A stretch of 64,000 nucleotides of DNA, taken from positions 9,080-73,079 of the forward strand of contig CALHXW010000060.1 of NCBI GenBank assembly GCA_938040325.1, written 5' to 3'. The stretch is from an uncultured bacterium. Lineage in GTDB: Bacteria > Myxococcota_A > UBA9042 > PHBI01. The position numbers and the translations under genes were made by a program. This document shows positions 1-64,000 of the stretch, in pieces (within the stretch, counting starts at the first letter, position 1; every line of letters starts with the position of its first letter). The notes below the pieces were generated by a model. It was given only the letters and a program-made list of their open reading frames with translations, was not told the DNA's origin and ran no database searches.

Positions 1-24
1 ACGACGCCCCGTCAAGATGTCGAG

Positions 25-705
25 ATGACGTACCTCGGAAAGGACACCATGGAACTCCGGTCAGACTTTCGCCAGCGGGCTCACGTGAACCTTGCCGACA
101 TCGAGTGGCAGGACGCCCCGGCGCCGGGCGTCGAACGCAAGATGCTCGACCGCGTTGGCGAGGAGGTGGCCCGCGCAACCTCGGTGGTCCGGTACGCCGC
201 AGGAGCGAGCTTTCCAGCGCATGACCATGCCCAAGGCGAAGAGTTCTTCGTGCTCGACGGCACATTCTGCGACGAGCATGGCACCTACCCGGCCGGCACC
301 TACGTACGCAACCCGCCAGGCTCTCGGCACACGCCCGCGTGTCCCGACGGCGCCACCATCTTTGTGAAGCTTCGCCAGTTCGCGCCCAGCGATCTGCAGC
401 GGGTGTGCGTCGACACGCTCTCAGCGCCCTTTCGCCCAGGCCTGGTCGAGGGGCTCTCGGTGCTGCCGCTGCACGAGCATCGAGGGGTCTCCACCGCCTT
501 GGTGAACTGGGCGCCCGGGACCCGCTTTCAGCCGCATCAGCACTGGGGGGGTGAAGAGATCTTCGTGCTGCGCGGGGTCTTCAGCGACGAGAACGGCGAC
601 TACCCCGCAGGTACCTGGCTGCGCAGCCCGCACCTCTCACGCCACACCCCTTACTCAGAACCGGGCTGTCTCATCTACGTCAAGGTTGGCCACCTCGCCG
701 AGTAG
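25..705 (+). CDS. tandem cupin-domain protein (two ChrR-like cupin_7 halves)
   Basis: Internal duplication (…TYPAGTYVRNPPGSRHTP… / …DYPAGTWLRSPHLSRHTP…) with the His/Glu-rich cupin motifs typical of the ChrR anti-sigma C-terminal cupin. Start could instead be the in-frame Met at 49. Confidence 0.55.
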   Translation: MTYLGKDTMELRSDFRQRAHVNLADIEWQDAPAPGVERKMLDRVGEEVARATSVVRYAAGASFPAHDHAQGEEFFVLDGTFCDEHGTYPAGTYVRNPPGSRHTPACPDGATIFVKLRQFAPSDLQRVCVDTLSAPFRPGLVEGLSVLPLHEHRGVSTALVNWAPGTRFQPHQHWGGEEIFVLRGVFSDENGDYPAGTWLRSPHLSRHTPYSEPGCLIYVKVGHLAE

Positions 706-752
706 AGGGTGGAACGCAGGACGGAAGGACACGGCTGGGTTAGGCTTGGTCC

Positions 753-2378
753 GTGATCGTCGACCGTCCATCCGTGAAGCCCAACGCCCGCTCCGCTCAC
801 GGCAACGCCGAAGCCTCGTGGGTCGCCCGGCTTAGCCACGTCTGCTGTCAGATCGCTGCGACACTGCTGGTTGTGTTGGCAATGCACGGCGAGAGCCACG
901 CCGAAGGCCCGGTCATTCCACCAGGTCAAGAGCAGGTCATCTCGGGCTTACTCGGACCGCTGTACGGCAACGCCCTCAAGGATGGCCACCGCTTCACCGG
1001 CATCTCCATCGACCGCTCGACGATCCGGTTCGTGCTGAGCCGCAACGCCGTGGTCGTCGGCAACGTCGTGGCACGGCCGCGCGAGCCAGGTGACCCGCTG
1101 GCGAGCCAGAGCTTCAGCTTTGAGGTCACAGGCGACAAGGCGAGCCGCGTCTACCTCAACGCTGCGGTTGCCGAGATCCGCGCCCGCGACCCAGGCAATA
1201 TCTACAAGGTCCCCGAGGTCGACGTCGTCACCACGGTCGTGAACACCCGGCGCCTGCCAAACACCCGGCACTGGGCATGGCTCCTCGTGTTGGTGCCGCT
1301 TCTGCTGCCGCGGCGCCGCGCCCTGGGCAAAGAGCGTCCGCGCTTTCGCATCACCCACCTCTTGCCCGTCGCGCTGCAGCTGACCCTGTTCAGCTACTGG
1401 GCGCTCTACTGGCCCGAGCTACGGGTCTTTGCGGTCGACATCGTGCTGCAGCTGCTCTTCGCGCTCGTCTTTGACCTCCTGCTCCAGTGGCGTCGCTACG
1501 GCGAGCTGCGGCCGTCATTCGGGCTGCTACCCATCGTCTTGAGCGCCAACCTGGTCGTCATCTTCGGCGTCGGCGAACGACTCCCGCACTTCGCCATCAT
1601 TGCCATCGCGCTGCTCTCGAAGGAGCTCCTCGTTCGCGACGGGCGCCACATCTTCAACCCTTCCGGCCTAGCCGTCAGCATCATCGGCCTCTGCGAGCTC
1701 GCGTTTGCTGGTTTTCCTTCGGGCGACATCGCGCACGAGTTTGGCGCTCTGCCGAACATGACGGAGCTCGTCCTCATCGTCGCCGTCGTCGTCCAGCTCA
1801 AGGTCCGCGTCGTCTTTATCACCCTCGGCGCGACCGTCACGCTGATGCTCTACACCTACGTCGGCAACAGCTTTCACCCCATGTGGGCGCCGGTGACTCT
1901 CGTCATCGCACTCTTCGCGACCGACCCTGCGACAACCCCGCGCAGCAGCCTCGGCAAGCTGCTCTTCGGCCTCGCGCTCGGACTGCTCATGGGCATCTTT
2001 GGCGACATCCTCACCGCGATGGGCCACTCGGACTTCTACGGCAAGGTCCTGGCCGTGCCCGTCGCCAACGTCTTCACGCCCTGGTTTGAGCGTTGGGGCC
2101 AGCGACTCGAGACCGTCCGTCCGCTCCAGCTGCTGTCCAGCAGGTACAACCGCTGGCACGTGCTCGCGTGGGCCATCTTGGTCGCGGCTCTCTTCCGGCC
2201 CGAGGTCAAGCAGGGCGCGTTCGCAAACAGCCGGGTGTCGCCGGGCGTCATCAATCAACTGCAGTTCAATGCAGACGGCGGCCTCTCGTGTGAGCAGAAC
2301 CCTGTCCACTGCAGGCCGTTCTCGTTCATCGATGAGCTCTCGCTCTGGGACAAGAGCAGCGCGGACGCCACGCGTTGA
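753..2378 (+). CDS. integral membrane protein of unknown function (signal/anchor plus at least 8 predicted TM helices)
   Basis: The long ORF has a signal-like N-terminus (…IAATLLVVLAMHG…) after a GTG start. Multiple long hydrophobic stretches follow (LLVLVPLLLP, LQLLFALVFDLLL, IIAIALL, VLIVAVVVQL, etc.). No family was recognised with confidence. Confidence 0.5.
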   Translation: MIVDRPSVKPNARSAHGNAEASWVARLSHVCCQIAATLLVVLAMHGESHAEGPVIPPGQEQVISGLLGPLYGNALKDGHRFTGISIDRSTIRFVLSRNAVVVGNVVARPREPGDPLASQSFSFEVTGDKASRVYLNAAVAEIRARDPGNIYKVPEVDVVTTVVNTRRLPNTRHWAWLLVLVPLLLPRRRALGKERPRFRITHLLPVALQLTLFSYWALYWPELRVFAVDIVLQLLFALVFDLLLQWRRYGELRPSFGLLPIVLSANLVVIFGVGERLPHFAIIAIALLSKELLVRDGRHIFNPSGLAVSIIGLCELAFAGFPSGDIAHEFGALPNMTELVLIVAVVVQLKVRVVFITLGATVTLMLYTYVGNSFHPMWAPVTLVIALFATDPATTPRSSLGKLLFGLALGLLMGIFGDILTAMGHSDFYGKVLAVPVANVFTPWFERWGQRLETVRPLQLLSSRYNRWHVLAWAILVAALFRPEVKQGAFANSRVSPGVINQLQFNADGGLSCEQNPVHCRPFSFIDELSLWDKSSADATR

Positions 2379-2387
2379 CGTTGCAGC

Positions 2388-4325
2388 GTGCCGTTGTCGG
2401 AGCCCATAGTGAGGCGGATGATGGACGTTTTTGCGACTCGGTCCGAGGTTGAGCAGCCTTCCAGAGCACGGACGCGTTGGCTGCGGACGGTTGCCGCGGC
2501 CCTGAAAGGCGTCCTCGCTGCGTGCGGCGACTCTGCGCCAGGCATGACCGATGACGTGGCGGTGGATGCCGACACCGTGGCCGACACGTTTGCTGACGAC
2601 GCCGACGCGGCTGTCGATACTGCGGTCGCGCCTTTTGATAGCGCGAGCGACACCAGCACTGGGGTCGCGCCGCTGCCGTCCTGCATCGAGCTCGACCCGA
2701 GCGCTGCCGATCCTACCGAGGCGCTCTTCGCGCCAGACTGCGTGATGGACGTACGCATCAGCTTGGGCGTGAGCGACTGGTACGACCTGCGACACGAGAC
2801 GCGGAGCATCACGGACGTTATCGGCATCGATTGCGGTCAGGAGCCACCCGCGGACGTCTTCAACTGGTACCAAGGCGACGTGACCGTTGCGGGCGTCACG
2901 GTCGCTGGTGCGGGGGTTCGCAAGAAGGGCTTTCTTGGCTCGCTCGACAGCGACCGCCCCTCACTGAAGGTCCGCTTCGACAAGTTCATTGAGGGCCAGC
3001 GCCTCTCGGGTATGAAGCGGCTAACGCTCAACAACATGCGTCAGGATCCTGGCGTCGTGAACACCTGCCTGGCCTACGGGGTGATGCGTCGGTTTGGCGT
3101 GGTCACACCGCGCTGCAACTTTGCCCGGGTGTGGGTCAACGGCAACGACCTGGGCATCTATGCCCACGTGGAGAGCGTCAAGAAGCCCTTCATCGCGAGG
3201 CACTTCTCGAGCGACGAGGGCAACCTCTACGAAGCGACGCTGAGTGACTTCCGCGAGGGCTACACCGCCACGTGGGAGAAGAAGACCAACGAGGCGGAAG
3301 CCGACTGGAGCGACATCGAGGCCGTGACGGCGGCGCTGACGGTGTCCGATGACGGCCTGATGCCGACGCTTGAGCCACTCGTCGATCTCGACGCCTTCTA
3401 CACGTTCTGGGCTGCCGAGGTGATCGTTGGCCACTGGGACGGCTACGCGGGCAACATCAACAACACCTATGTCTACGCCGACCCGGCCGACGGTCGGTTT
3501 CAGTTCATCCCGTGGGGAGCCGACGCCGTGTTTGCGCGTCCCCCCGAGATCTTGGGCAACACGGAGCTTCCACCACCGTCGGTGATGGCCCGGGGGCTGC
3601 TCACCCATCGTCTCTACAACCACTTCGAGGGCCGCCCGGCCTACCTCGAGCGGCTGCTCATGCTCCTTGAGACGCACTGGGACACCGACGAGGTGCTCGG
3701 CGAGCTTGACCGAATGGCGGCGCTAGTTGTCGAGCACATCCCGCTCTCTGAGCGCCTCGAGTTCTATGAAGCCATTGAGGAGAAGCGGGCGTGGATCGCT
3801 GCGCGCGAGACGATTCTCTACGACCAAGTGGTCACCGGCGGCGTCGACTGGACCCTTGGCCTTGCCGACAACGGCTGCTGGCAGGACGCAGGAACGATCG
3901 CCGGGACATTCGACACCGTGTGGGGAACGGAAGGACGCGAGTGGCCGGCCGGAGGTCTCGGCTTTGTGGAGCTGACCATCAACGGCGAGCCCGTCACGTT
4001 TTCCAACGTCCAAGCCAACGCGCGCGAGGGCTTTAGTGGTGACACTGAGGGTGAAGCGATCATCGAGGTCAACGGCCTCACCGAAGGCGGCCAGTTCATC
4101 TTCGCAGCATTCATTGGCCCGCTCGAGGCCGTGCAGTCGAGCGGCTCAGCCCCTGTCGACTGGAAGTCCTTTCGTGGCTGGCTTGGCCGCTCCGAAGGAC
4201 TCTATCTCGACTTTGACCTGATCGGCCTGCTGGTCGACGGCTCGCTGACGTTCAACGAAGCCCAGACGTGGCAAGGCCAGGTCGTAGAGGGCAGCTTCGA
4301 GGCGCGCGTGCTGTCGGAGCCGTGA
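2388..4325 (+). CDS. CotH-kinase-family secreted lipoprotein
   Basis: A lipobox (…LKGVLAAC GD) is present. The central block GHWDGYAGNINNTYVYADPADGRFQFIPWGADAVFA matches the conserved CotH kinase core (…WD.Y..N.NNYYLY.D…F.FIPWD.D..F). The true start may be downstream of 2388 (an alternative start was not resolved). Confidence 0.6.
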   Translation: MPLSEPIVRRMMDVFATRSEVEQPSRARTRWLRTVAAALKGVLAACGDSAPGMTDDVAVDADTVADTFADDADAAVDTAVAPFDSASDTSTGVAPLPSCIELDPSAADPTEALFAPDCVMDVRISLGVSDWYDLRHETRSITDVIGIDCGQEPPADVFNWYQGDVTVAGVTVAGAGVRKKGFLGSLDSDRPSLKVRFDKFIEGQRLSGMKRLTLNNMRQDPGVVNTCLAYGVMRRFGVVTPRCNFARVWVNGNDLGIYAHVESVKKPFIARHFSSDEGNLYEATLSDFREGYTATWEKKTNEAEADWSDIEAVTAALTVSDDGLMPTLEPLVDLDAFYTFWAAEVIVGHWDGYAGNINNTYVYADPADGRFQFIPWGADAVFARPPEILGNTELPPPSVMARGLLTHRLYNHFEGRPAYLERLLMLLETHWDTDEVLGELDRMAALVVEHIPLSERLEFYEAIEEKRAWIAARETILYDQVVTGGVDWTLGLADNGCWQDAGTIAGTFDTVWGTEGREWPAGGLGFVELTINGEPVTFSNVQANAREGFSGDTEGEAIIEVNGLTEGGQFIFAAFIGPLEAVQSSGSAPVDWKSFRGWLGRSEGLYLDFDLIGLLVDGSLTFNEAQTWQGQVVEGSFEARVLSEP

Positions 4326-4820
4326 CGTTCCGGCCGCGCGGCGGTCCAAACGGGGGCGCGAATCGAGCTTCAGCGTCGCCGGAACACGCGGACTGAAAGC
4401 GCTGCGACGTGGCCCGCGGGGCTGACGGATCGAGGGGACGCCTGAACGCGGCTGGAGGCTGCCGATCGCGAGCGATGCAAACGTGAACCCATCGAGGCAC
4501 GGAACGCGGTGAGGGGTGCGGCACGTGCAGAAGGTTTCGGGCAGCAATTCCGCCCATGGAGTCGCTTTCCCGGACCCTGATGGTCCGCCCATCGCCACCC
4601 TCATGCCGGCCGACAGGCCTCGGCTGAGTTCGCGCGACCGCGCCCGCCAGTTGCCAGAATGTGAGTCGTGCCCGTTGTCTCCAACCAGCCGAACCTGCTA
4701 GAGTCTCAGCACTCTCGCAAAATTTGGTTGGGGAACTCGGTGCTGCGCGGCTGGTAGGCCTCGCGCAGCGCCTTCGATGGTCCGATGTCCAGCGTCGTCA
4801 AACGGTGCACTGGGGAACAC

Positions 4821-7800
4821 ATGTCATTCCGTCTCAAAACCGCGCTCGCTGGATCGCTCGGGTCCGCGCTTGTTCTCGTGTTTGCGCTGGCTGCAACGCC
4901 AGACGCCCACGCCGCGTGCGATGACCCGCCAACGCTGCTCTTCCAGCTCAAGGACGCACCGACGACGTGGACCTGCGGCACAAGCCAGAGCTTCAAGGTC
5001 AACTACTCGGTGAGTGCTGGCGAGCTCGCACCTGCGCAGATCCGGGTGACCTTGCCAGTCGGCATGTATTACCAGTCTGCATCGGGCAACTTGCCGCAGT
5101 TCAGCAACGGAAGCTGCACCGGCAACTGGACGACCACCGGCCAGGTCTGCACCTTCTCGACGAGCAGCCTTGACGGCTCGGCCGGCGCGGTGGCCGGTCA
5201 GTTTTCAGTCACCGCACGCGCCGACTGCAACTACTTCGACGAGGGGAACACAAACGTGACCATCCCGGGCGTGCTGGACGGCACGTACGAAGGGACAGAG
5301 GGCGAAGCGTGCGATGTCGATCCCGACGTGGCGTCGTCCGATGACACGGTCATCGTCAACAACGTCATCCAAAACACCTACTCGCTCATCACGTACTCTG
5401 GCTTTGAGAGCCGGTGGATCTCGAACGCCGATCCGCAATGCTACGAGATGCCAGATGGCAACACGTACCGAATCGCGGTGGTGCGCAGCTACTTCAACCG
5501 CACGGGAGGTAACGAGAACTGGGGCAATCCGTCGGCGACCTACGAGATGCCGACAATCCCAGGAGCTATCTGGCTCGGCCCGCAGAACAGTTCGACGGTG
5601 AACATCACGGCCCCGACAGGGCTGGATACGGGGGATCCACTGCCCGCATCCGTCACGTTGTCGGTCACCAGGTCCGAAGCCCAGTTCTCCTACCTTCGGT
5701 ACTACTACTTTTACTTCGCAGTGCCATGCGCTGGCGCCCCAGCTGAGACCGGGCTGACCACCAACGTGACGGTGACCGAGGGAGGTGTTGCCAACACCGA
5801 CGCCGTCAACGCCACCTGGAACTCGCCGAACTTCACGAACCCGGGGTGTCCGACAGACGGCAACCGCTACTGCAGCGGCTACTGCGATGACAACCCGACC
5901 GCGTCAGTCGGCACCTCGCACCAAAACGTCGTGTCCCCAAGCACCGTCAGCCTCGCCGCGTTCCACCACTACTCACAGACCCAAACGGGTTCGAGCTACT
6001 CGGACGAGCTCTACCACGTCCAAGTAGTGTCCAGCGAACTCAACGTGAACTACCTCCAGGCGCTTTGGATCGGCAGCAACGCCACCTGTGGCCCGACCTT
6101 TTACCGATGCAACATCCCAGACAAGGTGGACGAGCTGGTGACAAAGGCCGAGTTCCTTGCAAGCTACAAGGACTCCGCCAGCTGCACCGTGTTCTACAGC
6201 ACCTACTACCCGCCGGCGACCGAGACGAACACGCACCTCTTCGCGTACGGCTCCGAGCTCGACTGCGAGGGTACCGAGATCTTTCCAGTCCTGAACGCGT
6301 TCTGGAAGGGACAGTCGTTCCCCGACGGCTTCCAGGGATGGTCCATCAACACCAACCCGTACTCGCGTCTTTGGGTCAACTACAGCTCACCGGGCTGCAG
6401 CCAGGTTGACGATGCCCTCAACTTCAGTAGTGCATACACACGAACCCATTGCCCGGAGAGCACCGAGCTCTCCGGGGAAAACACCCTTCCCAAGACCGTG
6501 CAGGGCCAGAACTCGTTCTACTCGAACACCGGCGGGCTGCCAGCGACGGTCCAGTGTGGTGAGACTAAGGACGTCTGGTTCTACAACAACAACTACTACA
6601 GCTATAACCCGCGCGACGGCATCGTCGTGAACCCGCGTTGGGACCTCGACATCCCGAGCAACGCGAGCCTCTTCGGCTGCGAGTGGATCAACACCAACGG
6701 GACGGGCTGCAGCGCACCCACAGCGCTGAACGTGACAGAGGTCGTCAATGCCGACGGGACCAAGACCCTACGGGTTGAGCCGAAGTCGGAAGACGACGGC
6801 GACTATCACCTCGTCCGGCATGGCGGACTCTGCGGTGCTGCGCCTTGCGACCCGGTGGGCGCAGGCAACATCCGCTGCAAAGCGTTCTTCGACTGCGCCA
6901 ACCAGTACGAAAACAACGAGGCGGTGAACTTCTGCAACGAGGCCGACGCTGACAACCAAGCGTACGCGACGCCCCTGCGCCGGTGCCAGACCACGCGGGT
7001 CGATGTCCCGATTCAGAAGCGTGCGACCATTTCCCCGATCTGCTCGGATGAGGACACCCCGCTGGAGATTCCGGAAGGCACGCCAGGCGCCCGCTTCACC
7101 GCATCCAACAGCGGTGGCGCCGTGCTCAACCAGGTCATCATCGAAAACACCCTGCCACGGGTTGGAGACGGCTCGAACACCGAGATCGACTCGTACTACT
7201 ACGCCCACGTGATCAGTGGCGACCAGACCGGCAGCTGCACGGTCGAGTGCTACATCAACGACTGGGCAGCTTGCCCGACCGACGCCACCGCGTTCGACGT
7301 CACGAAAGTCCGCATGCTGTGCGACGAGCTCAATCCCTACGAGGCACAAACCCTCGATCTCTTCGTTCAGTTCACGGCGGCCGACGGCGGCACGTCGAAC
7401 GGCAAGGATGTGATTGCGACCGCTGTCTTGCTCGACGACAACCTCTTGCCCGCCGAGGTTGAAGCGATCACGCCGACGATCGTTGGCCGGTGCCCCGGCA
7501 TCTTCCAGGTCTGCGTCTTCTTCGACGAGGACGGCGACGGCGTGAAAGACGCCAACGAGACCTTCATGGCCAACTGGCCCTTCACCGTCACCGACCAGCT
7601 GGATGCCGGCAACAACTTCGAGGACATCGTCCCCGCCGGTGGCAACTACGAAGTCACCGTCGCCGCGGGTGACTACGACTTCGCGTACACCAACCCCCTC
7701 AACGAGAACGCCTACACGCTCGACACTTGGGAGATCACAGCCGACGTTCCGACGTCGTTCACCATCACGCCTGGGTTCGACACCAAGATCACCATTCCCG

Positions 7801-10800
7801 CGCGCTGCACCTGCAACGACGGCGAGCCGTGCACGGCCGATGAGTGCAGCTTCCTTGGCACCTGCTCGTTCCCGCCAACCCAGCCGGACAACCCCGATCC
7901 CGACCTCTGCGACGGCATCGACCAGGACTGCGACGGCCAGATCGACGAGGACCACGTCGACCAGAACACGACCTGTGGCACGGGCTCGAGCGAAGCCTGC
8001 ACGGCCTACGGCAACGCCCTGTGCATCAACGGCACGGTCGTCGACACCTGCGAAGAGCCCACCGGCAGCCCCGAGGTGTGCGACGGCGAGGACAACGACT
8101 GCGACGGCCAGATCGACATCTTCGACGCCAGCCTCGTCATCCCGAACTGCGAGAGCCAGCAGGGCGTGTGCAGCGGCTGCAAGAAACCTCGCAGCCTGTG
8201 CGTAGACGGCGACTGGCAAGACTGCACCGGCGCAACCTACGCAGGCTGCGCGTTCCCGCAGCAGTACCTGCCCGGCGATGCCGACTGCAACAACCTCGAC
8301 AACGACTGCGACGGCAGCACCGACGAGGGCTACCAGAGCCAGTCCACGTCGTGCGGCGTCGGCGCCTGTAGCGACACCGGTACCATCAGCTGCATCAACG
8401 GCAACGAGATCGACTCGTGCAACCCAGGCGGCCCGGGCATTGAGCTCTGCGACGGCGAGGACAACGACTGCGACGGCCTGGTCGATGCCCTCGACCCGGA
8501 CCTGGTGTTGCCGTCCTGCGAGGACCAAGACGGCGTCTGCCGCGGTGCAACCAAGCCCCCATCCTTGTGCACGAACGGCTCGTGGCAGAGCTGCACGGAC
8601 GCTGTCTACGAAGACCACAGCAACCTCTACGACAGCAGCAACGGTGGCGACATCTGCGACGGCTACGACAATGACTGTGACGGCGACCTCGACGAGGACT
8701 TCGTCGCGGAGCCAACCAACTGCGGGACGGGCGTCTGTGCCGGCACCGGCATGACGGTCTGCGTGCCCGATGTCTCCTGCGACAGCGACCCGTTCGCACC
8801 TGGCTGCCCCTGCGAGCCCTTTGACCCCGACCAAAACGGCACCGACCAGAACGGCACCGACCAGAACGGCACGTTCGACTTCCCGACGGCGCGTGGAAGC
8901 CAGTTCGGCGGTGAGTTCGGCGAGTGCGACCTGTGCGAGGTGGCGCCCAAGCACCCGCTCTGCGACCCGTGCTTCTTCATCCCGGACAATCCCAACTGCG
9001 GCGATCCGTGCGATATCGACCCTGGCAGTCCTGAGTGTTGCGAGGTGGATCTCGACCACCCAAGCTGCGACCCTTGTGAGCTAGATCCGGGGAGCCTCGA
9101 CTGCTGCGACGAGTTCCCCGACCACCCTGAGTGCGACCCGTGTGCGTTCGACCCCGAGCTCTGCGACCCGTGCTTCTTGACGGACTGCAGCGAGTGCTTC
9201 AACTCGGAGTTCGCCAATGAGGAGTGCTTCCTGTGCTGCGACTTCCCGGCCTTCGCCGGACCGTCGTTGCCGGCGTACAGCGCTCAGATCATCAACACGT
9301 GCGAGGTCGGAGAGCCGGACGGCAATGAGACCTGCGACGGCGAAGACAACGACTGCGATGGCCTGACCGACGCGGAAGATCCGGACCTCGTCATCGAAGA
9401 GTGCGAGGACCAAGACGGTGTCTGCGAGGGCGCCAACCACACCGCCAACCAGTGCATTGGCGGCGAGTGGTCGAGCTGCGGCTTCGCCAACTACATCGTC
9501 AACGACGTCAGCTACACGGGCGCACATCCCGAAGAGGGCGGACTCGACGCATGCGACGGCGTCGACAACGACTGTGACGGAGAGATCGACGAAGACTTCG
9601 AGGGCGAAGAGGTCACCTGCGGCGTGGGTGTGTGTGCTTCGACCGGCACCACGAGCTGCCAGGACGGCGAGATCGTCAACACCTGTGAGCCGGGCGACCC
9701 GTCCGCCGACGAGGTGTGCGACGGCGTCGACAACGACTGCGATGGCTTGGTCGATGGCGAAGACCCCGACCTCGTCCTCGAGGCGTGCGAGCTGCAAGAC
9801 GGTGTCTGCGACGGCAGCCGTCACACCCGTGAGCAGTGCGTCGACGGCGAGTGGAGCGAGTGCGTCTTCAGCAACTACATCACCAACAGCACCGACTACA
9901 ACGCGAACCAGGACCTCTGCGACGCGCTCGACAACGACTGCGACGGCACCGACGACGAGGACCACTCGGACCTCGAGACGAACTGCGGCGTTGGCAGCTG
10001 CGCAGCGACTGGTGTGCTCACCTGCGACGGTGGCGTGCCCACTGACAGCTGCGAGGCTGGCGAGCCTGAGTCCGATGAGGTCTGCGACGGCGAGGACAAC
10101 GACTGCGACGGGCTGACCGACGCGGCCGACCCGGACCTGGTCATCACCCAGTGCGACAACCAGGACGGCGTCTGCGACGGCTCGGTCCACACCCCCAACC
10201 AGTGCGTCAACGGCGAGTGGGCCGACTGCACCACCGTCAACTACCTCTCCAACAACCTCGCCTACGACCCCAACACCGATCTGTGTGACGGGCTCGACAA
10301 CGACTGCGACAGCGAGGACGACGAGGACTTCCCGTCGGTGGCCACAAGCTGCGGCACCGGCGCCTGCGCTGCGATGGGCGAGACGGCATGCGTCGACGGC
10401 GTTGCGGTCGACACGTGCGAGCCCGGAGACCCCGACGCGGAAGAGACGTGCGACGGCAACGACAACGACTGCGATGGGCTGCTCGACGGTGCTGACCCCG
10501 ACCTCGTGCTGGTTGAGTGTGCGCTCCAAGACGGTGTGTGCGAGGGCTCGATGCGCAACGCGACGCTCTGCGTTGGCGGCGAGTGGCAGGACTGCGGGAC
10601 GGTGGAGTACCTGGCCAACGACCTGAGCTACACCAGCGGCGTCGACGTCTGCGACGGCTCCGACAACGACTGCGACGGCGACGTCGACGAGAGCTTTGAG
10701 AGTCAGCCGACAAGCTGCGGCGTGGGCGCGTGCGCGGCCACCGGCGAGACCGTCTGTCAGGACGGCACCGAGATCGACACCTGCGTTGTTGGCGAGTCTT

Positions 10801-13800
10801 CCGGCGAGATCTGCGACGGCATCGACAATGACTGCGACGGCCTCGTCGACGGCGACGACCCGGACCTGCAGCTGGTGGAGTGTGAAGACCAAGACGGCGT
10901 GTGCAACGGCTCGATGAAGGTTGCAGCACTCTGCGTCGGCGGCGAGTGGGAAGCGTGCACCGCCACGCACTACAGCACGCACAGCGGCGACTATGACGCC
11001 AACACCGACCTCTGCGACGGGCTCGACAACGACTGCGACGAGACCAACGACGAGGACTTCGCGGCAGAAGCCACGGAGTGCGGCCAAGGTGCCTGCTTCG
11101 CCGAGGGCATGACCGCCTGCGTGCAGGGCGAGGTCATCGATACCTGCTCGCCAGGCGACGCCAGCTCCGACGAGGTGTGTGACGGCATCGACAACGACTG
11201 TGACGGCCTCGTCGACGCCCAAGACGACGACCTAGCACAGGTCCTCTGCGACGTGCAGGAGGGTGTGTGTGAAGGTGCCGAGCGTCCGACGTCGTTGTGC
11301 GTCAACGGCGAGTGGCAGGAGTGCGGTGCGGCCCAGTACGGCGGCAACTCCTTCGACTACGATCCCACGACCGACATCTGCGACGGCCTCGACAACGACT
11401 GCGACGGCGAGCTCGACGAGAGCTTCGTCGCCAGCGAGACCGACTGTGGCGTCGGTGCCTGCGCGGCCACCGGCGAGACGACCTGCGTTGACGGCGAGCT
11501 CATCGACACGTGCATGGCCGGCGAGCCGAGCGAGCTTGAGACCTGCGACGGCATCGACAACGACTGTGACGGCCTCGTCGACGCTCAGGACGACGACCTG
11601 CTGACACGCATGTGTGAGAACCAGCAGGGCGTCTGCGAGGGCTCGGAGAAGCCAGCCAGCCGCTGCGTCGACGGCGAGTGGGAGGCCTGCGAGGACTTCG
11701 ACTACGCTGGACACTCGACGGACTTCGAGCCTGACGGCGACCTGACCTGTGACGGCATCGACAACGACTGCAGCGGTGAGGCTGACGAGGACGTGCCCGA
11801 CGAGCCGAGCACCTGCGGCGTGGGTGCCTGCGAGGGCACGATGGGTGTGGTCACCTGCCAAGACGGCGAGCTGGTCGACACCTGTGACCCGGTCGCGAGC
11901 GCGGAGGCGGAGAGCTGCGACGCCATCGACAACGACTGCGACGGCGACGTCGATGAGGACTTCGAGACGCTGGGTCAGGGCTGCGATCCCAACCCCGAGG
12001 ACGACAACGTCTGTGAGTCGGGCGTCTACGTCTGTGCTGGCGACGGCTCGGGTGTCGTCTGCGAGCAGACCGAAGACATCGGTGTGGAGCGCTGCGACAA
12101 CATCGACAACGACTGTGACGGCGAGATCGATGAGGGCTGTGACGACGACGGCGACGACACGTGTGACGCCAACATGGTGTGCGTGACGGGCGTGGTCGTG
12201 GACGTCTGCCCCGGTGGCTGCGGTGACTGCAACGACGAGCCTGCCGACAACTACGAGGACGACGGGGCCAATGCCTACCCGGGCAACACCGAGATCTGCG
12301 ACAACGTCGACAACGACTGCGACGGTGAGATCGACGAGGGTTGCGATGATGACGGCGACGGCCACTGCGACGCGGCGATGGTCTGCTCCAGCGAGGTTGA
12401 GGCCATCGCACTGTGCGAGACCGGCTGCGACGACTGCGACGACGACAACGCGGACGTGAACCCCGGAGCGACCGAGACCTGCAACAGCATCGATGACAAC
12501 TGCGTCGACGGCATCGACGAGGGCTTCGGTGTCGGTGAGTCGTGCGTCGCCGGTGAAGGCGAGTGCCAGTCGATCGGCGTGCAAGTCTGCCAGGCCGATG
12601 GCGCGGGCGTGCTCTGCGACGCGGAGCTTGGCGACGAGAACGTCGAGGTTTGCGACGGCCGCGACAACGACTGCGACGGTGAAGTCGACGAAGGCTTCGA
12701 CCTCGGCGAAGCGTGCACGGTGGGTATCGGCGCATGCGAGAGCGAGCCAGGCGCGCTTGTCTGCCTGCCCGACGGCACGGCCGGCTGCGACGCAGCACCA
12801 CTGCTGCCCAAGCCCGAGACCTGCGATGCGATCGACAACGACTGCGACGGCGCCATCGACGAAGACCCAAGCGGCGAGAGCACGGTCTGTCTCGACGTGG
12901 AGACCACGGTGGACTGCCCGGCACCGGTGATCAGCGGCCACGACGTGACCATCACGTTCGCCGACGCGGTGACCGCGCAGACGAATGCCTTCGAGTGCCA
13001 GCTCGATGGCGGCCCGTGGCTGGCCTGCAACGGCGGGGTGGCGACGTACACCGACCTGCCCAACGGCCAGCACTCGTTCCTGGTGCGCGCGATCGGGCCC
13101 AACGGAGAGCCTGACCCCTCACCAGCTCTGTGCATCTGGGCCATCGACGACTCGGTGCCCGACACGGTCATCGACTTCTGCGCGGACAACCCGTCGCAGT
13201 CGAGCGACGCTACCTGTGGCTTCAGCACGCCGAGCGACGATGCAGAGCAGTTCTACTGCGTGCTCGACGCCGACACGACGCCGCCGCTGGCTGAGGACTT
13301 TGAGGCCTGTGACCCGGTCGAGACCTACGAGGGACTCGACGATGGTGAGCACACCCTGTGCGTGTACGTCGTCAACGAGGCCGGCGTCGCCGACCCCAGC
13401 CCAGCGTGTCACACGTGGGTCATCGACACGACGCTACCGGAGACGGCCATCGCGGACTGCCCGCCTGCGGCGACCTCGGCCAGCGACGTGACCGTGACGT
13501 TCTCGGATCCTGACGACAGCAGCGTCGTCAGCTTCGAGTGCCGCATCGACGACGGCGACTGGGCGCCTTGCCCGAGTGGCGAGGTGACCTATGGACCGCT
13601 CGAGGAGGGCGAGCACCGTCTCGAGGTGCGCGCGATCGACGCCAGCGGCAACGCCGACCCGATCCCCGCGTTCTGCGAGTGGGTGGTCGACGACTCCCCG
13701 CCCGACACGTTCATCCCGTTCCATCCGGAAGACCCCTCGCAGGTCGGCGACGCTGACTTCGGCTTCGCCTCCGACGAGAGCCCGGTGACGTACATGTGCG

Positions 13801-15821
13801 TGCTGGACCCGGAGACGCTGCCGCCAGCGCCCGAGGACTTCGCGCCTTGCGACGACACGGCGAGCTACGAGGGTCTCGAAGACGGACTGCACACGATGGT
13901 CGTCTACGCCATCGACGAGGCCGGCAACGCGGACCCGACCCCGGCGACGTACACCTGGGTCATCGACTCGACGGTCCCGGCGACGGAGATCACGAGCGGC
14001 CCGCCGACGCAACAGGGTCCCAACGAGCCTAACGGCTTCACGTTCCACGACCCCAACGACCCAGAAGCGGACTACTTCGAGTGCGCCGTTGACGGCGGTG
14101 AGTGGGTGCCGTGCCCTGACGGTGAGTTCTTCGCCGGCGAGCTGCCCTTGGGCCCTCATGAGCTGCTGGTGCGTACTTGCGACATCGACGGTGAGAAGCA
14201 GTGCGACCCGACCCCAGACATCTACGCCTGGGAGATTGTCGAGAGCCCCTGCCCGCTCGACGACACGGCACCGATGCTGGACTGTGCTGACGATGTGGTG
14301 CTCGAGTGCGCCGGCGGCAGCGCCGAGTTCGCGATCGATGGCATCCTGCCGAGTGCGGTCGACGCCTGTGCACCGGTCGACGTGACCTACACCGAGGTCA
14401 GCGCGACCTTCCCGATCGGGACGACCCCGCTGGTGTTCTCGGCAAGCGACGGCAACAACAACCTCGCAACCTGCGTGACGCGCGTCACCGTGGCGGACAC
14501 CCAGCCGCCCGCGATTGTGTGCCCGGAGGCCATCGAGGTGATCTCGCCCGATGACAGCTGCGGCGCGGCCATCGAGATGCCGGCGCCGCTAGCGTCCGAT
14601 GTCTGCGACGACGATGCCACGCTCTTGGTCTACAACGATGCGCCGCCTGTGTTCGGCGTCGGCGAGACGGTCGTGACGTACACGGTCATCGACGCCGCTA
14701 GCAACGTGACCTCGTGCGAGACACTGGTGACGGTCATCGACGACACGCCGCTGGTGCTCGAGTGCACGCCGACCGTTGAGGTCGTCGCCGACGCTGACGC
14801 ATGCGACTGGACCGGCGTGGTTCAGGCGCTCGCGTCCGACAACTGCGCGGTCGACGCCACGGTCATCGACGAAGAGGCGGAGTACCCGGTCGGCAACCAT
14901 CAGGTCGACTTCACGGCGATGGACGATGCCGGAAACTCCGACGCGTGCACGACGCTGCTGACGGTCATCGACGGCACACCGCCGGCAGTTGAGTGCGGCA
15001 CACTGAGCGGGACGACCGTGCCACAGACCGTCACGGCGACCGCGTCGGACGCATGCGGTGCGGAGCTCCAGCTCTTGGAGCTGTCCTGCACGGTCGTCGA
15101 CGCTGACGGCACGGAGACGGCGCTCGATGAGGCCGCCTGTCCGGTCACGGTCGACGGCGACACGATGACGATCGAAGGGTCGGTCGAAGGCGAGCTGCAC
15201 ATCAGCTACACCGCATCGGCGGTGGACCCGAGCGGCAACGTCGGCGATGCGCCCTGCGACTTTGTCTTTAGCTCCGACATCGATGCTGACGGCATCATCG
15301 ACGGCAGCGACAACTGCCCGATGACGCCGAACGCGGCGCAGGAGGACGGCGACGGCGATGGCGTGGGCGATGCCTGCGACGTGTGTCCAAGCGCCGCGGA
15401 CGCTGACCAGACCGACAGCGACGGTGACGGCACCGGCGACGCTTGCGACACGTGCGTGAACGAGGCCAACACCGAGCAGCGTGACGGCGACGGTGACGGC
15501 ATCGGCGACGTCTGCGACATCTGCCCGGCGGTCGCCGACGCAGACCAGCTCGACACGGACGGCGACGGCGTCGGCGATGCATGCCAGGACGAAGACGACG
15601 ACGGCATGATCGACACGGTCGACAACTGCCCGTTCATCGGCAACCCCGACCAGGGTGACTTCGACGGCGACGGACTGGGCAACGCCTGCGACCCGGTCGA
15701 CGACGGCGTGGTGGCCTTCGGTAGCGGCGGCTGCAGCGGCGGCAGCGCACCGGCTGGCCTGCTGTGGCTCTTGGCGGCAGCGGCGGCCCTCGGCCTGCGC
15801 CGACGGCGGTCCCAAGTCTGA
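4821..15821 (+). CDS. giant secreted mosaic adhesin-like protein (signal peptide; MopE-type CDGxDNDCDG repeat modules; HYR domains; thrombospondin type-3 repeats; MYXO-CTERM)
   Basis: A single ORF of 3666 aa starts at the ATG at 4821 (MSFRLKTALAGSLGSALVLVFALAATPDAHA = Sec signal; GGGGA 5 nt upstream). It has about 26 copies of C-D-G-x-D-N-D-C-D-G-x-x-D-E, then 4 roughly 115-aa beta-sandwich-like repeats and HYR-like repeats. Classic TSP3 repeats follow (D.DGDG.GDACD.CP…NxxQxDxDGDG). The C-terminus is …GCSGGSAPAGLLWLLAAAAALGLRRRR (MYXO-CTERM pattern). Confidence 0.85.
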   Translation: MSFRLKTALAGSLGSALVLVFALAATPDAHAACDDPPTLLFQLKDAPTTWTCGTSQSFKVNYSVSAGELAPAQIRVTLPVGMYYQSASGNLPQFSNGSCTGNWTTTGQVCTFSTSSLDGSAGAVAGQFSVTARADCNYFDEGNTNVTIPGVLDGTYEGTEGEACDVDPDVASSDDTVIVNNVIQNTYSLITYSGFESRWISNADPQCYEMPDGNTYRIAVVRSYFNRTGGNENWGNPSATYEMPTIPGAIWLGPQNSSTVNITAPTGLDTGDPLPASVTLSVTRSEAQFSYLRYYYFYFAVPCAGAPAETGLTTNVTVTEGGVANTDAVNATWNSPNFTNPGCPTDGNRYCSGYCDDNPTASVGTSHQNVVSPSTVSLAAFHHYSQTQTGSSYSDELYHVQVVSSELNVNYLQALWIGSNATCGPTFYRCNIPDKVDELVTKAEFLASYKDSASCTVFYSTYYPPATETNTHLFAYGSELDCEGTEIFPVLNAFWKGQSFPDGFQGWSINTNPYSRLWVNYSSPGCSQVDDALNFSSAYTRTHCPESTELSGENTLPKTVQGQNSFYSNTGGLPATVQCGETKDVWFYNNNYYSYNPRDGIVVNPRWDLDIPSNASLFGCEWINTNGTGCSAPTALNVTEVVNADGTKTLRVEPKSEDDGDYHLVRHGGLCGAAPCDPVGAGNIRCKAFFDCANQYENNEAVNFCNEADADNQAYATPLRRCQTTRVDVPIQKRATISPICSDEDTPLEIPEGTPGARFTASNSGGAVLNQVIIENTLPRVGDGSNTEIDSYYYAHVISGDQTGSCTVECYINDWAACPTDATAFDVTKVRMLCDELNPYEAQTLDLFVQFTAADGGTSNGKDVIATAVLLDDNLLPAEVEAITPTIVGRCPGIFQVCVFFDEDGDGVKDANETFMANWPFTVTDQLDAGNNFEDIVPAGGNYEVTVAAGDYDFAYTNPLNENAYTLDTWEITADVPTSFTITPGFDTKITIPARCTCNDGEPCTADECSFLGTCSFPPTQPDNPDPDLCDGIDQDCDGQIDEDHVDQNTTCGTGSSEACTAYGNALCINGTVVDTCEEPTGSPEVCDGEDNDCDGQIDIFDASLVIPNCESQQGVCSGCKKPRSLCVDGDWQDCTGATYAGCAFPQQYLPGDADCNNLDNDCDGSTDEGYQSQSTSCGVGACSDTGTISCINGNEIDSCNPGGPGIELCDGEDNDCDGLVDALDPDLVLPSCEDQDGVCRGATKPPSLCTNGSWQSCTDAVYEDHSNLYDSSNGGDICDGYDNDCDGDLDEDFVAEPTNCGTGVCAGTGMTVCVPDVSCDSDPFAPGCPCEPFDPDQNGTDQNGTDQNGTFDFPTARGSQFGGEFGECDLCEVAPKHPLCDPCFFIPDNPNCGDPCDIDPGSPECCEVDLDHPSCDPCELDPGSLDCCDEFPDHPECDPCAFDPELCDPCFLTDCSECFNSEFANEECFLCCDFPAFAGPSLPAYSAQIINTCEVGEPDGNETCDGEDNDCDGLTDAEDPDLVIEECEDQDGVCEGANHTANQCIGGEWSSCGFANYIVNDVSYTGAHPEEGGLDACDGVDNDCDGEIDEDFEGEEVTCGVGVCASTGTTSCQDGEIVNTCEPGDPSADEVCDGVDNDCDGLVDGEDPDLVLEACELQDGVCDGSRHTREQCVDGEWSECVFSNYITNSTDYNANQDLCDALDNDCDGTDDEDHSDLETNCGVGSCAATGVLTCDGGVPTDSCEAGEPESDEVCDGEDNDCDGLTDAADPDLVITQCDNQDGVCDGSVHTPNQCVNGEWADCTTVNYLSNNLAYDPNTDLCDGLDNDCDSEDDEDFPSVATSCGTGACAAMGETACVDGVAVDTCEPGDPDAEETCDGNDNDCDGLLDGADPDLVLVECALQDGVCEGSMRNATLCVGGEWQDCGTVEYLANDLSYTSGVDVCDGSDNDCDGDVDESFESQPTSCGVGACAATGETVCQDGTEIDTCVVGESSGEICDGIDNDCDGLVDGDDPDLQLVECEDQDGVCNGSMKVAALCVGGEWEACTATHYSTHSGDYDANTDLCDGLDNDCDETNDEDFAAEATECGQGACFAEGMTACVQGEVIDTCSPGDASSDEVCDGIDNDCDGLVDAQDDDLAQVLCDVQEGVCEGAERPTSLCVNGEWQECGAAQYGGNSFDYDPTTDICDGLDNDCDGELDESFVASETDCGVGACAATGETTCVDGELIDTCMAGEPSELETCDGIDNDCDGLVDAQDDDLLTRMCENQQGVCEGSEKPASRCVDGEWEACEDFDYAGHSTDFEPDGDLTCDGIDNDCSGEADEDVPDEPSTCGVGACEGTMGVVTCQDGELVDTCDPVASAEAESCDAIDNDCDGDVDEDFETLGQGCDPNPEDDNVCESGVYVCAGDGSGVVCEQTEDIGVERCDNIDNDCDGEIDEGCDDDGDDTCDANMVCVTGVVVDVCPGGCGDCNDEPADNYEDDGANAYPGNTEICDNVDNDCDGEIDEGCDDDGDGHCDAAMVCSSEVEAIALCETGCDDCDDDNADVNPGATETCNSIDDNCVDGIDEGFGVGESCVAGEGECQSIGVQVCQADGAGVLCDAELGDENVEVCDGRDNDCDGEVDEGFDLGEACTVGIGACESEPGALVCLPDGTAGCDAAPLLPKPETCDAIDNDCDGAIDEDPSGESTVCLDVETTVDCPAPVISGHDVTITFADAVTAQTNAFECQLDGGPWLACNGGVATYTDLPNGQHSFLVRAIGPNGEPDPSPALCIWAIDDSVPDTVIDFCADNPSQSSDATCGFSTPSDDAEQFYCVLDADTTPPLAEDFEACDPVETYEGLDDGEHTLCVYVVNEAGVADPSPACHTWVIDTTLPETAIADCPPAATSASDVTVTFSDPDDSSVVSFECRIDDGDWAPCPSGEVTYGPLEEGEHRLEVRAIDASGNADPIPAFCEWVVDDSPPDTFIPFHPEDPSQVGDADFGFASDESPVTYMCVLDPETLPPAPEDFAPCDDTASYEGLEDGLHTMVVYAIDEAGNADPTPATYTWVIDSTVPATEITSGPPTQQGPNEPNGFTFHDPNDPEADYFECAVDGGEWVPCPDGEFFAGELPLGPHELLVRTCDIDGEKQCDPTPDIYAWEIVESPCPLDDTAPMLDCADDVVLECAGGSAEFAIDGILPSAVDACAPVDVTYTEVSATFPIGTTPLVFSASDGNNNLATCVTRVTVADTQPPAIVCPEAIEVISPDDSCGAAIEMPAPLASDVCDDDATLLVYNDAPPVFGVGETVVTYTVIDAASNVTSCETLVTVIDDTPLVLECTPTVEVVADADACDWTGVVQALASDNCAVDATVIDEEAEYPVGNHQVDFTAMDDAGNSDACTTLLTVIDGTPPAVECGTLSGTTVPQTVTATASDACGAELQLLELSCTVVDADGTETALDEAACPVTVDGDTMTIEGSVEGELHISYTASAVDPSGNVGDAPCDFVFSSDIDADGIIDGSDNCPMTPNAAQEDGDGDGVGDACDVCPSAADADQTDSDGDGTGDACDTCVNEANTEQRDGDGDGIGDVCDICPAVADADQLDTDGDGVGDACQDEDDDGMIDTVDNCPFIGNPDQGDFDGDGLGNACDPVDDGVVAFGSGGCSGGSAPAGLLWLLAAAAALGLRRRRSQV
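7905..12875 (+). repeat. array of about 13 bipartite modules, each with two CDGxDNDCDG putative metal-binding (MopE-type) motifs and a Cys-rich insert
   Basis: The repeated protein pattern is CDGxDNDCDGxxDE…CGxGxC…CDGxDNDCDGLxDxxDPDLVxxxCExQDGVC…GEWxxC…Y. Copies are diverged at the DNA level. Limits are approximate. Confidence 0.6.
14245..15705 (+). other. HYR (hyalin-repeat) domains (about 14245-15200) followed by thrombospondin type-3 calcium-binding repeats (about 15275-15705) within the giant ORF
   Basis: HYR pattern D..PP.I.CP…SDNC.V…G.H.V.FTA.D.AGN…C...V.V.D appears 4-5 times. TSP3 pattern D.D.DG..D..DNCP...N..Q.D.DGDG.GDACD appears about 4 times. Confidence 0.6.
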
Positions 15822-15845
15822 CGTAGCGTTCCGTCTGGATGCTCT

Positions 15846-15885
15846 GAACCCGCTGACGCAACCGTGTCAGCGGGTTCTTTGTGTT
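15846..15885 (+). terminator. rho-independent terminator after the giant adhesin gene
   Basis: A perfect 12-bp stem GAACCCGCTGAC / GTCAGCGGGTTC with an approximately 8-nt loop is followed by TTTGTGTT. It lies 25 nt after the stop at 15821. Confidence 0.55.
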
Positions 15886-15951
15886 CGAGCACCATCGTTG
15901 CATCCGAGTCGCGTTTGAAGACAATGACCCTCGACGACAATGGAGCAACGC

Positions 15952-16692
15952 ATGAACACGCTACTCTACAGCGAGCTTGTGGCCTTCTATCACCTGCTTG
16001 ACCCACTCGAGGACCACGAGGACGAAGCGGAGGCGTTTGGCGGGGTGCTGAGGCAGGCGGTGCCGGGCGCGACGAGCTTACTCGAGCTTGGCGCCGGAGC
16101 CGGTCACGGCGCTCACTACATCAAGCATGTGTTTGAGCAGACGGTGCTCACCGACCTCTCAGACCCAATGCTTGAGCGCTCGAGGATGCTCAACCCAGAC
16201 TGCGAACACATCCTGGGCGACATGCGCTCCATGCGTTTAGACCGCACGTTCGACTGTGTCCTCGTCCACGATGCGATCGCCTACCTGCTCACTGAAGACG
16301 ACTTGCTGGCTTGCATGCAGACCGCGTTTGCCCACTTACGAGTCGGGGGCGCGGCCCTGCTGGTACCAGACTGCACGCAAGAGAGCTTTCGAGAGTGCCA
16401 CGAGGACCATGACGGCGACGACGGTGAGCGCTCGCTCCGCTGCATCTCCTGGAGCACCGACCCGGACCCTGACGACTCCACCCACATCACCGACTTTGCG
16501 TTCTTGCTACGCGAAGCTGGCGAGATCCGGGCCGTCCATGACCGCCACCACTACGGCCTCTTCGCCGTCGACACGTGGAGACGCCTTGCCGAGCGTGCAG
16601 GCTTTGAGGTCGAGACCGTCACACGGCCCCTGACCGAGGACGAGGCAGACTCCGCGTACACCGACATCATGTTTCTGTGCCGCAAGCCATAA
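15952..16692 (+). CDS. class I SAM-dependent methyltransferase
   Basis: Motif I (LLELGAGAGHGAHYI) and post-I acidic residues (VLTDLSD) are present, in a Rossmann-type MTase layout. Start is at the ATG at 15952 (MNTLLY) or the upstream ATG at 15940. Confidence 0.6.
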   Translation: MNTLLYSELVAFYHLLDPLEDHEDEAEAFGGVLRQAVPGATSLLELGAGAGHGAHYIKHVFEQTVLTDLSDPMLERSRMLNPDCEHILGDMRSMRLDRTFDCVLVHDAIAYLLTEDDLLACMQTAFAHLRVGGAALLVPDCTQESFRECHEDHDGDDGERSLRCISWSTDPDPDDSTHITDFAFLLREAGEIRAVHDRHHYGLFAVDTWRRLAERAGFEVETVTRPLTEDEADSAYTDIMFLCRKP

Positions 16693-16825
16693 CGCCAGTG
16701 TTGGATCGGGTTGCACAGGCCCATGACGCTGAACCGAGGCGCGCGGCCGCCGGACTGGATCGGTCAATTCAAGCCCGCGTGACACGCGCGCGAGCGGTAC
16801 CGCCGACGCGGTCAGCCCGCAGCGC

Positions 16826-18349
16826 TCACCGCCAAGTCGGGGGCTTCGGCGCGCCCCAGAGCACGAGACTCCGGTCGGTGCAGGCCTTCGCGAAGGCGTC
16901 GTCGTGGCTGATGAGCAATAGTGCACCTGGGTAGGCACCGAGCGCCATCTCGAGCCGCTCGATCGAGGGCAGATCGAGGTGGTTGGTAGGCTCATCGAGC
17001 GCGAGCAGCCAGACCTGCCGGCTCAGGCCGAGCGCGAGGGCGAGCTTACGCGCCTCACCCGGGCTGGGTGCGTCGGTTCGCAGTAGGACCTCCGGTGCAA
17101 CACCGAGGTCGGCGAGGATGGACAGAACCCTCCCACGCGCGGCCGCGTCGAGCGCCGCTAGCTCCGCCATGAGCCTGTCAATGGCGGCGTCGCTGAGCAC
17201 CTGCGGCACGACCATGAGCTTGTCGGATGGAAGTGTGGCGGCGTTTAGCATCGCACGCATCAGCGTCGTCTTGCCGGCACCGTTGTCACCGGCGAGCCGC
17301 AGGTGTTCGCCACGGCGAAGCGTCAGCTGCACCTCGGTCGCCACGCAGGTGTCGCCCGTGCAGAGACGCTCGGCCACATACCGAAGGAGCACCGGCTTCG
17401 GTGCCGGCTCATAGTCCACAAAGAGCGCCCCGCCGAGCGCCTTTGCCGGCAACGCTGCGTGGGCGCTCGACAGCTCCCGCCGGGCACTATCGACGCGCTG
17501 CCGGACTGCGCTGACCCGTCGAGCAACGCTCGCTTCGGCCTTGAGCACCCGCTGTTGTCGATTGGCGGTTGTTGCCTCTCGATCACCCGCGTTCTTCATG
17601 CGCTTGTGGGCTCTTCGGTTCGCGGTCGTCGCGGCGAGCCGGTCGCGCTGCTCGATGAGCTGCCGCTGCTGTTTGCGTTGGCGTCGCTTGGCTTCCGCGT
17701 AGCGTGTGCGGTCGTGGGCGTCGGTGCGGTCCCAAGCGGCTTTAGCCAGGTCGTAGGGCGCTGGAGTGAGCTGGGCCGCGCCATGGGCGACGCGCAGCGT
17801 GGACGTGCAGACACCGTTGAGCAGCGCGCGGTCGTGAGAGACCAGCAGTCCAAGGCCCCGGTATGCGCGCAGCGCTCCCAAGAGACGCTCGGACTCGTTG
17901 CCGTCAAGGTGGTTGGTCGGCTCGTCGAGCAAGAGGATCTCGGGCTCGCGATAGAGCGCGGCGGCCAGCTGCCAGCGCTTTCGCTCCCCAGGCGAGAGCG
18001 TTTGCCAACGCGCCACGTCGTCGTCGCCGAGCGCGAGACGTCCGCGCAGCCGGCAGGCAGCCGGCGACCAGCTGAGGGAGAGCTCCTTCACGGCCGACGT
18101 GCAAGCGCTCGCGCGCTGCGGACAGAGCTCAACGGCGACATCACCCGAGCGCATCACGGTGCCGGCGGTGGGTCGCAGGTTCCCAGCGACCAGCCGCAAC
18201 AGCGTGGTCTTCCCGTGGCCATTGGGACCAACGATGCCGGTCCAGCCCGTGTGCAGATGGAGGTTCAAGCCGCGGAAGAGCGGGCGGCTCGGCTCATAGT
18301 GGAACGCCACGCCAACAAGGCGCAGCACGAGGTGTGATCGTGGAGACAT
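16826..18349 (-). CDS. ABC-F family ATPase (two tandem ABC domains, no TMD)
   Basis: Two Walker A motifs (GPNGHGKTT; GDNGAGKTT) are present. Two signature/Walker B segments are present (LSPGERKRWQLAAAL…LLLDEPTNHLD; …LLALDEPTNHLD) with an inter-domain linker. The most likely start is the ATG at 18349 (MSPRS…); the ORF track extends it to 18517. Confidence 0.8.
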   Translation of the reverse strand: MSPRSHLVLRLVGVAFHYEPSRPLFRGLNLHLHTGWTGIVGPNGHGKTTLLRLVAGNLRPTAGTVMRSGDVAVELCPQRASACTSAVKELSLSWSPAACRLRGRLALGDDDVARWQTLSPGERKRWQLAAALYREPEILLLDEPTNHLDGNESERLLGALRAYRGLGLLVSHDRALLNGVCTSTLRVAHGAAQLTPAPYDLAKAAWDRTDAHDRTRYAEAKRRQRKQQRQLIEQRDRLAATTANRRAHKRMKNAGDREATTANRQQRVLKAEASVARRVSAVRQRVDSARRELSSAHAALPAKALGGALFVDYEPAPKPVLLRYVAERLCTGDTCVATEVQLTLRRGEHLRLAGDNGAGKTTLMRAMLNAATLPSDKLMVVPQVLSDAAIDRLMAELAALDAAARGRVLSILADLGVAPEVLLRTDAPSPGEARKLALALGLSRQVWLLALDEPTNHLDLPSIERLEMALGAYPGALLLISHDDAFAKACTDRSLVLWGAPKPPTWR

Positions 18350-18979
18350 GGTGCAACCGTGAAGAACCAGGAACTCAGTCCACGCGATGGGCCCGCCATT
18401 CGGGTCACGCGTGGTGCAGGAAGGCTTCAGCAGTTGCGGTTGATCATCGTCTCGTCTCGATTCGTCGTGTGGCCGGCCTATAGGCGCGTGCGCTCGCGCC
18501 GTCAACGTCCCGGTCACTCGGCGCTTGTTAGGACCGCGCCCCCCAACACGCGACAGGCCCAGCCACGAACTTGGCGGTCGGCGTGGACGACTTCCTCGCT
18601 CGGCCGATCTCGATGCAAGGCGTTAACGCGACGTTCCAGACGTGGCCTCATGGTGGGTCGCACCTCGAAACGGGCACCAACTCACGGACTCAGGGTATCG
18701 TGGCGCTGACAGCTAAGTTTTGCAGGACCGCCAGACCCCACCATGCGCCAGGACCGACCGCGAAACCCCCGCAATGTCGGACGGTTAAAGCGATGGGGTC
18801 GGTTGACCCCGTCCTGGGGTATCTGGACCTCGCATCACGCGTGCAAAGCGTGCGACGCGCGACGCCTCGGACCCACTGGAGCCTGCCAAGAGCTGCTTCG
18901 ACCGGTGTTGGCAGGCTTCTTGCGACGGGGTCCGATGTCGAGCGCAGCTGGGCGCAACGACGGACACAAGGACATAAGC

Positions 18980-19468
18980 ATGAGTTACGCAAGCCTAGGA
19001 CGCAGCCAACAAGAGGTCGCCCATGGCACAGAGAGCAAGGCACATGCGGACGGCGAGCGCAGCCGAACCCGAGCGATAACCCAGGGCCTTGAGGGACACG
19101 CAGCTCAGTCCGAAGCGCTCAAGCCGAAGGCCGAGGTGGACATCCACCGCTCGCTGCGGACCAAAGACCGGCTCGAAGCCATCGCTGCTGAGCTGGCGGC
19201 ACAGGTGGACATGCCGTCCCGGCAGTCGGAAGACCTTGTCGTCGACTGCACCAACGCACGCATCGCCGCCGCTGGACTGCTGGCGACCTATCCTGCGGCC
19301 GACCTGTCGCAAGGGGACCGCGACTACCTCCGCATGGGACTCCAAGCTGTGGTTGGCGAGATCGAGGTGGCGATCCGAGCGATCACCAACAACGGCGACC
19401 GAGACCAAGCGCAGCTTCAGATTGACAAGCTGCGCATGTCTGCTGCACACCTCCACCTCAACCGCTAA
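18980..19468 (+). CDS. hypothetical protein (probably co-transcribed with the downstream vWA-like gene)
   Basis: The coding-like 3' portion of ORF 18743-19468 begins at the in-frame ATG at 18980. The upstream part is Arg-rich and looks non-coding. A 12-nt gap separates it from the next gene, which has an AAGGA Shine-Dalgarno-like motif. Confidence 0.4.
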   Translation: MSYASLGRSQQEVAHGTESKAHADGERSRTRAITQGLEGHAAQSEALKPKAEVDIHRSLRTKDRLEAIAAELAAQVDMPSRQSEDLVVDCTNARIAAAGLLATYPAADLSQGDRDYLRMGLQAVVGEIEVAIRAITNNGDRDQAQLQIDKLRMSAAHLHLNR

Positions 19469-19480
19469 GGAAGCCACACC

Positions 19481-20569
19481 ATGAGCCACGACACACTCTA
19501 TCGCCGCGCGTTGCGCGCGGCGCGACGCGCTGTAGTTTACGCCCTCAGCCTCTGCGCCATCATCGTGACGTTTGGCGCACCTCAGGCTGCGGCGACGCCG
19601 CCCACCGTTTTCGTCGATGCCGTCGACGTCACGACCTTCCCAGCGACCGGCACGCTAGAGCTGCTGGTGGACCTAGCTGATGACAGCGTCCGCGAGGCCG
19701 TGGTTGCCGCCCCAGACCGGGTCGAGCTTGTCGTCGACGGTGCCGTGATTGGCCATGCGATTGCCTCTAACGAGACCCGCAACACGTCTCCGGTCACCGT
19801 CGTGGCTGGCTTCACCCACAACATCAGCTACATGAGGCTCTTGGACCGAGCAGCGGTCGACGGGGGTCCCGTTGACCTCGAACAGCCACAGCGCCTCGGC
19901 CTCAGCCGGGTATTGAGCGCGGTGGCTTCGGGTTTTGCGCTTGGGTGGCGACTCTATGACTTGCGCGTCGAGCGAATCGCTGGCGGCTGGGTCGATGGAC
20001 CTCGCGGGCTCGCCAAGCGCTACACGCGAGGCCGGTTTCGCCTCGACAGGCCCACAGCCGACGAGCCGCAGTTTGGCTACGGAGTCGCCAGGCTGATGGA
20101 GGAGTTCAAGCTCTGGGATGCGGCGTTGCCGGCGCGACGCGTCGTTGTGATGCTGACCGATGGCTCCGACATCCTCGACCGCGATCCACCTCCGCGTCCG
20201 ACCAGCTTCTATGCAAACGCCCGGACAGCAGCCAACGCGCTCGGCGTTCGCTTGATGTTCGTCGGCCTCGCTGTAGACGAGAACTCGCGCCTCGACCGCG
20301 TCAGGGACTATGCACAGATGACCGGCGGCAGCTACCGCGAGGTCACGCTCGCACAGCTCGCTACAGACCCCGACGCCGTCTCCGACGCCCTCGTCGCGAC
20401 GAGCGACCGCCTCCACCGCGAGACCCGGCTGACGTTCAAGGTCGACAAGCGCTACCGCGGCTCCCGCGGACTGCCGGTCGGCGTCTCGATCCGCATCACC
20501 CACAACGGACGCGTCACCGAGGGGCGACACATCAAGCCGGTCGTGCTCCCCGAGCGCGCCAGCCACTGA
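19481..20569 (+). CDS. secreted protein with vWA-like (MIDAS-type …VVVMLTDGSD…) region
   Basis: A signal peptide is present (…VVYALSLCAIIVTFGAPQAAA). A 'MLTDGSD' block and hydrophobic beta-strands are reminiscent of von Willebrand A domains. Confidence 0.55.
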   Translation: MSHDTLYRRALRAARRAVVYALSLCAIIVTFGAPQAAATPPTVFVDAVDVTTFPATGTLELLVDLADDSVREAVVAAPDRVELVVDGAVIGHAIASNETRNTSPVTVVAGFTHNISYMRLLDRAAVDGGPVDLEQPQRLGLSRVLSAVASGFALGWRLYDLRVERIAGGWVDGPRGLAKRYTRGRFRLDRPTADEPQFGYGVARLMEEFKLWDAALPARRVVVMLTDGSDILDRDPPPRPTSFYANARTAANALGVRLMFVGLAVDENSRLDRVRDYAQMTGGSYREVTLAQLATDPDAVSDALVATSDRLHRETRLTFKVDKRYRGSRGLPVGVSIRITHNGRVTEGRHIKPVVLPERASH

Positions 20570-20602
20570 GAGCCGACGCGCACGCCGAGACCAACTCTCG
20601 CG

Positions 20603-23521
20603 CTACTGGAGCAGGTTGTTGATGGCGCCAAACGCCTGCGACTGCGAGCCGCTTGTGTGGACGATCGTGCCCGTCTCATCGAGCACAATATGCTCATCTT
20701 TGGTGCCGGTGCCGGTGTGGCCGGGGAACACGCCGTTTGCGTCAAAGAGCACAGGCATCGTCAGCCCGAAGTTGTCGCGGACAGCCGCGCAATAAGCCGC
20801 ATCGGGTAGGCTCCCGAAGTTTCCGGTGTTGGTGATCACAAGGTACATCTCGAAGCTGGGGTCGAGCGCTAGGAAGTCTGCATAATCATCGGACGCCGAA
20901 CTGGCGTGCCCTTGGCAAGACGGTCACCACCCGGCGTACGAGAACATATACGACGCCTTCTTCTGACAGAGCTCATGGATGGTGTAGGGCGTTCCGTCGC
21001 AGTCGGTCAGCGTCAGGTCTGCCAAGCGGTCGCCCACGCCGGTCCCGTAAGGCGCCGCGGGCGGACAGACCATCGGAGGCGGTCCGCAGGTGCCAGCAGC
21101 CATGTCGCAGACGTCTCCACCAGCACACACCCCACACGTCGAGCCGCAGCCGTCGGGACCGCAGTCCTTGCCGGCGCAGTCGGGCACGCACTCGCACTGA
21201 CCCGCACCACTGCAGCTCTCGTTGACTGCACAGCTCCCGCAGCTCCCGCCGCAGCCGTCGCCGCCACAGTCTTTGCCAGCACAGTCAGGCACGCAGGCGC
21301 ACTGCCCGCTGCCATCACACGTCTCGCCAGCGCCACAGCCTGGCCCGCAGCTCCCCCCACAGCTGTCGGGCCCGCAGCTCTTGCCGGCACAATCAGCGAC
21401 ACACTCACACTGGCCGCCTGCGCCACAGGCCGAGCCAGCGGCACACGCGCCGCACGTGCCACCACAGCCGTCGCTTCCACACATCTTGCCCACACAGTCG
21501 GGGACACAGGCACACTGACCGCCACCATCACAGGCCTCGCCAGCAGCGCACATGCCGCAGCTTCCGCCGCAGCCATCGCCGCCGCAGTCCTTGCCTGCGC
21601 ACGCGGCCACACACTCACACTGACCCGCGCCGCTGCAGACGTCCTGCGGCCCACTGCAGCCAGGCGGACAGCTCCCGCCGCAGCCGTCGCCGCCGCAGAC
21701 CTTGCCGGCACAGTCAGCAACGCACTCGCACTGACCGGCGCCGCTGCAGACCTCTTGGGCACCCGAGCAGCCAGGCCCGCACGTCCCACCGCAGCCATCG
21801 CCGCCGCAGACCTTGCCGGCACAGTCGGCCACGCACTCGCACTGGCCTCCAGTGCTGCAGACCTCTTGAGCCCCGCTGCAGCCAGGACCGCAGCTCCCGC
21901 CGCAACCATTGCTCCCGCAGACCTTGCCGACACAGTCCGCCACGCACTCGCACACGCCAGCGGCGCTGCAGACTTCCTGCGTACCGCTGCAGCCTGCGCC
22001 GCAGGTCCCTCCACAGCCGTCGCTGCCACAGACCTTGCCGGCACAGTCGGGTGCGCAGACGCAGCTCCCGGTGTCGCATGCGGTCCCTGGCTGACACGAC
22101 CCGCAGCTCCCGCCGCAGCCGTCGTCACCACACGCCTTGCCGACGCAGTCGGGAGCACACTCGCAGACGCCAGCGCCACTGCATACCTCGCCCGCTGGAC
22201 ACGTCGGTCCGCACGTCCCGCCGCAGCCGTCCGGCCCGCAGCTCTTGCCGCTGCAGTCGGGCGTGCACGTCGAGACACAGGCCCCAGCGCTCGTGCAGAC
22301 CATCCCAGCGCTGCAGCCCGCGCCGCAGGTTCCGCCACAACCATCGTCACCGCAGACCTTACCGACACAGTCCGGCACGCACTCGCACACGCCCGCAACG
22401 CTGCACTGGTCTCCAGCGGCGCAGGTCCCGCAGCTCCCGCCGCAACCATCCGTCCCGCACGCCTTGCCGTCGCAGCTTGCGCAGCACGGGACGTTGCACA
22501 TGCCGGTCGCGTCGCACAGGCTCGGGTCATCACCGAAGCAGCCGGTACAGCCGCCACAGCTTCCGCCGCAGCCGTCGTCACCACAGAGCTTGCCGGCGCA
22601 GTCCGGAGCGCACGCACAGCTCCCGCCGGTACAGGTGTCAGGCGCCGTGCAGCTGCCGCACACCCCGCCACATCCATCGTCGCCGCAGACCTTGCCAGCG
22701 CAGTCCGGCACACAAGCGCACGCCCCGCCCACGCACTGCTCACCGCCCTCGCAGCTTCCGCAGGTACCGCCACAACCGTCGTCTCCGCAGGTCGCCGTCA
22801 GGCAGTCCGGAGCACACGCACAGCTCCCGGCATCGCAGACGCTCCCGCTCGAGCACGTGCCGCAAACCCCGCCGCAGCCGTCCGGCCCACACGCTTTCCC
22901 GTCACAGTCCGGCACGCACGCGCAGGCTCCGCCAACGCACACGTCCCCACCCGCGCAGCTGCCACAGCTCCCGCCGCAGCCATCATCGCCGCACGAGGCG
23001 ACGCTACAATCGGGCGCGCACGTGCACGCTCCGTCACTGCAGCCAAAGCCCGCACCACAAGCGCCGCAGCTCCCGCCGCAGCCGTCGTCACCGCAGTCGT
23101 TGCCAAGGCAGTCCGGACAGCAGACCGACTCGCAGGCACCGCCGACGCAGAGTCCTGGGTCAGGACCAAAGCACCCGTCGCACTCCCCGCAGAGCCCGCC
23201 ACACCCATCATCACCGCAGGTCTTGCCCTCGCAGTCTGGCACACACACGGGCGGCGTTGTATCGGCGCTTGTGTCCGCGGTCGCGTCTTCGACGGTATCG
23301 TCGAGCACATCGACCGGCTCGACAGCCGTGTCCACAAGCTCCGCCGTCGTGTCAGCAACCGCCGTGTCCACCGGCTCCGCCGTATCGACAGCAACATCGC
23401 CCGAGCCGGTATCCAGCACGGTATCAACGCTACCGGCGGTGTCTTCAGCGGAATCGGTCGGCGCCTCGTCTCCGCAAGCCGCCGTCGCAATCATCACCGC
23501 AATCAGCACGAGTTTTCTCAT
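20603..23521 (-). CDS. lipoprotein with about 25 tandem 8-Cys repeat modules and a C-terminal TlpA/redoxin-like domain interrupted by an in-frame TGA at the first position of the CxxC motif (candidate selenocysteine, UxxC)
   Basis: The N-terminus is MRKLVLIAVMIATAAC-GD (lipobox), followed by an acidic D/T/A-rich linker. The repeat is C.C.PDC.GK.CG.DGCGG.CG.C..G..C..G.C, about 25 copies. Reading 20924-23521 then gives …DLTLTDCDGTPYTIHELCQKKASYMFSYAGW-TGA-PSCQGHASS… It continues in the same frame through ORF 20603-20848 (…MYLVITNTGNF…PVLFDANG…IVLDETGTIVH…). Together this reconstitutes a complete thioredoxin-fold redoxin domain. Confidence 0.55.
20891..20926 (-). other. in-frame UGA (20924-20926) plus downstream mRNA hairpin (about 20891-20911): candidate bacterial SECIS
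   Basis: On the mRNA the sequence reads UGA-CCGUCUUGCCAA-GGGCACGCC-AGUUC-GGCGUCC. A 5-6 bp GC stem with an A-U pair, a C-C mismatch and a G-C pair below carries an apical loop containing G-U. It begins 12 nt after the UGA, the spacing expected for bacterial SECIS elements. Confidence 0.35.
21060..23250 (-). repeat. about 25 tandem copies of a roughly 93-96-nt unit encoding an 8-cysteine module (C.C.PDC.GK.CG.DGCGG.CG.C..G..C..G.C)
   Basis: The repeat is visible in the protein, and as long P/Q/S-rich shadow ORFs on the opposite strand (20906-23590, 22051-23820). Limits are approximate. Confidence 0.8.
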
Positions 23522-23603
23522 ACCGTGAGACTACCTCGAACGAACGGTGGGAGCGAGCGCCTTCTGGCTCAGCGGCCCAAAGCCGCATGACCGATGTAAG
23601 CGC

Positions 23604-23800
23604 ACGCCTACCCATACCCATACCCCTACGCATACGCATACGCATACGCATACGCCTACCCATACGCCTACGCATACGCATACGCCTACGCGTACCCACC
23701 ACCCGTACCCATACCCATACGCCTACGCCAACGCCCACCCCTACGCCTACCCATACCCCTACCCATACGCATACCCGGCCCCCCTACCCCCAACCCCTAC
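23604..23800. repeat. degenerate hexanucleotide microsatellite (CATACG / CCTACG / CATACC)n, about 30 units
   Basis: The run reads …cctacccatacccatacccctacgcatacgcatacgcatacgcatacgcctacccatacgcctacgcatacgc… The spurious + ORF 23547-23903 translating as PTHTHTPTHT…PYPYAYPY is produced by this repeat. It is intergenic, upstream of the minus-strand lipoprotein start at 23521. Confidence 0.8.
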
Positions 23801-23879
23801 CCAGCAACCGCCGGAGCTGAGCCTGTTACCCATGTCCCCGGTTCGAAAACCGCGTAAGCGTAGGGCCCGGCGAAACGCG

Positions 23880-23914
23880 AAACGCCCCGCTCAAGGGACT
23901 TGAGCGGGGCGTTT
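23880..23914 (-). terminator. strong hairpin (candidate terminator) downstream of the coiled-coil lipoprotein gene
   Basis: The sequence is aaacgccccgctcaag-gga-cttgagcggggcgttt, a perfect 16-bp inverted repeat. It lies about 25 nt after the stop at 23940. Only a weak U-tract follows on the minus strand (UUUCGCGUUUCG). Confidence 0.5.
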
Positions 23915-23939
23915 GCGACTCGGATGAGTCAATGGGGAC

Positions 23940-24773
23940 TCAGGAACCTTCGATGAGGGTGTCCTTCGACGACTCGAGGTCTTTTTGGGCGTCGAGAAGC
24001 TCCTTCTCGGCGTCGAGAAGCTCTGCCTCTTTTTCGGCGAGCTGCTCCTTGAACTCCAGGAGACGCTCGGTCACGGCGGGACCACTCTTGCCGCTCATGG
24101 CTGTGACGGTCTCATACTTCAGTAGCTCGTACTTTGCGCGAGCAGCCCAGACCTTGGCGTCATTGACGGCCTTCTGCGCCTCACTCGTCTCGGCCTTGGC
24201 TTCCTCGACATCGGTCGAGAGCGCCTTGTTGTCGCGCTGGCTACGTAGGCCCTTGAGGTCGGCCTTCGCCTGCTCGATGATCGGGTTCATCTGCGCCTTG
24301 GCTGCGGCAATCTCGCTCTCGCCGAGCTCTTTGGCTGCCTTGATGGCGGCGTCGCGCTTGGCTTCGACCGGAGCCAGCGCGCCACCGGCAATCTTGGCTG
24401 CGTTCGACTCTTGCTGGAAGGTTGCCTTCGCTGCCTCGATCGCGGCATCGCGCTTGTTCTTGGCGAGGTCGATGGACTTCTCGAGCTGGTCTTCGGCCTT
24501 TTCGACCTTGTCTTCGGCCTTGTCGACCATGCTGTCGGCTTTGTCGCCGACCTTCTCGGCCGCATCGACGTCTTTCTCGGCGGCCTTGAGCGAGCTGCGC
24601 GACGAGCTCAGGTCTGCCTTGGCGGCAGCGATTGCAGCGCGGGCTGCTTCGAGCTTGGCCGCATCTTCGCCAGTGGCTGCAGCGACGTCTTTATCGGGCA
24701 CGGTATGCGACAACCCGCCGCCGCATGCGATGGTCAAGTAGCCGAAAACACAAGCAAGTAAGATGTTCTTCAC
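23940..24773 (-). CDS. coiled-coil Ala/Lys/Glu-rich lipoprotein
   Basis: A lipobox is present (…FGYLTIAC-GGG). The rest is low-complexity heptad-like sequence (AAKADL…, EAKRDAAIKAAKELGESE…). Confidence 0.65.
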   Translation of the reverse strand: MKNILLACVFGYLTIACGGGLSHTVPDKDVAAATGEDAAKLEAARAAIAAAKADLSSSRSSLKAAEKDVDAAEKVGDKADSMVDKAEDKVEKAEDQLEKSIDLAKNKRDAAIEAAKATFQQESNAAKIAGGALAPVEAKRDAAIKAAKELGESEIAAAKAQMNPIIEQAKADLKGLRSQRDNKALSTDVEEAKAETSEAQKAVNDAKVWAARAKYELLKYETVTAMSGKSGPAVTERLLEFKEQLAEKEAELLDAEKELLDAQKDLESSKDTLIEGS

Positions 24774-25029
24774 GGTCTCCCCCTGTCCGGGTGGTCGAAA
24801 TCGGCGGCAATTTACAGGTTCGGTCCCTTCCTTACCACCCCAATGGTTTCAATCTGCGGCACATTGTCGTCAGACCGACCCCGCTGCCGACTGCCTGAAC
24901 TGCGATACGCGGTCCGTTTGAGCCGCCGCCACACGGGCGTGCTACGAGCTTCTGCGTTCCTCGGGGCTGAATTTGCCCGCCAGTCCTGCACCGACGAATC
25001 AACCTGACCACGAGCCGTCATCGCTGCAC

Positions 25030-25497
25030 TTACTCAGCTGTCGCAGAAGGCCAGCGCCACGTGTCGCGCTGCTCGTCATGTGCCGGAAAGAGGCTGACGG
25101 CGGTCACCGCGTCCTCGCTCAGCCAAAAGAGCATCGACAGCGCATCCACGTCGCAGGATCGCGCGTCGAGCGCTGGGAACTCCTCGAACGCCACCACAAA
25201 GGGCGTCGGGCAGGTCTCGCCGAGCGCAATGAGCGCGTCAGAAGTCATCCCGACAACGCCCGTTCCGTGCAGCTGAAAACAGCTATCGAGCACGGTCAGG
25301 GACGTCAGGCGGCCTCCGTCGTCGCTTGAGAAGCCGCACTCCAGCTGGGGACTCGCGAACTCCAACACCACGTCACCAGCCTCGTCGGTGCTGCGCGTGG
25401 AAGGCTCTCCCAACAGCGAGACGACGTGGGGCTCAAGCATCCCGAAACGGATGTCGTCGAAGCCGACCAAGGGATTGAGTTCAATGGCGTTGCTCAT
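25030..25497 (-). CDS. hypothetical protein
   Basis: The ORF is 155 aa with a coding-like acidic composition. No family was recognised. Confidence 0.45.
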   Translation of the reverse strand: MSNAIELNPLVGFDDIRFGMLEPHVVSLLGEPSTRSTDEAGDVVLEFASPQLECGFSSDDGGRLTSLTVLDSCFQLHGTGVVGMTSDALIALGETCPTPFVVAFEEFPALDARSCDVDALSMLFWLSEDAVTAVSLFPAHDEQRDTWRWPSATAE

Positions 25498-25562
25498 AGG
25501 GTGCCTCCGGAGACGGAGTGTGGCGAGCGGTGCGCCGGGTCGTCAACTGCCCTGGCGTTGTC

Positions 25563-26441
25563 TTACCGTCGAGCGACGATGCGCCGCTGCAGCCGCCGTT
25601 GTGTGACCTGCCAGCGCTCCAACATCCCCTGCCATCCGCGCAGCGTCTCGTCGAGCAAGTCGCGTCGGTAACGAATGCTCTCGAAGCGAGCCGGCGGTCC
25701 ACCTGCGAAGAACGCCGCTGGCGGGACCCGGTCTAAGCTGTGTGGCACGAACGCGCGCGCCTCGGTGACGGCCGCGATCGCCTGCTCGAGCCAGCGGACT
25801 TGGGCGTCGCGCTGGCCGGCGCGGCCGCTGGCGATGATGCGACGAACGTAGGTGTCGGCAAGGTCACGCCACTGCCGGGCGTCGATCAGTGGGCTCGTGG
25901 TCCCAGGCGGCCCGAAGCCGCCGCCGAGCCAAGGCGTCTGGGGAAGCGCGAAGGTCAACATCACTGGCGGTGGGCTGTCGGCTGCGTCCGCAGGGACCAC
26001 CTGGTACGTCACGATGCAGCGCCCACCGCGAACGCCGACGGTCCGGTGCTGAGTATCAAACCCGTGCACGTCGAGGTAAGCCTCGGTCTCCGCAAGCCCT
26101 CGGCTCGGCAGTGTGCGCAGGGCGACCACCTCGCCGCTGTGCTCGTCACAGTGCCGCAGCCACAGCTTGAGCGCCGCCACGTCGAGCGCGGCAAGGAAGC
26201 GCTCGGTCGACGACTTCCCCTGACCGGTATGAGACGCCAACGGGACCGTGCTGGCGTCGGCGTCGGCGTCGGCGCCAGCATGAACGACTCGCCCTACGCG
26301 ACACGTGCCGCCAAGGTCCAGTCGAACGAAAGTGCCTGAGCGACAGACGGTGTAGAGGCTGTCGGGGTCGAGCGCAAACGCCGTACGTCCCACGCCACGA
26401 AGCACACGACAGAGTGCCTCCGCCGAACTCATATCAATCAC
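25563..26441 (-). CDS. hypothetical protein
   Basis: The ORF is 292 aa and lies in the same orientation 65 nt upstream of 25030-25497, so the two are probably an operon. No family was recognised. Confidence 0.45.
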   Translation of the reverse strand: MIDMSSAEALCRVLRGVGRTAFALDPDSLYTVCRSGTFVRLDLGGTCRVGRVVHAGADADADASTVPLASHTGQGKSSTERFLAALDVAALKLWLRHCDEHSGEVVALRTLPSRGLAETEAYLDVHGFDTQHRTVGVRGGRCIVTYQVVPADAADSPPPVMLTFALPQTPWLGGGFGPPGTTSPLIDARQWRDLADTYVRRIIASGRAGQRDAQVRWLEQAIAAVTEARAFVPHSLDRVPPAAFFAGGPPARFESIRYRRDLLDETLRGWQGMLERWQVTQRRLQRRIVARR

Positions 26442-26706
26442 ACATCACCGTACTCGCAGCAGTCCCCATGCTCGTCGCCTCAGCGGGAGCACCTCAATCA
26501 ACGTGGACGAACCGATCGCCGGGTGCAAGGCAGCTCTGGAGCCCGTTCCGATTGGTGCGGAGCTGCTCGCACAACTATTTTTCGACCCTCTCGACCGCCG
26601 GTCAGAAGGCGAGACTCCGTGACGTCGAGGACCTTCCAGCAGCGCGGATGACACTTGCTTGCACGTCGCGATGAGCGGTATCGCATCGGTCCACCAAGGA
26701 ACCGCC

Positions 26707-27300
26707 ATGGCACTGCCCCCCGAAATCGAAGCCCGCGCGTCCACTGGTTGCGAGCTCTGCGGCGCAGCTGGCCCACTGGCCGGTCACGATGTGGGCGCAG
26801 CCGGCGCCCCTAGCGACGACGCAACGAGCCGCATGATCGCTGTCTGCGGAGCCTGCGGACCACAGCTACCCTCAGACGCCACGCTGACGCCAACGAGCTT
26901 GTTTGGCCTCCAGGAGAGCATCTGGAGCGACGTTGCCGCGGTTCAGGTCGCAAGCTTCCGTCTGCTCAAGCGCCTCTCCCAGGAGTCGTGGGCCCGTGAC
27001 TTGCTCGACCAGTGCTACCTCGACCCGTCGGTCGCCGCCTGGGCAGCGGCGGGCGAAGGCGAAGGCGACGCCGGTCCTGACGACGCGCTCGTCTTTGTCG
27101 ACAGCAACGGCACGGTCCTCAGCGCGGGCGACACCGTGACGCTCATCAAAGACCTCAACGTCAAGGGCGCCAACTTCACCGCCAAGCGCGGCACGACGGT
27201 CAAAAACATCCGGCTCACCGACGACCCCGAGCACATCGAAGGTCGCGTGAACAAGGTCAGTATCTACCTCAAGACGTGTTTCCTAAAGAAGCTCTCATGA
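26707..27300 (+). CDS. PhnA-domain protein (YjdC/PhnA family)
   Basis: The C-terminus GDTVTLIKDLNVKGANFTAKRGTTVKNIRLTDDPEHIEGRVNKVSIYLKTCFLKK matches the PhnA C-terminal domain. An N-terminal Cys pair (CELCG…CGAC) resembles the PhnA zinc ribbon. Start is the ATG at 26707 (MALPPE…). Confidence 0.6.
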   Translation: MALPPEIEARASTGCELCGAAGPLAGHDVGAAGAPSDDATSRMIAVCGACGPQLPSDATLTPTSLFGLQESIWSDVAAVQVASFRLLKRLSQESWARDLLDQCYLDPSVAAWAAAGEGEGDAGPDDALVFVDSNGTVLSAGDTVTLIKDLNVKGANFTAKRGTTVKNIRLTDDPEHIEGRVNKVSIYLKTCFLKKLS

Positions 27301-27413
27301 TGGCCGCCGCCGCCGGCTCGCCCTGAGTCTCACGTGCGGATTTGGCGATCCCCACGAAACCATCCAGCTGGTATGTTGGGGGCGGTAGGCTGCCTACTCG
27401 CCCGAGAGGAAAC

Positions 27414-29957
27414 ATGAACTCGCCCGCTACCTGCAACAGACACGTTCGCTCCCTGGCGATAGCGGTGGCTGTCACTGGAATGCTCGCCGGCTGCGAAGTG
27501 CCCGATGAGCCAGGCCCGTGCGACGGCCTCGACGAGGGCGCCGCCTGTGATGACGGCGATCCGTGCACCGACGGGGCGACCTGTTCGGCCGGCGTCTGTG
27601 GTGACGCGGTCCCGATCGACGGCTCAGGCTGCCTGCCGGTCGATGACTGCGCCTCGGCAAGCTGCGGCAACGGGACCTGCGTCGACGGCGACAATAGCTT
27701 CAGCTGCCTCTGCGACGAGGGCTGGACCGGCGACGACTGCGCTGTCGACATCGACGATTGCGCGGACGACCCGTGCGGCTTCGGGCAGTGCAGCGACCAA
27801 GTCGGCGGCTACCTTTGCGCCTGCGACCCAGGCTATGCGGGTGACGACTGCACCATCGACGTCGACGAGTGCGCCGACTCACCATGCGAAAACGGGAGCT
27901 GCGAGGACGACGTGGGGAGCTACGTCTGCACCTGCGATGCTGGCTGGATGGGCGACGACTGCGACGTGGCGGTCGATGGGTGCGCCGGCATCTCATGTGT
28001 CAACGGCACCTGCGTCACCAGCGCTGGCGCCGGCACGTGTGAGTGCGACCAGGGCTGGATGGGCGATGACTGCGGCACCGACATCGACGAGTGCGACGAT
28101 GATCCTGCTGTGTGCGACGTCAACGCGGTCTGCGCCAACACTGCTGGCGGGTTCTTGTGCGACTGCCTGCCGGGCTTCGAGGGGGACGGACAGAGCTGCG
28201 AGGACGTCGACGACTGCGCGGAGAGCCCGTGTGCCAACGGGACCTGCATCGACGCGGTCGACGGGTACACATGCGAGTGCGACGCGGGCTGGACGGGCAG
28301 CAACTGTGATGTCGACGTCGACGAGTGCACGCCCGACCCGTGCGCCTTTGGCCAGTGCAACAACCTCGCGGGCAGCTACCAGTGCACCTGCGACCCAGGC
28401 TGGGAGGGCATCAACTGTGATGTGGACATCGACGAGTGTGGCGCCGATCCGTGTGTGAACGGCGTGTGCGGCGACGCCCAGGGCGCCTACGTCTGCACCT
28501 GTGACCCAGGCTGGTCGGGCGTCGACTGTGACATCAACGTGGACGACTGCGTGGCCGCGGCGTGCGGAAACGGTGTCTGCGTGGATGGCGTCGACGGCTA
28601 CACCTGCAGCTGCAACCCTGGCTGGCAGGGTGCCGCGTGCGACGGCAACATCGACGACTGCGTTGGCAGTAGCTGCCTCAACGGCACGTGCGTCGACGGG
28701 ATCGAGAGCTACAGCTGCAGCTGTGATGCAGGCTGGACCGGCGACACATGCGCGACCAACGCCGACGACTGCGCGGCCAGTCCGTGCGCCAATGGCACAT
28801 GTCTCGACGGGGTCGGCAACTACACCTGCACCTGCGACGCGGGCTGGACCGGCGACAACTGCGATGTGGACATCGACGAGTGCGCCGCTGCGCCGTGTGC
28901 AAACGGAACCTGCATGGACGGCGTCGATAGCTACACCTGTGACTGTCAGCCGGGCTGGACGGGCGATGACTGCGACATCGACGTCGACGACTGCGCGTCT
29001 GCCCCTTGCCAAAACGGCGGGCAGTGCGTCGACCAAGTCAACGCCTACACCTGCATCTGCCCAGACGGCTGGATTGGCGACGACTGCGAGATCGACCGCA
29101 ACGAGTGCGGCCCTGCCCCGTGTGCCGCCGGCTTGTGCATCGACGGGATCAACAGCTACACGTGCGAGTGCCTCGATGGTTGGACCGGCACCGACTGCGA
29201 TGTGGACATCGACGAGTGCGCCAGCGGGACCGCCGGCTGCGACCCGGTCGCGTCGTGCATCAACACCGATGGAAGCTTCACCTGCGTCTGCCCGGCGGGC
29301 TATCACCCAACCCTCGACGGGTGCGTGCGGATCACGGCGTTCGTCTCGGGTCAGTCTTACTCGACGACCGAGCTCGGCGGTGTCGGAGGCGCAGACATGC
29401 GCTGTCAGCAAGAGGCTGCAGCAGCGGACCTCGTTGAGCCGACGAAGTGGCACGCCCTGCTCAGCAACTCTCGACGCTCAGCGCGACAACGGCACCTCAT
29501 CATGTTCCCGCTTGTGATGCCGGACGGAGGCGTGGTCTCACAGACGGAGGCCGGGCTGTGGGACGGCGACATCGACACCGACTTCGACACCAAGCCCAAT
29601 GGACAGGCGGTGTTTGACGGCGTCTGGACGGGCACGCGCGCCGACGGCTCGCGTGTCGTGATGCAGGGCGCCCAGCTGACGCACTGCGAGGACTGGACCG
29701 CGACGTCGGGGGCCACCAACTTGGGGCGCACGTTCGAGTCGAGCTACAAGTGGGCGGACCTCTACCAAGGGTCGACCCCGAGCAATGCCTGCACCAACAG
29801 CAGCCGAATCTACTGCGTTGCAGGCACCCTCTGTCCTGTTGGCGAGGGCGCTGTCGACGGCGCGTGCCAGCCGATTGCAGGGTATTGCGAGAGCACCGGC
29901 GACTGCACGAACGGGGAAGTCTGCGGCGCCAACCACCGCTGCGAGGTGCCGATCTGA
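27414..29957 (+). CDS. lipoprotein with about 16 (mostly calcium-binding) EGF-like domains and a C-terminal endostatin-like domain
   Basis: Start is the ATG at 27414 (GAGAGGA Shine-Dalgarno; …VAVTGMLAGC-EV lipobox). Repeats D[IV]D[ED]C…PC.NG.C.D…Y.C.C..GW.G..C occur about 16 times. The C-terminal 200 aa (…LGGVGGADMRCQQEAAAADL…WHALLSNS…VWTGTRADGSR…HCEDWTATSGATNLGRTFE…RIYCVA) align with human endostatin motifs (GADFQCFQQARAVGL…FRAFLSS…VWHGSDPNGRR…YCETWRTEAPSATGQASSL…IVLC). Confidence 0.8.
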   Translation: MNSPATCNRHVRSLAIAVAVTGMLAGCEVPDEPGPCDGLDEGAACDDGDPCTDGATCSAGVCGDAVPIDGSGCLPVDDCASASCGNGTCVDGDNSFSCLCDEGWTGDDCAVDIDDCADDPCGFGQCSDQVGGYLCACDPGYAGDDCTIDVDECADSPCENGSCEDDVGSYVCTCDAGWMGDDCDVAVDGCAGISCVNGTCVTSAGAGTCECDQGWMGDDCGTDIDECDDDPAVCDVNAVCANTAGGFLCDCLPGFEGDGQSCEDVDDCAESPCANGTCIDAVDGYTCECDAGWTGSNCDVDVDECTPDPCAFGQCNNLAGSYQCTCDPGWEGINCDVDIDECGADPCVNGVCGDAQGAYVCTCDPGWSGVDCDINVDDCVAAACGNGVCVDGVDGYTCSCNPGWQGAACDGNIDDCVGSSCLNGTCVDGIESYSCSCDAGWTGDTCATNADDCAASPCANGTCLDGVGNYTCTCDAGWTGDNCDVDIDECAAAPCANGTCMDGVDSYTCDCQPGWTGDDCDIDVDDCASAPCQNGGQCVDQVNAYTCICPDGWIGDDCEIDRNECGPAPCAAGLCIDGINSYTCECLDGWTGTDCDVDIDECASGTAGCDPVASCINTDGSFTCVCPAGYHPTLDGCVRITAFVSGQSYSTTELGGVGGADMRCQQEAAAADLVEPTKWHALLSNSRRSARQRHLIMFPLVMPDGGVVSQTEAGLWDGDIDTDFDTKPNGQAVFDGVWTGTRADGSRVVMQGAQLTHCEDWTATSGATNLGRTFESSYKWADLYQGSTPSNACTNSSRIYCVAGTLCPVGEGAVDGACQPIAGYCESTGDCTNGEVCGANHRCEVPI

Positions 29958-29976
29958 GGCGCGCGCGCGGTCGGGC

Positions 29977-31326
29977 TTAGAGACGTCGCAGCAACATGTG
30001 ACTGACGCGGCTTCGCCCTTTGGAGTCGCGGACGGTGTGAACGCGCTCGCACGCGAACTCGCGCTGCTCGAACCAGGCGCAGAGCGTCTTGACGTCGTAG
30101 CGACGGCTGTAGAGCATCGTGCAGACGCGGGTGCCTTCCTCGATGAGGAGGTCGTGGCAGAAGTTGTAAGACCCAGGCACTCGGGCAGCATCGTCGTCGT
30201 GCCGCACCCAGACGCGCATGTCGACGGAGCTCGGGCGGCGCCCCATCGCGGCTTCCCAACGGCGAAACGGCCCCTGCAACAGCAGACGCCGGTTCGCTTC
30301 CGCTGAGGTCTCGGCGCGCTGGCGGTTGGTCATGGAGTAGAGCGGGTCGCTGGTGATGGGGTCCATCATGGTCGCGACCTCCACCCACACGAGATCGCCA
30401 GGACGCGCCATGCGCCAGAGGCGCTCGCGGACAAAGCTGTCTTCGTCGCGCAGGTTTCCGAAGATGTTGCCGAGCAGGAGAATGAGCCGCAGGCCCCGGT
30501 CGCCGCTCGGGCGTGCCGTGCGCAGCTGCGACAGGAACGCGAGCGGTCCTTCCTCGAAGTCCGCGCAGGTCGGCGTCACAAGACCGCCGCCGCCGCCGAT
30601 CTCGCCGGCTGAGCTGCCGATCGCAGAGCGCCCGGCACTGCCTGCTCGTAGCAGGAGCGGAATCGACACGTCGACGGGCACAAAGGTCAGCCAGTCCAGC
30701 TGAGGCGTGGCGTCGAGCATCGCCCGGAGCACGGCGACTTCCTTGGCGCCATCGCCAACACCGAGCCCGACGAGGTCGAGTCCGCGTGCCCGTCCGCCGC
30801 GCGTTCCGTGACGCAGGGCAGCCGCGATCGGGCCCTTGGTGCCGCCGCGACCTGTGGCGGGGTCGAGCCAGGCACGTGCAGCCGCCAGTGTGCCGCGGAG
30901 CCAGGCACTCTGGTCGTAGCCACTTTGGATGAGGCTTAGCCAGGCGAGAGCGCCTTGGGGCTCGTAGTAGAGGAAGCGGTGGCCGGCATAGTCGAAGGTA
31001 ATGCGGTCACGAAACTGCCGCAGCAGCTCGTCGGGCCCGGCGCCCTCTTCAATGACGAGGGGGTGGAGCTTGGCGCCGCCGCTGCGCGACGCGAACTCGG
31101 CCCGGCGCTGAAGGCCGTCGATCTGGGCGTTGAGGTTGAGCTTGATGGCCTCGAGCGTCTGAGTCTTAAAGCTCGACACCGAGCCGCTGCGCCAGTTCGC
31201 CACATTGACCGGTACCACGTCGGCGAGCTGCGCCACCGCCTTGTCAGAGTCCATGCCGAGCGCTTCGGCAAGGGACAAGAAGAGCTGAACTACCTGACTC
31301 TGTGGGCCACTGGATCGTTTCGCCAT
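29977..31326 (-). CDS. EgtD-like (Methyltransf_33 family) SAM-dependent methyltransferase with N-terminal extension
   Basis: DLVGLGVGDGAKEVAVLRAML…FVPVDVS…RLILLLGNIFGNL…RPGDLVWVEV parallel EgtD TLVELGSGTSEKTRMLL…FVPFDVD…RLFVFLGSTIGNL…RPGDSLLLGT. Start is the ATG at 31326 (MAKRSS…); the ORF track extends it to 31458. Confidence 0.65.
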   Translation of the reverse strand: MAKRSSGPQSQVVQLFLSLAEALGMDSDKAVAQLADVVPVNVANWRSGSVSSFKTQTLEAIKLNLNAQIDGLQRRAEFASRSGGAKLHPLVIEEGAGPDELLRQFRDRITFDYAGHRFLYYEPQGALAWLSLIQSGYDQSAWLRGTLAAARAWLDPATGRGGTKGPIAAALRHGTRGGRARGLDLVGLGVGDGAKEVAVLRAMLDATPQLDWLTFVPVDVSIPLLLRAGSAGRSAIGSSAGEIGGGGGLVTPTCADFEEGPLAFLSQLRTARPSGDRGLRLILLLGNIFGNLRDEDSFVRERLWRMARPGDLVWVEVATMMDPITSDPLYSMTNRQRAETSAEANRRLLLQGPFRRWEAAMGRRPSSVDMRVWVRHDDDAARVPGSYNFCHDLLIEEGTRVCTMLYSRRYDVKTLCAWFEQREFACERVHTVRDSKGRSRVSHMLLRRL

Positions 31327-31508
31327 ATCCAAACCTATGACGGACGCGGCGGAAATCCTACGCCACATCCGGCTTTTTTTTGCACACGACACTTTCTTTG
31401 TCGGCCGGTGGGGATTTTTCGAGCGACGGCCGGTTTTTGCGACCTTGAGTGTGGACACGACGTGGGAGCTTTGGTCGGTCAGTCCGCCAAGATTCGCCGA
31501 GGAACTTC

Positions 31509-32153
31509 ATGACCGTCCGCCCCTTTGCTCCGCTCGTGTCCCCTGTCGCCAGAGTCGCGTGCGCCGCGGTGTTCGCCTCGCTCGTTGCTGCGAGCTGTGC
31601 CGATCCGCTCGACGCAGACGCGCCGCTGATGGAAGGCGAGGAGCCGAACGTTCCGGTCGTCGTGATCGGCGAGGGCGACGAACCAGTGGATGGCTCGGCG
31701 GACTCGGCAGTCTCCTATACGTTCGAGGTGGACCTGCGGGTTGCAGAGCAGCTCTATGTGATCGGCAGGTCACACTATGACGGCGCAGTTGAGGTCATCG
31801 TGCCGAGCGGCGAGGTCGAAGCGTTTGACGCGTGGTCGACCGACCGTGGCGTGGAAGTGACGGGACCAAATGCGAACTTCATTGCCGTCATGCAAGGCGA
31901 CAACGTCGACGCGATCGAGCAGGCGCTGGAGCTCACGATGACCAACGCCGGACCGGTCTGCGCCGCGTGTGGCTTTGACTGCCGCGTGCTCGCCCCCAAT
32001 GAAGTCGGCTGCCAGCCCATGTGTGACCAGTGCGATGCCCAAGCCGTGCTCGGCAACACGACGTCGATCGATGCGCCCGTGGACCCCTACGGACCGCATG
32101 CCCACGACGACGACCCCTACGGCGACTGCAACCCGCGCTTTGACTGCGACTAA
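31509..32153 (+). CDS. hypothetical lipoprotein, Cys-rich C-terminus
   Basis: The N-terminus is MTVRPFAPLVSPVARVACAAVFASLVAAS-C-AD. The C-terminus contains CAACGFDC…CQPMCDQCD…CNPRFDCD. Confidence 0.5.
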   Translation: MTVRPFAPLVSPVARVACAAVFASLVAASCADPLDADAPLMEGEEPNVPVVVIGEGDEPVDGSADSAVSYTFEVDLRVAEQLYVIGRSHYDGAVEVIVPSGEVEAFDAWSTDRGVEVTGPNANFIAVMQGDNVDAIEQALELTMTNAGPVCAACGFDCRVLAPNEVGCQPMCDQCDAQAVLGNTTSIDAPVDPYGPHAHDDDPYGDCNPRFDCD

Positions 32154-32389
32154 TCGACCCGTCGACCGTGGCGCGGCGCACCACGTCACAAGAGGACAGC
32201 GCGCAGACCATCCGTGCCGCGCAGCGGATTGACGGTCAGTGAATCGACGCCGACCACTAACTATACACCCCCGCGGAACGCCACAACCGATGAATCCCGG
32301 CGCCTTAGGCTGGATTCCGGACTTGGCATGGCCGTTGCTTAGCTCTCCTTCGTCCGCAGCGAACGCGGCCAACGAAAGGGAGAGCACCC

Positions 32390-34129
32390 ATGAGAACACG
32401 ACTTTGGATAGTGGCTGTGGCCGCGCTGGCTATGATGGCCTGTGGCGATGACGACTCGGGCAACGGCGGCGACAGCGGCAACGACTGGAACACGGCGGAC
32501 GCTACCAGCAGCTCGGATGCGGGTGGTACCTCCGACACCCAGCCGCCGCCCAGCGACACCAGCAGCGGCGGCGGCTGGGACACGGCCAGCGCGGACACCG
32601 CTGCAAGCTCTGATGCCGCCAGCTCTGACACCGCGGGCCCCGATCCCGGCACCCCGCCGCCCAACACCCAGGTGAACCTTGGTGGCGCCCAAGACTTCGG
32701 GTTCTTCCGCGCGGTTGTTGAGTCCGGCCAGGTGCCTAACCCCGAGGACATGGACGCCGGCGGCTTCTTCGCTGAGCACCACACCCCGCTGCCCGACCCT
32801 GTTTGTGGCGAAAAGATCTGCCTCCAGGCGATGCTCGGGCAGATGGGCAACCTCATGACGGGCGCCAACTGCACGCTCATTCAGGTGGGCCTGAACTCGA
32901 CCACCGTCGTTGACCCCAACGACCGCCCGCCGCTCAACCTTGTCGTCGTCGTGGATCTGTCCGGCTCGATGAACAACGGCAACAAGATCGACTTCGTCCG
33001 CGACGGGCTTCACAAGCTCGTCAACGAGCTCTCAGACGTAGACCATCTATCGATTGTCACCTATGCGACGACGGTCGACGTTCCCTTCGATATGCAGGCC
33101 GTCAAGAACAACCGCAACGAGCTCCACGACCTGGTCAGCAGCTTGAGCACGGGCGGCTCGACCAACCTCCACGATGGCCTCGAAGAGGGCTTTCAGGTCG
33201 CCATGGACGCCTACGACTCGGGTCGTCAGAACCGCGTCATCTTGCTCTCGGACGGCGTCCCGACGGTCGGCATTACCAACACCGACGAGATCCTTGAGAT
33301 GTCGGCTGGCTACAACTCTGACGGCATCGGCCTGACCACCGTTGGGCTCGGCACGGACTTCAGCGTCGACGTCATGCGCGGCCTGGCTGAGCAAGCCGAT
33401 GGCAACTTCTACTTCCTTGAGAACAGCGCCGCGGTCGACGAGGTCTTCACCGAAGAGCTCGCCTACTTCACCGTGCCCGTCGCGTTCGACGTCCGCTTGG
33501 ACGTCCACGCCGGCAATCACTACACCTTTGGCGCCGCCCACGGCTCGCACCTGTTCAAGACCAACGAGGAGGGCGGCACGCTGAGCGTCCCGAGCGTGTT
33601 CTTGGCCCATCGCCTTGCCCACGACGACGTCACCGACGGTGACGGTCGACGCGGCGGCGGCTCGGCGCTGCTCCTTGAGCTCATGCCGATGGCCGATGAC
33701 GGTAGCAACCTCACGGTCGGCCATGTCGCGACCGTCAGCCTCGAGTTCCGCGAGCCTGGCAGCAACGAGATCGTCACCGAAGAGATCACCATCGACTACC
33801 CGCGCGCGCCGTGGGAGACGCTCGTCACTGGCTTCTTCGACAACGCCATCGTCACGAAGAGCTTCGTGATGCTCAACATCTACGCATCGCTTGAGGAGGC
33901 CTGTCGCCTGCACCACGACGGCCAACCGCTCGAGGCGATGAACCTGCTGCTGCGCGTCATCGCGGCCGCATCCGACTACGAAGACGACGCCAACGACGGC
34001 GAGGGTGACATCGACATCCAGCTCGACATTGAGCTGATGGAGGACCTGGTCGGCGTCATCGAAGACGTGTCCGGAATCAACGAAGAGCCCGAGCCGATCA
34101 TCCCGGAAGATCCGTGGCCTAACGACTAG
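32390..34129 (+). CDS. vWA-domain lipoprotein with acidic Ser/Thr/Asp-rich linker
   Basis: A lipobox is present (LAMMAC-GDDD). The MIDAS motif LNLVVVVDLSGSMNNGNK is followed by …ILLSDGVPT…, a classic von Willebrand A fold signature. Confidence 0.7.
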   Translation: MRTRLWIVAVAALAMMACGDDDSGNGGDSGNDWNTADATSSSDAGGTSDTQPPPSDTSSGGGWDTASADTAASSDAASSDTAGPDPGTPPPNTQVNLGGAQDFGFFRAVVESGQVPNPEDMDAGGFFAEHHTPLPDPVCGEKICLQAMLGQMGNLMTGANCTLIQVGLNSTTVVDPNDRPPLNLVVVVDLSGSMNNGNKIDFVRDGLHKLVNELSDVDHLSIVTYATTVDVPFDMQAVKNNRNELHDLVSSLSTGGSTNLHDGLEEGFQVAMDAYDSGRQNRVILLSDGVPTVGITNTDEILEMSAGYNSDGIGLTTVGLGTDFSVDVMRGLAEQADGNFYFLENSAAVDEVFTEELAYFTVPVAFDVRLDVHAGNHYTFGAAHGSHLFKTNEEGGTLSVPSVFLAHRLAHDDVTDGDGRRGGGSALLLELMPMADDGSNLTVGHVATVSLEFREPGSNEIVTEEITIDYPRAPWETLVTGFFDNAIVTKSFVMLNIYASLEEACRLHHDGQPLEAMNLLLRVIAAASDYEDDANDGEGDIDIQLDIELMEDLVGVIEDVSGINEEPEPIIPEDPWPND

Positions 34130-34170
34130 ACCGGACTGGACTAGACTGGACTGGACTGGAACTGACTGGA
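34127..34170. repeat. (GGACT)n pentanucleotide microsatellite, about 8 units
   Basis: The run ggactggactagactggactggactggaactgactggagc lies directly after the stop of the vWA lipoprotein gene. Confidence 0.6.
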
Positions 34171-34483
34171 GCAGCGAACGCGTGGGGGCCGCCTGGATCG
34201 ACGTGGAATCGGGCCGTTGCTCGAGGAGCGAGGACCGAGCCTATCGGGATCAGCGACCGACGCTCGCGACGCTGAGCACCGCGCTCAATTCCGCGTCGAT
34301 CCAGGTGGCGTGACGAGCGGCTCCAGCTCAGCACAAACACCAACACCCTAAGGCGTCAGTACCCCAACAGGGCGCCGTTGCCGTCTCCTCGGGCAGTCAC
34401 CCGAGCGAGGCGGCTCCCTTTCTCTTGCCCCGTCCGTCACGCCGCCGCGCCTGAGAGACCGCCCCAGCGGCTCCTTTCGTGGT

Positions 34484-35491
34484 TCACTCAGCCGGCGTTG
34501 CCGCGCCGTCGGACGAGAGCAGCCGAAACGACGTGATGAAGCTCGTGGTCACGGCCTCGCGCGCTTTGTTGCCGTTCGGGTGGATGCCACCGATCGACAG
34601 CAGCGTCTTCGGTGGCCGCAACACGAAGAGCATCTCGCCGCTGACGGGGCCGAGCTTTTCCCCAAACTGCGGCGAGTGGGTGAACTTGATGCGGTGGGCG
34701 TGCAGCTTGCCGATCATCGACGGGCGGCTACTCAGCGTCTTTCCGGTGCCAACGATCGCCTTGGCGCCATCGAGCAGGGCCGCCTTGATGTCGACGCTGC
34801 CACGGGCTTCTTTGTCCAGCTCCGCCACGTCGACGGCGAGGATACCGGGCACGCCAGGCTTTGACAGGATGATGCGCTCGGACGGGAGGGGTCCGGTCTT
34901 CGCCTTGCTGCGCCTTGGCTCACCTGGCGCGCCGATCGAGAAGCCGAGGTCGCTGAAGGTGTGGCGCTTCCAGCCTTTGTTGAGTCCGGAGTCCGACGCG
35001 CGCTGCTTCGGTGTCGTGACGGCGGCGACGTTCTTGCCCTTCTTGGCGGGCAGCGTGCGGGCGATATCCGTCGGAAATGGAAACGACGTCTTGAGCTTGT
35101 GGCCGCTTGCCGCAAGTCGATACGTGGCGGCGACCTTGCCGCGAAACCCGTTGTCCAAGGTTGGACACGCTGACGCCCACTCGGGTGAGACCACGAACGT
35201 GTGGTCGTCGCCCGAGCGCTCGAACTGGTCGACGCTCAGCGCGATCTGACATACCGACGCGTCTTTGCCGCCGGTGAGCCCAGAGCCGACCGCCAAGATG
35301 TCGAGCGTCAACGTGCCGGGCGCTTCGAGTGAGGCGAACGTCGCGTCATGAACCGTCCCTCGGAAGCCAGAGCCCTCGAGGCTCAGGGAAAAGCCGTTGG
35401 GGGGCCCTGCTGAGTTGCAGGCCGGCCACGTCAGTGCCAGGGCGGCGACGGCGGCCCCAAACAACGAATGAGCATGAGGCAAGCGGGTCAT
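34484..35491 (-). CDS. hypothetical lipoprotein
   Basis: The signal/lipobox …AAVAALALTWPAC-NS is present. No recognised family. Confidence 0.5.
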   Translation of the reverse strand: MTRLPHAHSLFGAAVAALALTWPACNSAGPPNGFSLSLEGSGFRGTVHDATFASLEAPGTLTLDILAVGSGLTGGKDASVCQIALSVDQFERSGDDHTFVVSPEWASACPTLDNGFRGKVAATYRLAASGHKLKTSFPFPTDIARTLPAKKGKNVAAVTTPKQRASDSGLNKGWKRHTFSDLGFSIGAPGEPRRSKAKTGPLPSERIILSKPGVPGILAVDVAELDKEARGSVDIKAALLDGAKAIVGTGKTLSSRPSMIGKLHAHRIKFTHSPQFGEKLGPVSGEMLFVLRPPKTLLSIGGIHPNGNKAREAVTTSFITSFRLLSSDGAATPAE

Positions 35492-35685
35492 CGTGGCTCC
35501 ATGAGTCTGTAGACGTTGAGCTCCAACCTACGCGGATTCGCGTCGTTCTGAACACCCCAAAGGCCCCTCGAACGAACAACGACGCATTGTCTCGGCGAGC
35601 CTGATGCTCGCTGCGAATGGACCTGCGGGGGAAAAAAAGAGGCGCTCAAGAAGTTCTTGAGCGCCTCGTGACAACCGGACGGTGA

Positions 35686-35967
35686 CTACGGTGAGTCGGC
35701 CTCGATCTCCTTGAGCAACGCCTCGGCCTTAGCCTTGGCGTTGTCCTTTGTGATCTCCTTGTTGGCCGCCTCCACGAGCGCCTTCTTTTCTTCGGCCGTG
35801 ACCTCAACGCTCGGTGCCGCAGCGCCAGCGTTGGCAGCGCCAGTGGTGGCAGCCGCGCCGGCGGCTGCGGCCGGAGCTTTCTTGTCGTCTTTCTTGTCGC
35901 AGCCGCTGACCGAGAGGCTCAGTGCAGCACCGACCACAACAGCCGCTTGTAGGGTTCGCTTGATCAC
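35686..35967 (-). CDS. small Ala-rich lipoprotein
   Basis: A lipobox is present (…LSLSVSGC-DKKDDKK). It is 93 aa and overlaps the upstream gene by 4 nt (ATGA). Confidence 0.45.
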   Translation of the reverse strand: MIKRTLQAAVVVGAALSLSVSGCDKKDDKKAPAAAAGAAATTGAANAGAAAPSVEVTAEEKKALVEAANKEITKDNAKAKAEALLKEIEADSP

Positions 35968-36818
35968 TTCAGGTCTCCATTCTTTTCAATGCGTGCAAGT
36001 GCCGCCTTGTGGCGTGCTGTCTCTTTCGTTCGAAGGTCGGCGATCTTGGCGCTCATGTCTGCGACCGATCCGCCGCGCGCCAACGCCTCCAGGCGCTCGA
36101 TCTTGGCGATTCGCTGCGCGTGCTTTCGGTTCTCGCGCGCGAGGCGCTTCGCCGAGCCGGTCAGCGCAGCGGCGCGCGTTGCACCCTTGACCGCCTTCGC
36201 CTTGGCCCGAGTGTCGACGCGCTCGGCCTTGAGTGCCTTGCCCTTGCCCTTGAGCGCTCGCCCTTCGGCCTTGAGCCCGCGTGCATCCACCTTGAGCGCA
36301 CGACCCTCGGCCGTCAGCGCCTTGCCCTTGGCCTTGAGGCCTTTGCCCTCGACGCGCAGCGCACGCCCTTCCGCACGCATTGCCTTGCCGTCCGCACCAA
36401 GCGCGCGCCCCTCGGCGCGCATTGCCTTGCCTTTTGCCTTGAGCGCCTTGCCCTCAGCCTTGAGCGCCTTGCCCTCAGCCTTGAGTCCCTTGCCCTGAGC
36501 GCGAAGCTCCTTGGCTTCCGCGCGGTGCGCCTTCGCTTGGCCGCGGAGCTCCTTGCCGTCAGCTCGCTGCGCCTTGCGGTCAGCTCGGATCTCCTTGCGG
36601 ACTTCCTTCATGGCCTTCCGCTGGGCGCGCCCCGCCTTGCCGTGCTGGGGTCCCAAGCTCTTGCCCTTGTTGAGCATGTGCTTGGCCTTCTTGTGGCCGG
36701 TCTTCAGCGCGCCGTTGACCTCCGCCCCCGCGGGGGTTGGGGACTCAGCGAAGGCTGTCGGGGCACACAGGCCCACGACGCTCAGCGCCAACAACGTCGA
36801 TTTAACAGTTCGAAACAT
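35964..36818 (-). CDS. secreted, highly basic protein with about 14 tandem heptad repeats (K/R)AEG(K/R)AL
   Basis: A signal peptide is present (MFRTVKSTLLALSVVGLCAPTAFA). The run …AKELRAQGKGLKAEGKALKAEGKALKAKGKAMRAEGRALGADGKAMRAEGRAL… follows. It is encoded by 21-nt tandem DNA repeats at about 36180-36500. Confidence 0.6.
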   Translation of the reverse strand: MFRTVKSTLLALSVVGLCAPTAFAESPTPAGAEVNGALKTGHKKAKHMLNKGKSLGPQHGKAGRAQRKAMKEVRKEIRADRKAQRADGKELRGQAKAHRAEAKELRAQGKGLKAEGKALKAEGKALKAKGKAMRAEGRALGADGKAMRAEGRALRVEGKGLKAKGKALTAEGRALKVDARGLKAEGRALKGKGKALKAERVDTRAKAKAVKGATRAAALTGSAKRLARENRKHAQRIAKIERLEALARGGSVADMSAKIADLRTKETARHKAALARIEKNGDLK

Positions 36819-37118
36819 GATCTCTCCGAGGTGAATGTCTCTTTGGACCGTATCGTATTCGTATTCTGTTCAAAGGGGAACGGCGAAGACTCGTGACAAG
36901 CAACGGCTTAACGTAACGACACACGGAGCGTCTCTGGACCCGCTCCAGCCGCTTGCCGAGCCTGTCGCCTCTGGCAGGTGACTCGTCACCCAAGCTGCCG
37001 CTTGTGCCATGAGCCCGCGCGATCGGTCCGCCGGTTGCTGATCTAGCGCGTATACTGAGCCCCGCATCGGACTAAGACGCTAGGGCCAGGGTAGGCCAAC
37101 GACCACTCGACTCGAGCG

Positions 37119-38441
37119 TCAGTCGCCCGGTAGCGCTTGCCGCAGCCGCCGCCGCAAGGTCGTTCGGTCGACCGCGAGCACGATTGCGGCTTGGGTGAGG
37201 TTGCCGTTGCAGCTGGCCACGACCTTCTGAAGGTACCAGTCGCTGGCCTGTCGGAGCGTGGCCGAGTTGGCGGTGATGGCGGGCAGTGTGTGCGCAGCTG
37301 CTTTCGTTGCCTGCGACAAGCGCGGCTCCAGCCCCAGCATGTGCGAGCGTAGTGCATTTCGGAGCTCACGCACGTTGCCGCGCCAAGCATGTCGCTGAAC
37401 CTCGGCCGACCGGAGCCAGCGCTCCGCATCGTCAACCAGGCGCTCGTTCGGATCGTCTCCCACGTACGCACGCACCATCGACAGCCCGATGTCGACGATG
37501 TCCGTGGGACGCTCGCGCAGCGGTGGCACGTACAGCTCGACCCCTGCGAGGCGCTCGTAGAGGTCGCGACGGAACTCATTGCGCTCGACCATCGCGTCGA
37601 CGTCACGGTGGGTCGCGGCCACATAGCGAACGTCCACGCGCACCGACACGTCCGCGCCGACGGGGAGCAGCTCGTTGGTCTCCATGACCCGCAGCAGCTT
37701 CACCTGAGTGATCAGCGGCAGGTCACCGATCTCATCGAGAAAGATCGTGCCGCCATCGGCCGCACGCAGATGCCCGTCCCGACTGCGTGACGCGCCTGTG
37801 AATGCGCCTTTGACGTGGCCAAAGAGCTCGGCGGCGACCAGTGACGGCGACACGGCCGCTGCATTCAGCTGAGCCGACGGCGCGGGTGCATCCTCGTGAG
37901 CTCCGACCGTACCGGCGAGGATCGCCTGCGCCACAAGCTCCTTGCCTGTCCCAGTCTCCCCCAACACCAGCACATCGTGGTCACGGATGAGCGACTTCAA
38001 CTTCACCGCATCGAAGAGGTCGTGGCCAAAGCAGGTACGCCACGTCGTGAGCCGCACCGCGTCCATCTCCGACGAACCACCCACCATCGCGTTGAGGGCG
38101 TCGAACGCGCGCACCGCTGCGCCGACAACGGGCCCCCAACGCTGCCTAAACCCGCCGAGTCGCTCGTCGAGCCGCCGCGACACCCAGGCGTCAGGAATGA
38201 GCGCGTCTCGCTCTGGTCCGCTGCGGGATGCCCGACCGTGACAGGCGCCTACCAGCATGCGCTCAAGCGCCTCGAGGCTACCGTTCCTCATCAACGAGCG
38301 CGCGGCACGCTCGACCGTGTGGTCGTCATGCACCCACCGAGGTGGCCGCTCGACGCCATAAGGAGCTCCCAACCACTGCTCGGTGTCTGCGAGGAGCGCT
38401 CTCGTCTTCGGGGCAATACTCATGCCGGCAAGGTGGCGCAA
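37119..38441 (-). CDS. sigma-54-dependent transcriptional activator (bEBP; N-terminal unknown sensory domain, AAA+ sigma-54 interaction domain, C-terminal Fis-type HTH)
   Basis: Walker A ([16 protein letters not shown]), the GAFTGA motif and [14 protein letters not shown] are present, with a C-terminal HTH (…[20 protein letters not shown]). There is no receiver domain. Confidence 0.85.
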
Positions 38442-38544
38442 ATTGACCCATTCGCCCAGGCATAAGACCTCGCCATTCGCGCGCCATCGGCGACCTCAGC
38501 CCGTAGACACCCTCAATGACTAGGCTTTTCCCTCCGCCGGAACT

Positions 38545-38560
38545 TGGCACCCTTCTCGCT
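38545..38560 (+). promoter_or_regulatory. candidate sigma-54 (-24/-12) promoter for the nfeD-SPFH operon
   Basis: The site TGGCAC-ccttc-TCGCT has GG and GC at the canonical 10-nt spacing, with TCGC instead of consensus TTGC. It lies about 40 nt upstream of the nfeD start and is divergent from the bEBP gene. Confidence 0.35.
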
Positions 38561-38597
38561 AACTGAGCGGGCGTTCCCGGCAACTAGGAGGTTCGCC

Positions 38598-39074
38598 ATG
38601 ACAGATATCACGAGCATTCTCAGCCCGACGACATGGGTGATCGTCGGCGCGGCACTGCTCATCTTGGAGATGCTGATCCCGACGTTCATTGTCGGCTCCT
38701 TCGGCGTCAGCGCGTTCTTCGCTGCAGGTGCAGCCGCACTCGGCTGGTCACCAGCCGTTCAGATCATCCTCTTCGGTGTCCTCGGACTGCTCTTGGTCCT
38801 TCCTGCCCGCCGCTACTTGCTGGCTCGAGGTCCAAAGCTCGCAGACGCGAGTGAAGCCCTCATCGGGACACGTGGCGTGTGTGTCGTTCCGGTCTCCTCT
38901 GCGGCAGGCGGAAAAGTCCGCGTCCAGGGTGCGACATGGAACGCCACTTCCGCTGCCGAAGAAATTGCCACCGACACCGCGATCACCGTGCTCGCCGTCG
39001 ACGGCATCTACTTAACGGTCGCAGCCGCGACCACCACGAACATGACACCAACCACAACTCAAAAGGAGTCTTAG
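38598..39074 (+). CDS. NfeD-family membrane protein
   Basis: An N-terminal TM hairpin (…VIVGAALLILEMLIPTFIVGSFGVSAFFAAGAAALGW…ILFGVLGLLLVL) is followed by a C-terminal OB/beta domain (…GTRGVCVVPVSSAAGGKVRVQGATWNATS…ITVLAVDGIYLTV). The start has an AGGAGG Shine-Dalgarno 7 nt upstream. The gene is immediately followed by an SPFH gene, the classic nfeD-SPFH pairing. Confidence 0.7.
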   Translation: MTDITSILSPTTWVIVGAALLILEMLIPTFIVGSFGVSAFFAAGAAALGWSPAVQIILFGVLGLLLVLPARRYLLARGPKLADASEALIGTRGVCVVPVSSAAGGKVRVQGATWNATSAAEEIATDTAITVLAVDGIYLTVAAATTTNMTPTTTQKES

Positions 39075-39076
39075 TC

Positions 39077-40015
39077 ATGGCTACAGGAACCATCATCGCC
39101 ATCGCCATCACCTCGATATTCGTCGTCTTCGTGCTCATGGGGATACGCATCGTGCCCCAAGCACAAGTCATGATGGTCGAGCGCCTCGGACGCTTCCACC
39201 GTCGGGCCGACAGCGGCTTCAACTTCATCATTCCCTTGGTTGACCAGGTGCGACGGTTCCAGACCGATGCAGGCATGAAGCGCGCCATCGACTTGCGCGA
39301 GCAGGTCATGGACTTCGAGCCACAGCCCGTCATCACGCGTGACAACGTGACGATGCGCGTCGACAGCGTCATCTACTACCGAGTGATGGACCCCCAGCGA
39401 GCGCTCTACGAGGTCGAGAGCCTTCCAAATGCGATTCGGCAGCTCGCGGTCACGAGCATGCGGAACGTGATGGGTGAGCTCGACTTGGACCAGACGCTGA
39501 CGTCTCGCGAGACCGTCAACGCCAGGCTCCAGGCCGTGTTGGACGAGGCGACCGACCTCTGGGGCGTCAAGGTCACGCGCGTTGAGCTGAAGAACATCAG
39601 CCCGCCGCAAGAGATCGAGGACGCCATGGCCAAGCAGATGAAAGCAGAGCGCGAGCGACGTGCCGTCGTGACCGAGGCCGAGGGCGAGAAGAGCTCTCAG
39701 ATTCTCAAGGCTCAGGGTCAGCGTGACGCTGCCATCGCGGTCGCCGAGGGCTACAAAGCGTCGCGCATCCTGGAGGCTCAGGGTCAGGCGGAGGCACTGG
39801 TCGAGATGAAGCGCGCGGAGGCCGAGGGCAAGCGCCTGACGTTCCAAGCCGTTCACGACGCCAACACCGACGATCGGGTCATCGCCATCGAGTACCTGCA
39901 GACGCTCAGAGAGCTGTCCCACGGCGCCGCCAACAAGATCTTTTTGCCCTTCGAGGCCACCGGAGTCTTGGGCGCGGTCGCCGGTATCGCCGATGTCGCG
40001 AAGCCGAAAACCTAG
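39077..40015 (+). CDS. SPFH/band-7 (stomatin-like) protein
   Basis: The start is the ATG at 39077 (AAAAGGAG 8 nt upstream). An N-terminal TM segment (IIAIAITSIFVVFVLMGI) is followed by a prohibitin-homology domain (…VPQAQVMMVERLGRFHR…GFNFIIPLVD…) and a C-terminal coiled coil. Confidence 0.85.
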   Translation: MATGTIIAIAITSIFVVFVLMGIRIVPQAQVMMVERLGRFHRRADSGFNFIIPLVDQVRRFQTDAGMKRAIDLREQVMDFEPQPVITRDNVTMRVDSVIYYRVMDPQRALYEVESLPNAIRQLAVTSMRNVMGELDLDQTLTSRETVNARLQAVLDEATDLWGVKVTRVELKNISPPQEIEDAMAKQMKAERERRAVVTEAEGEKSSQILKAQGQRDAAIAVAEGYKASRILEAQGQAEALVEMKRAEAEGKRLTFQAVHDANTDDRVIAIEYLQTLRELSHGAANKIFLPFEATGVLGAVAGIADVAKPKT

Positions 40016-40048
40016 CACTAGCGGAATGCCCGCACAGCGCTGAGAGCT

Positions 40049-40071
40049 TGCCGGGGCACAACGTGTCCCGG
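40049..40071 (+). other. GC-rich hairpin (10-bp stem with one G-U, 3-5 nt loop) downstream of the SPFH gene
   Basis: The sequence is GCCGGGGCAC-AAC-GTGTCCCGGC. No U-tract follows, so it is a possible rho-dependent or structural terminator, or a protein-binding dyad. Confidence 0.3.
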
Positions 40072-40556
40072 CAGCTTGCGATGGGCCTCGTCGCGTCGGT
40101 GCCTTATCTCCGACATGAGCAGTCTTCAACGTGGGCGCCCGGTTCCGTGCACGCCGCGCGACACGTCTTCTCTGCGCCTCGAGCTGGCAGGTCAGAGTCG
40201 ACCACGAGACGCGAATGCCGCTCGCTTCTGGGGCAAAGCACGGAGACCCGACGTTGCTACAGGTCAGCCTCGACGCCGAACGTCCCGTCGCGAACGCAGA
40301 CGCACAGCCACGGTCGCGAACGTCATCAAAAGCAAGTGCTTACGATCGATCTTTTTGCCGCTGGCGTGGGCAAGCAGCACGAGCGACACCCTTTCATGCG
40401 TCTTACAACGGCCATTCGATGCGTGGTCTCGTCGACCCAGCCGTTGACTGCTTCGTCGCCCTATTCCGGATTGCCAAAGACGGCTCCTGAGCCGTTTTGC
40501 GGACTTCGCGTGATGTGCTACCACCGAGGCCGTCTCAACCAGCACGAGGGAATACC

Positions 40557-43500
40557 ATGGCCTGCATCCGTCACGCCTCACGGCGCGCCTATTGGCTCAG
40601 CACCAGCTTGCTTGCTCTTGGACTGATCGCGACCACCGCGAGCTCAGCGCTCGCCGAAGAGCCCATCACGCTGCGCAGCTCATGGACGCTCAACGGCAAC
40701 TTCACGATCATCACCAACGAGAACAACGCCGATGAGGACGTCGACACCGACGTGACGACCGACGACTCCACCTCGGCAACGCTGGTTGTGCCGGCGACGT
40801 CGACCGTCGTCGCCGCTCGCCTGCACTGGGTCTGTCGGGGTGAAGACGCCATGGGCTTCGGTGCCGCCGACCAGGTGAAGCTCGAGACCCCCGACACCGC
40901 AGGCTACGTGCTTGTGACCAGCGAGAGCGACACCGCATGGGGCTCAGGCGCGGTCCTTCAGCGCGCCTTTCAAGCCGATGTGACAGCCCACGTCCAGTCA
41001 GCCGGTGACGTCACCGTTGCTGACCTTCGCTGCAACGGCGTCGATAACCTCGTCAACTACTGGGCGCTCACGGTGGTCTACGAGGACGCTCTTGAGCCAC
41101 TGCGCAACGTCTCGCTCTTCGACGGTTTCTCATTCTTTTCGTCATCGACGCAGACCTTTGAGCTGACCAACGTGGTCACGCCGCCGTCAACCACTGTGCC
41201 CAGCCGCTTTGGCATCGTGTCGACGTCGGGCCACAACAACCAGGTCGGCAGTGAGACAGTCCTGCTCGAGTGCCCATCTTGCGGCGCGAGCGGCATCGAT
41301 CTGGTTGCGGCGGCTGGCGACATGGCCAACCCCACCGGCAACATCTTCAACAACAACATCCGTGCCTTTGGTGGCGTCCCGCCGAGCAACCCAGCCGATC
41401 CGTCGCTACGCGGCAACGCAACGGTTGGCTACGACATGGACCTCTTCGAAGTCGCTGCCAGCACCCTGCCGGCCGACGAGAGTGAGTTCGACGTGTCGTA
41501 CTCGTCGGGCACCGACAACATCATCATGCACATCTTTGCCGTCAGCGTCGGCGTCAGGCGTCCGGTGCTTGAGGTATCCAAGCTCGCCACCCCAAGCCAA
41601 AGCCCGGCACTCACGGGCGACACCGTCAGCTACGAGATGACCGTCGCCAACAGCACCGACACCCCGGCCGACGCGGTCGTGCTGACGGACACGTTGCCGA
41701 CCGGCATGAGCTGGGACGGCGCGAGCATCGAGGTCTGGAACGCAGCCGACAGCGCGTACCGAGCGGTCACCGCGGCGTCCGGCGACGACGACTGCGAGAT
41801 CTCGGGCACGACCCTCACGTGTTGGCTCGGCCAGGGCGCAGACGGCGCTGCTGCCACCGGCGGGATCCTCGAAGCAGCCGACGGAACGCTGCGGGTTCGC
41901 GCAGTGGCCGTGATCGATGCCGTCGGCAACCCCGTCTGCAATCACGCCTCGGCCTCGTATACGTTTGTGGCTGGCGTCGAGACCCTGACCTTCACCGATG
42001 TCTCCGACGACCCGACCACCCCCACCGGCTTTGACTGCAGCGCCACAGCCGTCTGCGGCGACGGCCTCTTGGACGTGGCCGAGAGCTGCGACGACGCCAA
42101 CAGTACCGACGGCGACGGCTGCTCGGCAAGCTGCGAGCTGGACTCGCTCTTCGCATGTGCGACCACCGGGAGCTCACGCTCCACCGACACGGTCTTCGTC
42201 GCCCACACGTCACTCAGCGGCAACACATCGAAAGAGTCCAAGCTCTTCAGCGTCGCCCAGTCCACCAACGTCATCACGCCGCTCGGCGAGTTCAAGCGCG
42301 GCACGACCGACGTGCTTGTCGACGGACTCGCCGTCAACGTCGGGGGCGACCTCTTCGGCTTCGCCTACAACGTGACCACGGGGATGTCGCAGCTTGTGCG
42401 CATCAACCAAGCCAACGCCACGGTTGTCGACATTGGCAGCCCGCTGCCCTTCCTGGTCAACGGCGCAGGCTTCAACGCGCAAAACCAGCTCTGGGTCTCT
42501 GCGGTCCCGTCCGCCCACGGCGACGTCAACGCGATCACCAGCCAACCGCACAGCATTGCCCAGGTCGACGCTGCCACCGGCGCAGTGCTGAGCGGTCCGA
42601 CGCCGCTGGTCCTCAACGGCACGGCGTTCAGCTCGTCCCCCCGCGGACTCGACATCGCCTTCGACGCCGTCGGCGGCCTGATCATCGGCAACAACACGCT
42701 CATCTACCGGGTCGACAACATCGCCATCCCCGAGATGGTGCTGCTCGACACCATCAGCGGCCAGACGTTCTCCGGTATCAGCCTCGGCCCCGACAGCTGC
42801 CAGGGCAACGGCATCGACCACCAGTCGGCCGACAACTGGCTCGGCTGGAGTCTCGCAGGTGGACCGCTGACCAGCGATGGCGCCTTTGCGGCGGAAAACG
42901 CTGGCTCTGGCGACGCCGCTCGCGCGCCGATCTTCTGCGGAGGTGCCTGCCTCGACCACGACGGCGACGGTGTGCTCGACGCCAACGATCTCGACGACGA
43001 CAACGACGGCATCCTCGACACCGACGAGCTCGGCGCCGACCACTCGGGCGACAGCGACAACGACGGCATCGCCGACTACCGTGACGCCAGCATCGTGAGC
43101 TGCCCCGACGGCAACAGCGACGGTGTCTGCGACAGCCTTCCGGTCGATATTGACTTCGACGGCGACGGCGTGCCGAACCACTTCGACAGCGACAGCGACA
43201 ACGACGGCATCCCCGACCTCATCGAAGCGGGCGGCGTGGATGCCGACAGCGACGAGCTGGTCGACGGCTTCGTTGACGTCAACAACGACGGCTACCACGA
43301 CCCGCTTGTGATGACGCCACTCGAGGTGCCCGACACCGACGGGATGGATCTTGCGGACTTCCTCGACCTCGACGCCGACGGCGACGGCGTCAACGACATC
43401 GTCGAGGCCGGGGGCACCGACAGCGACGGCGACGGCGTGGTCGACATGTTCAATGACGTCGACGGCGACGGCTACCACGAGCCACTGCAGACCGCGCCAT

Positions 43501-46500
43501 GGCCTGTCCCCGACAGCGACGGTGACAGCGATCCCGACTTCCGCGACCTCTGTGGTGACGCCCGCGTGACGACCGGCGAGGCTTGCGATGACGGCAACAT
43601 GAGCACCGGCGACGGCTGTGACGATGCCTGCATGGTCGAGGCGGGATGGGTCTGCGGCGGCGGCTCCGACACGATGCCCTCGGTCTGTGACCCGGTCTGC
43701 GTTGACACGGCGGCGGGCACCGGCACCGATGCTGGCTGCAGCGCTGACCTGCCGATCTGCGACACGAGCGGCATGGTCCATGTCTGCGTCGAGCCCACCG
43801 ACGGCAACTGCCTGCCGAACGGCGACTTCGAAAACCTTGAGCCCGTCTGTGCCCAAGCTCTGCAGAGCACAGGCAACTGGGGCGTCGACTACGCCCACAT
43901 CGCGTCCGATGGCCTGGTGCGCAACGGCAACTACTCGCTGCACTTCGTCGGCACCGGCGTTGGCCAAAACCTCAACTCCGACGGCACATGCACCGGCACG
44001 CAGAGTGTCGGCGGTACGGGCTCCGACATCTACGCGGCGATCGACGCCCCACCCGGCCAGTGCCTGAAGATGACCGCCTACTTCAACCGTGCTGCGGGCA
44101 CGACCGACAGCGACTTCAGCTGCGGCCTGCGTGCGACGGACGGCATGGCGCCGCTGACCACCATCAGCACCTTCGGGACCGTCGTTGGCGGCGAGATCAA
44201 CACCATCACCAGCGACGCCGACCCGGACACCTGGGAGACCTGCAACGCCGAGCTCATCGTGCCCGTCGACGGCAGCCTCGTGCTGGCCTACGTCGCCGCA
44301 CTCGAGAACGTCAACGACGACGCAACCAACGAGTTCGGCGGTCACTACGCCGACGACATCCTGGTCGTCAAAGCCCCCATCAGCGAGTGCGACCACTGCA
44401 ACGACGGCGTGCAGGACGCCGACGAGACAGGCGTCGACTGCGGCGGCAGCTGCGACCCGTGTGTTGACGGCGAGGGCTGCGCCATCGACGCCGACTGCGA
44501 GACCGGCCTCTGCACCGATGGCATCTGCGGCCCCGGCCCAGAGGTATGCGACGACGGCATCGACAACGACGGCGACAGCGACGTGGACTGTGCCGACGTC
44601 GAGGACTGCGCGCTCCACATCAGCTGCCAGGGGGTCAACCCGTCGGCCCAGTGCTCGCCGGCTGGCGGCGTCACCGGCGACCTTGTCGGCGTCCAGGTCG
44701 CTCACGGTCTGACATCGGATGCTCCCGACTCGGACATCCTCACGTTCGCCATTCCACCGGGCGCGACCACAGCGCTCGTGTACGGCTTCGGCGGCACACC
44801 AACCGGAGACGGCGTCATCGATGACGAGGACGTCCACACGTCGTTTGCCACCGTCGACCTCGTCAACGGCACCTACGGCGGCTACTTCTCGGCCACCATC
44901 CGGACCGATGCCGCGAGCACCTCGGCCTACACCTGGGTCGATGAGGCACTCGGCACGCCGAGCATCACGGCGGCAAGCGCGCAAGGTGACACCTCCACCT
45001 TCGACGGACTGACCGTCGACCGCCCCGATGCGATGACCCTGACGGTCCGCGAGGTCAGCGCGATGCAGGACGCCGTCTACCTCGTCGAGTTCTACGACGG
45101 CACCAGCGAGAGCCTCAACCTGACGACGACGCGCTCAACCCGCATCGAGATTGGCGACAACTACGAGAGCTTCGCCATCCCGGCTGGCACCGACTGGATC
45201 ACGATCGATGCCTACAACGTCGACGACTGGCGCGGGCCAAGCTCCGCGGGCGTCAGCTTCCACGAGCCCATCGGCGCCGGCCGCTTTGTCATCGACGTGG
45301 CCAACGCCACTGCCACGGGCTTCGCCGGCCAAAACTACGGCTCTGGCGATGCCTATACCTGCAAGTATGGCTTCACGGGCTACGACGTCTCCCAGCCGAC
45401 GACCGCGACGGATGGCGGCGTCCTGGCCTCAGCAGCGATCATCGACGGCGACACGTCGCTGACCGGGACCGCAGGCTGCCCATCACCGAGCCTGTGGCTC
45501 GACGGCAACGTGCTGCACTACCGAAAGGCGCCCGCCGCGTGGGCGATCGACGCACGCCAGAGTGTCATCGTCGACTTCTGGACCAAGACGGGGGCGCCGA
45601 CGGCGGCCAAGGCCATCGGCTCATCGACGGCCTACAACACGAGCACCGGCGTGTTCGAACCAGGGCTCATTTCGCGCCCCATGACCCTGGCGGTCCCTGG
45701 CGGCACCGACTTCTCCCAGGTCCGTTGGTCCATCAACACGCCGATCAACCAGCCCGACAAGGAGCTCAACGAGAACTTCGGCTTCGGCGCAAACCTCGTC
45801 GACTTCAACAAGGGCGAGGTCAGCTGGCGCGGCGTCTACAACAACGGCGCGGTGATGGCGGCGCAGGTCCTCATGCTGGGCACCGTGCCCTTCGGCGTTG
45901 CTGCCGTGCCGGACCCGAGCGGCTGGCCGGACCGGTTCCCGAGCCACACCGTCACCACGTTCGACCCGGTCGCCTCCGAGCTGACGTTCACCTTCAACTC
46001 GCAGCCCTATGAGCAGACGGTCATGCACATGCAGCACTTCGCGCGTGGCCTCGACTTCAGCATCGGGGGCGGCAACGTCGCGACGACACCGACGGCGACC
46101 TGCGAGATGGGCATCACGACCATCGCGCTCAACATCTGCAACACGGGCGCCTCACGCTTCAACGCCCAGCTCCCCGTGACGCTCTACGACGCCGACCCGA
46201 CGGCCGGCGCGGCCAACGTCGTCAGCACGCAGCTCGTCCAGCTCGATGTGGACGGTGGCTTCTGTGCCTCGCCGACGGTGACGCTCAGCGCAGCCGAGTC
46301 AGGGCTCGCCGACAACCTCTACATCGTGGTTCACGACAACGGGAGCGTCGCAGCGACGGGCACGCCCTTTGCGCTCTCCGCGCTGGCGATGCAGCCGACG
46401 GCCACCAACATCAACGAGTGTGACTTCTCCGACAACCTCTACGGCGCGCTCCAGGACCCGTGCGCCCCGACCTGCCGCGACACGGCGGTGGGTGCCGCCG

Positions 46501-49298
46501 CTGACCAAGGCTGCGCGGAGCCCACGAGCGAGTGCGACACGGCCGCGGAGACGTGCGTTGTCTGCGAGGACGACGCGGCGACGGGCGCGGTCGACGGCGG
46601 CTGCAGCGCGGACCTGCCTACGTGCGTGGGCGATGGGTCGTCGGCGACCTGCGTCGAGTGCGAAGTCGACGCTGAGTGTGGCGCCGGCGACGTGTGCGCG
46701 CCCGACAACACCTGCGTGCCCTGCCACGACGACGCGGCAGCTGGCAGTATCGACGACGGCTGCGACATGGCGGCGCCGGCCTGCCTCGGTACCGGCGACA
46801 GCGCGACGTGCGTCGAGTGCGTGGCCGATGCCGACTGCGGTGGTGACGCAGTCTGCGCGCCCGACAACACCTGCGTGCCTTGCCACGACGACGCGGCCGC
46901 TGGCGGCATCGACGATGGCTGCGACGATGCGTTGCCGGCCTGCATCGGCGCAGGAACAAGTGCGACGTGCGTGGCGTGTGCTGCCGACGCCGACTGCGAG
47001 ACCGGCGAGGTCTGTGACCCGAGCAACGCGTGCGTGCCGTGCCATGACAGCGCGATGACCGGTGGCGTCGACAACGGCTGCAGCGATGACACCCCTGCCT
47101 GCGTTGGCACGGCCGCCAACGCCACGTGCGTGGAGTGCGAGGCTGACAGCGAGTGCGACGCCGGCGAGGTCTGTGCCCCTGACAACGTCTGCGTGACCTG
47201 CCACGACGACATGGCGGCCGGCGAGATCGACGACGGCTGCAGCGCTGGGATGCCGGCATGCCTGGTCGACACGAGCGTCATGCCCGCGGCCAGCAGCTGC
47301 GTGGAGTGCATCGCCGACGCGGACTGTGGCGGCGACCTGGTGTGTGATCCGGCAAACAACGCCTGTGTTCCTTGCCATGACAGCAGCAGCGCTGGGGTCG
47401 ACAGTGGCTGTAGTGCGGCGGCTCCAACCTGTGTTGGCAGTGGCGCGTCTGCTACCTGCGAGGCTTGCGACAGCGACGATGACTGCGCGACGGGCGAGGT
47501 CTGCGATCCAAGCAACGCTTGCGTTGGCTGCTTCGACGACGCGGCGCCTGGCGCGGTCGACAGTGGCTGCGCCATGGGTGCGCCCGCCTGCGTCAGCGAT
47601 GGGGGCAGCGCCACCTGCGAGGAGTGCGACGTCGATGCCGCATGCGGCGCCGGCGAGGTCTGCGACGAGAGCAACAGCTGTGTCGCCTGCGAGGACACCG
47701 AGGGCCCAGGCGCGGTCGACAGCGGGTGCAGCGAGGAGACGCCGGCGTGCATCGGCGGTGGCGACGACGCGGTGTGCGTGGAGTGCGCCGCCGACGGCGA
47801 CTGCGAGGAAGGCACGGTCTGTGGGCCCGAGGCGATCTGCGTGGTCTGCCATGACGACGCCGACGCAGGCGCGACCGACCATGGCTGCAGCGACGAGACG
47901 CCAGCGTGCGTCGAGGTCGACGGTGGCGGCGTGACGTGCGTCGAGTGCGAGACGGACGCGGAGTGCCCCGGCACCAATGTCTGTAGCGCAGCGGGCACCT
48001 GTGTGGGCTGCCTGGACACCGACGAAGACACGGTCTGCGACAGCGACGACCCCGACGACGACAACGACGGTGTCGACGATGCTGAGGACGCCGACCCGCT
48101 CGACCCCAACGTCTGCCGCGACGAGGACGCCGACAGCTGCGATGACTGCAGCGTCACCGGCGACGATGGATCGGGTGGCGACCCGGGCAACGACGGCGAG
48201 GACCTCGACGGCGACGGCATCTGTGACGCGTCCGACGACGATGACGACGGCGACGGCGTGGCCAACGACGACGACGACGACCCGAGCGACCCCAACGTCT
48301 GCCGCGACCAGGACGCTGACACCTGCGATGACTGCAGCGTGACGGGCGACGACGGCTCGGGCGGTGACGTGGCCAACGACGGCGATGACCTCGATGGCGA
48401 CGGCATCTGCGACGCGGGCGACGACGACGATGATGGCGACGGTGTGGCCGACGTCGACGACACGGACCCGGCCGACCCCAGCGTGTGCCTCGACACCGAT
48501 GGCGACGGCTGCGACGACTGCAGCGTCAGCGGAGCCGACGGCTCGGGCGGCGACCCAGGCAACGACGGCGCCGACAACGACGGCGACGGTGCCTGCGATG
48601 TGGGCGATCCCGACGACGACAACGACGGCATCCTCGATGACGACGAGCCGAGTGGCGACCTCGACGGCGACGGCCTCGACAACGCCTTCGACATCGACAG
48701 TGATGGCGACGGCATCGTCGACAACGTCGAGGCCCAGCCGGCCGGCTCGTTCACGCCTCCAGCGGGTGCCGATGATGACGGCGACGGCCTCGACGACGCG
48801 TACGACACGGACTCGGGCGGCAGTGCCCTCACGCCGGTCAACAGCGACGACGACGACGACCCGGACTTCTTGGACACCGACGCCGACAACGACATGGTGC
48901 CGGACGCAACCGAGGGCCACGACGCGAACATGGACGGCCAGGCCGACACCACGCCGCTGGGCCAGGACGACAACGACAACGGCCTCGACGACGCGTTCGA
49001 TCCCGGCGCATCCGGCATCGAGGCGCCGACTCAAGACACCGACGCCGACGGCACCCCCGACTGGCGCGACGCCGATGACGACAACGACGACATCCCGACC
49101 GCCGACGAGCTGGAGGACGGCAACGGCAACGGCGTGCTCGACTACCTTGAGGAAGGCGGCACCCAGGTCATCGACGACGACTTCGTCGCCAAGGGTGGCG
49201 CCTGTGCGTCGGCCGCTGGTGGACCGCTGCCGTGGATGCTGGTGGCGCTCCTGACGGCCGGCTGGCTGTGGCGGCGACGGCAGACGACGGCCGGCTGA
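40557..49298 (+). CDS. giant secreted repeat protein (DUF11-like N-terminal region, Myxococcus Cys-rich repeats, TSP3-like Asp repeats, 15 tandem 8-Cys roughly 45-aa repeats, 3 tandem roughly 95-aa Asp-rich repeats, MYXO-CTERM-like tail)
   Basis: The start is the ATG at 40557 (MACIRHASRRAYWLSTSLLALGLIATTASSALA signal). CGDGLLDVAESCDDANSTDGDGCSASC and CGDARVTTGEACDDGNMSTGDGCDDAC match the Myxococcus cysteine-rich repeat pattern. The C-terminus is …GGACASAAGGPLPWMLVALLTAGWLWRRRQ. Confidence 0.85.
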   Translation: MACIRHASRRAYWLSTSLLALGLIATTASSALAEEPITLRSSWTLNGNFTIITNENNADEDVDTDVTTDDSTSATLVVPATSTVVAARLHWVCRGEDAMGFGAADQVKLETPDTAGYVLVTSESDTAWGSGAVLQRAFQADVTAHVQSAGDVTVADLRCNGVDNLVNYWALTVVYEDALEPLRNVSLFDGFSFFSSSTQTFELTNVVTPPSTTVPSRFGIVSTSGHNNQVGSETVLLECPSCGASGIDLVAAAGDMANPTGNIFNNNIRAFGGVPPSNPADPSLRGNATVGYDMDLFEVAASTLPADESEFDVSYSSGTDNIIMHIFAVSVGVRRPVLEVSKLATPSQSPALTGDTVSYEMTVANSTDTPADAVVLTDTLPTGMSWDGASIEVWNAADSAYRAVTAASGDDDCEISGTTLTCWLGQGADGAAATGGILEAADGTLRVRAVAVIDAVGNPVCNHASASYTFVAGVETLTFTDVSDDPTTPTGFDCSATAVCGDGLLDVAESCDDANSTDGDGCSASCELDSLFACATTGSSRSTDTVFVAHTSLSGNTSKESKLFSVAQSTNVITPLGEFKRGTTDVLVDGLAVNVGGDLFGFAYNVTTGMSQLVRINQANATVVDIGSPLPFLVNGAGFNAQNQLWVSAVPSAHGDVNAITSQPHSIAQVDAATGAVLSGPTPLVLNGTAFSSSPRGLDIAFDAVGGLIIGNNTLIYRVDNIAIPEMVLLDTISGQTFSGISLGPDSCQGNGIDHQSADNWLGWSLAGGPLTSDGAFAAENAGSGDAARAPIFCGGACLDHDGDGVLDANDLDDDNDGILDTDELGADHSGDSDNDGIADYRDASIVSCPDGNSDGVCDSLPVDIDFDGDGVPNHFDSDSDNDGIPDLIEAGGVDADSDELVDGFVDVNNDGYHDPLVMTPLEVPDTDGMDLADFLDLDADGDGVNDIVEAGGTDSDGDGVVDMFNDVDGDGYHEPLQTAPWPVPDSDGDSDPDFRDLCGDARVTTGEACDDGNMSTGDGCDDACMVEAGWVCGGGSDTMPSVCDPVCVDTAAGTGTDAGCSADLPICDTSGMVHVCVEPTDGNCLPNGDFENLEPVCAQALQSTGNWGVDYAHIASDGLVRNGNYSLHFVGTGVGQNLNSDGTCTGTQSVGGTGSDIYAAIDAPPGQCLKMTAYFNRAAGTTDSDFSCGLRATDGMAPLTTISTFGTVVGGEINTITSDADPDTWETCNAELIVPVDGSLVLAYVAALENVNDDATNEFGGHYADDILVVKAPISECDHCNDGVQDADETGVDCGGSCDPCVDGEGCAIDADCETGLCTDGICGPGPEVCDDGIDNDGDSDVDCADVEDCALHISCQGVNPSAQCSPAGGVTGDLVGVQVAHGLTSDAPDSDILTFAIPPGATTALVYGFGGTPTGDGVIDDEDVHTSFATVDLVNGTYGGYFSATIRTDAASTSAYTWVDEALGTPSITAASAQGDTSTFDGLTVDRPDAMTLTVREVSAMQDAVYLVEFYDGTSESLNLTTTRSTRIEIGDNYESFAIPAGTDWITIDAYNVDDWRGPSSAGVSFHEPIGAGRFVIDVANATATGFAGQNYGSGDAYTCKYGFTGYDVSQPTTATDGGVLASAAIIDGDTSLTGTAGCPSPSLWLDGNVLHYRKAPAAWAIDARQSVIVDFWTKTGAPTAAKAIGSSTAYNTSTGVFEPGLISRPMTLAVPGGTDFSQVRWSINTPINQPDKELNENFGFGANLVDFNKGEVSWRGVYNNGAVMAAQVLMLGTVPFGVAAVPDPSGWPDRFPSHTVTTFDPVASELTFTFNSQPYEQTVMHMQHFARGLDFSIGGGNVATTPTATCEMGITTIALNICNTGASRFNAQLPVTLYDADPTAGAANVVSTQLVQLDVDGGFCASPTVTLSAAESGLADNLYIVVHDNGSVAATGTPFALSALAMQPTATNINECDFSDNLYGALQDPCAPTCRDTAVGAAADQGCAEPTSECDTAAETCVVCEDDAATGAVDGGCSADLPTCVGDGSSATCVECEVDAECGAGDVCAPDNTCVPCHDDAAAGSIDDGCDMAAPACLGTGDSATCVECVADADCGGDAVCAPDNTCVPCHDDAAAGGIDDGCDDALPACIGAGTSATCVACAADADCETGEVCDPSNACVPCHDSAMTGGVDNGCSDDTPACVGTAANATCVECEADSECDAGEVCAPDNVCVTCHDDMAAGEIDDGCSAGMPACLVDTSVMPAASSCVECIADADCGGDLVCDPANNACVPCHDSSSAGVDSGCSAAAPTCVGSGASATCEACDSDDDCATGEVCDPSNACVGCFDDAAPGAVDSGCAMGAPACVSDGGSATCEECDVDAACGAGEVCDESNSCVACEDTEGPGAVDSGCSEETPACIGGGDDAVCVECAADGDCEEGTVCGPEAICVVCHDDADAGATDHGCSDETPACVEVDGGGVTCVECETDAECPGTNVCSAAGTCVGCLDTDEDTVCDSDDPDDDNDGVDDAEDADPLDPNVCRDEDADSCDDCSVTGDDGSGGDPGNDGEDLDGDGICDASDDDDDGDGVANDDDDDPSDPNVCRDQDADTCDDCSVTGDDGSGGDVANDGDDLDGDGICDAGDDDDDGDGVADVDDTDPADPSVCLDTDGDGCDDCSVSGADGSGGDPGNDGADNDGDGACDVGDPDDDNDGILDDDEPSGDLDGDGLDNAFDIDSDGDGIVDNVEAQPAGSFTPPAGADDDGDGLDDAYDTDSGGSALTPVNSDDDDDPDFLDTDADNDMVPDATEGHDANMDGQADTTPLGQDDNDNGLDDAFDPGASGIEAPTQDTDADGTPDWRDADDDNDDIPTADELEDGNGNGVLDYLEEGGTQVIDDDFVAKGGACASAAGGPLPWMLVALLTAGWLWRRRQTTAG
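46440..48010 (+). repeat. 15 tandem roughly 135-nt repeats encoding C..C.DDAA.G.IDDGCS...P.C.G.G.SATCVEC..D.DC..G.VC.P.N.CV
   Basis: The repeat is read directly from the translated ORF. DNA copies are diverged. Limits are approximate. Confidence 0.7.
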
Positions 49299-49348
49299 GA
49301 CCTGGCCATGCTAGCGCGGCGGCTCGCTGAAGCTTGGACCTGGCGGCT

Positions 49349-49365
49349 TGTTAGGGATGAGCACG
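49349..49365. repeat. 17-bp direct repeat ATGAGCACGAGCTTGCC (copy 1), partner at 50745-50761
   Basis: The 17 nt are identical, and 4 of 6 flanking bases (TTAGGG vs TAAGGT) also match. Copy 2 is the natural 3' end (GKLVLIP*) of the oxidoreductase gene. Copy 1 is a non-coding remnant in the gap between convergent genes. Confidence 0.4.
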
Positions 49366-49388
49366 AGCTTGCCGGCGCTCAGTCGGCG

Positions 49389-50576
49389 CTATTGCGTGCG
49401 GAGGGGCGCCACCCATGGCCCGGCAGCGACATCGCGCCATGCCAAGGCCTGGCCGGCACTCCACGTCTGGGTATCATCGCCGCCGTGGACGACGACAACC
49501 TCGGGCTCGGCGTCGCCGATGAGGGCCGCTATGCGAACCAGCGGTTCAAACGCGCTGCCTCGAAACGTCGCACCGGACTTCGCATCGGCGACGATCACGC
49601 GCATGCCGTCTTCGACGACAATATCGGCCTCAAGACCTCGGGGTTGCCGGAAGTGGTACGTGGACTCGGGCTCGCCGCGATGCAGACGCGCTTTGAGGAT
49701 CTCGGATACCACCCAGCTCTCGAAGATCGGCCCACGCAAGGGATGATGTCGAAGCTGGTCTGCCGTGCGAATGCCGAGCAGTGAGCAGGTCAGCCCCGTA
49801 TCGAGCATGTGCAGTTTCGGACGCTTCACTAGACGCTTTCGCACATTGCGGTGCCAAGCCGGGACGACGGTGCACAAATAGGACGTCTCGAGGACCGACA
49901 ACCAAGCCTTCGCAGTTGGCTGGGTAATGCCGGCATCAGAAGCAAGGCTGTTGAGGTTCAGCTCGGTCGCAGTACGGCCTGCGACCAGCCGCATGAAGGT
50001 CGTGAACGTCCGCAGGTTGCCGATGTTGAGGAGCTGCCTGACGTCGCGTTGGATATAGGTGGTCGTATAGTCGAGCAGCCAGCTGGCCGCAGGGAGCTCC
50101 CGGTCATAGATCCGTGGATACGCTCCGGTGACGAGCAGCGACATGAGCTCGTCGGTCGTCGGCGAGCCGAAGCGCGCTAGCTCGTCGAGCGAGGGCGGCA
50201 GTAGAGTGCGAACCGCCGTTCTGCCCGCCAGGGACTGAGAGATTGACGCAGATAGCGCGAAGCTTTGAGAGCCAGTCAGGATGAAGCGCCCCGGTTGGGG
50301 TCGTTCGTCGACGTCCACCTGCAGGTAGGAGAGGAGCTCCGGAACGCGCTGAACTTCGTCGATGATCGCCCCTTCGCGATACTCAGCCAGAAAGCCGCGT
50401 GGGTCATCGCTCGCATAGTCCCGCAAGTCGCCTGCTTCGAGCGACACATAGGGATGGTCAGGAAACACCGCTCGGCAGACCGTGGTCTTGCCCGACTGCC
50501 GAGGCCCCGTCACCGTCACAATGGGATAGTGGGTCGACGCCTGCTGGAGCAGGCTGGACAGGTTTCGGTCAATCAT
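49389..50576 (-). CDS. AAA-family ATPase with DUF4143-type C-terminal domain
   Basis: Walker A (VTGPRQSGKTT) and Walker B-like (IIDEVQRVPEL) motifs are present. The C-terminal region is typical of the AAA_14/DUF4143 family. Start is the ATG at 50576 (MIDRN…). GC content is visibly lower than the neighbours, with an AT-rich upstream region at 50585-50650. Confidence 0.8.
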   Translation of the reverse strand: MIDRNLSSLLQQASTHYPIVTVTGPRQSGKTTVCRAVFPDHPYVSLEAGDLRDYASDDPRGFLAEYREGAIIDEVQRVPELLSYLQVDVDERPQPGRFILTGSQSFALSASISQSLAGRTAVRTLLPPSLDELARFGSPTTDELMSLLVTGAYPRIYDRELPAASWLLDYTTTYIQRDVRQLLNIGNLRTFTTFMRLVAGRTATELNLNSLASDAGITQPTAKAWLSVLETSYLCTVVPAWHRNVRKRLVKRPKLHMLDTGLTCSLLGIRTADQLRHHPLRGPIFESWVVSEILKARLHRGEPESTYHFRQPRGLEADIVVEDGMRVIVADAKSGATFRGSAFEPLVRIAALIGDAEPEVVVVHGGDDTQTWSAGQALAWRDVAAGPWVAPLRTQ

Positions 50577-50737
50577 GTCGTGATGATACGAGAGCCTGCA
50601 CAAATTGAAAATCCAATTTTGAATTTGCACATTCGGGCCGATCTTCAATGGCATTGAAAATCTGCCCGCATCGGTGTGATGCGATCGTCATGCCACCTGT
50701 CCAAGCAAGCTCGTTGGAGCTCGGACCGCAGAGCTTC

Positions 50738-51820
50738 CTAAGGTATGAGCACGAGCTTGCCCACGGTCTTGCCGGACTCGATGTCCGCGTGGGCCCGCCC
50801 GACGTCGCTGAGCTTGTAGGTCGTCACCGGCGGGGCCTCGAGGTCGCCATTGCGCAACCAGCGCCCGATGTCGTCGAATGCCAGTGAGACAAAGTCGTCG
50901 CGATCGAAGAGGTAGCTGAGGTTGAACGCCATGACGCTCTTGGATGCGTTGGTGAGGTTTAAGGGGTTGTAGCGCGGTGTGCGAACGTAGTCGTAGGCGA
51001 GCTTCGGCCAGTTCGGGCGGCCGCCCTTCTTTGCCATCATCGTGTGGAAGCCGTAGACCACGAGCTTTCCGGCGGGTCGGAGGTGTTCGTAGCTCTGGGC
51101 CAGCGTGGCGACCCCGTTCGCGTCCAGCACGACGTCGTAGCCCTTGGGCGCGAGTCGCTTTGCTTCGCCCCACAGGTCTTGGGTGGACTTGTCGATGACG
51201 GCGTCCGCTCCATGCTTGCGGACCGTCTCCACCTTGTGGCTGCCACCCACGACCCCGACGACGTGGCAGCCCCCGAGCTTGGCCATCTGGACGAGGCTGC
51301 CGCCGACCCCACCGGCGGCGGAGTGCACCAAGACCTTGTAGCCGGGCCGTGGGTGCGCAAGCTCGTGGAGCGCGAACCAAGCGGTCATGAAGACCGCGGG
51401 AACCCCGGCCATCTGCTCGAACGATAGCTGCTCGGGCTTGGCGAAGACGTGCTTGCGACGCACGGTGAGATGGCCCGCGTAGCCACCGAACCGCGTCACG
51501 GCAAAGACCTCATCGCCCACCTGCAGATCGTCGACGCCTTCGCCGAGGCTGGCGACGAGGCCCGACACCTCGAAGCCAGGTGTGATGGGCCAACCTACGT
51601 ACTCTTTGGCCGACGAGTAGAGCCCTTGCCGCACCAGGGTGTCGGCGAAGTTCACGCCGGTCGCCTTGACCTCGATGAGCACCTCGCCAGCGGCTGGCTT
51701 GGGCATGGGCACGGTGCACATCGTCAGCTGGTTGTAGCTTCCCGCCTTAGGGATGACCACGCGCTGCGTCGTCGCGGGGATGGCTGCGTGACTGGGCGAA
51801 GCGTGAGCTGTGTCGGTCAT
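50738..51820 (-). CDS. MDR-superfamily zinc-independent quinone oxidoreductase / VAT-1-like NADPH-dependent reductase
   Basis: The GroES-like N-domain with …GVNFADTLVRQGLY… is followed by a Rossmann motif (VLVHSAAGGVGGSLVQMAKL). It overlaps tetR by 4 nt. Confidence 0.8.
   Translation of the reverse strand: MTDTAHASPSHAAIPATTQRVVIPKAGSYNQLTMCTVPMPKPAAGEVLIEVKATGVNFADTLVRQGLYSSAKEYVGWPITPGFEVSGLVASLGEGVDDLQVGDEVFAVTRFGGYAGHLTVRRKHVFAKPEQLSFEQMAGVPAVFMTAWFALHELAHPRPGYKVLVHSAAGGVGGSLVQMAKLGGCHVVGVVGGSHKVETVRKHGADAVIDKSTQDLWGEAKRLAPKGYDVVLDANGVATLAQSYEHLRPAGKLVVYGFHTMMAKKGGRPNWPKLAYDYVRTPRYNPLNLTNASKSVMAFNLSYLFDRDDFVSLAFDDIGRWLRNGDLEAPPVTTYKLSDVGRAHADIESGKTVGKLVLIP
50745..50761. repeat. 17-bp direct repeat ATGAGCACGAGCTTGCC (copy 2)
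   Basis: See partner at 49349-49365. Confidence 0.4.
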
Positions 51821-52470
51821 GGAGAGTCCTCTTGGTCGCCGCGTACGCGGTAGTGATCGAGCAGCATCGCCACCGACTCGTCGACGGCCTTGGTCAGCAT
51901 CACGTCGGGTAGCGTCTCACAGAGCCCGGCGAGGACCGGCCAGAACGCGGCGCCTTTTGCCAGGGCCCAGAACTGATGGGCGGCGACCTGGGGATACGGA
52001 ACGTGAAGGCGCCCGTCGGTGTGGGCGGCCCGCAGCCAGATCTGGAGGCCGTCCTCGCGGGTCACGAGGTCCGTGAGCGCGGTGACGCCGAGCTCGGGAC
52101 GCCGTGCCACGTCGGAGATCACGGCACGGACGAGGCCGATGAAGTCGGGCTTGAGCTCGCGGCCAAGCTTCTGGCGAGCGAAGGCCTTGAGCTGGTCGGC
52201 CAGCGGCTGGTCCGGGTCGTACGCCAAGGTGATGTCGCACTCGGTGCTGTCGACCAGGTCTTGAACGACGGCCGTGAAGAGCTCGTCTTTGCTCGGAAAG
52301 TGATTGTAGACCGTGCGCTTGGAGACCTCGGCCCGGCTGGCGACGGCGTCCATGGACGTGCGGTCGAACCCGCTCTCGCGAAAGCTCTCGCGGGCGGCCT
52401 GCAAGATCGCTGTGCGCTTGCGCTCAGAGCGCGTGCCCTTCGGAGCGGACTCGGTCGTGGATGTCGTCAA
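51817..52470 (-). CDS. TetR-family transcriptional regulator
   Basis: The N-terminal HTH RTAILQAARESFRESGFDRTSMDAVASRAEVSKRTVYNHFPSKDELF matches the TetR_N signature. The start is an alternative (TTG/GTG-type) codon at 52470. Confidence 0.8.
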   Translation of the reverse strand: MTTSTTESAPKGTRSERKRTAILQAARESFRESGFDRTSMDAVASRAEVSKRTVYNHFPSKDELFTAVVQDLVDSTECDITLAYDPDQPLADQLKAFARQKLGRELKPDFIGLVRAVISDVARRPELGVTALTDLVTREDGLQIWLRAAHTDGRLHVPYPQVAAHQFWALAKGAAFWPVLAGLCETLPDVMLTKAVDESVAMLLDHYRVRGDQEDSP

Positions 52471-52518
52471 GAGCGTTTGGTCCCGTTTCTACGGCGTCTC
52501 TCGCGCGCTCCGCGAAGA

Positions 52519-52602
52519 AACTACACCGTGCAGTTTACTTTTCCATTGACCTGCCGCTGCGGGTCGCTACGTTGAGCGAACTACACCGTGCAGTTTACTT
52601 TT
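52519..52602. promoter_or_regulatory. two identical 24-bp direct repeats (AACTACACCGTGCAGTTTACTTTT), 60 bp apart, each with an imperfect palindrome (ACTaCAC-CGTG-cAGT), in the tetR/SDR divergent intergenic region
   Basis: The copies are at about 52519-52542 and 52579-52602. The second ends 11 nt before the SDR start codon, and the first lies about 50 nt upstream of tetR. This is the classic layout for TetR operators. Confidence 0.45.
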
Positions 52603-52613
52603 GGAGAATAGGC

Positions 52614-53492
52614 ATGAATGAGCTCAAGGGCAAGGTCGCGTTGGTCACAGGCGCAAACGGCGGAATCGGACTGGAGACGGCCATCGGGCTCGCGAAGCGA
52701 GGCGCCACCGTCGTGCTCGCGGTCCGAAACCCGGATAAAGGCCTGGCCGCGCAGAAGACCGTCATCGAGCGCACGGGCAGCAAGCGCATTGAGCTGCTCA
52801 CGCTCGACCTGGCATCACTGACCTCCGTGCGCACAGCAGCTGCTGAGTTCCTTGAGCGCCACGACCGTCTCGACCTGCTCATCAACAACGCCGGCGTGAT
52901 GCTCTCGAGCCACCAGCTGACCGACGACGGCTTCGAGGCCACGTTCGGCGTCAACCATCTCGGCCATTTCCTGCTGACCAACCTCCTGCTCGACCGCCTC
53001 ATCGCGACAGGCTCGGCTCGTATCATCAACGTGTCGTCGGCGGGCCACGCACTAACCCGCGGCCTCAAGTTCGACGACCTGCTCTACACGCGCCGCCGCT
53101 ACAACGGCGTCGTCGCCTACTGCGAGAGCAAGCTCGCCAACGTGCTGTTCACGACCGAGCTCGCCCGTCGCTTGAGCCACACCGACGTCGTCACCCACAG
53201 CCTGCACCCCGGCGTCGTACGCACCCGCCTCGCCCGCGACGGCGATGGTGGCTGGCTCGGCAACACCTTGAGCGCCATCGGCGGCCCCTTCCTCATCAGC
53301 CCCGAGCGCGGCGCCGCGACAACCCTCCACGTCGCCACCAGCGACAAGGCGGGCAAGACCACCGGCAAGTACTGGTCCAAGAGCCGCATCAAGCGCGCCC
53401 GGCTGCCAAAGAGTGAAGCCAAGGACGCCGCACGCCTGTGGGAGGTCAGCGCAGAGCTGGTGGGGCTCGAAGCGACGGCGAAGGCGGCGTAG
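52614..53492 (+). CDS. short-chain dehydrogenase/reductase (SDR) family oxidoreductase
   Basis: A GGAG Shine-Dalgarno is present. TGANGGIGLETA (the TGxxxGxG cofactor motif), NNAG and a YxxxK-containing catalytic segment are present. Confidence 0.8.
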   Translation: MNELKGKVALVTGANGGIGLETAIGLAKRGATVVLAVRNPDKGLAAQKTVIERTGSKRIELLTLDLASLTSVRTAAAEFLERHDRLDLLINNAGVMLSSHQLTDDGFEATFGVNHLGHFLLTNLLLDRLIATGSARIINVSSAGHALTRGLKFDDLLYTRRRYNGVVAYCESKLANVLFTTELARRLSHTDVVTHSLHPGVVRTRLARDGDGGWLGNTLSAIGGPFLISPERGAATTLHVATSDKAGKTTGKYWSKSRIKRARLPKSEAKDAARLWEVSAELVGLEATAKAA

Positions 53493-53499
53493 GACACTC

Positions 53500-53790
53500 C
53501 TAGAAGTGACGTGGTGGGTCCATCTGGTCGTGTACCACGCGGACAATGCCGACGATCTCATCTGTGAAGACGTAGAAGGCAACGTGCCGCCCAATGTGGA
53601 TCGAGAAGTAGCCGGGTTTGATTTTCTTGCGGCTCCTGCCACGGTCGGGCTGGGGCCCGAGCAGCTGGATGGCTTGGTGAAGCTGCCGAAGGTACCGGTC
53701 CGCTTGCTCCTCGCCCCATGTTTCGAACGTGTAAAGCCAGATACCTTCCAAATCAGCAGCAGCCCGTGGCCTTATGACGATCTTACGCAC
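53500..53790 (-). CDS. parE: ParE/RelE-family toxin
   Basis: The 97-aa core MRKIVIRPRAAADLEGIWLYTFETWGEEQADRYLRQLHQAIQLLGPQPDRGR…VFTDEIVGIVRVVHDQMD fits ParE. The probable GTG start at 53790 overlaps the parD stop by 8 nt; the ORF track extends it to 54075. Confidence 0.6.
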   Translation of the reverse strand: MRKIVIRPRAAADLEGIWLYTFETWGEEQADRYLRQLHQAIQLLGPQPDRGRSRKKIKPGYFSIHIGRHVAFYVFTDEIVGIVRVVHDQMDPPRHF

Positions 53791-54034
53791 CCAGTGCAGC
53801 CTTCTGACGGGCTGATGAGATGATCTCCTCGATGTCGAACGGACGGTACGGGCCGCTGCCTTCGCCTTCCTCCAGCGCTGCCCGGAGCGCATCCACGTGT
53901 TGTTGCTGCTGCTCCATTGAACGCAGTGCATCACGGACGACTTCGCTCCTGTTGCTGTAGCGGCCTGACTCGACCTGCGCCGCGATGAAGCTCTCGAAGT
54001 GGTCGCCGAGGCTGATGCTGGTGTTCTTACCCAT
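53783..54034 (-). CDS. parD: ParD-family antitoxin (RHH/CopG)
   Basis: MGKNTSISLGDHFESFIAAQVESGRYSNRSEVVRDALRSMEQ closely matches the ParD consensus (MAKNTSITLGEHFDGFI…SGRY.SASEVIR.ALRLLE). Confidence 0.7.
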   Translation of the reverse strand: MGKNTSISLGDHFESFIAAQVESGRYSNRSEVVRDALRSMEQQQQHVDALRAALEEGEGSGPYRPFDIEEIISSARQKAALGA

Positions 54035-54171
54035 GCTGTTCTCCCGGGTGTTGCTCTCTCCGAACAGGTTACCAATATCTGGTAACCCTCACAATAGACG
54101 ATAACCTACAGGGACTTCGAGGCCCCGCGCCGGGCCGGCGCTAGCGCAGCACCTACGCTGGCGCTGCGCAG

Positions 54172-54401
54172 AGTGGCTAAGCACTTGTGAACGCTGGGAA
54201 ATTAGGCAGGTGTCTTGGATTAGGCTGCGGGCGCTGCGTGTAGTGGCTAAGCGTTTGTGAATGCTGGGAAATTAGGTGGGTGTCTTGGATTGGGCTCAGG
54301 AAATTTGGTGGGTGTCTTGGATTGGGCTCCGGCGCGGAGTGGCTAAGCGTTTGTGAATGCTGGGAAATTAGGTGGGTGTCTTGGATTGGGCTTCTTCACA
54401 A
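54172..54401. repeat. three tandem-ish copies (plus one half copy) of a roughly 55-70-bp repeat: …GCGCTGCG..AGTGGCTAAGCGTTTGTGAATGCTGGGAAATTAGGTGGGTGTCTTGGATTGGGCT
   Basis: Copies are at about 54172-54226, 54242-54296, a partial copy at 54298-54328, and 54347-54401, with 2-3 mismatches among them. GC content is low locally. A fourth copy in inverted orientation lies at the window end (see 63945-63975). Confidence 0.75.
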
Positions 54402-54895
54402 GAACTACCTTTTCGACCTGGGCTATCTAGTTCGAGAGCTTGCGCTTCAGGAGCGCGACGGGGCGTCCGACCTCAAGCGATAGCTTTCCTGGGCGGACAG
54501 CTGGTGGCGTATCACGCCGTGTTTCGCTTATGCAGATTCAAGCCGACGCGTTCGGCATCCCGCTGTGTGACTTACGACTTGATGGGCTCGATCCTGTGGT
54601 TGAGCGGGTGTGAGAAAGGACACAGTGACAACCCCTGAAGACGTTGAGCTAAGCTCGCCCGATATTGATGAGCTGGCTCCCCCGACCCGAGGCGTTGTTC
54701 CGGCAAGAGTTAGGCCTTCTCCACCGCTGAAGACGAATCTTGTTCGAAGCCGAAACTCATGGTTCCTATCGGACCATGAGCGAGCGAGTAGCCCCGAGAT
54801 CGATACCATCGCGAGAGTAGCCCGCCCTTGGCTTGCGCGCTGTCACGACCGGCTTTGACTGGCTCCGCCCTTCCCTCCCTTCAGATGAGCCCGCT

Positions 54896-56527
54896 ATGAC
54901 CCACCCCACCGAACCGAAGTCGCGCGGCTTCCTCAACTGGATCGAGCGGGTCGGAAACCGCCTGCCCGACCCGGTCTTCCTCTTTCTCTACCTCATCTTG
55001 GGGTTGGTTGGCGTCTCCGTGCTCTGCGCCGCTCTTGGCGTGTCCGCAGAACACCCGACGAAGCTCGCCGCCGACGGCACGCCGCTTGTGCTTGACGCTC
55101 AGAGCCTGCTCTCAGCCGAGAACATCCGCAGGCTCTGGACGGAGATGCCGCAGACGTTCACCCACTTCCACCCGCTCGGCTACGTCTTGGTCGTGATGCT
55201 CGGCGCCGGTGTCGCCGAACGCAGCGGGCTCTTCGCCACCGCCATGCGGGCCGCTGTCCGCAAGGCCCCTGTCGCGCTGCTGACACCGGCCGTGGCGCTC
55301 GTCGCCATGCTCTCCAACCACGCCGCCGACGCCGCCTACGTGGTGTTGATTCCCCTCGCGGGCGTGCTCTACCACAGCGCCGGTCGCCACCCGCTGGCCG
55401 GCATCGCCGCCGCCTTTGCCGGCGTGTCCGGAGGCTTCTCGGCCAACTTTGCCCCCGGCCAGCTCGACGCACTGCTCTTCGGAATCACCGAGGCCGCCGC
55501 CGAGACGGTCAACCCCGCCTACGACGCCAACATCGCAGGCAACTGGTACTTCATCGCCGCGCTGTCCGTCATCTTCTTGCCCATCATCTGGTACGTCACC
55601 GACCGCATCATCGAGCCACGCTTGGGGCCCTGGAGCAGCGACGACGCGCCAGCTCTCGGGGCCACCGATGGCGACCGCCGCGACGCGCAGCCCGGCGATA
55701 GCGAGATGGGGGACCTGACGGCGGCGCAACGAAAGGGACTGGTTGCTGCCGGGATCGCGGCTCTTGTCGTCGCAGGCCTCTGGGTCCTGATGACCATCGG
55801 CCCCGGCACGCCACTCATCGACGAGTCTCTCTGCACCGACGAAAACCTGGCCGCCGGCAAGTGCTCGGCTCAGGCTCGACTCACGCCCTTTTACCGATCG
55901 CTGGTCGCCGCGTTCCTGATTCTCTTCGCCGCCTGCGGTTGGGCCTACGGAAAGGCTTCAGGCTCGATCAAGAACCACCGCGACCTCGTCGAGATGATGA
56001 CCGGCGGCATGAAAGAGATGGGCTACTACCTCGTCCTAGCGTTCGTGGCCGCCCACTTCGTCGCGATGTTCAACTGGTCGAACCTCGGCCTCATCAGCGC
56101 CGTACACGGCGCCGACGCCATCCAGCAGTCCGGCCTCCCGCTGCCGCTTCTCATCGGCCTGATCGTTGTGTTCTCGGCGACCATCAACATCTTCGTCGGC
56201 TCAGCCAGTGCCAAGTGGGCGCTGCTGGCCCCCGTGATGGTGCCGATGCTCATGCTCCTGGGCATCAGCCCCGAGGGCGCGACCGCCGCGTACCGCGTAG
56301 GCGACAGCGCCACCAACATCATCACGCCACTGATGGTCTACTTCCCGCTCATCCTCATCTTCTGCCAGCGCTGGAAGCCAGACTTCGGTCTCGGCAGCCT
56401 GACCGCGATGATGGTGCCCTACTCCATCTTCCTCATGGTCGGCGGGCTCACCCTGACCATCTTGTGGGTCTACATGGGGCTTGAGCTAGGCCCAGGCGCG
56501 CCCATCAGCTACACGCCGAGCCCGTAG
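54896..56527 (+). CDS. AbgT-family transporter (p-aminobenzoyl-glutamate/MtrF-type)
   Basis: Start is the ATG at 54896 (MTHPTEPKSRGFLNWIERVGNRLPDPVFLF, the characteristic AbgT N-terminus). There are 12 or more hydrophobic segments. Confidence 0.8.
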   Translation: MTHPTEPKSRGFLNWIERVGNRLPDPVFLFLYLILGLVGVSVLCAALGVSAEHPTKLAADGTPLVLDAQSLLSAENIRRLWTEMPQTFTHFHPLGYVLVVMLGAGVAERSGLFATAMRAAVRKAPVALLTPAVALVAMLSNHAADAAYVVLIPLAGVLYHSAGRHPLAGIAAAFAGVSGGFSANFAPGQLDALLFGITEAAAETVNPAYDANIAGNWYFIAALSVIFLPIIWYVTDRIIEPRLGPWSSDDAPALGATDGDRRDAQPGDSEMGDLTAAQRKGLVAAGIAALVVAGLWVLMTIGPGTPLIDESLCTDENLAAGKCSAQARLTPFYRSLVAAFLILFAACGWAYGKASGSIKNHRDLVEMMTGGMKEMGYYLVLAFVAAHFVAMFNWSNLGLISAVHGADAIQQSGLPLPLLIGLIVVFSATINIFVGSASAKWALLAPVMVPMLMLLGISPEGATAAYRVGDSATNIITPLMVYFPLILIFCQRWKPDFGLGSLTAMMVPYSIFLMVGGLTLTILWVYMGLELGPGAPISYTPSP

Positions 56528-56645
56528 CCAGCGCTGTGTGGCCCGTCTGCGAGCGAGTAAGCGGGCAGCCTCGCGTCGTTCGTTCTAGTGGATGCACGCC
56601 GTGAGGTGCTTGACCGTCCAAAGTCCGAGCCGATAGCGTCGCGCG

Positions 56646-57308
56646 GTGTCTACAGACTCAACACTACCGTGGGAGGACGTCGGTCCCAAGCATGCGCGCA
56701 AGCACAAGCGCGCCGGCATGGTTGTCGACCTCCATCGATGCGTCGGGTGTCACTCGTGTTCGCTGGCGTGCAAGACCGAACACAGCGTGCCGCTCGGTAA
56801 CTTTAGGACCCGGGTGCACTACCTTCAGGCGCCCCAAGAGCAACAGATGCAGTTCGTGCCTCTGCTGTGCATGCACTGTCGCGACGCGCCGTGCATCGAT
56901 GTCTGCCCGACATCCGCGCTCGGTAAGCTCGAGGACGGCAGCGTCGTCATCAACGACGAGCGCTGCAACGGCACCAAGTCGTGCATCCCGGCCTGCCCGT
57001 ACGGCGCCATCACCATCCGGCGCGACACCGGACGCGCCGACAAGTGCGACTTTTGCCAGCACCGAACGCGCGTTGGCTTAGAGCCTGCCTGTGTCGAGGC
57101 CTGCCCGACCGAAGCGCTTCGCTTCGGTGACCTCGACGACGCGTCCGATCCGGTCTTCGCCTACGCGGCCGCCAAAGGGGCCACAGCGTACAAGGCCGAC
57201 GCCAACACCCGCCCCAGCGTGCTCTACGTCGGACACGACCGGCAGATGGAGCAGCGGGCTGCGAGCGTGCAGCGAACGGCTGACGAAGACGGAATCATCT
57301 ACGAATGA
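56646..57308 (+). CDS. 4Fe-4S ferredoxin-type electron-transfer subunit of a molybdopterin oxidoreductase (PsrB/TtrB/DmsB-like)
   Basis: Four Cys clusters are present (CVGCHSCSLAC; CMHCRDAPCIDVC; CNGTKSCIPAC; CDFCQHR…CVEAC). The start is GTG at 56646 or the ATG at 56718 (MVVDLHRCVGC). Confidence 0.8.
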   Translation: MSTDSTLPWEDVGPKHARKHKRAGMVVDLHRCVGCHSCSLACKTEHSVPLGNFRTRVHYLQAPQEQQMQFVPLLCMHCRDAPCIDVCPTSALGKLEDGSVVINDERCNGTKSCIPACPYGAITIRRDTGRADKCDFCQHRTRVGLEPACVEACPTEALRFGDLDDASDPVFAYAAAKGATAYKADANTRPSVLYVGHDRQMEQRAASVQRTADEDGIIYE

Positions 57309-58060
57309 GTCCATTCGGTTGGTGGATCGCGGTCTATTTTGGACTCGCGACGGTCGCTGCCGGCTCGGCCGGTGCTGCTTGCGTGCTGGCCGCCTCGCGA
57401 CGTCCGGACCACGCGCGGGCGAAGGTCGCGCTGGTCCTGGCGATCGTCGCTATCGGCTGCGGTGCCCTCGCGCTCATCGCCGATCTCGAGCGGCCTGAAG
57501 ACTTCTGGCTCGTGTTCAGCCACTACAACCCATCGTCGTGGATCGCACGCGGGAGCCGCATCGTTGCGGCGTTCGGACTGCTCGCGGGCGCGCTCTGGCT
57601 CACGCTGTGGGCAGGCGCCCAGAGGCGCTGGCTACTCGGCGTCGGGGTCGGTCTCGCGCTGCTGGCGGTGCTGCTGGCTGTCTACCCTGCGTTTGTCCTC
57701 GCCCAAGAGGTCGGGCGGCCGCTGTGGCAGAGCGCCTTGCTGCCGCCGCTCTTTGTCGCCGGAGCCGTGCACGTAGCGACCGTCGTCGCTGGCGTTCGCG
57801 GCCGCGCCGAGCTCGCTGCAGCAGCGATCGAGCTCGCGCTGTTCGTCGCCTACGCGCTCCAGATTGGACTCGGAAACCTCGTGCCGACGACCACCGCGCT
57901 GGTGCTCCTTGTGGTGGCGTTTGTCGGCCTCTGGCTGGTTCCGACCGTGGTTTCCCTGGGCCGGTCCAAGAGCGGCTGGTTGCCGATCGTCTCGGTCGTG
58001 ATCGGCGCCATGGCAGCCCGCGCCACCATCTTGTACGCAGGCCAGGTAGCATCGCTATGA
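57305..58060 (+). CDS. NrfD/PsrC-type integral membrane anchor subunit (short, about 8 TM)
   Basis: The protein is entirely hydrophobic (251 aa). It is translationally coupled (ATGA overlaps) to both neighbours in an FeS/anchor/catalytic operon. Confidence 0.65.
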   Translation: MSPFGWWIAVYFGLATVAAGSAGAACVLAASRRPDHARAKVALVLAIVAIGCGALALIADLERPEDFWLVFSHYNPSSWIARGSRIVAAFGLLAGALWLTLWAGAQRRWLLGVGVGLALLAVLLAVYPAFVLAQEVGRPLWQSALLPPLFVAGAVHVATVVAGVRGRAELAAAAIELALFVAYALQIGLGNLVPTTTALVLLVVAFVGLWLVPTVVSLGRSKSGWLPIVSVVIGAMAARATILYAGQVASL

Positions 58061-60720
58061 AACGACGAGACCTCTTCAAGCTCGCGGGCGCGGCGGCCGC
58101 AACCATCTCGGCCGGCGTGCTGGTCGCGCCTCTGTTCCGCTCCACCAAGCGCGGTCCGGCCGCGGACTTCGACCCCGGACCCCAGACCTGGCCCATCGAC
58201 TACGAGAAGGCGCGCGCGACGCCGACCGTCTGCTTCGGCTGCACCACCCACTGCGGCGTGATCGGCTGGGTCCAGGATGGCCGCGTCCGCCGCATCGCTG
58301 GCAATCCCCTCGACCCCAACGCCGAGGGACGCTTCTGCTCCAAGGCGCAGGGCATGATCTCCTACACCTACTACCCAGAGCGGCTCCTGTACCCGCTCAA
58401 GCGCGTCGGCAAGCGTGGCGAGCACAAGTGGAAGCGGATCTCCTGGGACGACGCGCTCGACGAGATCGGCGCCAAGCTCAAGGCCCTGCGAGACGCGGGC
58501 ACCCCCGAGCAGTTCGTCTTTCACTATGGCCGCGACAAGACCAAGGGCTTCACCAAGCGCTTCACCAACGCCTTTGGCACCCCTCACCGCCTCAACCGCC
58601 GCTCCATCTGCAGCTCCAACCGACGTGTGCCGCTGATGAGCGCCTACGGCCGCGAGTTCGAGTGGGGCACCCAGGACTTCGAGAACACCAAGCTCATCCT
58701 GAACTGGGGCTGCAACCCCATGGAGGCGTTTCAGGGCGGCCACTACATGATGCCGCGCATTCAGAAGGCGCGCGTGGACGGCGGGGCGCGCCTGGTCACG
58801 TTCGAGGTCCGGCCCTCGGCCACAGCCTCGGTGTCCGACGAGTACTTCCCCATCAAGCCTGGCACCGACGGCTGCGTGGCCTTCGCCATGGCGCAGGTGA
58901 TCACTCAGGAGAAGCTCTACAACGAGAGCTTCTGGAACCGCTGGGCGAACGCTGACCTCGCCGAGATGACCGCGCACCTCGCCCAGTACACGCCGGAGTG
59001 GGCCGAGCAGCAGAGCGGCGTGCCGGCCGCAGACATCGTCCGGCTCGCCCGCGACTTCGCGGCGGCGGCGCCCGCGTGCACGACGCTCTCGGGTCGAGGC
59101 TCCGCCAAGCACTACAACGGCGAGCAGAGCGACCGCGCCATCCGGATGCTCGACGTCCTGGTCGGCAACGTCGGCAAGCCTGGCGGCTACTGCCTGTCGA
59201 GCCTGCGCGGCTGGGCGGGACGCTACGGACAGGAGGGACTGCCGAAGCTGTCGATGCCGGCGCCAAAGCCGAAGGGGCCCAAGCCATGGAAGCCCGGAAC
59301 GCGTGAGTTCGCGCTGCTGCCCAAGGACGTGCAGGAGCGAGTCGCGGCGTTCCCAGACGACTGGCAGAACCGCTACTTCGGCGAGCTCGCGACGCCCAGC
59401 GAGTACCCGCTCAGCTGGCACTGGTACCAGATGCGGGTTGGCCAGCTGGTGTACCCCTACATCAAGGAGGGCCGGCAGAAGGTCGGCGTCTACATGTCGT
59501 ACACCCTCGGCGCGGCCTACGGGTATCCCGAGGCGAATGTTGCGCGCGAGGTGCTGCTCGACGAGGAGCTGATCCCGTTTCACGTCGCCTTCGACATTGG
59601 CTATGGCGAGCAGACCGCGCTCGCCGACATCATCCTCCCTGACGCGACCAGCCTCGAGCGCTGGGACGCTCACGGCACCAACAGCTACGGGCTGGTTCCC
59701 TATGTCGGGCTGCGTCAGCCGCTGGTGAAGCCGCTTGGCGAAGCCCGTGAGATCCAGCTGGTGCTGCGCGACCTGGCGCGCCGAATCGGCGATGACATGG
59801 CGGCCCACTTCGACTTCGAGGAGGTCGAGGACTTCTACCGCGAGTGGCACAAGAACCTCCCGATCTCATGGGACGAGTTCAAGCGCCGCGGCATCTGGTA
59901 CGACACCGACCGCGCGAAAGACTACGAGCTCTACGAGCGCCCCGTCCCAAAGACTGAGCTCGCCGACGCCACGACCGACGAGACGACTGGCATCGTCTAC
60001 ACGGAAAAGCGCGGCAAGAAGGTGGCGATCGGGATCATGCAGGACGGCAAAGCCGTTCGCGGATTTCCCACGCCGTCGCGCAAGATTCAGATCCACGACG
60101 ACATCTTCCAGGTGGCCGCTAAGGCCGTCGGAATCGACCCCGCCGAGCCGCTGGCCAGCTCGATCCCGGTCTGGTTCCCGGTGCCGGCCCACGCTGAGAT
60201 GGCTGACGACCAGCTCTTCTACACGACCTTCAAGTGGAATGTGCACACCCAGGGGCGCAGCGGTCACCTCAAGTTTCAAGCCGAGATCGTGCACGACAAC
60301 CCCATCTGGATTCACCCAGACACAGCTGCCAAACAAGGCCTCAGCGACGGCGACCGCGTCGAGCTGACGGTCTACCGCCCCAAAGGCCACACCTACCGCG
60401 CGGGCGAAGCCGAGCCCGTTGGTAGCTTTGTCCAGCGCATCAAGTTCATCCACGGCATGCAGCGGGGCGTCGTCTGTACCGCGCACCATGTCGGCCACTG
60501 GGAGCACGGCAAGGTCGGCGCCGACACGCCCTCGCGCGTTGACGCCGGCGTCGACCCGGCGCTGGCCGATCCGGACATCGACAACAACGTCTGGTGGGCC
60601 AAGTCACGCGGCGGCGTCGGCTCGGGCGTGCACACCAACGATGCGATGCCGATCGATCCCGCGCCGCTCATCGGCGGGCAAAACTGGTACGACAACCTAT
60701 GTCGAATCCGCAAAGTCTGA
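58057..60720 (+). CDS. Tat-exported molybdopterin oxidoreductase catalytic subunit (DMSO-reductase family; Psr/Phs/Ttr-like)
   Basis: Start is the ATG at 58057 (MKRRDLFKLAGAAAATISAGVLVAP, a twin-arginine signal). The N-terminal 4Fe-4S motif C-FG-C-TTH-C…C (CX2CX3C…C) is followed by molybdopterin-binding folds. Confidence 0.85.
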   Translation: MKRRDLFKLAGAAAATISAGVLVAPLFRSTKRGPAADFDPGPQTWPIDYEKARATPTVCFGCTTHCGVIGWVQDGRVRRIAGNPLDPNAEGRFCSKAQGMISYTYYPERLLYPLKRVGKRGEHKWKRISWDDALDEIGAKLKALRDAGTPEQFVFHYGRDKTKGFTKRFTNAFGTPHRLNRRSICSSNRRVPLMSAYGREFEWGTQDFENTKLILNWGCNPMEAFQGGHYMMPRIQKARVDGGARLVTFEVRPSATASVSDEYFPIKPGTDGCVAFAMAQVITQEKLYNESFWNRWANADLAEMTAHLAQYTPEWAEQQSGVPAADIVRLARDFAAAAPACTTLSGRGSAKHYNGEQSDRAIRMLDVLVGNVGKPGGYCLSSLRGWAGRYGQEGLPKLSMPAPKPKGPKPWKPGTREFALLPKDVQERVAAFPDDWQNRYFGELATPSEYPLSWHWYQMRVGQLVYPYIKEGRQKVGVYMSYTLGAAYGYPEANVAREVLLDEELIPFHVAFDIGYGEQTALADIILPDATSLERWDAHGTNSYGLVPYVGLRQPLVKPLGEAREIQLVLRDLARRIGDDMAAHFDFEEVEDFYREWHKNLPISWDEFKRRGIWYDTDRAKDYELYERPVPKTELADATTDETTGIVYTEKRGKKVAIGIMQDGKAVRGFPTPSRKIQIHDDIFQVAAKAVGIDPAEPLASSIPVWFPVPAHAEMADDQLFYTTFKWNVHTQGRSGHLKFQAEIVHDNPIWIHPDTAAKQGLSDGDRVELTVYRPKGHTYRAGEAEPVGSFVQRIKFIHGMQRGVVCTAHHVGHWEHGKVGADTPSRVDAGVDPALADPDIDNNVWWAKSRGGVGSGVHTNDAMPIDPAPLIGGQNWYDNLCRIRKV

Positions 60721-61286
60721 ACCAGGTCCGCGCGGTCGCCCTCGAGGTGGCGGCGCGCCTCGTCGTCAGAGAGCTCGACCACGCCGTCGTCGAGTCGCTG
60801 CGCGCGCCCGCGCTGCGCGACGCGCTCTCGGCTTACGACAGCGATTGTGCGGCCTATCTAGACGCGCTCGATGCAGGCGGCGCCGACGCCCTCGAGCAGG
60901 CAGCCACCGAGTTCTGTAGCCTCTTTGTGCTCGGCAAGAACACGTCGCCGCACGCATCGGCTTGGCTCGGCTCCGATCCGGCCGAGACCGGCGCGGCCAT
61001 CACCCGGTCGGTCGCCGGGTGGATGGACCAGCTGGGCGTCGAAGTGGCACCTGGCGACTGGGGCAACATCCCTCGGGACCACTTGGCGGTGCTCTGTGGC
61101 CTGGTCGCCATCGCACTGCATGCGCCCCACCCCGCCGGCGAGAGGCTAGCACGCACCATCGCCGTCGAAGCCCTGGGATGGGTCCCTGCGTTTGCCGAAG
61201 CCGTCGAGCACGCGACGACCAATCCACTCTACCGCGCGGCCGCTCGCCTCGCGGAGCACGCGCTGGCCGACCTGGACGCGGCTTAG
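60699..61286 (+). CDS. TorD/DmsD-family redox-enzyme maturation chaperone
   Basis: The all-helical 195-aa protein has …EFCSLFVLG…PHASAWLG…DHLAVLCGLVAIAL… typical of TorD-like chaperones. It overlaps the end of the catalytic subunit gene by 22 nt. Confidence 0.65.
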   Translation: MSNPQSLNQVRAVALEVAARLVVRELDHAVVESLRAPALRDALSAYDSDCAAYLDALDAGGADALEQAATEFCSLFVLGKNTSPHASAWLGSDPAETGAAITRSVAGWMDQLGVEVAPGDWGNIPRDHLAVLCGLVAIALHAPHPAGERLARTIAVEALGWVPAFAEAVEHATTNPLYRAAARLAEHALADLDAA

Positions 61287-61357
61287 GGCTGGCCCGAAGT
61301 AGGCTTCGGGCGACCAACCCTTCGCCACCGCCACGCGATCCGAGCTTCAGCAGCTTC

Positions 61358-62143
61358 CTAAGGGGCGAGTGCGTCGACCTCGCGCTGGAGCGCGTCCAAC
61401 CGCCGCTCCAGGTTGCGCAGTGCGTTCCAGCGGGCGTCCGCTTCGCGGTCGAGCAGGTCGAGGTCTGCGGTGTAGTGCGTGACGGTGACGCGATAGCCAT
61501 CGGCGTCGCCCGCCACTCGAGCTTGGGCGTACGGGTACGCATCGACGTGGTGCATCGTGAAGCCGCAGAGCTGGCCGAGCTCGACGGCGTGCTTGGCCAG
61601 CGTTGGCTCAAGCCAATCCAGCCGACTGGCGTTGTCGTCGGCATAGCCCGCGAGTGACGCGCCCTCGTGAGTGGTCACAACCGTGCAGTTGGCGTTTGGG
61701 CTGGCGAAGAGCTCATCGATGACTGGGGCGTCGTGGCGAGCACGGAGGTAGGTCCGTGCTCCGTCGAACTCAGACAACGCCTCGGCGCCGGTCACAGTCC
61801 AACTCTGGGCGACCGAGCGGAGCTGGCCATCAAACATCGTCACGCAGAAACGCGGACTCGTCCCGTCCGGTTGGCAATAGATCGACGACAGCCCGGCCAA
61901 CCCGATCTTGAGCTCAAGGTCTGGATAGATGTCCTTGAGCTCGTCAAGGTCTGCGCGCCAGTCAACCGCTTCAAGAAGGTCGAAACTGCGCGTTGTGGTC
62001 TTTTGGTCTAACGACTCTTCGTTCGCGTCTGCCGTCTGCTCAGCGGTCATTGCCTCGACCATCTGCGGCCCCGGCTCAGACGGGTGGCACCCGGTGGTCA
62101 CTACGAGCGCTGCGATCAAGGCCATGGTGTGTCGTTTTCTCAT
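61358..62143 (-). CDS. hypothetical lipoprotein
   Basis: MRKRHTMALIAALVVTTGC-HP carries a lipobox. The ORF track extends the ORF to 62188. Confidence 0.5.
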   Translation of the reverse strand: MRKRHTMALIAALVVTTGCHPSEPGPQMVEAMTAEQTADANEESLDQKTTTRSFDLLEAVDWRADLDELKDIYPDLELKIGLAGLSSIYCQPDGTSPRFCVTMFDGQLRSVAQSWTVTGAEALSEFDGARTYLRARHDAPVIDELFASPNANCTVVTTHEGASLAGYADDNASRLDWLEPTLAKHAVELGQLCGFTMHHVDAYPYAQARVAGDADGYRVTVTHYTADLDLLDREADARWNALRNLERRLDALQREVDALAP

Positions 62144-62466
62144 CGTATGCTCCTGCATGTCAGGGTCCGTTCGAGAGATACGACGCATGAGAAGTGAGTT
62201 TGACGCCTTTCACAGATCTTACATCCGCGACAAATGGACCCCGGCAGACGAGAGCAACCCACGACAAAGCTGCCGCCCTCGCTCGCGAAACTCGCCCGCC
62301 GCCATGACGCCAGATGACACGTGCGCTCGTGACGAGCGATACAACGACGACCGAGACCGATGCCGATGCGCCACGGTCGACTGGCGTCAACCGCGGTCTT
62401 GGGATACTTGAGACAGACGGGCTCACGAGGCTCCGCATGTGCCGGTCAAGACAGACGGGAAGATCA

Positions 62467-62832
62467 ATGGTTTCGAAGAACACGCGCATCGCTCTCTCAG
62501 TCGGGATGCTGGCGATCCTCTCCACGACGGGTTGCGCGGCAAAAGAGGCGTGGCAGAAAATCGAATACACGGCGCTGAACCCGGCCCCAAGGCAAATGGT
62601 CGAACGGACCATCGCTGAGGTTCAGATGTTCGCAACGAAGCCACCTTCGTACCCCTACATCGAGGTAGGTCGGCTAACGTTGAAGCGTGGCTCTGAGTAC
62701 TGGTTGCGCAAAGCGGCTGCGGAACGTGGCTGCGAGGGTCTCATTACCTATGTTGCCGATGGCGCAATATGCATCATGTTCCAGCAAGAGCCGCTGCCGA
62801 CACCGGTTGCGCCCCCTATGACGCGCATCTAA
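62467..62832 (+). CDS. small hypothetical lipoprotein
   Basis: MVSKNTRIALSVGMLAILSTTGC-AA carries a lipobox. It is the downstream part of ORF 62314-62832. Confidence 0.5.
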   Translation: MVSKNTRIALSVGMLAILSTTGCAAKEAWQKIEYTALNPAPRQMVERTIAEVQMFATKPPSYPYIEVGRLTLKRGSEYWLRKAAAERGCEGLITYVADGAICIMFQQEPLPTPVAPPMTRI

Positions 62833-62968
62833 CCGGAACACTGCGAGACGGCGATTGACCTAAATTCAACTCAATCGGTACTGTGATGGCGAATGTCCTA
62901 AACCGCGAGGACGCAGCCGCGGCGTCAGTTCGCGCAAGCGAGCACAACCGTGTCATGAGGGCGAAAGA

Positions 62969-63895
62969 GTGAGCCGAACAGCACCCAGCCAGCTCCTTGC
63001 GCTTGCAGCTGGCAGCGTCCTAGCTGCGGTGATTGTGTTCGGCTCGCGAACGGCTGTCCTTGCCTGCTCGATATCAGGAACGTCGTTCGGCCCATCCCTG
63101 CCCCCGAGCGACGGGCTCACTCTTGGCTCTCGCCCCGTCTTCCTCGCGTTGGGTGCGTCGTCACCAAGGTTGATGGTGGTCGGTTCCTATGACCCGATTG
63201 CGCTAAGTCCGATCGATGGGTTCAACGATGTCGAGGCGGCGCACTCCGGTGGCAGTCTGACAGGATGGACACCCTCCGGGCAGCTTGCTCCGGGTGAGTA
63301 CCACCTACTCGGAGCGTTCGGGGACGTTGGCCCTGGGCGAACGTTCTTTGTGGACCCTGAGGTCATCGAGCCACCTCCACAACTTGAGGACGCCAACTTC
63401 CGTGTCGTCATCGACGACCCAGATGAAGACGAGAGCCTGAGCTGTTCGGGGTTCGGGAGTACCTGTGACGACATCGACTTCAGCTCGCTGACAATCGATT
63501 TCAACGCACCTGACAGCGTGGCTGGCGCGCTTATACGACTTGAGTTTCCGGGGAAAGCTCGAAGCACGACGAGGTTCGGTGGCGGCATCTTGGACTCAGC
63601 CACCGCGACAAGTAGCGGGACGTTTCAAAGAACCCATCTGTTCCGCAACGACAGCAGCCTGCCGGCGTCGTTCAAGACGTCGAGAGTGTGCGTGACTCTA
63701 TCCCCCGTCAGCAACAGCGGTGCGATCGGCACCCCAGTCGACTTAGGGTGTGCGAGGGCCGATGACGACGATCCGCGGGTGGTCGACACACGGGCTTGTG
63801 GTGCGTCGCCAAAGAGCTCAGACATCGTCTGGGTCGTGCTATCGGTTGCCATCCTTTGGGTTCGCCGGAGCACGGCGTACTCCCGCGCCTGTTAG
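62969..63895 (+). CDS. secreted hypothetical protein with MYXO-CTERM-like C-terminus
   Basis: A signal-like N-terminus is present. The C-terminus is …ACGASPKSSDIVWVVLSVAILWVRRS (Cys/Gly, hydrophobic stretch, basic residues). Confidence 0.6.
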   Translation: MSRTAPSQLLALAAGSVLAAVIVFGSRTAVLACSISGTSFGPSLPPSDGLTLGSRPVFLALGASSPRLMVVGSYDPIALSPIDGFNDVEAAHSGGSLTGWTPSGQLAPGEYHLLGAFGDVGPGRTFFVDPEVIEPPPQLEDANFRVVIDDPDEDESLSCSGFGSTCDDIDFSSLTIDFNAPDSVAGALIRLEFPGKARSTTRFGGGILDSATATSSGTFQRTHLFRNDSSLPASFKTSRVCVTLSPVSNSGAIGTPVDLGCARADDDDPRVVDTRACGASPKSSDIVWVVLSVAILWVRRSTAYSRAC

Positions 63896-63944
63896 CGCAG
63901 CAGTAGGTGCCAGACCCGAGCCTAGTCCGAAAACAAGCGCTCTT

Positions 63945-63975
63945 TCCCGCCCAATCCAAGACACCCACCTAATTT
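63945..63975. repeat. inverted copy of the 54172-54401 repeat core (GCCCAATCCAAGACACCCACCTAATTTCC = reverse complement of GGAAATTAGGTGGGTGTCTTGGATTGGGC)
   Basis: The 29-nt match is exact. The window ends before the rest of the element can be seen. Confidence 0.6.
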
Positions 63976-64000
63976 CCTAGCACGCGTGCAACCGCTCGGG

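Follow-up and report, generated by a model that had tools for sequence, protein, structure and literature searches.

RAYT-like tyrosine transposases are among the commonest bacterial "transposase" annotations, and to our knowledge a DNA partner is known only for the REP-associated subclasses; we know of no function or DNA partner for the subclass-2.3-like Y1/HUH proteins. Multi-site ends are familiar from the TnsB sites of Tn7, the L1-L3/R1-R3 sites of Mu, IS21 and the iterons of HUH Rep proteins, which are served by DDE transposases or Rep initiators. REP and REPIN sequences are short intergenic repeats that flank an HUH tyrosine transposase gene in inverted orientation (Nunvar 2010; Bertels & Rainey 2011, PMC3116915). 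TIRtrons are RAYT-like genes flanked by TIRs, copies of which are dispersed alone, as dimers or in clusters (Di Nocera et al. 2013, PMC3733652); the clusters are often units tandemly reiterated together with flanking DNA, and the motif GGGGWSAS is common to many, not all, published TIRs (PMC3733652). Among the TnpA-Y1 proteins, subclass 2.3 has a median HUH-Tyr distance of 110 and is prevalent in Alteromonadales and Chromatiales, and the survey reported no associated repeats for the long subclasses 2.1 and 2.3, nor any REP-like secondary structures beside their genes (Quentin et al. 2018, PMC6006769). The repeats analyzed here, found within a 64-kb stretch of DNA (the window), are most likely related to bacterial REP/TIR repeats, as opposed to being a novel RNA or a CRISPR-like array. 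Among known systems they come nearest to TIRtron/TIRYT repeats (PMC3733652), and they are probably orphan repeats from the flanks (ends) of an element of this kind with a RAYT-like tyrosine (Y1/HUH) transposase.

The 29-nt core of the repeat (GGAAATTAGGTGGGTGTCTTGGATTGGGC) is present as four direct copies within 54197-54391 and one inverted copy at 63949-63977. The direct cores start at 54197, 54267, 54299, and 54363 on the + strand (3, 0, 1, and 0 mismatches, respectively) and the inverted core on the - strand has 0 mismatches. Essentially no such match is expected by chance (0 matches in 100 dinucleotide shuffles), and the repeat cluster reported in the first-pass annotation is real, consisting of three 55-nt units and a solo core. 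The inverted core had been described as exact and placed at 63945-63975; it is exact over 29 nt but the position was off by about 2-4 nt. The array and the inverted copy are referred to as locus A (54172-54392) and locus B (63949-63982). The features at the two loci are as follows:

53500..54034, - strand: parE/parD toxin-antitoxin pair (parD 53783-54034), context outside the repeat family
54124..54170, no strand: GC-rich palindromic segment between the array and the parD promoter region (GCGCCGG-G-CCGGCGC; GCGCAGC...GCTGCGC), context
54172..54226, + strand: unit 1, 55 nt, core at 54197-54225 with 3 mismatches to the consensus, the most diverged copy
54242..54296, + strand: unit 2, 55 nt, core at 54267-54295, exact consensus match
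54299..54327, + strand: solo core lacking the unit's 5' half, 1 mismatch
54338..54392, + strand: unit 3, 55 nt, core at 54363-54391, exact match
54395..54426, + strand: candidate degenerate core after unit 3 (...CCTTTTCGACCTGGGCT), a weak similarity that may not be real
63915..63947, - strand: candidate degenerate second core adjoining the inverted copy, ~60% identical and one 32-nt period off
63949..63982, - strand: inverted core copy, the match extending to 34 nt with 97% identity to units 2 and 3

Three of the four direct cores are embedded in the 55-nt unit (unit starts 54172, 54242, and 54338), and unit plus spacer form a 70-nt family with 80-86% identity, so that the segments between the copies are themselves related, as had been noted in the first pass. 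The core start-to-start spacing at locus A is 70, 32, and 64 nt, and the solo core, offset by 32 nt from the core of unit 2, creates a core-core doublet resembling one found in a Planctomycetota genome (L060, see below). Copies 1 and 2 differ at six positions, every one of them a transition (three A/G and three C/T); template and variable repeats of a DGR were rejected because these differences are not adenine-specific. A weak second core (~60% identical) lies one 32-nt period beyond copy 3, where the candidate is based on a TRF row at 54242-54424 (period 96, 79% matches), and also beyond the inverted copy; judged by similarity, the inclusion of these second cores in the repeat pattern is suggestive only. 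Locus A thus holds a group of four to five copies and locus B a single copy or a dimer. Profiles built from the window copies and the wider family detected no further copies in the 64-kb window, which ends 23 nt past locus B. Read on the + strand, the inverted copy at locus B is GCCCAATCCAAGACACCCACCTAATTTCC, which is of the left-flank type described below.

The local GC content is low (0.53-0.60 over 54000-54900 vs. 0.65-0.72 in the adjacent genes), as the first reading had claimed, and it is also lower at both boundaries of the 9.5-kb segment between the loci. The strand of locus A is G+T-rich and strongly asymmetric (GC skew 0.49). This asymmetry, together with the position of tandem direct repeats beside a toxin-antitoxin locus, could speak for an array that gives rise to a tandem small RNA or to repeat RNA resembling a type III antitoxin. 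However, neither gathering nor permissive thresholds gave a relevant Rfam match, and neither the individual copies nor the array as a whole folded better than shuffled sequences on either strand, as RNA or DNA (z -1.2 to +1.4); given these two results, the small structured RNA family put forward in the first pass is not supported. The units are not followed by a terminator or by a ToxN-like or other gene, and the periodicity (70, 32, and 64 nt) is irregular. No convincing gene was found between 54393 and abgT, where no codon-position GC signal marks the ORFs at 54372-54858 and the sole terminator-like site is at 54504-54520, which likewise led to the rejection of a ToxI-like type III RNA. An RNA-encoding array is therefore extremely improbable. 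A coding repeat was rejected because neither 70 nor 32 nt is divisible by three and the codon-position signal is missing. The spacings, the repeated spacers and the lack of cas domains in the neighboring ORFs bear out the earlier exclusion of a CRISPR array.

The neighboring genes are those already recognized in the first pass. Locus A lies in the divergent intergenic gap of ~860 nt between parD and abgT, with a local palindrome (54124-54161, within the GC-rich segment) upstream of unit 1; the AbgT transporter gene (~54896-56527) is followed by genes for a 4Fe-4S protein, NrfD and a molybdopterin oxidoreductase, and an SDR gene is also nearby. In the nearest relative (L001, 77% identity), the abgT locus shows neither synteny nor the motif. 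A MYXO-CTERM assignment for the gene at 62969-63895 was dropped, as NCBIfam did not confirm it. The divergent gap is a plausible place for operator sites of a host transcription factor, or for a promoter region, serving abgT or parDE: the 32-nt spacing would put the sites on one face of the helix, and the nearest core is ~170 nt (160-175 nt) from the parD ATG. Against an operator array, parDE already has an operator-like palindrome of its own at 54067-54087, no sigma-70-like promoter was detected, and the core also occurs 3' of an unrelated convergent gene (locus B) and, in another phylum, beside transposase-like genes. This reading is quite unlikely. A sigma-54 or ECF promoter in the 5' half of the unit (TGGC-N7-TTGT, by eye) was rejected because the -12 GC is absent and locus B has a different register, and an att-site duplication of a tRNA or tmRNA (by eye) because the core contains no T-arm/acceptor-like sequence and has no Rfam match. 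Plasmid iterons or a partition centromere were discarded in view of the neighbors (parDE, SDR, AbgT and the oxidoreductase operon, with no rep or parA/parB gene among them) and of a blastn search with the array that found no similarity in plasmid and phage records. The parDE pair, which had been read as a sign of an accessory or mobile context, is only suggestive in this respect.

A pattern scan of 185,579 species genomes returned 63 matches, approximately the number expected by chance, and L060 (a Planctomycetota MAG) was among them. This genome contains a doublet, AGG[C/T]GGGTGT[T/C]TTGGATTGGGCTCC, with the same 25 nt at the same 31-32-nt spacing, which is 86% identical to window positions 54274-54330 over 57 nt and is located 240 nt past the stop codon of a 68-aa C-terminal remnant of a RayT-like protein family. 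The full-length gene with the C-terminus most like this remnant (L197) has GTGGGTGTCTTGGATT 245 nt past its stop. The strict 25-nt pattern had zero matches in the genome and metagenome collections, and a looser metagenome pattern was uninformative, the malate dehydrogenase motif MAGVLDSAR dominating among the matches listed. Viral contigs gave two chance matches only and no relative of the RayT-like protein. One further candidate relative (L182) was discarded since it looks similar yet lies inside a coding region.

Seven distinct loci of the RayT-like family, among its thousands of members, were surveyed for flank motifs. In six of the seven, the gene is flanked by variants of RAAAWWRG-TGGRTGTC-TTKGAT, arranged in short tandem arrays whose orientation is opposite on the left and the right flank, and a gene or remnant adjoins the motif in L060, L192, L193, L194, L197, and L198; at the remnant locus L188-L191 no motif was found within 540 nt downstream. 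The intact genes in L193 and L194 have GACAYCCA upstream and TGGRTGTC downstream, within tandem flank units of 81 and 104 nt that carry 31-32-nt doublets, and in L192 and L198 the motif is on the upstream side of the gene. The intact relatives thus establish an orientation rule, GACAYCCA on the left flank and TGGRTGTC on the right flank of the + strand. In a gammaproteobacterial homologue (L201), the flank units are again tandemly reiterated, and an inverted repeat pairs one flank with the other. Orphan copies occur as well: one in L199 (80 nt) is 98.8% identical to the right-flank unit and 2.9 kb from the gene. At the level of sequence, kinship between the window motif and the motifs of these relatives is established; none of the relatives examined has a counterpart to the 5' half of the 55-nt window unit. 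The idea of the first-pass annotation that the repeats are a REP-type dispersed element or the termini of a mobile element comes close to this evidence, the core flanking RAYT-like genes elsewhere. The MITE that had been offered beside it is not supported: the unit has no internal terminal inverted repeats, and the units take part in an inverted repeat only through their match to the distant copy at 63949.

These matches in other genomes bear directly on an incidental local duplication that is neither functional nor mobile. Such a duplication agrees with the presence of only two loci in 64 kb and with inter-copy differences that are all transitions, as neutral drift predicts, but it is contradicted by the near-identical doublet in a different phylum (L060) and by related motifs flanking homologous genes, and is highly unlikely.

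The RayT-like family comprises at least 8000 clusters and bears the JGI name "REP element-mobilizing transposase RayT". The proteins are 330-395 aa long, with the invariant residues H72-x-H74 (HUH motif) and Y185-x-D-L-N-P (candidate catalytic Tyr) separated by 111 aa (H74 to Y185), and a conserved C-terminal domain (LDWTGRQ...ILERLG...FGRWFK). The match to NCBIfam REP_Tyr_transpos is weak (E 1e-10 to 1e-12; 40-47 bits, below the cut-off of 80). Several diverged copies are present per genome, and plasmid-borne homologues were found only in Alteromonadales, Vibrionales, and Aeromonas. A structure model of the Y1 protein was poor (pLDDT 58), and the top Foldseek matches obtained from it, IS200/IS605 transposases, were nonsignificant (E ~0.4). 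A tblastn search with six family proteins detected no family gene or remnant in the 64-kb window (best E 0.3), so that the link to a Y1 protein rests on other genomes, mostly of another phylum.

On sequence features, the associated protein resembles subclass 2.3: its length, the HUH-Tyr distance, a conserved insertion and a long C-terminal tail are all similar, as are the plasmid homologues in Alteromonadales and Vibrionales and the several diverged copies per genome. The flanks differ from those of subclass 2.3 in carrying direct and inverted sequence repeats, not hairpins. The likeness to TIRtrons lies in the relatives, where a RAYT-like Y1 gene sits between inverted non-REP repeats, and in the protein motifs NHxH, WEGRFKS, and Y-x-x-x-NP, which resemble the catalytic-core motifs of the listed TIRYTs. 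In contrast to TIRtrons, the core is GTGGGTGTC, in which TGGGTGTC has two mismatches to GGGGWSAS (here TGGRTGTC), a 25-30-nt motif is directly iterated several times per flank in place of a single long TIR, the DnaA_C/HTH-type C-terminus of TIRYTs is replaced in the associated protein by another conserved C-terminal domain, and no Y1 gene is visible in the window itself. With REP/REPIN systems the repeats share the short intergenic form, the tie to a domesticated or IS200-like HUH tyrosine transposase, and the dispersal of orphan copies grouped in BIME-like arrays. Unlike REPs, the window repeats have no 20-40-nt palindrome or hairpin and no conserved GTAG or CGTC tag, the copies at locus A are all direct and not inverted pairs, and the associated protein scores 40-47 bits where the REP_Tyr_transpos cut-off is 80. 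Several direct motifs of ~20-30 bp per end, inverted between the ends and spaced by whole helical turns, are also found in the Tn7, Mu, IS21, and iteron systems, but genes for their transposases or initiators are absent here, as is any sequence similarity, so that the comparison is a working analogy only.

The preferred explanation is that the window repeats are orphan ends of a TIRtron-like element. In the intact relatives, the gene for a Y1 protein of 330-395 aa has 1-5 copies of a 25-30-nt nonpalindromic motif per side, the motifs on the same side being direct and 26-32 bp apart, or contained in tandemly reiterated 70-150-nt units, and the two sides being mutually inverted. The motifs are putative binding sites for the conserved C-terminal domain; several protomers, ~3 helical turns from one another, may bind along a single face of the DNA and would thereby position the HUH/Tyr active site at the ends of the element. 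Whole units may be added to arrays through slippage or unequal exchange, and solo arrays may arise either from loss of the gene or from mobilization of end units in trans. A model for the latter is provided by REPs, which are thought to be mobilized by RAYTs. Locus A would then be a right-flank-type array from which the transposase gene is absent and locus B a left-flank-type array, the gene being expected ~80-150 nt past the end of the window on the + strand, with copies of GGTGGGTGTCTTGGATT after its stop.

The first-pass annotation had pointed to the 9.5 kb with the AbgT and Mo-oxidoreductase genes lying between the two loci, and the exact 29-nt inverted repeat, 9.6 kb apart, and the reduced GC at both boundaries would suit inverted termini of a defunct composite element carrying this segment. 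The window loci are mutually inverted but in an outward-facing order, the reverse of the gene-flanking inverted repeats in L193 and L194, and consequently the insides of both arrays face away from the 9.5 kb, which by the orientation rule is not bracketed as a single element. In addition, the segment encloses no transposase, the GC of the enclosed operon is that of the genome (0.65-0.72), and the left end has four copies and a unit structure while the right end is cut by the window. The bracketing was therefore given up, and a composite element has a slim chance of being correct.

A final alternative is that the motif is a host sequence preferred as an insertion target by Y1 elements, the arrays in the window being unoccupied targets. 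Some IS elements insert into REPs, which provides a precedent, and orphan copies without the gene in the window and in L199 agree with it, as does L192, where the array replaces the N-terminal half of the gene as if an insertion or deletion had joined both. However, each gene lineage has its own motif variant (TGGATGTCTGGC in L193, TGGGTGTC(C/G)GGAAAGC in L194, and TGGGTGTCTTGGATT in L060 and L197) on both flanks, inverted and at similar distances, which fits co-evolution of protein and site, and a host-specific target common to Planctomycetota and a Myxococcota-like genome does not fit. Insertion targets have a small chance of being the explanation.

A broader proposal, which is possible though doubtful, is that the 2.3-like Y1/HUH proteins represent a distinct mobile system whose ends are iterated nonpalindromic putative sites for the C-terminal domain, and that the solo arrays are nonautonomous mobile DNA, analogous to REPs but hairpin-less, which has moved between Planctomycetota and Myxococcota. 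If the arrays are the cognate sites of the 2.3-like clade, this clade gains a substrate on which binding, cleavage, and mobilization can be tested, and hairpins would not be required for REP-like colonization of genomes. For annotation, the orphan-end explanation implies that the 860-nt gap between parD and abgT probably holds transposon-end debris, not a gene or small RNA, and it predicts a Y1 gene right after the end of the window. A minor observation concerns the neighbors of orphan copies: the copy in L199 lies next to a PIN toxin gene, as locus A lies next to parDE.

The repeats in the window constitute a real repeat family. A 29-nt core, GGAAATTAGGTGGGTGTCTTGGATTGGGC, occurs four times in direct orientation beside parDE (locus A, 54172-54392) and once inverted near the end of the window (locus B, 63949-63982), and both the repeat region and the inverted copy described in the first-pass annotation were recovered by direct reading and core matching. 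None of 100 dinucleotide shuffles contained a core match, and profile searches found no other core copies in the 64 kb.

Features of the two repeat loci and of the parD-abgT gap
54035-54895, divergent parD-abgT intergenic gap, 860 nt, GC 0.53-0.60, codon-position GC signal absent
54067-54087, perfect 8-bp inverted repeat GGTTACCA-N5-TGGTAACC (N5 = atatc), 33-53 nt upstream of the parD start codon
54172, 54242 and 54338, + strand, starts of the 55-nt unit (AGTGGCTAAGCGTTTGTGAATGCTGG followed by the core)
54197, 54267, 54299 and 54363, + strand, core matches with 3, 0, 1 and 0 mismatches
54504-54520, terminator-like hairpin, one in the gap
63949-63977, - strand, inverted core, 0 mismatches to GGAAATTAGGTGGGTGTCTTGGATTGGGC

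Three of the + strand cores belong to a 55-nt unit, as its 3' half; together with the preceding spacer this unit makes up a 70-nt family of 80-86% identity. The fourth core (54299) is solitary and lies 32 nt past the core of unit 2. The match of the inverted copy spans 34 nt (63949-63982, 97%). Stretches of ~60% identity one 32-nt period beyond unit 3 and beyond the inverted copy are suggestive of further copies. The GC content drops to 0.53-0.60 over 54000-54900.

Locus A is surrounded by parE and parD (- strand) and by genes encoding AbgT, a 4Fe-4S protein, NrfD and a molybdopterin oxidoreductase (+ strand), with 440 nt separating the array from abgT. The nearest non-identical database protein of AbgT is 77% identical, and the named top matches are Polyangiales, Myxococcota and 'Deltaproteobacteria' MAGs, which makes the host probably a member of the Myxococcota that lacks closely related sequenced genomes. 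A palindrome of the kind found at 54067-54087 is the customary form of an antitoxin operator, and this one is likely the operator of ParD (ribbon-helix-helix), distinct from the repeat family. Since parDE has its own palindrome of the usual operator form, its control can be explained without the array. A DUF4143/AAA_14 ATPase gene (49389-50654) lies 3 kb upstream of parDE with no evident link to the repeats; genes of this type are frequent in mobile or defence islands.

A coding function of the array is ruled out because neither of its periods (70 and 32 nt) is divisible by three and codon-position GC gives no consistent signal over 54100-54830. No sigma-70-like promoter was found, nor a terminator inside the array. 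The small structured RNA considered in the first-pass annotation fell away on two counts: Rfam gives no family for the repeats, whether searched at its gathering threshold or permissively, which rules out a known RNA, and folding of each copy and of the complete array, for both strands as RNA and as DNA, never surpassed shuffled sequence, which rules out a structured RNA or DNA. The same annotation rightly called the array not CRISPR-like, a reading excluded by the absence of cas genes and by non-unique spacers. Its further option of a REP-type element or mobile-element termini held in part: a REP in the strict sense is ruled out (a hairpin, a GTAG or CGTC tag and inverted pairing are all lacking), whereas motifs flanking Y1 genes favour TIR-type ends of Y1 elements.

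The strict core pattern had no match in the genome and metagenome collections searched. A looser pattern (GGNNGGTGTCTTGGATTNGG) produced 63 matches in 185,579 species genomes, approximately the number expected by chance, and when these candidates were ranked by how well they matched beyond the specified bases, L060 (a Planctomycetota MAG contig of 368 kb) stood out. L060 contains a doublet (AGGCGGGTGTTTTGGATTGGGCTCC, 6 nt, AGGTGGGTGTCTTGGATTGGGCTCC; spacing 31 nt) with 86% identity over 57 nt to 54274-54330 of the window. The additional identity at ~8 unspecified positions and the adjoining second copy are far beyond chance for 63 candidates. A degenerate pattern (GGNNGGTGTNTTGGATTNGGC) in metagenome loci L068-L187 mostly represents the malate dehydrogenase motif MAGVLDSAR and is a trap for core searches.

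The L060 doublet is located 240 nt past the stop codon of a 68-aa ORF, which is what remains of the C-terminus of a longer protein. Used as a query, this remnant returned short relatives only, among them one at locus L192 that adjoins a fragment bearing the Y1/HUH transposase signature GRFWEGRFK...YVDLNPIRA. The joined L192 fragments matched at least 8000 proteins; among the matches listed, most are 330-395 aa long and many carry the JGI name 'REP element-mobilizing transposase RayT'. In an alignment of 36 members N71, H72 and H74 (HUH motif) are near-invariant and W140, G161-R-F, Y185, D187-L-N-P and D318-W-T-G-R are invariant. Library matches of the family protein are weak but consistent: NCBIfam REP_Tyr_transpos is hit at E 1e-10 to 1e-12, below the family cut-off, Pfam Y1_Tnp is sub-threshold, and a PDB profile search reaches IS200/ISDra2 transposases at the HUH motif. 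The AlphaFold model is poor (pLDDT 58), and its best Foldseek matches, IS200/IS605 transposases, are not significant.

Every family locus with obtainable DNA was surveyed for the motif, giving seven distinct loci (L188-L191, the same place in four samples, were counted as one). Six of the seven carry the motif, in the predicted orientation every time, and the L188-L191 remnant locus contained none. Read with TGGRTGTC on the upper strand, the instances align as RAAAWWRG-TGGRTGTC-TTKGAT.

Motif instances in the window and at the family loci
Window: GGAAATTAGG TGGGTGTC TTGGATTGGGC
L060: CGAAGAAGG TGGGTGTC TTGGATTGGGC
L197: CAGAAAAG TGGGTGTC TTGGATTCC
L192: GCAAAAAG TGGGTGTC TTTGATCATC, five copies, 26-30 nt apart
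L198: GCAAAATG TGGATGTC TTGTTCTGC
L193: GGGAGAG TGGATGTC TGGCTTCCC
L194: CAAGTTGG TGGGTGTC GTCGATACC and TAAGTTGA TGGGTGTC CGGAAAGC

The coding strand of L193 and L194, the intact loci with both flanks, reads GACAYCCA 115-180 nt upstream of the start codon and TGGRTGTC 245-450 nt downstream of the stop codon, the downstream motifs lying inside tandemly duplicated units (81 or 104 nt) that in L194 contain 31-32-nt doublets. L192 and L198 carry the upstream form of the motif. At the downstream position where the motif is expected, L197, whose C-terminus is most like the L060 remnant, has 16 nucleotides identical to those of the window core. An 80-nt copy with 98.8% identity to the right-flank unit is present 2.9 kb from the Y1 gene in L199, the extended L193 locus (7051-7130), indicating that orphan copies exist. 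It lies directly past the stop codon of a PIN toxin gene (7136-7600; 111-aa partner), and its position there and that of the window array by parDE could be a coincidence or reflect a common preference for variable toxin-antitoxin islands.

At L192 (5266-5520) five GGGAGATGATCAAAGACACCCACTTTTTGC units stand in tandem, with an embedded 80-nt super-unit occurring twice, in the position expected for the N-terminal (HUH) half of the Y1 gene; the gene is frameshifted and has an internal stop. Three tandem CTTGACCCCATGATCC copies at the truncated 5' edge of the Y1 gene remnant in L060 (6846-6905) are similar to the ATGATC...GAC.CCC part of the L192 unit. On the Catenovulum adriaticum plasmid pCadTS8_2 (L201) a 153-nt unit is present three times with 100% identity (1029-1489) directly upstream of an annotated 'transposase', a distant homologue that shares 38% identity with the family. 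Downstream, a 40-nt unit occurs twice, and an inverted repeat is present between the two flanks; tandemly reiterated flank units are therefore a trait of the wider clade.

The window repeats are probably end-type repeats of a Y1 element. Sequence comparison shows that the core is homologous across genomes, that the motif lies in the flanks of Y1 genes with its orientation inverted between them, that lineage-specific motif variants are common to both flanks of one gene, and that orphan copies occur. The main rival explanation, that the motif is a preferred target and not part of the element, is disfavoured because the motif variants follow the gene lineage on both flanks. As ends of a Y1 element, the motifs may be bound by the conserved C-terminal domain of the family, with the spacing of approximately three helical turns placing several protomers on one DNA face; the HUH/Tyr domain would cleave at or near the arrays, unequal exchange would alter array length, and gene loss or mobilisation in trans could leave solo arrays. 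This binding model as a whole is tentative, at slightly below an even chance.

For either gene strand, the predicted element reads GACAYCCA at its left flank and TGGRTGTC at its right flank on the + strand. Locus A reads TGGGTGTC, which makes it a right-flank-type array with its 'inside' leftward; no Y1 gene or remnant was found to its left, only parDE, an SDR gene and other ordinary genes. Its tandem units, 70 and 96 nt long and containing one or two cores apiece, closely resemble the right flanks of L193 and L194. Locus B reads GACACCCA on the + strand and is accordingly of the left-flank type, with its 'inside' rightward, past the window. From the distances seen at L193, L194 and L198, the start of a Y1 gene is predicted ~80-150 nt past position 64000. 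The two orientations place the intervening 9.5 kb outside both putative elements, which argues against reading the repeats as brackets of the AbgT/Mo-oxidoreductase genes.

The closest known kind are the TIRtrons, RAYT-like genes ('TIRYT') between inverted repeats unrelated to REPs, whose repeat copies form moderately abundant families of singles, dimers or clusters, the clusters often consisting of units tandemly reiterated together with flanking DNA (PMC3733652, Di Nocera et al.). The window repeats are best filed as TIR-type repeats of RAYT-like Y1 elements, present as gene-less arrays. They differ from the published picture in that a short motif without palindromic symmetry is directly iterated several times in each flank and that one motif lineage is found in Planctomycetota and a Myxococcota-like genome alike. 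The C-terminal domain of the family protein is not that of the listed TIRYTs, and the exact GGGGWSAS motif of TIRtron repeats is absent. In the superfamily classification the long subclasses 2.1 and 2.3 are reported to lack REP-like secondary structures nearby (PMC6006769, Quentin et al.). In a comparison of features, the family protein fits subclass 2.3 in several respects: its HUH-Tyr distance (111, median for the subclass 110), its length, the presence of several diverged copies in a genome, and plasmid homologues confined to Alteromonadales and Vibrionales. For genome annotation the feature is ordinary; the repeats supply a large transposase-like clade, so far lacking a DNA partner, with a concrete candidate for one.

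The GC content is also below that of the rest of the window over 61800-64000 (0.57-0.63). The C-terminus of a 308-aa secreted-looking protein (62969-63895), for which NCBIfam and Pfam gave no match, consists of Cys-Gly-Ala-Ser followed by a hydrophobic stretch and Arg-Arg, making it a candidate MYXO-CTERM sorting tail. A degenerate (TACCCA)n hexanucleotide repeat (23604-23802; ~28-32 copies, 76% matches) inside overlapping long ORFs is probably a low-complexity linker of a large secreted protein. Giant ORFs at 4785-15821 (3678 aa) and 40497-49298 (2933 aa) are packed with Asp/Cys-rich tandem repeats (TRF periods 69-186 nt, CGACGGC-type codons), and similar repeats are present at 21143-22050 and 28493-29018.
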